A stretch of DNA of 57,145 bases, counting the filler, from Sphacelaria rigidula (lineage: Eukaryota), in NCBI GenBank assembly GCA_964200075.2. It is 2 parts of 2 records of this genome, joined end to end, with 100 filler letters (N's around TTAATTAATTAA, not from the genome) between each part and the next. Parts side by side here need not be neighbours in the genome. Positions count along the whole stretch, not along the records: positions 1 to 28,604 come from CAXNAA020000097.1; 1 more part is not named here. One strand, 5' to 3'. The position numbers and the translations under genes were made by a program. The notes under the pieces are model-generated. The model saw nothing but the letters and a program-made list of their open reading frames with translations, was not told where the DNA came from and did not search any database. Numbering within the stretch: position 1 is the stretch's first letter; every line of letters begins with the position of its first letter. Positions 1-57,145 of this stretch are shown one piece after another.

Positions 1-1246
1 TTACCAATCCAAGTTTTTTCGGCGGGCCCGGCCGTGAACCCAATATGGTATTTTTTTGACTTTTCCCCCCCCCCCCCCCCCATCTCCTGAATTTCATTTC
101 CGCAGGACTTTTTTCAGGCTCCAGAGACGTACCACGCCACCGTACGCCATACTGCACTCTCTGGTACCCCTACATCTACGCATTTGGTCAACCTTGAGCG
201 ATGGGCGTCCGTTCCCTTCAGCGCACGCCATGAGACGCGTGCTTTTTTCATCTTCACCGTTATAGTGGCATTGACCAAGGGCCGATCTTCAATAGCCTTC
301 GACTTTTGCAAGAATGGTCGTGTACCATGTTGCTATGACCTGTAGGTGAGCTAGCCATATCAGTTCGTCACAGCGTACTGCGTACCATATTTATGTACCT
401 CATCCAAATGTAGAGTTCAATTCGGTGTACACTTACCGTAGTCGTCGCTGGTGTGCCCGACATGCTCAGTGCAGCTGCGGAGACAACATGCGTCATGAAC
501 CGCTGCGATATTAGTTTGCAGCCATTTCAATGACAGATCCGTCAACCAAGCTTATCGCACGCCTTTGCCTTGTTGGGCCACACGGTACAGTACAGTACAG
601 TGCACTACAGTACACCAACACTTGCACTTGCTCTGCAATGATGCCTTCACCTGTGATGTGCCTGCAACGCCGACGTAGGATCTGCCTGGACCACCCCGTG
701 CTGTGGCCAACGTCTTACTCGCCCAGTTGTGGCTACTGAGAGATTAATACTGTTCGCTAAAACAAAAGATAGAAATAGAAGCACATCTCCACGACGACAA
801 CATGGCACCACCATCACTGAAGGTCGTACACGTGTCAAAGTCGTGTAATGATGACGGTGGTCTGTGTCGCGTAGCCTCAGATATCTGAGAATAAATTTCG
901 CCCCGTCCCCGACCGATCCGACCCGTAAACCATTATTTTCGATTTTAGAGGATTAGATACTGAAACACTGCTTCATTTGTTCATCATATCCTCCATTTAA
1001 TGAGGGAGAGTTTTAATCTCCAGCTTACTATAAACAGATTGTTGAACTAGACGTGTTGTAGCTGCTGGCATTTTCGTCTTCGAGACAGCGGGTTTGATCA
1101 ACAAAACCAGGCGAAGATAAAAGGAGCTTGGGAGCTGGTCAGTCTGGATACGCTCCCCCCAAGGCTCCCGTGCAGTTGGTTTGCCTGGAGGGCGTAAGCA
1201 CCTGTACGTTCCAGCGAACCTGAAGAAATCGACCAGGGTGGTTTGA

Positions 1247-4200
1247 ATGGCTGCATTCCTGCACAGGATGTCGACAGCCATGTACAAGTACACTCTATTC
1301 TTTGGTTCCGCAGGCGTCGGTTCGTTGATGTGCAGAGCATTCTCCGGGACTCCAGCTTTACCCTCGCGTTCTACACCCGGTCCAAGTGCTACGCTCACCT
1401 CCAAACTGGGTGTCTCGTTCACCCCAGGAGGACTACTGTTTCCATTTCATCTGGGCGTGGCAAAATCCTTGGCGAAGGAAGGCTTCTTGGCTACAGATTC
1501 TCCTCTGGCGGGTGCTTCCGCGGGGTAAGATGGATACGACATGTGGTTGACGTTCCGATGTATTGTAGTTACGGCCTTGCCACACACAGGCACGCGCGTA
1601 TTCTATAACGGAAGAAGGGCAGCTGGACGGTCTCTATGGTTGTGTGGGTAGATGCTTTCGTGGGTGTATGTTGGCATCCACTGGCCAACGAAGGGAGCCA
1701 AGCATTGATTTGTTTCGTTGACGAATTAATTTCCGCTTGCATGTACAGCACAAACTAAAGAGGAATGATTCAAGATTCAAAATACATTACATCTGTCTCT
1801 GTGCGGCGAAACTGGTCGATCTGGGCCGAAAGAGCAATCTGAACGACCTAATCTCCTGTGGCCAGGTCGCCTGACCATGTTTTTGAGGGGTAATGTGGTC
1901 ATAACACTGGGATTGAGATCACCTGGGTTTATTATGCCAAGATTTGCCGGCAATCTTCTTGTGCTTTCCAATAGCGCTTGGTAACACACATCAAACACGG
2001 CATGGGCATATTTTCAAGAATCGTGGAAAATTGATGTCGGTAATAAGGTCGTGCACATCTGTTCGCACCAGTGACACGCCAAAATATCTCACGGCAACGT
2101 CATCACAAGCGCATAAAACTGGGGACTGGTCAAGGTGATCTCGGACAATCCACCTCCACCAAAATCACCTGAACTCAAATCGCCCCCGAGAACCTATGTT
2201 CCAGATTACTGCGCATGAAAGTCGGTCTGAGGGTATGTCTTCGGACATCTTTTTTTTTTTATCAAAAATGTGTGGTTGAAAAGAAAAATTCCCAGCTGAA
2301 ATTCTTGCACCGATTATGCTCGTACCGAATCTGTCTAAACTGTTGTAGCATATGAAGCGAGGGTACTAGCACACTAATCAGTTCAAGCCTCTGCGATGTG
2401 ATATATCGTGATTTTATCTATCGTCATTTTTGTTGGTTCCACGACATATCACACCCGACTTTTGGTTTTCCAAGGCACTTTTTCGATCGAAGAATGATGT
2501 GTCACGACACGGCACTAATAGCGGGTGTCTTTCCAAAGTAAAAAAATCGATTGAAAAGCAAAGCGGCGGCATCGTGAGAATCCGATTTGATAGGTCCACG
2601 TTATTAATGTTCTTGAATTGCTTCGACGATGATGAATCACTCTTTGCGCGCGACCGGGAGGCAAAACTGGAGCAGCTTACCTTATTCGAGCGAAATCATG
2701 CGGCGGAAAGGCACGAAGGGGGACCTGCCTCTCATTTTGCGGATCACCACGCTAGATACCACCCGTTCGCAGATCCACGCAGACCCCACACAAATAGTTT
2801 CTCAGCTACCACCGCAACCCTCCAGGATACAGCAAGAATTGAATCCAGGAATATTCGCTGTAGTAGTTAGGAACCGGCGCTGTCACCTGTTCGCCATGAT
2901 GCGTTTCTTTATTGCTGGCGGAAACTTGAGCATATTCCTACATGATAAGGGTCGGTGACGGAGTTGCACGGTAGAGCGGGCGACCGAATTGCATAGACGC
3001 TCACTGACAGTACAGACAGCGCAAAACTGTACATTGTTCAAATCTTCTTCACATCCTGCTGGATGCAGATGATACAGACAGTACGGTATGTCTGGAACTA
3101 CAAGCGATGAAGTATCACTTCGCAGATTCCGCCGCTTTTGTCGCTTCTGCGTTTGCAAATTCGCTCGAACTCAAATCGCGCTCAACAAACGAATTCGATC
3201 GAAATGCTTCCACCGCACTTGAATGTTCGATCGATTTATTCCCGATAAGGCACGCCATCAGGCGAATTCTTTTTATAAACAATCAATCGCTTTTCTCAAA
3301 ATCGTTTTCGAAAAAACTGTCCGTGATTGTTCGCTGCGATATCACCACTCGAAAAAGTGCCCTTGCGATCGCCTAGCGTTGAAGGCGTCCCGGGGTAGTA
3401 GAGGGAGCAGTTGTACAAATTTCCGTTGCGTAACTCCAAAAACTGATGTAAGAAGGTTATTTCAAAATTGAACGTACCCGAAAAAGTTGTTCCGATTCCA
3501 TAGCCAAGTGGTCGGGAAATGGCACCTTTCAAAGGTCTAAACGAGACGCTGCTGCGTCGAGAGCGGCCAATCGAAGAATCCTGGACGGTTCGTACGAATA
3601 AAAAGTGATTCGACTCATATTCAACATTTGGACGAATCAATCATACGATTTGTACACAAGGTGTGACTTGTACATGTTTTGAAATCGTGATTCGTACGAC
3701 ACCACTCTGAGTGTACACATTCCCGGTTCGCGATTCGTGCGGTACACCGTCAGAAGGTACACTTGTCCTACCTTTCATTCGTATGACGTGAATCATAGAA
3801 ACATGTTTCTCACTTTCCATTCATTCAGCATGAATCACAGGCACGTTCTTAGTCTACTCTGTTGTACGTTTTCTGCTTCCCTTTTTCTTGAACGAGTGTT
3901 TTGGTTTGGTTTTGTCTTGGGTACGTCTATCATGTGACCACGGCTGGATCATGACTCCTGGGGGGTCAGTTGAAGTGCGACAATCATCCAAAATCAAATC
4001 AATCAAACTCACTTCATCGCACAAAAGCGCGAATGTTCACACTGGATTATACTCCGAAGCACTGCACACATACATATAGTATGCGTCATGAGGAAAACTT
4101 CGATTAATGTTTATCTCGCCGGTTATCGAGGGTCCCAGAAGGGCACGTGATTCCCAATGAAGGACCCTGGGACCCCCTCTAACGGGGCGAAAAAAAGCAC

Positions 4201-7200
4201 CGGTTGTCGAAAGTTTCGTAATGCATCATAGTGTATGTATGCAATTGTTCAAAGTCTAGCTCCAAGAATTGACATGAACGTTCGTGGCGGCATGAATTTC
4301 GGGTCAAAAGCGTGAACCAGTCCGTAGATACTCCATGAATTGGTTTTTCGCTTCTATGTGGTGGTTTGTGGGTAGAGCAAGTTGCATGGAGCGTACGCCT
4401 GTCCGTATATGAAGGGTGTTTGGTTGGCGCGTTGTACATGCGAGTCCGTACTTCTCGTCGAGGAAAAGGCTTGCATATGGCTACATGCATTATATAGTGT
4501 AACACTCTGTATTCCTGCGTGATGTCGACAATCATGTTCCCATAAAGTTGTCATATGGGCTTCGCTGGCGGGACCAACTCCCAGTACGAACTTGAGGAGT
4601 AAGGCACCTCCGATTGCTTCAGGACGCTTTTGCGACAATAATTGAGAAATCCGCAAACTGAAAATTCTGTGGAAGCTATTGCCTGAAATAAGGTTTCGGA
4701 TCTGGGCCCCACATAGTGTTTGTTCTTAGCGGATCAGTATTATTCGATGGAGGTCTGATGTACCGGGTGGGGGGTGCATTGGCAACGTCAGGGGGGGGGG
4801 AAGGGCAAGTTTCATACGGCAAACACTCCCATGTATATATATATGTATATTTCTTCACGATCGGCTCCCCAACCCCTTTCCTCGGTAATCAACGAGCCAC
4901 CTCAGCATCACATACCAAAGATAAGGATGGGAAACACGAAAGTGCTACTACCGTACTGTGCGCTGTCTGTAGCAAAACGGTTTGCGACCATCGTCCTTGT
5001 ATCGAAATGTGAATATTCCCCTGTACCTACACAGCCCTGTAGGCAATGATTCCCGCTCGTCGCAGCACACGCGGGTGACACGGGAGCATGCATCGGCGGT
5101 CAGGGCCTGGAAGCACTTTCAAAGGGCTATAATAGCGTTGTGGTTTGAAAGTTATGGGACCACAACTTTGCCGTTGCGAAAGCTCCCTCCAATCTGATCG
5201 TGAATATGAGGCGCCTGCACTCATACACCGTGAATCATTTGCGTCTCATATTTGTGGACAGAATGGCATAAAATCGACTGACAACATGTCGGTGCGGTGC
5301 TGTGTGTACTGTGGTGTATACTGAACCGACTGTACTGTAACGGCTGCGAGTTTTTGGAGAGCGACTTGGTGCTCTGCGTCTGCGTGAACTTGCTCCTTGG
5401 CAATGGCCTGGTATGAGTTTTGTCCCCGCGGAGCAGTTTCAAGCAGGGAGTAGAATCCTCTCTCCGATAAGTGTAGAAATGATTTTCTCCAAAAATCCTC
5501 GAAGCGGCCCCTCGCCTCCCGAAGCCCAGGCCATCAGCAGCGTCTCGGGCCTTGTAATGTCTTGGTGCAAGTTGGCGCGCGCTACGGGTCCTCTACAGCG
5601 AGAAACCGCACCTTGAAGTTGCCGTTCTCACGGTCGTGTAAACGGCTTCGAGGCTCGTCGAAGCAGGCATTTCTCCCCGGCTTGGGGATGGGGGAACATC
5701 ATGGCAAAAGAGGGAAAATGTTATGGTTGTGATTTCTCTTTTTCCTTATACGTACGAATATCAGGCCCCCGTCTAAGTATAGCGTGTAACTGCAGGAACA
5801 GATTGCTACGGTAGGTAGACTGCAAGCAATCCGGCTTCACAGTGTGCGTACAGTAGCCCATCTTGTTATTACGCATGTGTTTTGTGGAGTAATAACCACA
5901 AAATGGTATACCTTGTCGCTGTCGGTCACTTGAAGGGTACAGAGATACGCGAGTTTTTTGTCATAGTGCCGAATTCCGCTAGTTAGGTTAGGTGGTCATG
6001 TGCGTAGCCATATCGATGGTGTCATATCGACGGCAGTGATGGAAGAGTACATCGGTGGCAACAAGTACTGTACAGCAGTATCCTGGATCGATGAGTTGTT
6101 AGACAGTACAATAGAGGTGACGGCCAAGGACAGTACAATAGTGGGCGGTCTAACTATTCATTTTGAGGCAATTTGTGATTTCTTCGTAATTAGCGATTTT
6201 CTTGGGCTCTTTTTGCTTGCCACCGCTTATTACATGTGGGATCAGAAGATATTTATATCCGCTCCACATTCCAAGGGAGAAAGATCATCTGTACTCAATA
6301 TTGAGTGACTTACGGACTGACCGGTGATCGGGGGTCCTGCGACGTTTCAGCCCATATTCTTACCCTTCGGTATTTTCGGCCGATCGAGCCTGTCCCGATC
6401 ATATTTCTGAAAAATGTACAGTTTTTGTTATTTTAAATTCTGCCTACTGATTGCACTAGAGCCGGAAAACTGTGTTTCACGGTCAATAACACCCTCCTGA
6501 TGAACGGGGTATTTACTCGTTTCGCCCGATAGCACCAACTAGCACTGACTTGAGCACTGTGTTTCGAGGGAGATCTGTTTATTGTACCAAAATCTACCGA
6601 CGTTAGCAATTTCGAGTTCTATCGAAGAGTAGTACGCGAGGAAAACCCCAAAACGCCGCTGAATAGTTAGACCGCCCACCACTGTAGAGACGAACAATTG
6701 TAGAGTACAGAACAGCTCTGATGCATTAGCAACAAGTTCGCAGTTGCGCCAAGCACCCCTGCCCCACACCCCCGCCCGTCCAGTTGTTTTTTTTTCCATT
6801 TTTTTCGCTGTACATGTCTAGGAATGATTACTAGCACGTGTTTTCGGCCTAAACGACAGACCCCGGGTAATGTCAACATTTCATTCCCAAACGTGCTGAC
6901 CACGCTACCCTAAGGTGACCAAGAATGTCAACGTGTATACAAGTACCGTTTTCTGGTCACTGCTCTACTTCACACAGATGCATGTATGTACTCACAGCTT
7001 CATACATAACCCGCCCCCTTCCACTCGACCTGTTTCCGTCTGAAGATTCGGTGTAGACTTGTCCTGCTCGTGTTGTAAATCTTCACTTTTCCCGTGTTTT
7101 ATTCGGCTGTCACTTCTCCCTTCTCTCGATACCGCTGTTACAGGGCTCTCGCCGCCGCAGTTGTAGGGTGCGGCTTGGATATTGACCAGGCCGGTGAGCT

Positions 7201-10200
7201 GGCTGAAGCAGTATTCAACGAGTGCAGGGAACGTGGCGCGGCGTTTAATTTGAAGTGAGATTCCGCTGTATGGATGCGCATTATGCCAGAAACACTGCCG
7301 CCTTTCGTATTTGGCCTGCTACCTAGTACTAGCTTGCGGGGGTATATGAGCCATATCGACACTGTCTACCAAGGGTGGCGGGGAAATTCTCAATGCAAGA
7401 AGGGGCGGCCAGGTCAGCAGCGTCAATCTCTTGTTCGCCAAACCCAAGTCGTGATCGTGCTGTTTGTCAGCTGCGATGAAGCTCGTGTCTGAGACGCCTC
7501 TGCCTCTGCCCGGTGGTTTTTGCCGTATGGTTGATGCACGGAGCAAGCAGCTGTGTTCGCGAACATGGCAAACCGAAGAAGAATTTTTTGTTACTTACCC
7601 GGCGCAGTCGATGGCACTTCTTCGCCCAGTTCATGACTCGAAGTCAATGTCAGGTCTGTGAGGCCTCCCCGAGACTCCAGGAGTAGTGATCACGCAATTA
7701 CGTCAGCGTATGATGGGATCAGAGTACCCTACAAGCGTTAGCTACACGTGGGTGACTGTAACAGTCGTCCCTTCTTGTCCTCAGGGAGATCGTGGCACGA
7801 GGGCTCGACAACGCGCTGCCAGTGGACGCGCACGACATCCTCAACAATAGGACAGGGCGTGTCACTATTGGCGTGACCGAATTGCTTCCCCGACCGAAGG
7901 GAACTTTTGTGACCAAATTCACCTCCAGGGCAGACCTGATCGAGGTACTGCTTGGGTCATGGTAAGTCTTCCGTAAATAGTTGGTGGGCGACACTGTTGT
8001 AAAGAAGGTTTCGTCGCAGCTTGTGTTGTGAGTCCGCAGGCCTGCTGTGCGAAAAGGGCACGGATCTTCCAGTCAAGTATTTTCATTCCTTAATTAACTA
8101 CTCTCAACGTTGTTTATCCATCTCGAAGCCAGCTGGTTGCGAGCTGGGCTTCCTCCTGTTGTCAAATGTCAGAATCGCTTCTGAGCTCGTCGACGGGGCG
8201 TTCGTCTCTGTGCATGAGCAAGCGGTATTTTTGGCTCAGGCATTCCGGCGAATCTTGGATTTCACGCACTACGCTCGAGATGGGTTCGTTGCCTTTGGTG
8301 TAAGCATCACTGGAGCCTTTGCAATCGAAACGCAACTGCTTTCCACTAACGTTGCGCCCTTATGCCCTGTCTGCTGCGAACTAATTCTACCGTGGCGTTC
8401 TACTGTGGCGGTCTGTGATTATGGTGGCAACGTCAGTCATGTGCCTTTTTGGTTCAGTGGGGTGAGTGCTCCGCGACCGATTTCAGATAGCTTTTGGTCT
8501 GGAGGACATCGGCACCGTACTCGTAGGTACGAGTAGCTGCCCCCGTTTACGTTTAGGGAAAACTTTCTCCTAGCATGCGGCTCCCGTGCTGCATGAACCA
8601 AATATTGAGATGGGCGTGCCTGCACAGATGATATGTTTGCGCTGGCGTATCTACGTGTAGTAGTTGAGTAGATCCTGGTAGTTTTGACGTCCGTTTTGGA
8701 CCTCACACGGTCGTGTGGCGGTTGAAGAGACAACCAAGTAGACCACTGACCAGTTAGCGCTGACTGATCAGTAGTTTACTTGGTTGTCTCTTAAACCGTC
8801 ACACGAGTTAGTCGCGGGTTCGATTCCCGTCGGACGCACTTTCTTTGAAGAAAAAAGAGGAGAGAAAACCGCTGATAAAAAATTGGCCCCAAAGAGAGAA
8901 AACCTCTGTAAAAAAATGGCCCAAAAGAAAAAGGGTGGGGTACAGCCTGGTGGCTATGTTTGGGGTTGACTGCTAGGGCCAGTGCACACACTCTTGGAAT
9001 GAGTGGGGCAGACGAGTAACTCTAGGAACGGTGAAAGCGACAACACTAGAAGTCTTGTTGGCAATCGATAGAGCGCTGGCGAGGGGAGTTGCCCTCCTCG
9101 GAGTAAAGTGACGGGGATCAAACCCCCACGACTAACTTCTGTGGCTTTGAGAGACAACCAACCAGACTACTGACCAGTCTGCCAGACTGGTCAGTAGTCT
9201 AGTTGGTTGTCTCTTAAACCGCCACGTGTCTCTGCGTTGTTGAGCTCGCTGTGTATACTGTATCTTCGTCGGGATACAGAAGTGAGGAAAGTACAGTCGT
9301 GACCTGGCCAGGCATAACCGCGATCAATGTCACTTGCTGTAATACTCGGCCCTCTCGTTCCGTATCGACCGATTCATCCCCACGAAACAGCGGCCATATA
9401 TGTATGTGAGGGGAAAGCCTACTGTCGACGGGTTTTTTGCGACTCCGGTCAAGGAATTCGGTGCGCCGGGAATTGCCAGCGCCGATCAGGTTCTCCGAGT
9501 GACCGTGTTTCCTACGACAACAGTTGAAGTGCAAGCCGATCAACCTGGGGGCGTGATTTCTCCAGATCTTCTCGACAGGTAGTATCTATCGTGAACGCGT
9601 CGGGGTCTGGAAAATTCTAGCAAGAGTTGTTTCCGCAAGAGCACAGTGTTGCCGTACGACAATAGCAGCGATATTTTATGTTGTTCTCGTTGTTGGTCAT
9701 GTCTGTATGAAATTATGTGTGGTGTCGAGCGTTAACATCCGATATGCCTGTGTTGCGGGATTGAGGCGGATCGACGCAAGTTTTCCAACGAAAGGAGCCT
9801 TGAATATTTTTGTGGACATGAGATGCCGACGCGCTGTTGACATCTGTCGTTGTCGTGCAGGTACGCAAGTGGACGCTTCTTGGAGCTCCTGAACTATGCG
9901 CTCAACCCCGGGAACGAGGTTGTCACGGCTGAACTATTCGAGGCCGGATTTGAATCGGGTGCGTACGGTATTTTGAAGGAAGGCCGAAGACTGGGTTTGC
10001 GTTGGAGGGACCTAAGATTAGTCCAGTCGCCCTCATTTGGTTTTCGGTGCGTAGTAGCTTGATGTGTACAAAAGCAGTCGTACCCTCTCGCGAGTGAGCC
10101 TAGGTCATATTTTGAGTAAACAGCTCATTATGCGATCATAGCTCTACCTGCCCTGATTTGGCCAAGTAGCTCTGCAATCCGAACGTACAGGGGGGGAAGG

Positions 10201-10464
10201 GGGGGAGGGCAGGATATGGCAACTATACGCCGTCTCATTTTTTTTGTTGCTAAATGCGATTAGGACTTTGGTTCCCCGCCATGACTTTATCCCCCATTTC
10301 CAGTATAATAGTGCTCTTGATTCGTTTGGCTCGATTTTGCTGTCGCATTCATTTTGCTCGCAGGCAGCGTCTGGTGTCAAAGATATGGCGAGGCCTACAG
10401 AAGAAGACACGAGGATCGACACGGACCAAGCGACGTACCAGAACCTTCGCCTATCCCTTGTTAA
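1247..10464 (+). CDS. Patatin-like phospholipase domain protein, complete, 7 exons, ~325 aa, probable N-terminal bipartite (plastid) targeting peptide
   Basis: Exons 1247-1524, 7144-7254, 7785-7961, 8437-8461, 9391-9578, 9861-9958, 10364-10464; all introns GT-AG, phases join, total 978 nt ending in TAA. Motifs: oxyanion region GVSFTPGGLLFPFHLGV, nucleophile GASAG (GxSxG) split by intron 1, LPVDAH, FTSRADLIEVLLGSCHVPFW, catalytic Asp in VDGFF. Confidence 0.9.
3881..4007 (+). mobile_element. 5'-truncated non-LTR retroelement (LINE/SINE) 3' end with (CAAT)n-like tail, copy 1
   Basis: Core ...ccacggctggatcatgactcctggggggtcagttgaagtgcgacaatc followed by a microsatellite tail; homologous copies at 19571-19697 (+) and 20341-20460 (-). 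Confidence 0.7.
6136..6684. mobile_element. Tc1/mariner-type MITE (549 bp) in patatin intron 1
   Basis: ~25-bp TIRs CA(A/G)T(A/G)GTGGGCGGTCTAACTATTCA with 2 mismatches; TA on both sides (6134-6135 and 6685-6686); no coding capacity. Confidence 0.75.
8687..8838 (+). ncRNA. tRNA-like element (probably a tRNA-derived SINE head) with the anticodon arm replaced by a 96-nt hairpin
   Basis: Acceptor-like stem ACGTCCG (8687-8693)/CGGACGC (8831-8837) plus A; D-like arm GACC-TCACAC-GGTC; hairpin 8711-8806; T-arm GCGGG-TTCGATT-CCCGT with B-box GGTTCGATTCC; T-rich CTTTCTTT follows. No canonical anticodon loop. Confidence 0.6.
9111..9255 (-). mobile_element. Second, inverted copy of the hairpin-containing tRNA-like element
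   Basis: On the minus strand: A-box-like GAGCTCAACAACGCAGAG, the same GGCGGTTTAAGAGACAACCAA...TTGGTTGTCTC hairpin (9141-9225), then AGTTAGTC and a degenerate B-box GTGGGGGTTTGATCCCCGT. Confidence 0.6.
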
Positions 10465-13318
10465 CACCGTTGATACCACGAAAATATACGACTCGAGAGC
10501 ATGATTTGCGACCCTGCTTGTGAGATACACTTGCGGTTTGATGAAGTGCCGCACCTTGATTGCGTTGTCGCCGATACTTTGGTGGTGGTATAACTTATCG
10601 GAGGTATTGGCAACAATGGAGACTGGAGCGCCGTAGTGAAAAATCCGTTCAGGTGAAGTTACGCGGGCATTGTTGATATAGACTGGAGAAGCGAGGATTC
10701 CACCCTGCCTATTGCTCCGGGAAACGAGATGGGAAATTCACGCTGGAAGTGCTACTGTACATATTTGGTTTGACTGTTTTGTTGTGTTTGTTCTTCGGCC
10801 GGGCATACAGTGCATGTTGCCGGTATCGCTGTACGCGGCGAAAAGGGGTGTGGGTAGAGACAAAGGGTGGGCATTCCCGATTATTTGCGCTAGATGGATA
10901 AAAACCGTCAGATTTTAGAAAGGTATCCGTGAAATTGATTCATGAGAAATTTTGTCGGGGCGCGCCGGGTGTTTGTGGTCGGCACTTGGTGGACGTACGG
11001 CAAGTGGTACCGCGGTGTTGCAGTGGAGTTTCTCGGTACGTTGGGGTGAGCAAACACGCATACTCATGGCATAGTCCCGCCTGTCATTTGAGTAGAAGTG
11101 TTCTGAGACGTTACATTTGGGAATTTTCGATCGAACCGATAGAGACAAGAGCATGAAACGATCCGTCTGTGGGGTGGAAGATGATGCAAATAAGGTTAGC
11201 TAAACTTGATGTTCCCGCGTGTCTGCGCGCAGTATGTGTAAATTTGTGTATTAATAGTGCACTCGAAGACACGCTCTTCATTATTGAACGTTGGTGAAAT
11301 CTGCTATTAGAAGTATTTCCCCCCGTGTTTTGAAGAAGGACCCTAAGCAAAACTCAGTTACCGTCTGAAAATTATGGTACGCGGTAACCTGGGGATATTT
11401 TATCTCGTTTTCGCAGCGCGGCTTGTGTTTTCGGTTCCTGGTGACAGAAGTTGAACGTGCTCAATTATTGGTGGGCAAAACTTCGAGTTGTACATAGTTC
11501 TCCATTGACTCGTATCCCGCATCGATCTGTCGAGTAGACTGGCTTCGCATACGAGTACTTGATCTTGGGCAAGAACGGAATGCTTGGGCGCATTTATTTG
11601 TCCGTGCCTGGGGGTTGGTGCTATTTAGTCTCGTCACCTGGAAAGCAATCGCAAGTGTACTGTATTTTCGCGATCGATGAAAGAGACTCGAGAACAGAAG
11701 AGAGACGCGGTGGGCCTCTGGGTTTATGGAGTAAAACTAAGTTATGGGAGTTATGAGCAGGCACCGTAGATGCAGAACGAATGGGTATCAATCATATCCT
11801 GCCGACACGAGGTCGAAGCTTCAGTAAAAGCGCTTTCACACACCACTTCCCTCCCATCCGTGCTGTGTAGGTTTCGGATGGCGCGAAGTTAGAGGATGAC
11901 GGAAGATTGGGACAGTTGCAGTAACTACAGCATTACACCGTTGCAGGAGTTGTGGTTGCGAGGATATGAACGAAAGTGCATGCGGTGAAACCCGTCCAAA
12001 TATAATGCCGAGGTCATCAATGAATTGATCCCTTGCATCGTAAATTTGAGGGTCGAAGTTCTGCGCAACAGACGGTGGATGGGCCCTTGTAAGACCGGTA
12101 TGTGCCAGTTCAGCGACCGGCCTTCACGGGCTGATGGACTTTTTTCTGCCTCGGGCCTCGACATATCCTCCCACGAGGTTGAGTCGGGTTTAAAGCGAGC
12201 ATTTGCGATGACCATTTTTCTGTTCGCGTGACGAACTTTTCGTTTTTTCCCCCCATGTCCCTACCAAAATTCAGTGCATACACGCGTGGGGATGCACGCA
12301 TTCTCAGCGGCGCATGTGCTGATGTTATGATCATTCCTCCCGCACTGGCAAACACGCACACACAACACGGAAGGACACAGTCCAGCGGCTTACACAAAAA
12401 TCATATACAACCGCTCTCTGTCATGTGCTGTGGCACTGCTAGCACGCAGGAGTATGGCTGACAGAACACTCGTTGAGTTGACGTGTGCCTTGCCACAGAC
12501 AGACACAACTGTGCCGTTAACCCATGGTGTGCGTTCCGACGCGAGCCAAAGGTGCGCAGGCCGCAAGGGCATGCTTACATGTCCTCTGCCACCCTTGCGT
12601 TCTATCGTATTGCACACCATTGATTGTCGATGGTACGGTACAACAAGGCGTTAGCTCAACGAGTGCTCTGTTGGCCATGCCCCTGAATGTTCGAGTGATA
12701 TATAATCACGTAAGAAAGCTTCAGAGTGTGACACTCGCGCAAGTCGCTGGACTGTTTCTGTGTGATTTGTGCATATTATTATAATGCCAAAGCGCAGGAA
12801 TGGCTGACATGATATTGCTCCCCGTCTTGGAACTGCAGATCGGGGTATCTCAGGCCAAACGTGTTGTGTTATACGTCCGTTTACTGCCATAATACCCTCA
12901 TGTGCAGTCTTGAAAATGGAAAGCAGGACCGAGTGCACCGTAGATGAAGCAGTTTCGTCAACTAGATTGTGACGCGCATACGTTTTGAATTGACAGAAGA
13001 CTTGTTGCTAGAGGTGGCAAACGCTAGAGAGAAACAACGTAGGTGTTTCGGCTGCTATGACGGCGTGTCATCAAAACATGGTTGTTTGCTTCGAGGGGGG
13101 TTTCGGGAGAAACGTTTCTTCTAGAAACCTTTTTGGGCGCCGGATGCTGCCAAGTTGATCCATGTTCTACACCGAATTAATGTACCGGCGCTTGGTTGCT
13201 TAACATTCGAACGCGTCCCAACTTTCGATGCGAGAATACTCGTGCAAAACGACGAATACTTGTAACAAAACGTATTCTTGCGCTGTGTGTCCTGACTCCT
13301 CCTTATGAGGGCCCTTAC

Positions 13319-14620
13319 CTCGTACATGGAGCTTTTGCGACATTTTGATGGCGTGCGCCATCACAACTAACTGGATGGAAAATCACCCGGTGAATAAGGC
13401 CTTCACCGCACCTCCGTGCAGATGTCTGTGCCTTCTCCGCATGTGACTCATTTCGTGTAACGACAGGCATCGTCTCTTGAACGCGCCCGAGATTTCTACC
13501 CTCGAGCAAGTCGCTGATATCGATTTGTGTTCAAGTGAGACAGACATGCAGGATTCGATCTTCGGTCCTTGCCGCGGGGAATTTTATTCAATGAAGCCAT
13601 CGCGACTTCTGAGATCGTTTCTCAAAGTCTCAGAACGGATTCTGTGAGAACTGCCCTTTTTGAGCCCTTTATGGTGGATTTTCGACGGAGTAAGGACCTT
13701 CTTGGCGGATCCGGCCCCCTCGAGAAGATTAGCTATGACTTCCAAGAGGATTCAAGCGCACTCTCCCAATTTTTTGTGCGCCCGGTTTAACATCTGGCCA
13801 GATTCCCGCTTTTTTCAATCGCCGCAAAAATCTTCGCGTTATCGGGAGAAAATACGTATCTTTTCCGACAACTCGAAAATATTTGGGGCGACTGAACGAA
13901 GCCGGCATTGAATATGGCCAAAAGTAAAACTGGGCACGAAAAAGTGGGAAAATGCGCTAGAATCCTCTTGAGAATCATGACAAATATTTCCGAGGGGGCC
14001 CAATCCGCCAAGGCCCTTATTCCGTCAAAAATCCGCGATGAAATGCTAAGAGAAAGCAGTTCTCAGAGAGTTCGTTTTTGGACCATTAAGAAGCGCCCTA
14101 ACAACGGTGGTGGTTCGGCCGTTGTACACGATAAACATGAAGATTTTCAAAACATGAAGAAATATGTGAGTATACAGTATTTTGTCAATTTCGTGCAGGA
14201 CTCTTGTGGGGTATGGACATCGCCAGGAATACCTCTCTGAGATATCCAACAGGGGCTTATTCCTGGACAATACAATCTGGTTTCAGCAGGTCAAATGTTC
14301 CACTTTGACGTCGATCTCCCAGACGGACACTGCAGGTGAATCTCCGCACCTCAGATGGATATCCGTATCCCACATGGGTATGCATGCATGATTTGAACGG
14401 GTCACTATGTATATAAAGCACAGTATGTTGACACCGCTCCATACATCAAACTGACCTTGAGGTATCCGCGACCCGTCAGTTGATGATATTTTCCGACTAA
14501 AGGCACGCTCCAACCCAAGGGGCCAAGTACCTTCATATTTTACAGCGGTAAGGGGGGTATTGCATGGACGCTCGCCCCCTTCCGTATTGATGGTCGAAAT
14601 ATACCACAATGATGCTTGTC
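13319..14620 (-). pseudogene. Candidate degraded glycosyltransferase-like (fucosyltransferase-type GRxxNQ motif) gene
   Basis: An exon ending at 14456 (AAG|GTCAGT, phase 1) joins a 249-nt exon 13567-13319 (AG acceptor, AG|GTAAG donor) reading ...KALFTG*FSIQLVVMAHAIKMSQKLHVR with an in-frame TGA at 13385-13383. A hydrophobic VVVLTSIIVVYF stretch near 14600 is in a shifted frame. A further candidate exon lies at ~12060-11750. Family assignment is by motif resemblance only. Confidence 0.35.
13605..14105. repeat. Degenerate long inverted repeat (foldback element), arms ~230-250 bp
   Basis: Centre ATACGTAT (~13854). Arm matches include gagaactgc/gcagttctc, ttggcggat/atccgccaa, caagaggattc/gaatcctcttg, tggcca/tggcca. 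Confidence 0.75.
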
Positions 14621-15154
14621 AGCACTACTACTTCCTTGTCTGGGTACAATTGTGTTCTCTCTTTCCAGGGGCATGGTCGAATTCAGTATAACGGCGGCGC
14701 ATATACCACATACAACCCTGATGACTATGTTGTAGCCGGTGACCAAATGTGTTGTGGCGTTGACGATGATATGATGCCGTTTCACGAAAGTAATCGCACT
14801 ACTGTAGGTGGTCAATCGTTGTACATCTCTAGCATGACAGTAGTGTCGTACTGTCTCACAATGTTTGGCAAATTCTGCATTCACGAGCGTAAACTCGTTC
14901 CCCCCCTGCGTAGCCAGTTATACTGGCGGTGATTTGGGGGATGATCATGTGGTGCAGCTGAAGCCCAAGGTCGTTTGTGACTCCTGTTCGGGTGGGTGAA
15001 TTCGTGGAAATGTCAAAATATCGAAAGTTGAAACTTCGTGCCGGGCCACCTGTCGCCAAAGATACTGAGTGACGACAAGGGGCTTCTGGTCATGTTCCAA
15101 AACAGCTTGCTCGAACAGGCAGTCTCCGCAGGGTTGTGTTGCAACGCCGGAGCC

Positions 15155-18100
15155 ATGTCGCCTGGACCGGAGAAACAAGCAGGAAAACTCCTGAGCCTTC
15201 TCGCCGAAGGTCTAGTGTCGCTTTGCATGAATAATGAGTCTCATCGGTTGTTGATCCTAAAATAGATGATATCGCCCACGGAGCATGTATTGTAGCGCAA
15301 CAGCCCACCTCACCCTCAGTGCAGTAGTATCGACCCAGCACTAGCACGTTACCGTGGTCTAGTCACGAACCTCATAGCGCTATCGGTACCGCAAGGAACG
15401 TACGTGTGCTATCAACTTCAACGGCGCTCGGTCTACCTCCGTACCTTTTCAATTGCGTGTTAAAATTCATCTATACCGCCGGTGCCAATTGCTGTACTCG
15501 GTGTGCACATGTACGAAGCATAAAGTGCTGTACTGTACTGTACTGTACTGTACTGTACTGTACTGTACTGTACTGTACTGTACTGTACTGTACTGTACTG
15601 TACAGTGATTGAGTACGTACACCCCAGGCGATTAGTCTGTTCATCCTAAGAGTGTCGTGAAGCAAAGACCCTGCGGTGACTCCAGAGGCACTTTATCGGC
15701 TATTTTTCAGAACATCTCGATGATGCCTCTCTGCTGACAAGAGTTTCGGCGGCGTTCGGGATCATCCGTGTGACCGCCAAGATTTCGAGAAAATTGACGG
15801 TTGAAGAGTTGTCGCCCAGAGGGTGTTATACCCCGTGAGGTCAGCTATTCTACTTTGTGCTGTGCTGTGAGGAACGCGACCCCCAACTCCGCTACACTAC
15901 AGTCGTCGCCTGTACTGCACCGTACTCTTCTATAGTATCGTGCAGTATATATAGTACACTCGAAGTAAAACAAGCAACGCACCTATGAAACATGTTCTCG
16001 AAAGCTCGAGAGCGGGCTGCGCAACCTGAATACGTTCTCGTTGCATGGTCTCTTTTATTTGTCGCACTTTGAACCCCTTCCCTTCCTTGGTATCATTCAG
16101 TAATCTCAAGGAATCAACCCATCTCTACCCGGTACACACCTTGCATTTCAGTCTCGCGGGTTGAGTTATGACTATCAGCACTCCCGCACGTGTCAACTCT
16201 CGCCGAACAAAATCAGTCAACTACAGTCCCACTGGATCATGTAGCGTAGATGGCCGCCGGTCGGCCGTGTAGACGCTAACCGTCGAGACTCACATCCTTC
16301 TTCGGGCGCTCGAAGGGGTTACTCGAATTTCTCGAGTTCCTCAAATTTCAATTTCGCAGATTCTTGCCTAGTAATACCGTAGGAGCCTAACAAGGTTTAT
16401 CATGGTTGAACGAGCGGGCCGGGGTTTTCTTCTCAACATGTTTAACCCTTAGACCGCGAGGTTAGTCTTCTGTTGAATCGGCATCAATTTCAAGTGGAAA
16501 AAAGTTTCCATGATCCAGAAAGACTAATCTCGCCGTCTAAGGGTTAAACGCAAAAATCGATCGAGGTCTACCCCCTTTCCCCAACTCTCGCCCCCTTTCC
16601 TCAACTCTCGACTCCACCAGCTCCCGCTTTGACAGCAGGGGTTCATCATGAGGACAAGCTTGCCGCTGTGGTTTTTTTATGCGTGTTGCTTGTGTACATG
16701 GCAACCTGTGCTCGTCCAACTCAGTTGACTGTCGGAGGGGACTTGACGCTAGTACAACCTCAAGCTATAAAATCAAAGCACCCAACATCGCCCGCACGCG
16801 TCGCCTACATAAGATACACTCCTTTCCAAATCGCCCCGCCGCTCAGGTGTTCAGCAACAGCTCCTATGTGCGTTGAAATCTTTATACTTACATAGCCATA
16901 TGTATTTACCACTATTGACGTGATCGCCACCCCTAGATCATAATATCATTGTCCTCGGACAGCAACGTGGCGCTGATCGTGTCTTACGCATGGACAGTTA
17001 TGACGCACGGCATGTGTTTTGCAACCGTCTTTCCGTGTTGGCATCGTTTCTCCACTAAACATGACTATTTCGACGCCCCCAAATTATTCGGCCAAGTGGC
17101 GGCCACTGACGACTGGGCACTCGAAGGATCAACTCTCAGGCACAAAACTCTAACTTATCACCCTAAATCGATTGTTGTGCACAGGGGGTCAGGACAGTTA
17201 CAAACTCTATTGGCTGGGGCTGACAGGAGTCGAAATTGTCCAAGAAGGGGTGTCATGCTCAAATAGTTCATCACCTGAGGAAATCACGCACTTCACAGCA
17301 TAGCGCAATAGTACAACGGTGCACACCCGCTGCATTTTGCGCTATGGTAGGATACGAATTTCCTACCCCAGTGCGGTCGTTCTCACATGACAAACTCCAC
17401 AAAACCCTGCCCTGTTTTCATCTTCCCATCGTGATCATGAAACTCTGTTCCAGATGGCAAAGAATATGGCAGTCTCGTGGCCGAAAGGCTTGTCAAGCTC
17501 GTGCGCTCGGAGCCACTGGAGACACGAGATGCGCTGCACAGGTGTGTGAAAATAGCGGGGTGTTATCGGGTCCCAGGTACTGTATGGTGTGTCACTTGTT
17601 GTGATATTTGTCCGTCCGTCTGATGGCTTTGTGGGCATGTCGCTAAACGCGGCATGGCTGTCTGAATTTTCAGGATTTCTAAGTGTTTCATAGCACAATC
17701 TATGCACCAAGTGTACCCTACCGCTGGATATCACGCTTGTGTACTGTCCGTGCAGCACGAGGACAGCGGAATATACACAAGTACCACCTCTACGGCACCC
17801 TATTGTCGTGTACTACCATTTCTGTCCCTATACGTCTGGGAATAGTGACACACTCACATAGTCAGACCTCCATCCCCTCTCCTGTTCCTGTCCTACCCTC
17901 GAACCCGTGCGCGACAAAAATGATGTCTTCGACTGAAACGACCTTTTGAAAGGCGACTCGTCGTGGGTGCGGCACCCTATCTTTCTCACACGGCGTGGTA
18001 CGCGCGAGTAGCTGCGGCGTCCTGTTTGGAAAGCTTGGCACGGCTGGAATGCGGTGAGACGACCAGAGAGATCTCGGGAGGAGAAAGGGGCAAAATCGTG

Positions 18101-19653
18101 GCCGTGACTGTCAACGTGCTTTTCCGCTGAATTCGTATCCCAGTTATCCCTGGCAGAGCAATACGCCGGCTTGTCACTGACCAAGGCTATATTTCATAAG
18201 AGACTAGATACCAGCTGATATTCATCCACATTGCATTGCTGCTTCAAAGCGGACTTTTCCCTGAAGTTATTGGGCATCGCGGGTGGATGAAAGGAGTGGT
18301 CATAACCGCCGCGCCTCGGTGGTCTAAATCAAAATGGTACAACTGAAACCTTTTTGTTACGGCGGAAGATTGAGGATCCGAAATGCCGACATTTTCATTT
18401 TCTTTTTTTTTTCTGTGAGAGGTATCCGATTTCCGTCCTTGACAAGGCGAGGGCGTGAGTAGCACAAGAGGGTTTTTTGACGAGAGTCGTCGCGATTTGG
18501 AAGCGTTGGTCATGATCCGATCCGCGATACCAACATATAAGGCTTGTACTGTGTGAGGCATGGGGTTGAAAATCGTGACAGAAAAATATTTGGATAAAAA
18601 AATAGGGGCGGCGGAGAAATGTGAGCACTGTAAGGTCAACCCCACATGCACTCACGATGGTTACCCTATACAGTGATATCCAGAAAAATAGGTAACAATA
18701 CTACACAAACCAGCCGTTACCGTTGATGTCGTATGCCGTCATGTTCCATGTACTATGCAGTTTTGTTCTTCTTTTGTCACATAAATTCGACTCAACGGTC
18801 GACGGAGGAAAAGGATCGCTGAATATTTTTCGCGATAGAAAGTAAGGCGAACACCGCGGAAGGAAGGCGGAGTTCTTACACAAAAAAGAAAACTCCTGTG
18901 TCTGCCTTCCTCCCATGTGACCCCGGCTGATGCGCCCACATGTTCCGAAAGGTGTAGACGGGCGTCCACAACAGATGGAATGATCACACACACATGAATA
19001 CTTTCATCTCCCCTCTCCTTACTCGAGATGAGTCCGTAGCCAAACAAACCCTTATCTCTTCCCCGGTACAAGCCTCACATTTTGGTACCGAGGATTGGAC
19101 CAGCACTACTGCACCACATCCACCCTCGTCAAGTGCATCTACTTTTTTACTCATGTTCTCGCGTTCTCAACGACGAAAATCAGATACTTTTCACAAAAGA
19201 AGGAAAGAAAAAAGTATCTGCCAGCACTCGAACCCGCAATCTTCCGCCCTAACCAGTTTCAGTTGTACCAGTCAGATGTAGTACAGTCGGACGAACCCAC
19301 CGTGAGGCTGGTCAGTTTACAAAGCCGGTGTTTGAGCTCTACAATATACTATTAAAAGTGAATCTGCTCAAAAGTGTGGGAAGTTTGAGTGTAATATCGA
19401 CATGACCCGCTGATTCTCTGCAGTAGTCCTGCGTATTGTTTTTTTTGCGTAAAGCTCTCACACCATTCGGACCCTGCTGTTGTAGAGTGCCTACGATTGC
19501 AACATTACGGCATATATCCACACAGTAAAAAAGGCAGAATGGACCACAAACTACCTTGTTCACCCTCACCTTTTTTGTCTCGGGTATGTGTATCATGTGG
19601 ATAATGACCACGGGTGGATCATGACTCCTGGGGCATCAGTTAAAGTGTGACAG

Positions 19654-19697
<44 letters not shown>

Positions 19698-22600
19698 CTT
19701 CGGTGTGCCGAGTAGACCATCGCTGTCCGTCTCCTCCGGCTAAACAACAGTAACCAGTAGGCCATCGGCTGAGGAGGTCGCACCAGTAAGCACTGCTTCG
19801 TCAAGGCAGCAGCGGTCGCCGGACGAACGTTTAGGGGAAAAGGACCCTATGCTGACCACGGAGGAGAAGCTAGCTCGAGGGTGGGTGTCGCTTGAAGATG
19901 TGAGACTGCAGCAAGTGTTGGGGAGGGGCGTGCTTCTGCTAAGCCGCGGTGTACAGCAGGTGCGCATTTGGCTGCTTGTTTGGGGAGTAGTTGCTGTTGT
20001 GGCTGCCTATGCTGCTCTCTTTGTCGTTGTCGTTGTCGTGGCTGTTGCTGTTGCAATGGATATGGCTACTTATACTGTTGTTTTTGTTGTAGGTGATGAC
20101 GGTTTGCTATTTTTGCGGCCGTGAATGGTATACTAGACCCTCTTTTTCCCGTTGCTGTTCAAGCCATGCTGTTCGAGCGTTGTGTTGGTAACATACATTG
20201 TTTTGCCATATGCACCGGGTGGTGTACGTGACAGACGAGTGTCTTTTGGTTCTGTTCTGTGAGTGGTACTTGCAAACGGTCGGACACACACGTCGCTAAC
20301 TCATTGAGCAACTTCGCAGCCGTTCCCCGGTGGTCTAACTAGTTTATTTGATTGATTGATTGATTGTCGCACTTTAACTGACCCCCCAGGGATCCAGCCG
20401 TGGTAACATGATAGACACACCCAAGACAAAACAAAACCGAAACACTCGCTGAAGAAAAAGAAGAAACTAGTGGTGGTGCTTTTACATCCTAACCCGGCTA
20501 GGACGGAAAGTTCGGGGTCCGAATCGCGGCAGCAGAAGCGTCGTTGAAAACAGGAGGATGAGCGTGGCAGCGAATGTTTTGACGGAAGTCGACTCGGTGG
20601 GAGCGGGGGGGTGTTTGGTCATGATCCAGTCCACGATACCACAAAGTGTCGAGCATGATGTATGCACCGGGTGAGATACGGATCGATTCCTCGAGGCCAC
20701 GGGCGAACTCGTCCCGAGGAAGAGGAGGGGGTTCGAAGTATTTCTCAACAGATGCTCATTTTTTCCCGCACACTGCTCTGACTTCACCAACCCCTCCCCT
20801 CGCGAGACTGTGATTCGAACCCTTGATTCGTCGTTCAACTACTCTTGCTAATCTCGTGCAATACTCGGCCCTTATTCTGCTTGGGGTCTGAAGTATCACC
20901 TAAATATTTTGTTCTTCTTTACTTATTCGTGGACGTCACCTTTTTTTCGCCAAAAACGTCGTAGGATATCGCGATACAGTCGGAGGCGGCTTCTTTGGAT
21001 GTGGACGCGCGTGTGGGTCGGCAGCGCAAACGCCTCCTCAAGTGCCTCGGACTGGCGGGCGGGGGCAGTGGCGATGCTCGTGCTGCTTCTTTATATTCCT
21101 GTTAAGTCTCGTCGTCATTCAGCGTTAAAGAACAGCGGATCATCGACATTAAGGATGGAGCTTTTGATTGAGGATGAGAACCCGGAGGATTAAAATCTTT
21201 GAGTCTACACTAAATATGGTTCCATTCCTTCACCTACTGGTAGCTATTGACAAGTACGACACGTCACACAAATTGCGATTTCGATAACCGAAATATTGGG
21301 GTCCTAGATGAAAGAAATTTTTTGGGGAATTTAGGTGATCCGATCGGATCGCCAAAATTGCCCGAAATCGGTTTTTCACCTAGGACCCCAACATTTCGGT
21401 TATCGAAATCACAATTTGTATGACGTGTCGTACTTGTCAATAGCTACCAGTAGGTGAAGTAATGAAACCATATTTAGTGTGAACACAAAGATTTTAATCC
21501 TCCGGGTTCTCATCCTCAATCAAAAGCTCCATCCTCAATTTCGATGATCGGCTGTTGAAGGGGTAAATCCGCGCTTGTGTGTAGGTGTCAGGGATGTTGG
21601 ACGTGTACCGGGTGGGTAAGATCTCTACCAGACCTGTCCCGTCCTTGTCGTCGGAGCTGAATGAGTTGGGAATTAATGACTTTCATAATCAGCATCCAAA
21701 CGGAGAAATTTTCAGTTGAACTCATTTTTTTTCAGCCTTTTATCGGTTACCATGACTTCTCACGTAGAAACGTTTCGTACCTGAAACTTGAGGATGGAGA
21801 GATATCCGTGCCCGAATACTCTCCGAAGGGAATGTTGAACCTACGATCATATTTGGATGGCTTTCAGGCTAATCGTTCGTCGGGGATCCTACGAGTACAC
21901 ACACAGCCCCAGGTTTAGGCTTTTTGATGTCTTTACTCGATCGAACCAATTCCGATCGTTTTGGTGAATACATTGTCCATGTTTAGTCGCTGTAACATGG
22001 AGCTATCTACTGTGCTACATTCGAAAAATCGTGGTTTTTGGACCAAAATACAGGCAAGAACACCCCTCCCTCCCGAAACAATATTCCAACGTCGCATTGC
22101 CCCAATAGAAGAAATTGAGAAATATCTACTGTGAAATACCTGTTTCTTGCAGTGTCTACCGATTCCAAAACTCTCGAGTGGAAATGCTTTTGCGAAAAAA
22201 TCCGGACCACGCAAATTATCCATCACAGGAGTACGTTAACTTTTACGTATTCTCTTCTCCGAACCGATACTTTTGGCGGTTGGGATCCCTTTGCACGATA
22301 AGCACAATAGGCACGATAGGCCATGCAACGCCGTGGTTCCGTGTATCCAGATGCGTTTCACATTGGAATTGGAAATCATTGGCTGCACGTTCACGCTGTG
22401 GCCCATTCGCCAACAGTCATGTATATGTGGCACGTTGTTGACACCTCATCAAAGAAGCGGGGGCGGACGCTAATTGTTCCAACGGCAGGTCGAGTAGAGT
22501 ATACTCAATTGCGGGGTATTTTGCAAGACCTACTCGAGGTACTCAAGTTAGAGTAGAGGGTCAGGAGTCGTACCCCAAAAAAACTGGAAAGCGATCCCTA

Positions 22601-25600
22601 AAACGCTACCCCCAATTTGTGTACTTCAAGTACGACTTTCACAATACCCCGCAATTGAGTATACTCTACTCGACCTGCCCTTGAATTGTTCATGTGGAAT
22701 CTCCAACTAGCGTCTTGTGGGTGCCTTCCAGGGTTCCACCTGAAAAGTATGCGGTTTGAGCGACGGATCCTCGTCACTTTCGACTTGTTTTCGCGTTTTT
22801 TACTTGACTTGTTGAAAATCTCTTCTTCTGCAGCACTGGGGGACGTGATCGACGATGAGGACCTTGCAGGGCCTCGTAGCACGCACAATGCTGCCGAGAA
22901 AAAATGTGTCGACGACGGTAGCAATTATCCTAACTCCGACGCGAACAAGATGACGCTCAGCGCTCGACAACGTAATCGTCTAGCAAGGCATCGGCGCTCG
23001 ACGGGGTTCGGCTCCGGTGGCGGTGGTACTACGATGTCAAGCGGCGGCAAGCGGCGGCGGCAGGAAGGTACCCCCGGCGGCGCCGATTCCACCGATGGCG
23101 ACAACAGCAAAGAAAGAGGCAGCGGCGGCGGCAGTGGGCTGGGGTCACGCGGAGACTTGGGTGCTGCGGCGTTTTTGGGACCAGGCGGGGGGATTATGGA
23201 AGTGGCTACGGATGCCCGCGGAGCGCTGGTGTCCCTTGCAGCTGACCTTGTAACTCAGGCGAGTTTGCGTTCTGGAGCATGTGTAGAGTGACAGGACAGA
23301 GGCGGACGAAGGGGGGGGGGGCACGTTGCGTGCGGGTGGTTGAAATCTGCGCAAGTATCAACACTACATCCGTGGACGGCGCCAGGAGGGGATGGTGACA
23401 CAAGATATGTTGCTGGTGTAGTGCGGAGTAGTATTTGGTGTGAACGGAAGAGAGTGTCCCGTTTTTTGTGTCTGTAGTGATCCGTATCTGCCTTGCTTCT
23501 GTGTCCACTGTGTCCAGATAAAGTATACAGGTGGAGACGAGAAGAGAATGTCTGCGTGCATACAAACATCACTGTTGAGTCAAAGACGCTGGAGAAGTTA
23601 CGTCAACCTGATATCATTCTTTATCGTGATGCCGGTGTAAGATCGTCGGCTTGGTTCCTTCAACATCCTTCAAAAGCGTCTCTTTACAAAATGCACAATT
23701 CCCATAAGCGGACGATAGCTTTGTGCTGACGATACGACGTGTCATTCCGTTTTAGTGATGACAGACTTTCTTCCTTCTCTATCGTTGTGGCCATTTGATT
23801 GTTTTATTTTTATTTTTCTTGTCTCTCGTGTCCCTTCGTCGGGACTCGCGCGCCGACCTTCGATTCTTTTACGCCGCTGCACTATGCCGCATTATGCAGC
23901 TTTTCCATCCTGTATGGCAGTGTCGGCACGGAGCTGCCTTGGGAGCGTTGTCGATCCTCCGGGCGTGGAATGCACGCCGTCGAAGAGGGGAGCCTGTGCC
24001 CTACGGTGATAGGTGAAAATACTTGGATTTTCGAATAGACAGGAACGAATCATACCTGTTGGTGGGACATGACTTGGCGCACGCGGAGCAGGTTTTTTTG
24101 CTCGCACCGTGTACGTAGGCTTGATGGGTCCCCTGCTTTAACAGGGGAGTTTTTTTCGTTTTTGTTTGGATACGCGTGTGTGTGCATTTGGTATAGTTTC
24201 TTGTGACTATTTCCCCGCAAACAAAACGACGCACGAGGCCTTGGTTAGTTCTCTGCACGGTGTCTTGCACCGCCGTCATTTATCTGCGCTATACAGTAGC
24301 CCATCAGAAAACGCGCGTGCAGCGCGTTGAGTCGGCTCTTCGCTGTGTCTAATAGTCAAGTCTTTCTTGTTGGTCGTTAGCTCTTCTGTCCTGATGATGC
24401 CTCTGGCGTCGGTTTGTACCTGCCTTCGGTGACAGGATGGAAGCGTGGGCTGAAGATGCCGTTGCTCGATGCGTTTGCGTCCTGGCGCTGGACCAATTCG
24501 GGGACTACAGCGGCCGGTGAGAGAGTGTACAGCCTGGTCGCATGAATACGGACGCTCGCGTTCCAGGTAGCATATGATTAAGTTGCATGGATGTTGAACA
24601 TTCCATTTGAGATGCGAAGATCGGCTAGCCAGACTTGCATGTACGTTCAAACGAAAATCCTGCACTCACCAGTAATTGAGTCGGCTGTCTTTTGTTTGTC
24701 TCTCGGTCATTTTGTTGCTCACACTAGGGGGTGGGGGGGGGGGAGGGGGGCGTACTCATTTGTTGCTTGCCTTAGTCGTTTGACCATTGATCACGCATCC
24801 CTTTCGAGACGAAGCGCACTAGGAGGGGGTCATAGTTTTCAAATATCGCAGCGAAATATGACTGCAAAACCACCGGCGTTTTGTGATCAGGGCATTCGCA
24901 GTGTGTGGTTGGAAGCCGTTGCCGTACATTAAATGTTAAAATTTATTTTTCGGAACAAGGAGTCCGCTGATAAACTACTACAATCGAATACCACATTGGC
25001 ATGTACGCTTTGAGTTCTCCACAAAATATCGTTATCCATGAGGAGGTACGAGATAAAGGACTACCTGTCCCTCGGAAGCGTCGTGGTCGGCCCGAGCTCC
25101 CCAATCGTGTATTTCCCAGCCGAACACGGTACCGGGCGACACAACTGGAGATGCGGGAAGAATCGTGGAACTAAAGGGGGGAAATGTCGCAAAGCCTCCT
25201 CAGCGACCATCGAGCAGTGACTATCCCCTCATGGTGTAAGGGATAGGTTACTTCAACGCTTCGCTCGGCCACGAACTCACGTGCTGTTGTTTGATCTACT
25301 CTGTTCCCCCCCGCCTCTTCCCATGCGGCGTTTAGTATGGTCGCTCCTGTCCGAGAAACGGCCGCGCAGCTGCTAGCCGTAGCGGCGCTGCAGCTTCGAC
25401 CGGACAGGCTTGAGCAGACCGCCACGCTATTGTGCGAACTCACCATGGCTGAAGAGTGGCAGGCCAGGCACGGTGGCTTTTGCGGCCTAGAGTCTCTCTG
25501 TGCTGTGGCGATTCGCGGGGATCAGGGTGAAGGAGGTGAGCGACACCACGGGCAGGGGAGGGGTGGGTGGGGGGGGTACTCATGCTCGTGATCTTGCTAA

Positions 25601-28455
25601 CCATAGTCTTTTGACCATTGACCTCGCATCCCTACAAAGCCGGGACGGAACACGCCGGGTTTTCGCCGGACCAGACTCGCATTCAATCACCGAGCGCGAA
25701 GCGCCATGATGTGTTCGACGAGTCGCACGAAGGGTGAGCTGCATCCTGCTAAGATTGTCCCGCCCGAAGCGTACTGATCCTCCTGCATATGGATGACAGC
25801 CTCGAATCAGCTGCTTCATTTTCTGGTATCGCCACTTCCAGAGACAGCTGCGGGTTGCACACTGCCTCATGGGTGTCACATTTGAAACACTACGTAGAAT
25901 GACCAACTCCTTTGCGCGGAATTGAGGTTCTCTCATCACGCACAATATGATGTAGCTCGACCATCGTCATGGTTACCGCAAAAAAAATACAAGCGTAAAA
26001 AACCGGTAACCTTGTTGCCTAGTTTACGCAGTGAGTGGCGTGTTGTACAGCGTCGTTGCCAACCGACACCAAGCTCGTGGGGGGGGTGTACTCATGATCA
26101 TGCATGCCATAGTCATCCTCGTGGGGGGGGGATATGCTGTTAGAAGGGGGTGTTCCGGCATGGTATTGAGGTTCGAAGGTGGAAGGTACGTCAAACGGGG
26201 GTTTCACTTTTATTCCGCTTTCAGAATTTGTATCGCGTTCGAACATCTGTCGATCCTCAATTCTGTAACGCAAGGTCCACGGTGACGACGCCATGGTCCC
26301 CGAGAAACCTGGCTCTCAAACGAGAGGACAAACTTTCCACATCGAGAATTCCAGGCTTGAGTGATTATTATTGCTTGCAAGGAACCAGCTTGTGCCATCG
26401 CACGAGCGAGTCGTTGATCATTTTCCGCGAAAGTCGTAACGCAGTTCTATTTTGGTCGTTGCTTGTACACCCGGCATCAGTTTGTGCGCCAGGGCATCAC
26501 CCCGAGCACGCTACGAAAATTCTCCGAATGATGAAACGAACGCCACATATCCACTTCCCAGGACACACCAGAACCGTGAATAACGACCAGCTCTCCGAAT
26601 TCGTGTGATTTTGGCATCACATATTTTTCTGACATGTACAGCCCGCTGCTCCGCCCCCACCCACGGATCGCGCCGGCTCCTGCTCTCGGCCGTATATCTC
26701 CCCGTTGCGAACCAAATCCATTCCAGCCTCACGAGAGCATTCACTATTTCTTCGAGGCTTGGTTTTTCGCGTGGTTCCGAGGGGCCTTCAGGACAGCGAG
26801 GAGGACGTTTGTGCCGCCGCCGCGAGGGCCGCGCGTCTGGTAACGAAGCGATTTCTGCCGCTGTCTTGGAGGGTCGGCGGGACAGTGATGGACGCCGATG
26901 AGCTGTCGAGTCGTAGAACGCACGGGGGTGAGACCGGGTGCACCGCTGCCGCCGGCCACAGCGAGGTCAGAGCCAAAGCTGTTATGGAGGAAGCTAGTAG
27001 TGGTATATCTGCCCCTGTGAGGAAGCAGCACAGTACCGGCCGCCGGCGTGAACGGGGGGCGGAGGGAGGGGCGGCGGAGAGCAGCGGAGGTGGTGGTGAC
27101 GCGGGTGTGGAGGAAAGGGTGGAGGAAAACGAGAAGGAGATTTTCCATTTGGTATGGAAGGCGTTGGGCGCTTTACATCAGGATTCCGCGTGCGTCGAGG
27201 TGAGGAGAGGAGAGGAGAGATACGAACAAAAGAAGGACAAGACTATCGTCAGCGTTTTCCCAGGAGTTTCAGAATTTTCTTGCTAGCGTAGAGTTAAATT
27301 TTTCGTCCAGTCCCTGTTTGGCGGCTGATGAAATCACGAAAAAAACATTTTTTACGGTAGCATGTTTTGTGTGGTAGTCAGCGATTGCCAGGATATTGTG
27401 GTCGCACGTATCGTGTTACTACTCCCCGAGTACATACGGCTTGAGTAACAATCTACGCTCGCCCCTGCACCGACTCCTCTTCCCTGGCTTTCTGCGAATG
27501 CCCCCTCGCATGCTCCCTTACTTTAATGCATGCTGGATCAGTCATCTTCCGTATGGCACCAACGAACACGCTCCACAACCCCGTCCCCGTCACCATGAGA
27601 GACTAAGTGGTCGACCCTACTGTACCCCCCCCAACCCAACTGCAGTCCTCGCTCTGCCACCTCAACCCTGACCCCAACCCCACCCTTGGCCCCAACCATA
27701 AGGATATTGCGGATCTCCTCGAAATATGTTGCGACGACGCCGCGAGCCGGAGCCGACGCCGGAGAAGCGGCGGCGGAGCAGTTGATCCTCTCACTGACGA
27801 AGGAGGGGACAGGTTGCAGCGGCTGTTGGAGCTGTGGGGGGACGGCCGCGCGCGTGTGCGGGCCTCTGCGGTGCGGTCGTTGTCTGCCCTCGCAGGGGTT
27901 ACCATTGCTGATGGTGGTGGTGTTGTTGGTGGTGGCCGTGATGGGTGCGTTTGGCGTCACCGTGTTGGGCTTGTCGTTGTGTTGTTGAGCATCCAATCGT
28001 TTTGTCTGGCAGTTTTTTCACGTCTCTGTTTTCTGTCACCGTGGTACAGCAGGAGCAAGATATTCGGCGCGGCCTACCTTTAGTTATTCTCCCGAAGTGT
28101 GTCTTGCTGTTTCCTGGTGAGGGTAGCACGCCGCTACCTTGGTACACGGCCACGGGGTGTGTTCGTTAGACACCTGCCATTCCCTTCACAGATGTTTACT
28201 GATAGCACATCAAACCCAGCACGCATTTTCGCCCTACTTATATTTCGTTGGCTGTTCCCCCAGAGCCCGTCATGGTACGGCAGCTACCCCGACAAGCAAA
28301 GAAATAGCAGGAGACACTTCTTGGGCCATCAACGTGAACGGACTGGGCGCCCGGTTATTACGGCGATGCTTTCGCGGGATCCTGTTCGAGACCGACGATG
28401 GCGTGAGGGAGCAAACCGCCCAGCTCTGGAAGGCGCTCCTGCCAGGAATGCAGCG
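15155..28455 (+). CDS. BTAF1: TATA-binding protein-associated factor BTAF1/Mot1 (N-terminal HEAT-repeat part, first 12 exons, ~770 aa; 3' part lost at the assembly gap)
   Basis: Exons 15155-15209 (least certain), 17454-17541, 17953-18053, 19751-19959, 20965-21100, 22834-23258, 23900-24012, 24436-24516, 25336-25535, 26727-27199, 27703-27944, 28264-28455; all phases join. Mot1-type motifs: YLSHTAWYARVAAASCLESL, RQRKRLLKCLGL, LSARQRNRLAR, LFHPVWQCRHGA, WAEDAVARCVCVLALDQFGDY-MVAPVRETAAQLL, WQARHGG, GLQDSEEDVCAAAA. Confidence 0.9.
15528..15603. repeat. (TACTG)n microsatellite, ~15 units
   Basis: Perfect pentanucleotide run seen directly. Confidence 0.95.
16446..16543. mobile_element. piggyBac-type miniature element (98 bp)
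   Basis: TTAA|CCCTTAGAC(C/G)GCGAG(G/A)TTAGTCTT ... AAGACTAATCTCGCCGTCTAAGGG|TTAA: CCCT/AGGG termini and TTAA duplication (16442-16445, 16544-16547). Confidence 0.8.
18300..18490 (+). mobile_element. tRNA-derived SINE-like repeat, copy 1
   Basis: A-box-like GGTGGTCTAA, then tggtacaactgaaac...ggcggaagattg and a degenerate B-box; homologous over ~160 bp to the inverted copy at 19121-19280. Confidence 0.55.
19121..19280 (-). mobile_element. tRNA-derived SINE-like repeat, copy 2 (inverted)
   Basis: Minus strand reads tggtacaactgaaactggttagggcggaagattgcgggttcgagtgc (B-box GGTTCGAGT), then a T-rich body matching copy 1. Confidence 0.55.
19571..19697 (+). mobile_element. Non-LTR retroelement 3' end with (CAAT)n tail, copy 2
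   Basis: ggatcatgactcctggggcatcagttaaagtgtgaca followed by ~11 CAAT units; matches 3881-4007. Confidence 0.7.
20341..20460 (-). mobile_element. Non-LTR retroelement 3' end with (CAAT)n tail, copy 3 (inverted)
   Basis: Reverse complement matches 3881-4007 over ~120 bp, including gtcagttaaagtgcgacaatcaatcaatc. Confidence 0.7.
21131..21556. mobile_element. 426-bp foldback (palindromic) element in BTAF1 intron 5
   Basis: Arms of ~213 bp are complementary end to end around the central palindrome GATCCGATCGGATC (centre 21343/21344), with long perfect blocks such as cttcacctactggtagctattgacaagtacgacacgtca. Confidence 0.9.
22480..22683. mobile_element. MITE (204 bp) with 41-bp TIRs and 8-bp TSD, hAT- or P-superfamily type
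   Basis: TIR CAA(C/G)GGCAGGTCGAGTAGAGTATACTCAATTGCGGGGTATT with one mismatch; perfect TSD AATTGTTC at 22472-22479 and 22684-22691. Confidence 0.9.
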
Positions 28456-28548
28456 GTAAGAGTTCGTGGCAGCCGGTTTGGGTCTGGGGTAGGCTGCTTT
28501 TGCGCAGATGTCGTATTTTCAATGTGTTGAGTTTGTTGTTGATGGTGC

Positions 28549-28604
<56 letters not shown>
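28549..28604. repeat. (TTA)n microsatellite running into the gap
   Basis: Seen directly; probably the cause of the contig break. Confidence 0.95.
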
Positions 28605-28704
28605 NNNNNNNNNNNNNNNNNNNNNNNNNNNNNNNNNNNNNNNNNNNNTTAATTAATTAANNNNNNNNNNNNNNNNNNNNNNNNNNNNNNNNNNNNNNNN
28701 NNNN
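28605..28704. other. Artificial scaffold linker (44 N + TTAATTAATTAA + 44 N)
   Basis: Exactly 100 bp, with a six-frame stop cassette in the middle. Confidence 0.95.
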
Positions 28705-29021
28705 CTGCCTCATGGGTGTCTCACCATGGGGGGTCGTGGCATGGTACAGAGTAGTACGTCGAGTATCGGGTGGTATGCACAGTACTGGCAGGACCTCTAT
28801 AAAGAGTAAGGGCAATCAACAGAACACGCCGAAACGTCAATGAGCAGGCAAACGCCAAGTACTTTGTCGGCGAAGAAAGTCTGCCCGTTAATGACATAGT
28901 TTTTGCAAGCTCTATGGGAAATTAACGGGCAGGAGTTTCTTCAATGTTGGCACCCTCCCCCTCAGATAGGATTTGTGACAACTGTGAGGGTATTTCAGGA
29001 AGATCGCTCGGAAAGAAACAT

Positions 29022-30237
29022 CGGTGTTGAATATCGAACAGAATAAAAATTTCGATGCGATATGTTCAACGTATCGACCTCAAGACGTCAATACCGATAT
29101 TTTTTTCGATACGCGGAACATGACCGGATACGTATCGATACTCGATACGATATGATACGATATGATACGATATGATACGGCTGTTTTGGTGGGGACACAG
29201 CTTGCAAGACCTCACGGTATTACACTGACACTAGCAACCTAACCCGGAGTGGATGCTTGCCTGATTGTATGAAGGTGCAGCAGCACCAGGGTGTGATTTG
29301 TAATTTGTCATCTGACATCACAGGAGTGGCGGCACAAGACGCGGCGTGATGCTTCGGTTTGACAAAAATGGGTGATCGTGCAAGGGGCAAGTCGCAAAAG
29401 AGATAGTCGATCACAACTCGGGGTGTGATGCATGATAGATGGTGTGTTGTTCAAGCCGGTGATATACCAAAGTATATTCTGCGGCCAGTTCCGTCATCTT
29501 TCTATCGAATTTGAGCATTTACCTCGGCTCTGCGCACTGCGAACGCACTCATTATTCAATAACAAACGCGCCAAAAGTCGAAACTGGGCGATAAATAATG
29601 ACGAATGCAAATGCGCGCTCGCTTTTTCTGTTTTCCATGCTGTATCAAACAAGGGATGAGACAGCAGCACAGGTCCAATTTTTTCACTGTCGCCGACACA
29701 ACGGAATATACTCTCCAGACACCTGAAACTCCGCGGGTAACTCCGCTTGCTCGCTCTCTTCACTCTTGGTTGAGGGCACCGGGGCAGCCCCTGGTGCAGC
29801 AGCAGCAGCCGTAGCAGACACAGATACGAACGGGTTCGCAAAAACATCGACCGTAGCAGACACGGATATAGACGGTTTGGCAGAAACGTCGACCGCAGAC
29901 TCTGCGCTACCGCCTTCCACAAAGCCGAAAGTCTGAAGGCGGCTCATGTTGCAGACCGGTGTGGTTCGCAGCAGTGGATATGTGTTGTGTGGTGTGTATG
30001 GAGTGTGGTGGGTGGCGGGGTGGCGGGCAGTGGGGTGATGGGCGGTGTGACGATGTGCTGTCTACCACCCCCCTCCCGGTAAAATAAATATATATATCGA
30101 CCATATCAATATCTGATATTGACATTGATGTTGATACGTATCGACAAATACCGGCTTGGGAAGCGGCGATACCGATACGCCGTAAAGACCGATATTATCG
30201 AAATCGCATCGAGTATCGATATCCGATTTCAGCACTG
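29022..30237. mobile_element. hAT-like non-autonomous DNA transposon (~1.2 kb)
   Basis: Degenerate TIRs CGGTGTTGAATATCG / CAGTGCTGAAATCG; near-perfect 8-bp TSD AGAAACAT / TGAAACAT; both ends rich in subterminal ATCGAT/GATAC repeats; broken minus-strand ORF inside (29947-29684). Confidence 0.7.
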
Positions 30238-30853
30238 TGAAACATGTAGAATGGTATTCAGGGGTATCGTACTACATATTTCACTGTTCAAAATCGAAAG
30301 TTCCTTGCTTGAACGCTTTATACCCGTCACAATGAACGACTGCTTTCCAAGAAAACCATATGTTATTTCCGGACTTCCCCTGGGGTCCAATCCTAACCCT
30401 TCGAGGTTGTCACAAATCCTATCTGAGGGGGAGGGTGCCAGCGGTTTCCGTCGCTGGATCAGACCCCGTTTGGGACCGTCGGGAGTGATATTCAAACTAC
30501 AGCTGATGCGGCTTCGAAATTTAAAGAAACACCCCGTGCTTGCAAGCGCGTCGTACTACGGTAGTATTGTTCGACAACCTCACCGCGAAACCGGTTCTCA
30601 ACACAGCCACGGCGGAAGTGGCCACACGAGGCGTGATAGCTGGTTCAGACTGGATGAAGCGCTTCGCATGGGCACTGCTGGCGAAACAACCCCAAGCGTG
30701 AGACTAATCCTTACCCCCGTTGTGTGTGTGTGCAGCTTTGTTGTGGGGCATCCATTTTATCCAACTGACGACTGTACTGTAGTGATGCTGTACTCTGGTG
30801 ATGGTATATTTCAGCAGACTGCTGAATGATGCTGCGTTTCAAAGATCGCTGGC

Positions 30854-30984
30854 GTCTGTCGCCGCATTGGATCATTTCGCTGACGGCGGTCGTCGCCGGC
30901 GCAACAGTATGAAGTCTCTGTCTGTCGCCGCATTGGATCATTTCGCTGACGGCGGTCGTCGCCGGCGCAACAGTATGAAGTCTC
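30854..30984 (+). repeat. Perfect tandem duplication, period 66 bp (2 copies)
   Basis: gtctgtcgccgcattggatcatttcgctgacggcggtcgtcgccggcgcaacagtatgaagtctc at 30854 and 30920. Confidence 0.95.
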
Positions 30985-33894
30985 CCTCAGATACTCAACA
31001 AGAGGCGCTCGAAAACTCGATGACTAGTCCAAAGAAGTATGTTTTCAGCATGCTTTGTCACGTCTTCCGTAGCGCTTAGACGCGGGTACTGCTCAAAAAA
31101 AGATGCCGCACAATCGATGACGGCGGTTTTTCTGTTGGATTGCTCATCATCATGCTTGCCCTGCCGTGCAGAAACTCCTGGGTTAGGGTTACATGGTCGA
31201 AACCGGTTGCGAATCCCGACCCTTTTGGACAAAGCAATTGAAATTTCGATGGTCCGTTGAACCTCATCCAAATGTTGAACATCAAAAACAAATCCAGGCT
31301 GTTATATGCTTTAACAAGTATAGGATTTCCACAACACGAGTGCTTTCAGAAACAATCCCAGATGATTTCGTTATTGACACAAGCTTCGAAGCTTCTACTG
31401 ATGATGTAGGAATGAGTCATCCTACGATAGGGGGGGGGTATTTGATTGCCCTCCCCAAAAGGCTCGAAAGTGTGTCAGACGACCTGCCATACTCACGGTG
31501 CGCTTGTATTTGGTTCAAAACGGTGTCAATCGGCATGGGAGGGCATTATTCACTATAACAAGCTCGTTCGAGCAACCGTTGCTCCTTTCAACGACGATTT
31601 GACTTGGACTTTCGTGCAAGATATGGCCCACAATACCCCCCCCCTATCGTAGGATGGCTCGTATATGGCATGTACTCTCCAGTTCTTGAAACATAATTTT
31701 GAAAAACCCGTAGTCCTCAGCCTACCATCGCACTGTATTTGCACACCAAAGCAAGTTGGATCGAACAAAATATGGTCGCGTTGAATAATTTTGGTCGCGT
31801 TTCGTACTTCGACAGGGATACGAGTCAGTGCAAGCACGCACCGGTATGGTGCTATACTGGACGGTACCAAACCGTGCAGGAACGTGCGGTGTCGTACTAC
31901 AGAGTACGCGGTGCGCTGCGTTTCGCTACAATTCGCATGCGTGGTAACACAGGGGTGCTATATGCCATCAGCTGCGATATGCGTTACGAACAGTGTGAGC
32001 CAAAGTGTCCGTGTGTGCATCTGCTTTCGTACAGCAGGAGGTGAAAGAAACGCCCGCGAAGTGTAGTACAGATAGCACAGGACTATCTGTACTCCTTGCT
32101 TACAGTGTGACGTGAAAAAGACTTGAACGACATGAATCTTTGTACTGCCTGTACTGTCCATGCGTGTATACGCAAGCCGGTCGTCCACCGCGCCGTAACA
32201 CGCAGTTCCGTCGCCGATCCCCACCGGAAAGAAGGTGCTCAAGTTGTCAACAGAAGAAACACACCATACTTAACTACTGCAGTGTCTATCTATTCCTGTG
32301 GGCTACTCTCACCTGGTGAGATCCGTTTCGAATGTACGAAAAGGAACATGTATATATATATATATATGTATATATATGGCTTTAGACACCGGAACAACAC
32401 TGGGCGACGTGGCAAACTAGGAGAAGTTTCGACAGACAGATAACGTCCTCAGTTGGTTGTTATTGGAGAAATGTTTCACGTAAAATGTGACTTGTCGGGA
32501 GGCGACTTCAACCCCATTTGAGGCTTCAATCTCACTTTTCAGGATCATCTTGTTTATTTATCCTCCTCGTCTTACACAAGGGGACATCGACAAGCCAATC
32601 CGTGTGAGATACACCCAGCGGGCACGTTCGCAACATCTCGTCATATTCTTCCGGTCCGCAGTCGGGAGAGGCCGGGGCACGCGTCGGAGGACCCACCAAA
32701 CTCGGGTGTTGCCCGTCCGAGACCGACCTCATCGAGACGGTGACTCTTTGCTGACGGACCGGTGCGCATGCCACCGAGTTGCGCTACCCGTAGGCATGAC
32801 GTTGGTGTTACTCCAACGCCGGGGGAGGCAGCGACGTAGCGTGAACTCGAGCGGCCAGACCAAACTTCTCGGTGGTCGCTTCCCACTGTTTCCGGATAGC
32901 GATCAAGGATGCTTTCATAAGGAAATCAACCGCTTTAGACGGAGTACAGACTCCCCCGCCTCGACGAGCGACACGCAGGTCTCGTTCCTGTCGGTTTTGA
33001 TGCAGCGAAGAACTCGCTGCCTTCTGGGAGGCGGTGGTGAACCTCCTACGTCGGAGGGACGCGGACAGAGTGCATGGAGTGGGGGGCGGGAACTGAGGGG
33101 CGATACTACGCCTTCAACCAGAGCATTCGCGACTATCACGCTGAAACAGTTGTCCTTAGGATCTCTCGACGCACTAAGACGGCGAGTGACAGAAAGTATG
33201 CGTCACCCGATCCAGTAACAGTTTCGACGTTATGGTGATCCTCTGGGCTACGCACGGTGACTGCACAGCGATCAGCATCAGACAGCCGACCCAAAACCTC
33301 TCGCACGTGCTCGACTAGTTTGATACTGACCCTCTCGTCTTATAAACTGGGGTAGGGTGTTCTTGTATGTTTAGAGCTTGGGTATTCAGCAGTCAAACTC
33401 GACATGGTCTTGGTGGGTATGTCGGCATCCGCCAAAACGTCTCAAAAGCTGATGTTCTTTTTATCGTGTATCGTGCATGTTCCATCCGAGATAATGATAC
33501 CCACCTAGGTATCCATATGGAATGCCACAGCTGTATGGGATATCCATCTGGTGCGTCCATCTAGGATATTCATCTGGAATATCAGTCTATCCAGGATCTC
33601 ACATCCATCTGGCATGTCAATCTGGGACGCCCGCCTCGGCGTATACGGCACGTCATTCTATCAGCTCGCGTCAACCAAGATGCATGCCCCTGAAGTGTGC
33701 TCTGCCACGTACTCTAGCCCAGATCTTTACTCTACCAGTGCACACTGCTCGGCGCTCCGCCAGCGCACGCTAACTTCTAACCCATGTATTGTAACTGACA
33801 CAGAAGATTTCCACGGGTTTGGGTCAGGGTAAGGGCTACTTCGATCTCAACTTAGCTATTCGCAATAAATTGGACAAAACTCACTAACGTTACA

Positions 33895-36800
33895 ATGCCA
33901 TTTCGCGCCCACTGGCTGGAACTCTTCCGTGATGGCAGGACCCCTGGCCGATCGTCAAGGAGGCGCTGTACTTTCTGCATATCCCCGCTTTTTTGGCTTT
34001 CTGCAGCAACCGTCTTTTCGTTGCTCGCCCTCCGCGGAGAAACGGTGAGGAGAGCAAGGATCCTTTGGGAAAGTGTCATAACTGGTTGCACATCAATGTC
34101 TCCCGACACATACGCAGAATCACGTTGTCTTGAATGTTGAAAATTGAACTGAGCTTGGAGATATTTCACTCGCGTGGTGCTCTCGAGTCTATCCAGCTTT
34201 CACACAGTACTGTCCGACACAATCAGTCGCAAGGACATCGTAGATCGCCACTACTAACAATGTTTTCGTGAGATTGAGAGTAAAAAGCGGTCAATTAGTG
34301 AATGAAACGTTTCTGTTCCGAAATGACCCTCCACGAGGCCCGATATGCTTTCTGCAGCAGCTTGCCGCTGAGGTCCTTGATGCCCCTGAGTAGGATGTCG
34401 ACGTGTAGCTATAAGCACACGCTAGTGATGCAAATAAAGAAAAGCACACACGGAGTGCAAAAATGGCTGAGAGCAAGCGAATGATCAAAGCCACTCTCAA
34501 TCAGCGTTCTACTCTCAATCTCACGAAAACGTTGTTTACTGCTATATACCACTACTACAGCATGGTCAGGAGAGGTGACTTTTTAATTTTGACTGCGACC
34601 ATTGAGTGCGCTTCACCAGCACTGCCTCACTACACCGAAGAAGGCAATACATAACCTCTTGACCTATGCTGAAGACACTGTACTAGTGTGAGGCCGTGAA
34701 ACGGGGTGACTACGAATCAATACATCGTCAGCACAAGCCTGGACTACGGAATGCAAGTTCAACCGTTCTCTCCATTCGTGTACCGTGAAAAAAATTGCCA
34801 TCACAACACCAGGTGTATAGAGTACTGCGGGACCATCCGCGCATCACTGTCGGCGTCACCAGCAGTGGCATACATCAAGCCAGCGACCTCGAAAAGACAC
34901 GTTTCAACAGAACCCATAACCATGACATCCTGCTTTCTGTGGACGTGGGGCCTCCCAGCGTCAAAGAGGGTGATGCGTTGTCTGATGGAGAGCTCCACGG
35001 GACTGGAGTCAGAGTGCGCGGTGACGGTGGTGGTGGAGGCGGTGTCGGCGCTGATGCCGGCGGGGTTGCGGACGATGGGAATGTGGAGGGTAAACATCAG
35101 ACCGCCTGGCTACCTGCGTCTGGAAAGTTTGCGACTCTTGATGTAGGTGGCGGGCGTTCAGAGGATACGAGAGACGATGCAGTGCTGCATGAGAACACGG
35201 CCACACCAGTAGAACCGCCGGTGAGGGGGAGAGAGAGAACGCTGAAGGAGTGGAGAGGACAGGGGGATACTCGCTATGCAAGACTTTTCAGTTTTGTGTG
35301 TTCGCTTGGCGTATGTTGGCCTGACAGAGGGATGTAGAGAACTCCATTTTCCCAAGACCTTATCGAGTCTTGACACTTTGTCCAAGCATCGTGTAGAGGT
35401 AGTACCGCAAAAGACATAGCTCTACCAGTGACTTCCGCCAAACTCATGGCAATCACATACACCAGGCATCGCTTAATCAATGACTTCCGCCAAACCCATG
35501 GTAATCGCATTATGACACTGAAGACACATGTGATCCCTGCGCATTTCTGGTTTCCGCCTGCTCTTGAAACCTTCTCCACCAACGACGCTCGAACGAACTC
35601 GCTCACAGCATGACGAGCAACAGCGGCGAAAGCGCGAACAAGGCGACGAAGAAGAACAGCAACAACAAACGTCACCATCACCAGTCCGAGATGAAGTAAC
35701 CAACGAAGAACATTCTGCGCGAGAAGGTCTCCCGCGAGAGGAGGACTTCCAGGTTTCCAAATTGACACGCATCAAAGTCACTACCACTGACAAATCCGAT
35801 GTTGGTCATAGCTCCGAACAGCAGCATGTGAACTCAACTGTTTTGACGGGGAAGGGAGAACAGGGTGTGCAACCGCCGCTGAACAGCAATGCGGCAAAGG
35901 ACGCCCGGGGACCCAGCTCATCATCTTCGTCTGCTCGATGCTACCCCGAAGGTGAACATTCTAAGTATCGTCAGCATTTGAACACTGAATCGCCTGTTGA
36001 TGGAAGGACGAGAGATATTGTCCTGCTTTGTTTTGTGAAAACCCGAAGTCCGCGTATTTCGCATCGTGTAGGACCTGGTATTTTTAGGAGTGTTTTTGCC
36101 AAAACAGCACCCGATGTTGTCAGAGATACCACGAGCTTGATGGTCTCAAGCTCGTGGATGAAACGAAGGAGGAAATCGCCCCTGCCAAAATACGTAAATT
36201 CTTCGTTGCATGAAATGCGGGCTTCATTCTCTCTTTATGTTCCGCTCATTGTATGCGTCGTACATTCCTAGGGCTGTAGTAACACGCTGGTAGTCTCAAG
36301 CGTACACAAGACGGTCAATATTTGGGTGAACAATTAATAGTGTAAGTATCTCGGCGTTCTCAGATTAAACTCTGTGACTTCAGGCGTACACAGGATGGAC
36401 CTCTGGGACAATCAACCAGGGTATGACTGGACGACGGCCTACATGCTCGGAAACGGGCACCTCGGTGCCATTTTGGGGATGGGAACAACAAAGGCAAGAT
36501 GGGCGAAAATATGTGTAGCAAATCGTGCAGGTGCCGGTCGACCCGGTGGCTCAGTCGATCACCTCAGAATCTTCTGACGGTTGGCTCGTGTCTCGGTGAA
36601 GTCACACGATCCGGGATTTTTCTCTCACCATGCCCAACTTGTTCCGTCTCGGGAGGGATGCGTGGTCAATGGTCACACGACTAAGGCAGGCAACAAATGA
36701 GTACACCATGCCCAACGGTGGAGAGCAACTATGTCGTGGGTACACGAATATTTGACTTCACGGTCGACGCGGAAAGGGACCTCTGAACCCCTCTCGCGAC

Positions 36801-39800
36801 AAAACGTAAGGCAAGCACCGCAGAAAAAAGATGGGGCACTAAACAAAAGAAAAGAAGAACTCTCGTGTTGGCCTCTCTCCTATATGACCCAGCTAATGCG
36901 CCGATATTCACCGAAAAGTGTGGGCTGGCGCTCAGAATGGATTGAATGACAACACACACATACATACAATCTATTATACGAAGATTGTGTCGGCATATCT
37001 GCTCTAAAGTTCTTTCATGCGTTCGACACTTTGAGCGCTAAGCGCTCTTTTTCGACATGAAAGTCGCGGGCCACTTACTTTCGTCTCTTTTACGCATGCT
37101 TTATGTGCGTTTTGTCGATTTTTTTTGCGTCATTTTTCTGTGTCATATTCTGCAGGTCAAATTTCGATACGGATGAAGATCAAGCGATTGTCGATCGTCT
37201 GCTGTGTCGTTATGGGTTCGAATAAATGTTCGACGGCGGTTGAAAAAAATCGAACAGTTTTCACTTGTATATCATATTCTCGACGTGGTCCATGTGTCAT
37301 GTTCTTGTGACTGACAGGCAAACCATGAAGAGTTGCCACACGTTACCATACACTGTATTTCAGATATAAAAGGTTCCCACCTCTTATCACCGACGTGTTC
37401 CAAACGATCAGGACACGATATACATGAGCGAAGCCGGTCTGTGGGCGGGCAAAGGTCATCGAAAAGGAGCCAAATTCCCACAATCGCCGGACAAGTGAGC
37501 CTCATGTCTTCTTCGAGTACGCTACTTTTGTATACACGTGTTTTGGCATACAGTCAGCATACAGCCGGTCATACTGCCGCACGATGGGGGACTGGAGCCG
37601 CTGAAAATGAACAGCGATCATTGTACGTATATTGCAAGGTAGTCGTGGTGGTCCGGTGCTTCCCCCTCGCATTTTTTGCCGATCCCATTTCATCGATCGA
37701 TCGTTTGTGGTTCGGTCACGTGTCAAGGCACATGTTAAGAAGTGTTCCGGCTTCTACATACACGTTTGGGCCTTGTTCCCTCCTGCAAATATTCCCCACA
37801 CTAGCCCCTTCCCTATAAAGCTAAACTAACCCCTTCCCTATAGGGCTAATTTGCGGTGGCAACGAGGGGCTTCCGGGGCTCCCCTTTTCCGTCGGCTAGC
37901 ACTTATGGTTTGCAGCTCTTTCTTTGGTTGCGATATTTTGTGTTCCTCCGTGTGTGCTGCCCCACTATGCCGTCCCCTCGAAGGAGGATTGACGGGACAA
38001 CGGTGCAATCGTGTATTGAAATCGCGTTGGACTTCCCAAAACGTTTGCGGCGGGCCGCCAAAATCTCGTGAGTGCGTTTGATTTGCCGAAATCGAGGCCG
38101 GGTTGGAAGTCACGCCCCCCCTGATCCGAGGGCGGACGCATCCATCAGGGACGGTCCTTCTCTTGCGAATATCATCCACCGTACTCCACAGGGACTCTTG
38201 GAAGTGACCACTCGCGGGAAGTGGCCCTCTCCCTAGGTATTTCCAACGCGAATGGTGTTGAAAGAGTGACTGCACTCATCGTCACAACACCACAAACTAC
38301 ACGAAGAACCTTCAGGCGTAGTGCACCACAGCGAGATCACACGAACATATCAACATATCATTGGATGCACTCGACGATGTCGCACGGTACAGTGCAGTTA
38401 AACAGTAAAACGCCGTGAAATATTCATTTCATGCTCCCGCTTTGTGGCACCATCTAGTTGTGGTCTGGTAAGAGGTTGGTGTCAATTATGTTCACACGCA
38501 TACCCAGGTTAGAGTGCACACGACTATCTGATACAATAGTTTGGACTTGATTCACGCATGGACACAACCGTACAAGAGAGTTTCGTGTTCAACTCCCTAT
38601 GAGCACAGCCGCAGTTTGCCCAGGAAACCCGTTCAGACCACCATCACCTCCTGCCCCCCCCCCCCCCCCCCCCCGCGCGCCCCGGCACCTCCCTCGCCCG
38701 ATGCCTTCGGANNNNNNNNNNGTCTTTTGTTTCCACCCCCCCGTGCGCCCCCCCGCGCTTGGCCCCGGACCCCCCTCCACCCCACCACCCCCTCCTCCCC
38801 CCCCCCCCCCGTCATCGGTCATCGGTGCCACTTTCTGGTGACAGGTACAACGATTTCAAGAAAACCAGACATGCGTTACTGAAGGGCGACATCCAAGCGG
38901 CGCAAGACGCGGTAAAAAGACTTCCAACAGGTAGGCACGGGTTCATCAGCTCCTTCGAGTACGCAGGGGAAATCCATCTAGACTTTTCTCCAATAGCAGC
39001 TGGTGGTGGCAAAGGCGGTAAAGGGGATGGCGGGAAAGTGGAGGGGTACATGCGGCATCTGCACCTCAATAACGGGACAGGTGAGAAGCAGACTGTACTT
39101 GTGCCGTGCGGGTGTTGTAGGGGATGAGGGGATGAGGAGTGGAGGACACAATCAGGGGACGCCACTGTTCGGAAAAAAAAATGAAAGAAAATGAACGCTA
39201 CGAAAGAGTATGCATATTTATCTATTTCAGTACCGGGTAGAATGATATACAAACCAATATTTCAAGGAACAACAAGGAGTGCCGGGGGGCAGGGATCATG
39301 ATGTAACGGCTATGCTTTTTCAACCGCTTTTCCCACATGTTCACTTAATACAACACGGAATTGAGTGACCAGACCGGCGGTATGCTTCCCACGGTCGTGC
39401 CGCGCCCACAACAAGAGGTTACAACGTTCGCGTCTGTATGTATTTTACACCACAACTTACGATCATGATGAATCACACACCGTAACCAGTATGCTCGCGC
39501 GCGTGTCGTGTGTTATAGCGGAGGCGCGTTTTGTCACTGGGCAAAAGGACAGGGACAGCTTGACACGACTTCATTCCAGGGAAGCGTTTGCCAGCAACGT
39601 GGACAAGGTGTTAGCAATGAAATTTCGCTGCACCGAGAAAGACAGCGGAAAGGGTTGCCTCAGGTGAGTAGTGGGAACCAAGCCGTACCTGCATAAGATC
39701 CGAGCTCTACAGCGGCAGGCTGATCTTGGACAGGCGCAACGATCTGACGTGTGAAGGTAGACGTAGGCATGACAAAGCGCTAAAAAGAAACGATATACGT

Positions 39801-42800
39801 GGTGCGAGATAATGAAACTCTCATTTAGAGAACTCGAACAAGGGCCATTGTGCCCGTCGGAGTATCGCCACGGCCGTATTCCCCAGCAACCGAAGATGAC
39901 GAGAACGGATGTCACACACTCGACAGAGGCCCAGCCTTCGAGAGGATCGAGTCGTTCCACGTAGGGGCACGGCGCCTTCGGCACAGTCTGCCCTCGCAGA
40001 AGACTAAATGCTTTCTCCCGGTAGAAACACTACCGCCCTTACTCCATACATACTCGCGACACCACGCCGAAGTACCGCACTGCCGGGAAGACTCGACTTT
40101 TCAACCTATTGTGGAGATGCCAGAGCATCGTCCCCGGGCGAGCACCAGTTGCATGGGCTTGCATTTCGACCCTATTCACCCCTGTCGTGAAAGTATTGAT
40201 AGGCCTTGCTTTGATTTTCCAGGCCATAGGTCTCGCTTCCAACTGATGACCCGGGGCTCCAGGAGCTGGAACGTGTGGGCGCGGTATACTATTGCCATCG
40301 AAGGTGGCAAAGCCTTGGTGCTTCTTCGATCGAGCCCCGTCCCTCCCGCTCCCCCACCGCCCACCCTCCTCTCCCTCTGTTAGCCTTCGCCTGTCAGCTA
40401 CGAGAAATGGAGATTCGCACAAAACAGAAGGGTGGCCACTACTCACAAAAGGTGGGCCTGGAGATTACGTTGGCATTTTTAGGTCCCCGGGAGGACCGGA
40501 AGCCGAACTGGGCTTCCACGTGTGTTCAGTTATTCTCCAAACGGGAGGGGGGAAAGGAGATACCGCCAGGTCGGGGGTTGGGGACCGGAGGCTAAGGAGG
40601 GCGTTGGGCCGTGCAGAAGTAGCAGGACACGACCGCCATGATAATTCTCTTGGTGTTGACCAAGAAGTACAGGAGGCGAGTCGTTCAACGATAGCGTGCG
40701 GTACATTGGCGAATCCTCACACGTCAATATAGGAAAGCACCCTGCTGCAGTCGTGTTGAGATTCCTCTGTTCCCCCTCAAGAAATCGTGACCAAAGCTTG
40801 GGTACAGGGGTAGTGACTATCAATACACGAGTAAGTAGCCTGAAGACCTAGAAAGGTGCTTATACTCTAAACTACCAAATTCTGCGACTTGCCATGCGTT
40901 GACTGAATGCTGCAATGTCACAAAGTTCTCTGCATGCAAAATCGAGTATGATTTGGTGATGAGTCCCCGATAGTCAGTCGTGGTATGTTTCCTCTTCTTC
41001 TATAGAGTTGGTGGATTTTCCGTCAATCCTAATCCCATCAGTTATGCCCCCTCTCCATGCATACTGTAAGGAGGTTTTGCGGTCCGTGACACACGCTTGT
41101 GATATTTTACGATGGGTCTCCTACGGGGTTGTAGCCACATGAAGACACAACAGGCGTGTGGATAGTAACCACCACATAGAAAGTAAAAGATTCCCACAAG
41201 GGCCCGTCGAAGTTACCTCACATTCTCACGTTGACGACATGGTGGTATATCTCTGCATGCTTGCTGAACAGGAGGTCCACAGTTCGGATCCCTGCAGTTC
41301 TCAGCGTTATGAAAAACAGTTGCCAGAGTGAAGCGGGTAAAAGTAACTCGTAAGATTTGTGGGGGGACAACAAAACCGCGGGGTATGATTGATATAGCGA
41401 GCAGTTTTCACAAACTGAGGGATAAAACTTCTGCGAACATTTGTCGGCTTGGGGAACCAATAAATAGGTGCATCAATAATACTCTCGCCGCTAGCCGTCG
41501 AAAACATTTACCATATGTTTCCTTATCTTGGGCCACGTGCATTGGAGATCGACAGCTCCCTGTCATCTTCCCAGTATTTCGGTCAACATAATACTATGAC
41601 TGTGATTGAGCCATCGTTTTGCGAGATCGGAACTGAGTGATACCAGCCGTGTTCTTTGTCGAATGTGGAGAAAAATGAAATCGTTGTCTTAATGGTCCTA
41701 GAACACCCTTCCTACCTAAAATAAGAAAAACGAAGAATAACGGTTTCATGAGGTTGACGTCATATGTAGCCTAGATTCAGCGATGCGTCCCTTCCATGCC
41801 CCTTCCCTCCCCATCGTCGAAATCTCCAGGCCCTTGTTTTGGTGGCCGTTGTTACGGAAGATGACGTAATTACTGCAGACTCTCGCACAGCTATGAACTC
41901 CAGAGGATCTGAAAAGAACAATAGCTCCCGACGCAAAAGTCGCGGCGACAGCATCACAGAAGATATGATGAGACAGGCCTGCATGGACAGGGTAGGACCC
42001 GCGGCAGATACGGGTTTCGATAAACTACAAAGGCGGCATGTTGCTGACATGACATCTTTGTTGGGTAGAGTAGAATTTTCTCTCGAGGACAAGGGCGGAG
42101 TGATAACACCCCAACGCCAACTCGGCGATAATGGTGGAGCGGGATCGCGTGGAGTTTGCTCTGCTACTGGCTTGCCGATCAGGGAGAGGGTTTCGATGGC
42201 AGGGAAGCTGCGAGCTCCACGAGCTGGAAAGGATAAGAAAGCTGATTTACTGAAGAAAGCCGATTGGGTGGACGACGGTTTGGTCGAGTTGATGTATCAT
42301 TACGGAAGGTGGGAGAAAAGTTGACTACTAATCCAACAATCACTGGAGATGCTGAATGCTGCAGTAGCATGTACGTTTGAGCTGCTGATGGGGTGATCAG
42401 CCGCCAAGTTTAGAGTAGAGGGACTGAATCCTGTATTTTCACCCGGATTTCGCGAGGGGGATTGCCACGTGACTCACCTTGCCTGAAAAAGGATTGCTGG
42501 TTGGTTGCGGCCATCGGCTTGACGATTCGCTGTGTTACAGAAGTTGAGAAAACATACATTATTTATTCGGCGTCCGGAGAGAGATACCGTTTCGGGCGGT
42601 TGTGAGTAAGGACGCGTTGGAAAATTGTGAACGTTGGGTCGTTTGGAAGAAAGAAATGAGAAGAGGAGGGAACATTGTATTGTATAATATTTTTTCAAAA
42701 AAGGGAAATACTTGAGATTCTGAATAATGCCGAGCTGTGGCACTGACGCACACTTGATATACAATTGAAAAAATGGCATGTGTGTCATGCATATACATTG

Positions 42801-45800
42801 CTATTGAAACATAACGTGTGTGCAAATGGACAACAGCGAGGAGGAATTCAGCCGGTTCGCCAAACTGCACAAGTGATATACTAGAAAAAAATCGCACTTG
42901 CGATATATTTATATTCAGGAAAATCTCCAAACTGCACAAGTGATATACTAAAAAAATCGCCCTTACACTATACCTTCACAGAACAGTACACACGTCATAG
43001 ATTCTGTGCTGAAACGTACAAGTTGTGAACCTATGCTGCGACGTGTGTGTTCCTGCTTTTCGCGAGCATTTAGCATGTTGTCGCCGTCGGATACGCTGAA
43101 GCAGGTATCTGCTCCTAAGCGGCAGTAGATCGGGGGGGAGACCCATGAACCTTCAAGGGTTGTGGACCACGTCTCTTGTCGCGGTTTGGAAAGGCGACTA
43201 CCACCTGAACATCAACCTTCAGGTGCGAAACCAAATATAAATCGGTGCCACGGAAATATGTGAAAATCAAAAGGGATTCTGTATAATGACCTGTCGTGTA
43301 TGCAGATATAGGTAAGAAAACGGGACATTCCCTTGCTTGAGTGTGCTGATCACTGGCCTTGGTTTTGGCTGGAACGATGAAAAAAATGAACAGGAGTAGT
43401 TGCGCTTCCTGACATTATAAAGCTAAGTTTGACAAAAGATCCCTTGATTGTTGTTCCTGATGGCCTGAGATATCCACCGATGTTTCTACGCACATGGAAC
43501 GTTGCCAGCCCTCGCTCCTCGCACCATTACGTTCGTTATATCGTGTCGTTGATGTCGTCATTGCGTGCTTTGAACGTTACTATTTTCGCACCAGCATTTC
43601 GCACTGTGAGTACGACTATTTCGTGCTATCCATGTTCGTCTTTCATGCTGCTGTCCAAAGCATTGATATTATACTAGTATTTCATGCGGTTATATGACCG
43701 TTTTAAGCTATTCTGAAACTCTTGATATGATCACTTCATGAGGTTGTTGTTGTGTTGTTGTTGTTGTTTTTCAATTACAAGTAATTTTCAGTATCTCGCA
43801 CATCAATAGAAGTACGCTGAACCCAATCGAGGATACTCGAACTGTGACGCAAGATGCCAACAACAGTTGACTGAGAGGGAAAATGGTGGGGAGCTATCAA
43901 ACGCCGTTTCTTGCTACGGTAGCTTCAAGGCTTCGGGGGTGGAACGAAAATTTTGCGAAGGATAACACTGACACATGATTTACTCACGAACAGCACCCCC
44001 CTCTGTACTTGTAGGTGTCTACTGTACTTGCGTGCGCATATAACTCAACATACACTGTGAGACGGGTTATCATGCACAAGTCAACACTCAGTTGAGAAAG
44101 CAACCTCCACAACATGGTGTCTCAAACCTAGTTTGTAAGCAAGCGAGAACCCAGCTGCAGCTTTATCCACATGCTTAGCGCAACTACGTACACCTTCCAA
44201 CGGGTGGGTGACTTTCACACTTTGACGTATTTCGAACAAGTATATATTTTTCCAAGGTAACTCCGATCCTTGCAAGCACTGTTTATGACAATCCAATACA
44301 TCATACAAGAGCAGCCAAACGCCACACATTACTGCTCCATCCTGGCGTTGAGTGCTTCATACGTTCTTCCTTTGGGCAACGCGTTGCGAGCAGATGGCAT
44401 ACTGGGGAGCGCATACGGCGGCTTTGCCGGAGTGCGCGGTTCCTTTGGTGAAGTTCCTCGAAGACTTGAGTGACGGCGGCAGGCAAACAGCCCATAGGCA
44501 AGATATTATTGTTTTGGGGAAATTGGTACCGAACCTGATGATGTAGTCAGTGCCAGCACGTAGCCGAATTTTTTCCCCACGGTGCTACATAAATGCGGGG
44601 GGCGTGGGTCGTTCAACGACAGAGGGGAGTGATAATCGTCCATTTGTTTTACAGCGTGGAGCAGGAGGCGTTGTTTTTGTGCCGTCACAGACAAAAACAA
44701 AATGAACGATGAACTGTCTGAGACGGCATTCACTTTGTTGTGCGACTGAACACATCTCGTCGATGACCTCGTACGAGTCTGTACCATCGAACACTTCCGA
44801 CCTTCGCGGTAAGAACGATGCTCTAAACTCCCCTGCCGCCCTGCACTGTTGGACGACTCCCTTGCGTGATTGAATGCTTATGAAAACATTTATGATCTTG
44901 TAATTGTTTCGTAGTTCGTATGTAGCTACGGGTGAGCTCGTCGGCACAAACCCAGTGCATTGGTGCCTTGTTACAATTGGCATCATACAGATTTTCGGAA
45001 AAACTAACGAGTCGAGAGATCTCAGATTTGGATAAAGATGTATAGATGTGTAGAAATATGCCTTTCAGTGTCAGCTGGAATCAGTACATTCGGGTCTGCA
45101 TCGATACGCTCAGCAGTAGCTGAAAGCGAGAAATTTATAATTGACGAACAAAAATACGTTTTCGCGGATTCTCCATTCTTTGAAAGCTCTGCATATATTT
45201 GTTTCGGGACCCAAACCTTGCACCGCCTTGCATTATCGTTTAACCTCCATCTGGGAATGGATACTCCGACTCGATGTCCACCTGGAATATGGACCCATCA
45301 GGGATTTGATTGAACTTGATGTGATTCATTGTCGCACTTCAGGTGATCCTTTCGTTATCCACACGATAGATGTGCCCAAGACAAAACGAAACTGAAACAC
45401 CTGCTGAAGGTGAAGGGAAGAAAAACAGGATAGGTAGAACAGATGAACAAGTATACTAAGAGAAGGAAAGGAGAAAATTATACAAAGTATATAAATATTC
45501 ACCTAGAATGCCGAATCCATCTGGGATATCCATCTGAGATTTGGGTGGATATCCACCTGAGATGTGGACATCCATCTGAGATTTGGGTATCCACCTGGGA
45601 TTTGGATATCCACCTGAGATTGGATATCCATCAGGGATGTGGGCAGTCCAGATGGACATCCCACGTAAATACCCCCCATGCCCCAGATGGATGTCTATAT
45701 CCAAGATGGACATCACAGATGAACGACCATGTCCCCAGATAGACATCGCAGATTGATGTCCGTATCCCAGACAGACGTCGCAGGTTAATGTTCATATCCC

Positions 45801-48800
45801 AGGTGAATATCCCAGATAGATCTGAAGTCCCAGATGGACATCGCAGATTGATTTTTATACCCCAGATGGATATCCCAGATGGATACGACATCCCATATGG
45901 GGATTGCACGATAATGCAAAACTCCCAAATCTTGCCTGTAGTGAAACCAGGTTTTCGGAGGTAAAACGGGATGTCTCTAGGTCAAATCTTGGAGATCCCT
46001 CAGGGGTACCCTTTTTGCACGATATTGGGCACGAAAACTCCACCCTCGCTATCGACATGAACCTGACAGTCCTTGGCCACTTTGTCATTCCGGTCACTTT
46101 GAGATGCACCTCTTACTATGCTCCAGTGTTCTCGGCTCGTATATCTTTCTCACAAAAGCTTGATGTCTAGCTTCACAGCGTTGCACAGCACAGAGCACAG
46201 GGCACGGTAAAGCTACCTGCCCGCGCCTGTCACCCCCCCCTGACACGGAATTCCGAACACTATGCGCTACCGTCCCTCCAGCTACTATCGTGCGTCAGGA
46301 TGGGTCGCACATGGCAACTCCGACAGATGGGGGGCTACAGCCGTGCATGGGAGTGCTTATTGGGTGCTGTGTCCTACCTGCGGCGCATGGATGAGTCTAC
46401 ATCTATGGGAGATGTATGAGTACACGAGGTACGGCACGACGAAATTATGAACGGGGAGGAGGATCTTGTTGTATCTTGTGCCGTGGTCTCCAAAATCTCG
46501 TCTAAAATACTCGGATTTCATGGCGTTTGCATTCAATTCATATTGTGTACCACGGTTGATAGATTTCGACAGAACCCTACACGTTCGAGGGTTACAAAGA
46601 CGCTTCTCCTCCTCTGTTTTACCTGAGGCATACAGTGGAATGGCGCACCCGATTCATTACCGCACATTCTCTAACTCGTTGTTTGACCCATGCAGGGATC
46701 CCGCACTACTGCTACAGTCCGTTGTACCGGTGCTGGAGGGTGCTGTTCGATTTTTCCTGGACTACATGGTCTTGGCGGACGATGGGTCGGGTCAGTGCCA
46801 TGATACGTACAAGAGAAATACTGATAACTTGCTTGCTCCCCATTGCCCGATTGTCTGGCTACACGCTCCTTTCCTTCACTCGCACGTGGGTACTACGAGA
46901 CTCTGCCGGAGAAGTGGCGGAATAATTGCTACGGATATCACAAGCATCGAGGAGACACGGGGGTGCTCATTCTCCATAGGAGTCTACAGGCACTTGCAGA
47001 CAAATAATCCCTGCGGATCTTTCTGGAATAGAAAACTGAAGCATATTCTTGCTTTCGCTCTTTGCCGTCCCTTTCACCCCCGTTATGTTCGTACAGCTAT
47101 ACCCTCCACCACTAGCCGTAGTTACTGCTGCCTCCATTCTACAGTACTTGACTGGACGCGGCACGGTTATGGGTCACCTCGTAATACATAGGTTCGACAA
47201 GTTATGATGAATTTTCGAGCAATGTTAGCGTGCCGCCATATGTGCACCGCATATGAACGGGAACTTGAGCCTTGTTCGGCCACATTTGATTTCGCACAAT
47301 TCACACACACGCGCGCGTACACTTTGCAGGCTGGGTGAAAGAACACTAAAAATGTCAATCTCAAGGGTACAGAGGCCACAGCGGACTCCACAACACACAT
47401 ACGTGCCATACTTTGATGCTTCTCCCCCTCCAAAAATTATATATAGCATGCGCTTCCATCATCTGCTTGCATAGCGTGAATCGTCCGCTCCTTACTACAC
47501 CGCTGTTATATTCGAGTAGGTTGGTGCGAGCAGCCAAAGTATAGCGCTGCTGTATGTGCTTCAATACGATGCAAGGTGCCAATTGTGCAATTCCCTCGAC
47601 TAGTAACCACCGTCCACCCCACCCCAAAAAGGACTGCTTGCTTGCTTTCACCGACTCCACCCACAGTATAATTCATTTTCCGGAAATACAAACAACTCGT
47701 GCGGTGACCGTCTGGGGCGGCAGAAAGGGGTATGACAGGTAATTTGCAAGCATTGATTGGCCCATGTGATTGTTGGTGCTCACCGTTCTCTAGGTGAGTG
47801 TCTTCGTAGTAGTGTTTGAACATGTCGATATCCAGGCCAGTATCAATATCATCAGCGAGTAAACCTATTGTGGTACGTACACGCTGTCTTCTAATTTTAC
47901 TGTAATCTTAATGCTGTTGAGTATGCAAATGACAAAAACTTGTCACACAAGACCACTTCACATAGTACAGTATTTGCCAGAGTTGCACCAGTCTACACAC
48001 AGTGCATTAACAAGCACAATATAGCTCGCTTTGCGCTGCCAGAAAAATTGTTCTGAAATAAGCTCTGAAATAAGCACCATCCATCATAACCAGAACTTTT
48101 GACGGGCAAGCGGGACAGGAAATCCCGTCCTCAAAAGGCAACCGGACGAGACAGAAAAAAAATCTACGTTGCCTAAAAACTGACGGGACGGGAGATTTGA
48201 AGATATGTCAGGACGGGACTAAACAGGAAGCGGAGTGTCGAGACAAGGTGGGAAATTCCGATCCCGTCCCGTTGTTACCGGAACGAGTGGGTCTCGTCCT
48301 GAGAGTCTCCTGTCATGTCTACACGGGACTATGAAGACCATCCCGTGAGATCTTCGTTCCGCCCCGTCCCGTCGTCACGGGAGATGTGTGCAAACCCCCC
48401 GAAATATGTGCACTGAGGACAAGTTTTGTGCGAGTGATGCCTTTACGCACCAGCAAACAAAAACATCGCAGATTTCAAGTTCTCTTGTAATGTGTATAAG
48501 TCACATCTGGTAAAGTTTCCAAAGGCCCCAGATACCTTCAATTTCCCGTGGGGCGATCTCCCCTTCCACTTCTGGCGAGCCCTTTGCGTCCCCCCGAAAA
48601 GCGACCGGACGAGGCGGGAATTTTTCCCGTCGGAAAAATAATTACGGAACAGGACGGGCAAGTTAGGGATATAACGGCACGGTAAAATCCGCCCCGTTCC
48701 GTCACTCTTCCCGTGCGTCTCTTCTTACGTGAAAAGCCGTACCATCACCCTGGCGTGCCCGTAACGTTTTCGAACAGGTGATGGGGCATGCCTGCTCACC

Positions 48801-48909
48801 GGCCCTAGCACATCTCCAGAGAACAGCATGCCCCAGAGGATCAAAGGTGGAAGTAAAGCAAAAGCATCCACCGGCGTGTTTCCCTTCATCGCTTTGAGTC
48901 CGGCAATAG
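33895..48909 (+). CDS. Glycoside hydrolase family 95 (alpha-L-fucosidase-type) with predicted N-terminal membrane anchor and long stem; first 14 exons (~947 aa), 3' exons not found in the window
   Basis: Exons 33895-34044, 34813-35220, 35609-35951 (these three less certain), 36384-36493, 37412-37494, 38845-39080, 39519-39663, 40384-40675, 41830-42308, 43105-43222, 44394-44497, 46282-46428, 46696-46790, 48778-48909; phases join. GH95 motifs: LWDNQPGYDWTTAYMLGNGHLGA, REAFAS, YGRYLLLSGSR, NLQGLW, WKGDYHLNINLQMAYW, GWVAHGNSDRW, GAWMSLHLWEMYEYT, TGPSTSPEN. Confidence 0.92.
34256..34536. mobile_element. MITE (281 bp) with ~30-bp TIRs and apparent 4-bp TSD
   Basis: TIR AACAA(T/C)GTTTTCGTGAGATTGAGAGTA(A/G)AA; TACT on both sides (34252-34255, 34537-34540). 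Confidence 0.7.
42860..42965 (+). repeat. Short imperfect direct duplication (period ~67 bp)
   Basis: ccaaactgcacaagtgatatacta...aaaaaatcgc at 42860 and 42927. Confidence 0.85.
45504..45895. mobile_element. Inverted-repeat element built of CCATCTG/CAGATGG subrepeats; related fragments at ~14210-14390, 33495-33630 and 45245-45305
   Basis: ~29-bp TIR ATG(C/T)CG(A/T)ATCCATCTGGGATATCCATCTG; left half has tandem (G)GATATCCATCTG units, right half the reverse complement, switching near 45650. No clear TSD. Confidence 0.65.
48091..48740. repeat. Degenerate non-autonomous DNA element rich in GGGAC/GTCCC subrepeats
   Basis: Clusters of gacgggacggga and cccgtcccgt; possible decayed termini cagaacttttgacggg / cgtgaaaagccg. 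Confidence 0.45.
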
Positions 48910-49354
48910 GTGAGAAAGAGCCCACCGCGGGAAAGACAGGATACACCCTGATTGTGACCATCATTATGACACGACATAAGTACTGCCCAAACGTGCATTA
49001 GCTCGTGGCCAAGTGGTTTCGCAAATTTGAGATTTTTTAACTCCGCCCTCTACCCCTGCACCGTCTCAAAAGGAATGCGTGATCAATGATCAAACAACCA
49101 AGGCAGGCAACAATTGACCCCCCCCCCGCGCGCGCGTGCGCCCTTTATCCCCCTGCCCTCGCAGGGAAAAGTTGGGTTTTTGAGCACCCAAAAGTTGAAA
49201 AATAGTAAGGTCTCTGGCACCGCAGTCGTGTGTGTCCTGGTTGGCCTTGTAATGCGTGAGAAGACCGCGTACCTAGAGGACCGCGCCGTTGTTCAAAATA
49301 CCTCAGGATCGACGTTTTCAAAACCAATCGGGCCAGTCCCTGCAGGTATCACGC

Positions 49355-49388
49355 CCCTCACCCTAACCCTGACCCTAACCCTAACCCT
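49355..49388 (+). repeat. Interstitial telomere-like repeat (CCCTAA)n, ~5.5 units
   Basis: ccctca ccctaa ccctga ccctaa ccctaa ccct, directly abutting the 5' LTR homology. Confidence 0.85.
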
Positions 49389-49920
49389 TCTGGAAACACT
49401 TCCAGAACGTTCTCCGTAGATCTAGATGATTCTGGATTCTGTGTGTGGGGGGAAGTGTTGGAATATTCAATGTCAGTTATTGGTAACGACTACTATCTAT
49501 CGTAAGTTATCGTTAACAAGTAATATATCATTTGAGTATTCCAGAAATAGTCTGCAGTATATTCTGCGGTACATTATGTTTCCAGAACAATTTGTCGGGG
49601 GATTAATCGGGAGTTATCGGTTGTAATATCCCGCGAGTGTTCTAGACGTGTAGAAGTTCTAGAAATTCATTAGCTGATCGGTAGGCTCGCACACTTGGTG
49701 CTCGCCCACCTGATCACTCCTCTACTACTTGTCTTCTTCATCACCATCAGCGAAAACTTGACTTCGGGAGTCAGTCGAAAATAAACATCTCTATTTCTTC
49801 AGTCAAATTCTCTGACGGATCAAACCGTGGCCCGAGTGTAATCCTCCACGGTAGGCTACTCTGTCTACAAAGCACACGCAGCACAGCACCGCTGCAGCTG
49901 CAGGACGCTTTACACTCTCA
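49387..49920 (+). repeat. 5' LTR (apparently 5'-truncated)
   Basis: Direct repeat of 55830-56356; ends in CA just before the PBS; homology starts abruptly at the CCCTAA tract; AATAAA at 49780. Confidence 0.9.
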
Positions 49921-49931
49921 GGTTATGAGCC
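49921..49931 (+). promoter_or_regulatory. Primer-binding site complementary to the anticodon arm of initiator tRNA-Met (half-tRNA priming type)
   Basis: GGTTATGAGCC directly after the LTR; its reverse complement GGCTCATAACC matches the tRNAiMet anticodon stem-loop; no TGG 3'-end-type PBS. Confidence 0.85.
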
Positions 49932-50294
49932 TCGCTTAAACGTGTACACCACGAGCTGCGGACATCACGGGGAGGTCAAGACAAGCCTTCTCGCTGCATA
50001 TCAAAATTGGTCTGTGGACACGAGAAATTTGGTCTCGAAAATCTTCGGAGATTGCGGCGATGTCAGCGATCAACGGCAACAAAAGTAAGCGCCCAAATTT
50101 GGTCATCTATATCAGGGTGCTGGGAATTCACCTTTGGTATAGACACATCATCACTACTGCGGCAGTACTGGGTGCATCTGTGGTGAGCCATCAGCAAGTT
50201 TGCGTCGCGTGGGAAAGCCTCGAGTTTCTTCCACTTCGAGCAAGTTCTTTTGCGGCAGAAGGAAACACAACTATTGGTGTATCTACACAGCAGT

Positions 50295-50512
50295 GGAAAA
50301 GACGATCAAAACCCGGAGTCCTCTACATCGTTAGCAGGAGCGGGATCAGGAAAGACGACCAATAACCGGAGTCCTCTACATCGTTAGCAGGAGCGGGATC
50401 GGGAAAAGACGACCAACAACCGGAGTCCTCTACATCGTTAGCAGGAGCGGGATCGGGAAGACGACCTACAACCGGAGTCCTCTTTATCACTAGCAGGAGC
50501 GGGTTCGGGAAG
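50295..50512 (+). repeat. ~53-bp tandem repeat (~4 copies) in the retrotransposon leader
   Basis: ccggagtcctctacatcgttagcaggagcgggatc(a/g)ggaaagacgacc at 50313, 50366, 50420 and a diverged copy at 50472. Confidence 0.9.
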
Positions 50513-50619
50513 CCTCGGGTACATACTTTACCGCGAGCAATCACACTCCTGCGGCAGGAGTTAGATCTACACAGCAAAACAGGAGACGAAGATCGCAAAG
50601 TCTTCGCTGGAAGCGAACA

Positions 50620-53600
50620 ATGACTGAGGCTTCAAGAAATTTCGGAGGCGGCATAGCTGTCGGAGCCGATAGCTCCACCAACCTGGGCAACGTCATCAGA
50701 GGGCTCAAGAACTTCGACGGAAAGGATCCGGCTGAATTCAAGGACTGGATGAAGAAGCTGTGCGTTGTCTTGGGAGTAACACGGAGGGACATTCTGCCAC
50801 TCCTCAAGGACGAAAGGAAGCCAGATCCAAGTGACACCGAAGCTGTTGAGGCATACACAAGGTCGAGCAAAGATCTCTACAACATCCTGCTTCTACTCGT
50901 CGAACTACCGGCCGTCTTGTCGGTACACAAGCATGAAGATAACAGCGGGATCAGCGGCGACGGACAAGCAGCTTTCAAAGAGCTCTGCAGCAACTACAAC
51001 AGAGTGACCGACGAGGTGATTCGAGCAAAGATGTCGGAGCTGGAGAACTCCCCTATGAACACTGGTGAGAACCCGGATGACTGACTACTTCAACCAGAAA
51101 CATCTTCGCGCACAGATCGAGAAAATGGGGGAAACTATCTCCGATCGTCGATTCAAGGACATCTGCGTACAAGACTTCTCCGACGAGTACAACGACGTCA
51201 AGATGATGGTGTTTCGCGACCCCACGTTCGATGTGCTACAAATGCAATCGACATTGCGCAACATTTTTATGGACGCGCAATCACGCAAAGGCTCGAACGG
51301 GCGAATTACCGGTCGAGGATTTGCAATGACTACTGCGGTGTCTGAAGTGGTCTGTCACGACTGCAACGAAACCGGGCACATCAGGAGGAACTATCCAAGG
51401 TTCAAGCCCAAAGGGAAGAAGAAAACGAAGCCCGCTGGAGCTACAAAATGGTGCGCCATCCACAACACCACGACTCACTCGGACGAAGAACCCTACAAGC
51501 AAGGAGTAAAGCGACCCGAAGAGACGAAGGAAGCAAGCAAGGCATTCTCGGCATGCTCGCACTGCGCTCACTGCGCATCATTTTTGACAAGCAACGAAAA
51601 GAGCAACGAGAAGGCAGCTATCGACTTCACCTGCGAAGAGGACGACTTCGACGGCGGCTTCATGTTCGCTACGTGCTCTCCGAATAGAGGATGGAACTTC
51701 ACAGCGAGCGCCACAAGAACGCCATTTCTGGTAGACTCGGGCGCATCAGAGACCGTGTTCGATGACAGACTCATCTCGAGGAGACACATCCGCGATTACG
51801 AGGAGCGCTCCACGCCGAAAATGATCGAAGTAGCGGGTCAGGGTCAACTGAAAGGACCGGCGACAGGGATCCTACACTGCACAGTCAAAGACGACAATGG
51901 GCATCAACAGCCAGTGCGAATACAGGGCCTCATCGTTCCAGGGGTGGGACGCAACATCTTCTCGCCCACATCGCTTCTGAAGAAGAGACTCAGATTCGTC
52001 GTCGAAGATGACACTCCACACCTCACAATGCATGGCGCAGTCGTACCTCTCACACAGGATCCGCGAGACCAAGGGATGTGCACACTAGACGTCGGCTTCG
52101 AGGAAAACATCACACCTGTGGCATCCATCTCCAAGCCACCGAGGAAGGAGGCCGGACCGAGCGCCTTCGGAAGACCCGAGACCACAACGCTGGTCAACAA
52201 ACCCAGTGCGGTGTGTTCTCTCGCGGTAAGCGCAGACATTTGGCACCGGAGACTTGGACACCTCAATCAGCGCAGCATGGACATCTTGCGCCGGCAAAAA
52301 GGCACCGGCGTCGAATACCAGGACAAACCATCACCCTGCGACGTATGCAAGATCGACAAGCACAAGCAAACTTCTCATCCGAAAAAGACCACTCGCGAGC
52401 TGTATCGACCAGGACAACTGGTATACATCGACAGCATGGGACCGATCCAGCCACCTGCGAGGTCGAAAGGAGGCAAATTCTCCTATGTGTGCAAGTTCAC
52501 CGATGGTTACTCAAGAATGAAGGAAGTATTCCTGCTCCGCCACAAGACGGAGACAACGGAAGCCCTTCACACCTACAACATGCAAGTGGCGGCTGCCGGG
52601 GGCTACCGCATTGTTATTATCCGATGCGACAAAGGAGGCGAGAATACCGGGGAGGAGTTCCGCACCTACTGCAAGGACTCTGGAATCAAGATCGAGTACG
52701 CCGCCACCAATACCCCTCAACAAATCGGTGTGTCAGAGAAAGACGGCCAGACCCTGACAGGGATCACAAGGTGTCTCTGACAAGATGGAGACTTTCCGCC
52801 GTTCATGTGGGGTGAACTGATGCTCACTGCCGCATATCTGGCCAACAGATCGCCGCACTCGGCGTTAGGAGGAGCTACGCCGTACTCGAGGATGTATAAC
52901 AAGACGCCCGACCTCTCACGACTTCGCGTTATCGGAGCCCGGGCATTTGTCCATCACGAGCGGTACAAGAAGAAGCTAGAAGACAGGGCTTTCGAGGGCA
53001 AACTCTGTGGATTCGGACTGGACAGCAAGACTTACCGTGTCTACAACCCATCCAACGGAACTGTGATCGAGAGCCGAAATGTGACTTTCATCGAAACACC
53101 GGCTCGGACCGTCCCCTACCAATTCTCCGATGAAGACCATGGCTACGAAAGTTATGTCCTGAGCTTCACTTCCTTGCTTGGGAACGACAGATCGACTGAT
53201 GACTTCAGTGGATCGCACGTTGACGAGTTGGACTTCCAGACCCAGAACGAGCTTCTTCGACAGGAAATCCGGAGCATGCAACGAGACAACATCACTCGGG
53301 AAGAGCTGCGCTTTGATGCAGCAAGCAATGCTGGATATGATGACCATCTCGCCTCCGACAGTGGCCGGAGTCCTTCCGATTCTCCATCTCCGGAACATGA
53401 ATCAACCACGCCGGGATCATCAACGACGCCGAACAACTCCGGAAACGCTACAACAGCTGGAGGGTCGCCGGGGCCATCGACTGCCCCGTCGGGCATGCAA
53501 CGCTTTGAGGTGACTCGCGCTGTCACACGCAGGAATCCGACTCATGACGATCCTGTCGACCTTGATCTTGTTCCAAGCTCTCTGGAAGTGAACATGAAAG

Positions 53601-55357
53601 ACAGTGGCCGCTCCCACTTGGCCGTCAGCCAGATCGATCCCACCCGCTTCACTTCTGCCCAGTTGGCGGAAATTGCCGAACAAGCACACCGCCCGCGCCC
53701 TGGGGACGTCGAGGATTTCGCCCATTTGAATTCTCGGACTTACGTGTACGCCACTAGCGGTACTCTGAAAGGGCTCTTGGAGGAGACAAAACAAGCAATC
53801 AAGATTCCCAGCACCTACGCCGAAGCCATGGACTCCCCTCAACATAAAGAATGGAAAGGCGCATGCGGGAAAGAAATGGACAGCCTACAGAAACACCACG
53901 TCTACAACCACGTTCCACTTAGTAGCGTGCCCAAGGGAGAAAAGATCCTTCCCACAAAGTTCGTCTTCAAGCAAAAGGTGGATGGTCACTTCAAAGCACG
54001 CTTGGTCGTCGGTGGACACCTACAAGAAGCAGGACATGACTACGGGAGGAGTTACGCGCCAGTATGTCGTCTTGGGAACATTCGTATGGTACTGGCCATA
54101 GCCTGCGACAAAGGATGGTCAGTTTATCAAATGGACGTGGTGGTGGCATTCCTGAGCGCTCACTGCGACAGAGACGTGCACGTCAAACCCGCCCCAGGCG
54201 ACAGGCTCAAGGACCCCGTGACAGGCGAGCCAGTAGTTTACAAGCTAGAGCGCAGCCTCTACAGGTTGTCACAGTCCCCGTCTTTGTGGAACGACACTCT
54301 GGACGAAGCACTCGTCGTGTCCGAATGGAAACGTACGCAGTCAGACCCCTGCGTATATGTCTACGGAAGCGGCGACACTCTGGTAATCCTCACCGTATAC
54401 ATCGACGACATCCTCACCACTGGAAAGGATCAGGACTTGGTCAAGAAGAAGAAGGAGGAACTCACGGATCGGTTCGAGATTACCGACATAGGAGAAGTCA
54501 AGGGCATTCTCGGCATCGAGGTCCAGAGGAACTACGAACGCGGGACGATGGCTATCTCGCAAGAGCACTACGTCGCCACGATTCTGGAACGATTTGGAAT
54601 GCAAGAGGCCAATCCGGTTAGCACGCCAAGATACGGAGGAGAGCTCTCCACGGATCAACCCCAAGATGAGCTTCTTGGAGCCGCAGACAAGAAATTGTAC
54701 CAGTCCATCACGGGGAGCCTGCTCTACCTTGTTCAATGCACAAGATACGACCTGTGTTATGCAGCTCACCAACTGACCAGAGCATGCAACAACCCAGCAC
54801 AGGTGCACCTGACTGCAGCCAAGCATGCGCTACGATACCTTCGCGGCGCCCCGGATCTTCCCATCGTCTACAAGCAGGGACAATTCCGACTCACGGCATT
54901 CACCAACCCATCCTTTGGAGCAAACCCAGACAACGGGAAATCCACTACAGGATACCTCTTCTTTCTGGGAGGGGGACTCATCAGCTTCGGGTCTAAGACT
55001 CAGTCTCTCACCGCGCAGAGCACAGTCGAAGCTGAGCTTCAAGCGCTTAGCTTTGGTGCCAAGGAAGCGGTGTATCTCTCGAACTTCATGAGGGAACTTG
55101 GATTCAAGACCTTCGGATCGGTGCCTATCAACAGCGACAGCACCGGAGCTTTAACTGTGGCAGGGAATGCTATGTTCAGCTCTCGTACCAAGCACATAGC
55201 ACTCCGCTACTTGTTCGTGAGGGAGCTCATCAAGCGGAACCAGATCAGACACCATCACCAGCCCAGCGAGAAACAGCTCGCTGACTTGGCAACAAAGCAT
55301 CTACCGAAGCACCGTTTCGCTTCAATTGTGAAACAGATCAAGGATTTCAGTTGTTGA
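50620..55357 (+). pseudogene. Copia gag-pol polyprotein, interrupted by one frameshift and one in-frame stop
   Basis: ORFs 50620-51084, 51065-52780 and 52805-55357. A 4-bp duplication (GACT GACT, ~51079-51086) causes the frameshift; TGA at 52778-52780 is in frame with both flanks. Motifs: degenerate zinc knuckle CHDCNETGHIRRNY, protease LVDSGAS, integrase WHRRLGH..CDVC, YIDSMGP, RCDKGGE, GVSEK; RT QMDVVVAFL and YIDD; RNaseH STVEAE, RTKHIALRY, LADLATK. Confidence 0.95.
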
Positions 55358-55829
55358 ATAAAGGACGTCAAACAGTCATGTAGACTTGGATAGGTGCAAA
55401 AGATCTGCACCGGATAAGTGTTTTTTTTTTTTCTCTCTAGTTGTGATACGTAGCCAACTAAGGGGTCGAGGAGGATGATGACTGGACGAGTCGTTATACC
55501 TGGTGTATTTTGTTTTCATGATCAGGGATCGGTCGTGTGTGGTAGAATACTTTTGATACGATACTAGCCAAGGGATCGAGGCAGTTGGCAAGCTTTGCGA
55601 TGCTCCCTCTATTATCTTGAACTAGTTGCCTGATCGAGGGATCGTGTCAGGGAAATGGTATGTACGAATGCAAGCAATCAGACACAGATTTACCTTTGTT
55701 GACGATTGCAGCAACTAGTCTCAGTCTGGGCAGTAACAGCAGTAGCAGTACAGGTGCAACCAAGAGAAGGATCTGACTAGTACACGGGTTGCTGTATCTC
55801 CGTAGAACTTGCTATAAGTATGCTGAGTT

Positions 55830-56356
55830 CTTCTTGACACACTTCCAGAACGTTCTTCGTAGATCTAGATGATTCTGGATTCTGTGTATGTGGGGAAGTG
55901 TTGGAATATTCAATGTCAGCCATTGGTAACGACTACTATCTATCGTAGGTTATCGTAAACAAGTAAGAAAGAATTTGAGTGTTCCAGAAATAGTCTACGG
56001 TACATTATGTATCCAGAACAAGTTGTCGGGGGATTCATCGGGAGTTACCGGTTGTAATATCCCGCGAGTGTTCTAGACGTGTGGAAGTTCTGGAAGTTCA
56101 TTAGCTGATCGGTAGGCTCGCACACTTGGTGCTCGCCCACCTGATCACTCCTCTACTGCTTCTCTTCTTCATCACCATGAGTCAAAACGTGACTTCGGGA
56201 GTCAGTCAATAATAAACATCTTTATTTCTTCTGTCAAATTCTCTGACGGATCAGACCGTTGCCCGAGTGTAATCCTCCGCGGTAGACTACTCACTCTACA
56301 AAGCACACGCAGCACAGCACAGCACCGCTGCAGCTGCAAGACGCTTTACACTCTCA
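55830..56356 (+). repeat. 3' LTR (part homologous to the 5' LTR; the true start is probably further upstream, possibly TG at 55645 after a purine-rich tract)
   Basis: Direct repeat of 49387-49920, ending in TACACTCTCA; AATAAA at 56211. Confidence 0.9.
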
Positions 56357-57145
56357 GCCTCTGCTCGTAACATATTGATTTTATGATGGAACATTATGTG
56401 CACGGAGTCTCGAGATAAATAACGAATTGGGTGGGAAGTGAGGGTACGTATCGTTTCCCCGTGCTTCAGGGAATGTCCACATCAAATATCGTCATCATGC
56501 GCTCCATATATTGTTCGGGGTTCCATCTAGATTTCAGTATGGACGATATCTCCGTACGGAGTGAGAATTACTAGACATGGGGTTCAATCAACGGAAAAAA
56601 ATCGGTCCAGACTTGTAAGCAGATGTGCACCTTCCCCTTGATTAGGCGATAGATACGATATGCGGATCACGGCCCAACTCGTCTGTGTCGACGAGATATT
56701 GAGAGCTTAAACCTGTTTCTAGGCTGGACCAGCCGGTATACCCCACCTACCCGACCTGTCTTTGCAAGATTGCACCACACCACATTTAGGCCAGTCGCAA
56801 ACGACACTGTAAGTAGGCGTGACGCTTTCGAGAGGTGTGCATTGAAGTGCCGACACCGATGACTAGACACTCAGCCAATGAACCGGCCACGCTACACGAG
56901 GCAGACAGCAGACATTCCACTTCGTACTTTGCTTTTACGGCAAAACACGTGTAAACCACTACCGCCACAAAGCCAGCCGCCCATCTCATTCAGCAATCCG
57001 AGTCCCTCAGATCTTCGACCCCTGCCCTACATCGGATCGAGGCCGTGGTCTCAAGGGACTATCCCCCCCCCCCCCCCCCCCCCCCCCCCCGCTCAGGCGA
57101 GACGCGCGCCCGCCCCCCACCCGGCCGGGAGGGTGGTGGCGATGG

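What the first reader, a model, noticed from the sequence alone, without database searches (positions are those of the whole stretch)
8687..9255. tRNA-like RNA whose anticodon arm is replaced by a ~45-bp covarying hairpin (two copies)
Seen: copy 1 (8687-8838, +) folds as a cloverleaf with a 6/7-bp acceptor stem, a 4-bp D-like stem, a perfect B-box T-arm, a discriminator A and a T-rich end. The anticodon arm is instead a 96-nt hairpin (42/48 Watson-Crick pairs plus 3 G-U by hand count). Copy 2 (9255-9111, -) has the same hairpin followed by AGTTAGTC and a B-box. The copies differ by compensatory changes on both arms (CCAAG/CTTGG vs CCAAC/GTTGG; an A-T to T-A swap near the apex). Known: A/B boxes drive Pol III; tRNA-derived SINE heads and tRNA-linked small-RNA precursors exist. 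Inference: a Pol III-transcribed mobile family carrying a Dicer-sized hairpin inside a tRNA scaffold, i.e. a possible self-promoting small-RNA cassette. I do not recognise this architecture as a described class, but cannot exclude an already catalogued SINE.
Basis: partly seen in the sequence, partly recalled or inferred. Interest (0 to 1): 0.75.

Follow-up and report, generated by a model that had tools for sequence, protein, structure and literature searches.

The report
Hairpin-ended mobile repeat with tRNA fragment
The two "tRNA-like hairpin RNAs" are most likely the two inverted ends of one roughly 510-base, very abundant mobile DNA repeat inside an intron of an algal gene; each end carries a long palindrome and a piece that looks like the last third of a tRNA, so this is an ordinary selfish repeat with an unusual build, not a new kind of RNA gene.

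Summary
Both hairpins are real (z -10.6 and -8.7). Copy 1 has a perfect B-box T-arm. Two both-arm changes separate the copies.

The cloverleaf is not a family feature:
- ARAGORN (introns allowed) and Rfam find no tRNA.
- There is no A box, and no T run of 4 or more follows copy 1.
- The two copies share only 8715-8831 / 9225-9110.
- The 5' "acceptor/D" part lies in DNA with single-copy depth.

Contigs of four public runs show the whole block, about 8700-9250, is highly repeated. Other copies bridge every internal junction. The two "copies" therefore read best as the 117-nt terminal inverted repeats of one ~511-bp non-coding element (8715-9225). It lies in a GT..AG intron (8462-9390).

Best reading (0.6): a MITE/foldback-like transposon whose ends are an ~88-nt palindrome plus a tRNA 3'-half relic.

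Pol III transcription and small-RNA output are untested. No further full copies could be fetched.

One oddity stays open: all three letters by which copy 1 departs from the family add base pairs to the tRNA-like fold.

Interest is low to moderate.

The parts
8715..9225 (.). Whole repeated element (~511 bp): left end, A-rich subrepeats, body, right end.
   Evidence: Summed contig depth rises from 67 (flanks) to 9e3-8.7e5 only between bins 8700 and 9249 in X1. X3 shows the same rise from 25-33. The ends are set by the extent of the inverted match 8715-8831 / 9225-9110.
8715..8802 (+). Palindrome P1, the outer part of the left terminal inverted repeat. In this copy the pairing extends to 8711-8806.
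   Evidence: I8 (48-nt arms, 88%); fold; arm comparison.
8807..8838 (+). tRNA 3'-half-like piece of the left end: GTTAGTC spacer, T arm 8814-8830 (B box 8817-8827), CGGACGC 8831-8837, A 8838.
   Evidence: The family majority has T, not G, at 8816, which breaks one T-stem pair (table 3).
8687..8714 (+). Single-copy intron DNA that happens to complete the cloverleaf-like fold in this copy only (CGTCCG 8688-8693; GACC/GGTC 8699-8712).
   Evidence: Depth is 67 in X1 and 25.4 in X3 for 8650-8699, the same as distant flanks. Not shared by copy 2.
8860..8928 (+). A-rich 33-nt subrepeat, 2.1 copies. The number of copies varies among family members.
   Evidence: TRF score 110. table 5: joints skipping 34-57 nt within 8854-8932.
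8936..9095 (.). Internal body of the element.
   Evidence: Other, diverged copies bridge it to both sides. table 8: records 11 (8845-9073), 22 (8850-9085), 18 (8810-8978), 7 (9003-9135), 23 (9003-9136).
9110..9139 (-). T-arm-like piece of the right end. It has a degenerate B box and no CGGACG.
9140..9225 (-). Palindrome P2, the outer part of the right terminal inverted repeat.
   Evidence: I13; fold; (sub-threshold matches to generic miRNA hairpin models only).
8712..8715 (.). Candidate 4-bp target-site duplication CGTG, left copy. It holds only if the termini are TGGCGG...CCGCCA. The alternative is a 2-bp GT.
   Evidence: Rests on a single locus, so it is weak.
9225..9228 (.). Candidate 4-bp target-site duplication CGTG, right copy.
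8462..9390 (+). Host intron (929 nt, GT..AG) that contains the element.
   Evidence: One contig each in X2 and X7 joins 8460 to 9390 (cut +1). X1 and X3 have no such contig (table 5). GTGAGT at 8462 and AG at 9389-9390 are seen.

Best explanation
The finding is one copy of a very abundant, non-coding, ~511-bp mobile element (8715-9225) inside a 929-nt intron of a + strand gene.

Build. Its two ends are ~117-nt terminal inverted repeats. Each end has an outer ~88-nt near-perfect palindrome. A tRNA-derived relic follows: spacer AGTTAGTC and a T arm with a B box. In the left end the 3' strand of an acceptor stem and a discriminator A also follow. Between the ends lie A-rich 33-nt subrepeats and a ~160-nt body.

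How it most likely works (inferred, not shown). It moves as DNA, like a MITE or foldback element. A transposase encoded elsewhere would recognise the outermost bases, and would leave a 2- or 4-bp target duplication.

The cloverleaf. The look of copy 1 arises because single-copy intron DNA to its left happens to pair, or has come to pair, with the relic. It is not a property of the family.

RNA consequences (inferred from what is known of MITEs; not tested). When the host intron is transcribed, each end folds into a ~44-bp hairpin and the two T-arm pieces pair with each other. This makes the element a plausible passive source of siRNAs.
For: - Repetition: only the block between bins 8700 and 9249 is repeated. 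Summed contig depth there is 9e3-8.7e5, against 67 in both flanks (X1). X3 shows the same pattern. 4755 contigs were laid in X1 and 3706 in X3, most of them 90-99% alike.
- Inverted ends: 8715-8831 matches 9225-9110 in inverted orientation, 81.5% over 119 nt. Nothing else in the window matches. Covariance model R1 finds only these two units in 57 kb.
- Recurring junctions: diverged contigs from other copies bridge T-arm-1 to the A-rich part to the body (records 2-5 and 18-21). Others bridge the A-rich part to the body (records 11, 22) and the body to the inverted T-arm-2 (records 7, 23) (table 8). The internal arrangement therefore recurs.
- Left/right asymmetry: fewer than 10% of reads lack CGGACG at 8831-8836, since no such row appears in table 4. 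No majority change is listed in 9111-9138 among the rows shown. So the left/right difference looks family-wide.
- Outer edges: the flanks outside the palindromes are unrelated in the two ends.
- Fold: the whole element folds with both hairpins, and the two T-arm pieces pair with each other (-254 kcal/mol, z -14.2).
- No coding: no stop-to-stop ORF of 120 aa or more lies inside it.
- Precedent: a MITE carrying a captured SINE part is known, MER6 (PMC6887750, abstract read).
Against: - No full-length second copy could be read. The contigs are 130-290 nt unitigs that cannot be phased, so 'both ends on one molecule in most copies' is inferred.
- The target duplication is ambiguous (GT or CGTG), and no autonomous partner is known.
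- End depth of about twice body depth fits two ends per element. It equally fits one 'head' shared by two families.
- Copy 1 departs from more than 99% of family depth at 8804, 8805 and 8816. All three changes create Watson-Crick pairs in the tRNA-like fold. In addition, the flank carries a 6-bp acceptor complement expected in 1.5% of windows.
- Two both-arm differences among about 12 arm differences are more than independent drift predicts.
- The B-box letters are intact in the family majority.
Confidence: 0.6

Rival explanations
1. Two SINE-like retroposons share one 'head' (palindrome + B box) and lie tail to tail. A + strand element has an A-rich tail (8715 to about 8935). A - strand element has a different body ending in a C-rich terminus (9225 to about 8936).
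For: - The two units are followed by different sequence after the shared CACTTT.
- The A-rich part ends at 8935, and the next bases read CCCCACCC on the - strand.
- X1 record 6 aligns only from 8929 onward; 104 of its letters upstream do not fit.
- In Ectocarpus, curated 'possible SINEs' share a left end and have (A)n or (CA)n ends, and RTE-X relatives have C-rich termini (PMC12477816, supplementary table, passages read).
- Head depth is about the sum of the depths of the two tails.
Against: - Several diverged contigs from other copies cross 8935/8936: records 18, 11, 22 and 2-5. The junction is therefore not private to this locus.
- No A box.
- No flanking duplication of 6 bp or more beyond what the search space gives by chance. 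One 6-mer was found in about 5000 boundary pairs tried.
- Both outer edges are the palindromes, as expected of terminal inverted repeats.
Confidence: 0.13
2. One reading: a Pol III gene family in which a tRNA scaffold carries a Dicer-sized hairpin in place of the anticodon arm, and promotes its own small-RNA output.
For: - The B box is intact in copy 1 and in the family majority.
- The hairpin and T arm are linked in other copies (loose ends at 9225).
- Copy 1 has a 6/7 acceptor pairing and a discriminator A.
- The three private substitutions of copy 1 all add pairs.
Against: - The 5' half is not in the repeat and is absent from copy 2.
- No A box, and no T run of 4 or more within 560 nt downstream of copy 1.
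- The family majority has a T·C mismatch in the T stem at 8816.
- ARAGORN and Rfam make no tRNA call. The excision test gave 5 of 3581 calls, none with the proposed acceptor.
- The units occur as an inverted pair bounding one element.
Confidence: 0.06
3. Local exaptation. This particular copy, sitting in an intron, has been reshaped into a structured intronic RNA. The candidates are a mirtron-like or hairpin small-RNA precursor, or a tRNA-like processing signal. The rest of the family would remain plain transposon.
For: - The three private changes 8804, 8805 and 8816 all add pairs.
- The acceptor complement in the flank has a 1.5% chance expectation.
- The copy lies in a spliced intron.
- Ectocarpus has many palindromic loci that give multiple small RNAs (PMC4513859, passages read).
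Against: - Hairpin 1 is the more decayed of the two (6 unpaired positions of 48), the opposite of what selection on the hairpin predicts.
- The statistics are post hoc and rest on one locus.
- A DNA-level process could give the same pattern: repair templated by the extruded hairpin, which lengthens palindromes.
Confidence: 0.1

Closest known systems
MITEs and foldback-type non-autonomous DNA transposons (for example TcMar-N1_Ec32 of Ectocarpus: 217 bp, 57-bp TIRs; PMC12477816 main text and supplementary table, passages read)
   Same: Short, non-coding and very abundant. Common in introns. Bounded by terminal inverted repeats. Strongly self-folding.
   Different: The inverted ends are long (~117 nt). 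Each is itself a near-perfect ~88-nt palindrome plus a tRNA 3'-half-like piece. The superfamily, target duplication and autonomous partner were not established.
MER6, a Mariner-type MITE that carries a V-SINE-derived domain (PMC6887750, abstract read)
   Same: A DNA-transposon shell that has captured and spread a piece of a Pol III-type retroposon.
   Different: There the captured piece is internal and single. Here the tRNA-like piece is part of both inverted ends.
tRNA-derived SINEs
   Same: tRNA-derived sequence with an intact B box, an A-rich region downstream, and a high copy number.
   Different: No A box and no tRNA 5' half in the repeat. The unit occurs as an inverted pair. No SINE-type target duplication was found.
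Pol III tRNA-linked small-RNA precursors, such as the tRNA-miRNA units of murine gammaherpesvirus 68 (recalled from general knowledge; no paper read here)
   Same: A tRNA-like element lies next to a Dicer-sized hairpin.
   Different: In those units a complete tRNA-like gene with A and B boxes lies upstream of the hairpins. Here only the 3' third of a tRNA lies downstream of the hairpin.
'Complex, extensive palindromic' small-RNA loci of Ectocarpus, classed as weak miRNA candidates (Tarver et al. 2015, PMC4513859, passages read)
   Same: Palindromic genomic regions of several hundred bp, often intronic, in an alga.
   Different: No small-RNA data exist for this element, and sequence relatedness could not be tested.

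Membership tests
tRNA gene (with or without intron) | Recognised as a cloverleaf by a tRNA finder | tested here: not met
   ARAGORN finds 0 genes in the window and 0 with introns allowed at default threshold. Only at an 80% threshold do odd calls appear, starting at 8707 rather than at the proposed acceptor.
tRNA gene (with or without intron) | Match to the Rfam tRNA covariance models | tested here: not met
   No hit at gathering score. At E up to 10 there is only tRNA-Sec at 15.8 bits (gathering score 47), E 3.8.
tRNA gene (with or without intron) | T arm: 5-bp stem and a GTTCGANTC-type loop | tested here: met
   Copy 1, 8814-8830, with perfect B box 8817-8827. The family majority has T at 8816, giving one mismatch. 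Copy 2 is degenerate.
tRNA gene (with or without intron) | 7-bp acceptor stem closing the molecule | tested here: inconclusive
   6 of 7 pairs in copy 1 only. The 5' strand lies in single-copy flank. Chance expectation is 1.5%. Absent in copy 2.
tRNA gene (with or without intron) | D arm with conserved residues (A box TRGCNNAGTGG) | tested here: not met
   The best match inside the proposed RNA has 3 mismatches, the modal value for random windows.
tRNA gene (with or without intron) | Anticodon arm recoverable after removal of an insert | tested here: not met
   5 of 3581 excision variants gave an ARAGORN call. All start at 8707-8718 inside the hairpin arm, and none uses the proposed acceptor.
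tRNA-derived SINE | Internal Pol III promoter: A box and B box in a 5' head | tested here: not met
   The B box is present, the A box is absent. The tRNA 5' half is not part of the repeat.
tRNA-derived SINE | Flanking target duplication of about 5-15 bp around a head-to-tail unit | tested here: inconclusive
   Only one 6-mer (CCTGGT) was found among about 5000 boundary pairs, which is about the chance number. One locus only.
tRNA-derived SINE | 3' tail shared with a partner LINE | not testable with these tools
   No genome or repeat library is held. The FASTA supplements of PMC12477816 are unreadable.
MITE / non-autonomous TIR transposon | Terminal inverted repeats at both ends | tested here: met
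   8715-8831 against 9225-9110, 81.5% over 119 nt. The two ends pair in the fold of the whole element.
MITE / non-autonomous TIR transposon | Short, non-coding, high copy number | tested here: met
   511 bp. No ORF of 120 aa or more lies inside. Summed depth is 1e3-1e4 times the flanks, with thousands of contigs laid.
MITE / non-autonomous TIR transposon | Fixed-length target-site duplication | tested here: inconclusive
   GT (2 bp) or CGTG (4 bp), depending on where the ends are drawn. One locus only.
MITE / non-autonomous TIR transposon | Autonomous partner with the same termini | not testable with these tools
   No genome is held. Nothing similar occurs elsewhere in the window.
miRNA / hairpin small-RNA precursor | Precise small-RNA duplex reads from the hairpin | not testable with these tools
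   Only assembled contigs were available. The Rfam miRNA matches are generic and below gathering score, for example mir-BART15 at 32.5 against 70 bits.

The most novel reading that the evidence does not exclude
The tRNA 3'-half module (B box, T arm, acceptor strand) beside a Dicer-sized hairpin may not be a dead relic. It could be a working handle carried by thousands of copies. It might recruit TFIIIC/Pol III, or tRNA-processing enzymes such as RNase P or tRNase Z, to cut the hairpin out of host transcripts. At this locus the intron flank and three private substitutions would have completed a full cloverleaf. That would be the birth of a tRNA-scaffolded small-RNA gene from a transposon end.
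Probability: 0.06. Interest if true: 0.7.

Novelty: new member of a known kind. Interest (0 to 1): 0.25.

Why it matters
As read here, it is one more abundant non-autonomous transposon of an alga. It is useful for repeat annotation, and it is a warning that a B box next to a hairpin does not make a Pol III gene.

Its build is uncommon: an ~88-nt perfect palindrome plus a tRNA 3' half forming each inverted end. It shows how tRNA or SINE fragments can be spread by a DNA-transposon shell, scattering thousands of potential TFIIIC sites and intronic hairpins through genes.

If the minority reading were right, it would be a new route from transposon to small-RNA gene in a lineage where miRNAs arose independently.

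Tried and rejected
GETTING MORE COPIES
- No genome is held for this window.
- Exact-pattern scans gave nothing useful. Viral contigs: 0 hits for two strings. Metagenome contigs: 2 hits without a hairpin, which are chance. Prokaryote genome contigs: 2 hits in bacterial MAGs with no tRNA, which are chance.
- Earlier findings of the scan: nothing by sequence, place or words.
- As a result no alignment of many copies, no covariation test and no consensus could be made.

EXPRESSION
- No RNA holder is listed.
- X2 and X7 are RNA only by a guess, although each holds one spliced contig across the intron.
- Family contigs are present in them. Contig depth cannot rank expression or show ends or strand, so nothing is concluded about autonomous transcription.

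'EXTENDED PALINDROME' IDEA
- I tested whether the left flank is a decayed inverted copy of the T-arm part.
- Local alignment found only the 6-mer, score 6, and 1540 of 2000 shuffles did as well. Rejected as unsupported.

ARAGORN AT 80% THRESHOLD
- It gives three overlapping, mutually inconsistent calls (Pro, Ala, Glu/Asp). Rejected as noise.

LITERATURE
- Seven full-text searches found no description of this architecture.
- No paper contains four short strings from the hairpin, one of them searched in both DNA and RNA letters and one in RNA letters only.
- The curated Ectocarpus TE library could hold a relative (PMC12477816). Its FASTA supplements cannot be read here, and it is not known that the window is Ectocarpus.

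BACTERIAL-STYLE PROMOTER/TERMINATOR SCAN
- One search is not relevant to a eukaryote.
Full report
WHAT IS IN THE SEQUENCE

The hairpins are real. Positions 8711-8758 pair with 8759-8806 (48-nt arms, 88% complementary, I8). Positions 9146-9181 pair with 9183-9218 (94%, I13). As RNA, 8687-8838 folds at -86.8 kcal/mol (z -10.6, 0 of 200 shuffles as good). The - strand of 9105-9260 folds at -78 kcal/mol (z -8.7).

Right after hairpin 1 come, in order:
- AGTTAGTC;
- a 5-bp T stem around the only perfect GGTTCGANTCC in the window (8817-8827);
- CGGACGC, then A.

Upstream, CGTCCG (8688-8693) can pair with CGGACG (8831-8836).

Copy 2 (- strand) has the hairpin and AGTTAGTC. Its B box has two mismatches. 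It has no CGGACG and no acceptor complement.

I compared the four arms over 44 columns:
- 30 columns are identical in all four arms;
- 10 differ on one arm only;
- 2 have gaps.

IS IT A tRNA OR tRNA-LIKE GENE?

- ARAGORN finds nothing in the window, and nothing with introns allowed at its default threshold.
- Rfam has no hit at gathering score.
- At E up to 10, Rfam lists only generic miRNA-hairpin models far below their cut-offs, plus tRNA-Sec at 15.8 bits (gathering score 47).
- I removed the hairpin in silico with 3581 boundary pairs. Five gave an ARAGORN call. All five start inside the hairpin's 5' arm, and none uses the proposed acceptor.
- The best A-box match inside the proposed RNA has 3 mismatches, the commonest value for random 121-nt windows (1750 of 2984).
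- No run of four or more T occurs on the + strand between 8839 and 9400, so the "T-rich end" is not a standard Pol III terminator.
- The tRNA likeness is therefore limited to the last third: variable-loop-like spacer, T arm, and acceptor 3' strand.

WHAT THE TWO COPIES ARE

Within the window the only similarity is 8715-8831 against 9225-9110, inverted, 81.5% over 119 nt. A covariance model built from the two units finds no third unit in 57 kb with filters off. The sequence outside the palindromes is unrelated in the two units.

No genome is held for this window. I therefore laid Logan contigs of four public runs on 8200-9699.
- In the two DNA-like runs, summed depth is flat at 67 (X1) and 25-33 (X3) up to 8699 and from 9250 on.
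- Between those points it is 9e3 to 8.7e5.
- 4755 contigs (X1) and 3706 contigs (X3) were laid, mostly 90-99% alike.
- So the whole block is one highly repeated stretch. The proposed acceptor 5' strand and most of the D-like stem lie in single-copy DNA.

Diverged contigs from other copies cross every internal junction (table 8):
- T-arm 1 into the A-rich part and beyond 8936 (records 2-5, 18-21);
- the A-rich part into the body (records 11, 22);
- the body into the inverted T-arm 2 (records 7, 23).

Behind 9225, 117 contigs (X1) and 105 contigs (X3) run on with a consensus that begins AAAAGTTAGTCG or AAAACTTAGTCG. In other copies too, therefore, the palindrome is followed by the T-arm piece.

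Ends carry about twice the depth of the body.

The simplest reading is one ~511-bp element (8715-9225) with ~117-nt terminal inverted repeats, each made of a palindrome plus a tRNA 3'-half relic. Inside are a 33-nt A-rich subrepeat (8860-8928, 2.1 copies), whose number varies among copies (joints skipping 34-57 nt), and a ~160-nt body.

Folded whole, both hairpins form and the two T-arm pieces pair with each other (-254 kcal/mol, z -14.2).

A 4-bp CGTG or a 2-bp GT direct repeat flanks the element, depending on where the ends are drawn. With one locus this is weak.

CONTEXT

One contig each in X2 and X7 joins 8460 to 9390 with GT..AG ends. The DNA-like runs do not. GTGAGT at 8462 and AG at 9389-9390 are in the sequence. 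The element therefore fills more than half of a 929-nt intron of a + strand gene.

The run labels say alga. I did not try to identify the organism.

MOST LIKELY MECHANISM

What is shown:
- it is a repeated family;
- it has inverted ends;
- it does not code for protein;
- it lies in an intron.

What is inferred:
- It moves as DNA through a transposase encoded elsewhere that recognises the outer bases of the palindromes, as in MITEs and foldback elements.
- The tRNA-like piece descends from a tRNA or tRNA-derived SINE captured into the ends. MER6, a Mariner-type MITE carrying a V-SINE part, is a precedent (PMC6887750, abstract read).
- When the host intron is transcribed, the ~44-bp hairpins are plausible Dicer substrates. 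This would fit the palindromic multi-small-RNA loci reported in Ectocarpus (PMC4513859, passages read). No small-RNA data could be examined here.

WHAT DOES NOT FIT NEATLY

1. Copy 1 differs from more than 99% of the family depth at just three places between 8800 and 8840: 8804, 8805 and 8816 (table 3; 18 further rows were not shown). Each change makes a Watson-Crick pair.
   - 8804 and 8805 extend the hairpin into the single-copy flank (partners 8713 and 8712).
   - 8816 mends the T stem (partner 8828).
   - In the family majority the T stem has a T·C mismatch there.

2. The 6-bp acceptor complement in the flank is expected in only 346 of 22,760 random 45-nt windows (1.5%). A general local alignment of flank against inverted T-arm part is no better than shuffles (1540 of 2000 as good).

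3. Two both-arm changes among about a dozen arm differences are more than independent drift predicts.

These three points could reflect chance, subfamily structure, or DNA-level repair templated by the extruded palindrome. Least likely, they reflect local selection for an RNA fold.

RIVALS

- A tail-to-tail pair of SINE-like elements sharing a head. This is suggested by the different sequences after each unit, and by Ectocarpus "possible SINEs" that share a left end (PMC12477816 supplementary table, passages read). It is disfavoured because other copies cross the 8935/8936 junction.
- The Pol III tRNA-scaffold cassette. It fails on the A box, the terminator, the missing 5' half and all tRNA detectors.

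LIMITS

- No second full-length copy could be read.
- Scans of viral, metagenome and prokaryote collections gave none, or chance hits only.
- The contigs are short unitigs.
- The FASTA library of the Ectocarpus TE paper could not be opened.
- The superfamily, the target duplication, the autonomous partner, transcription and small-RNA output are all open.

VERDICT

This is an abundant MITE/foldback-like repeat with an unusual end structure. It is a new member of a known kind. Interest is low to moderate.

Noticed in passing
window 49387-56357: An apparently full-length Ty1/copia-type LTR retrotransposon. Direct repeats at 49387-49921 and 55830-56357 are 90-98% alike (D3, D4, D13). They flank long + strand gag-pol reading frames at 50494-55357, with protease, integrase and RT-like text in the translations.
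   Followed up: partly
window 21131-21556: A 426-bp perfect-centre palindrome: 213-nt arms, 90% complementary, no spacer (I1). Model R1 picks it up as a generic hairpin. A second palindrome lies nearby, 22480-22549 / 22614-22683 (I3).
   Followed up: no
window 3871-4007, 19605-19669, 20348-20460, 45305-45425: Another dispersed repeat family with inverted arrangement and TTGATTGA-type subrepeats. For example, arms 19627-19669 and 20348-20390 lie 678 nt apart (I2, I7, I10, I14, I16, D10, D12). It looks like a second TIR-type element family.
   Followed up: no
window 24746-24811, 25594-25646, 36641-36707, 49061-49127: A third short dispersed repeat (~60 nt, 77-90% alike) found in both orientations (I4, I6, I9, D11, D18).
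   Followed up: no
window 38644-38820 and 57066-57122: Long poly-C / C-rich tracts (D2). C-rich termini are noted for RTE-X LINE relatives in the Ectocarpus TE table (PMC12477816 supplement). They may mark such elements here.
   Followed up: no
window 15505-15614: A (GTACT)n microsatellite of about 20 units, with a related patch at 575-617 (D1, I15-I25).
   Followed up: no
window 28605-28704: An assembly gap. Runs of N lie on both sides of a TTAATTAATTAA linker (I5). The window holds 98 N in all.
   Followed up: no
window 9391-9581: The exon downstream of the host intron is open in the frame that starts at 9391 (my reading) and contains an ATG at 9400. The intron with the element may therefore lie in the 5' UTR or at the very start of the coding region. 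The spliced contigs continue beyond 9581 (loose end).
   Followed up: partly
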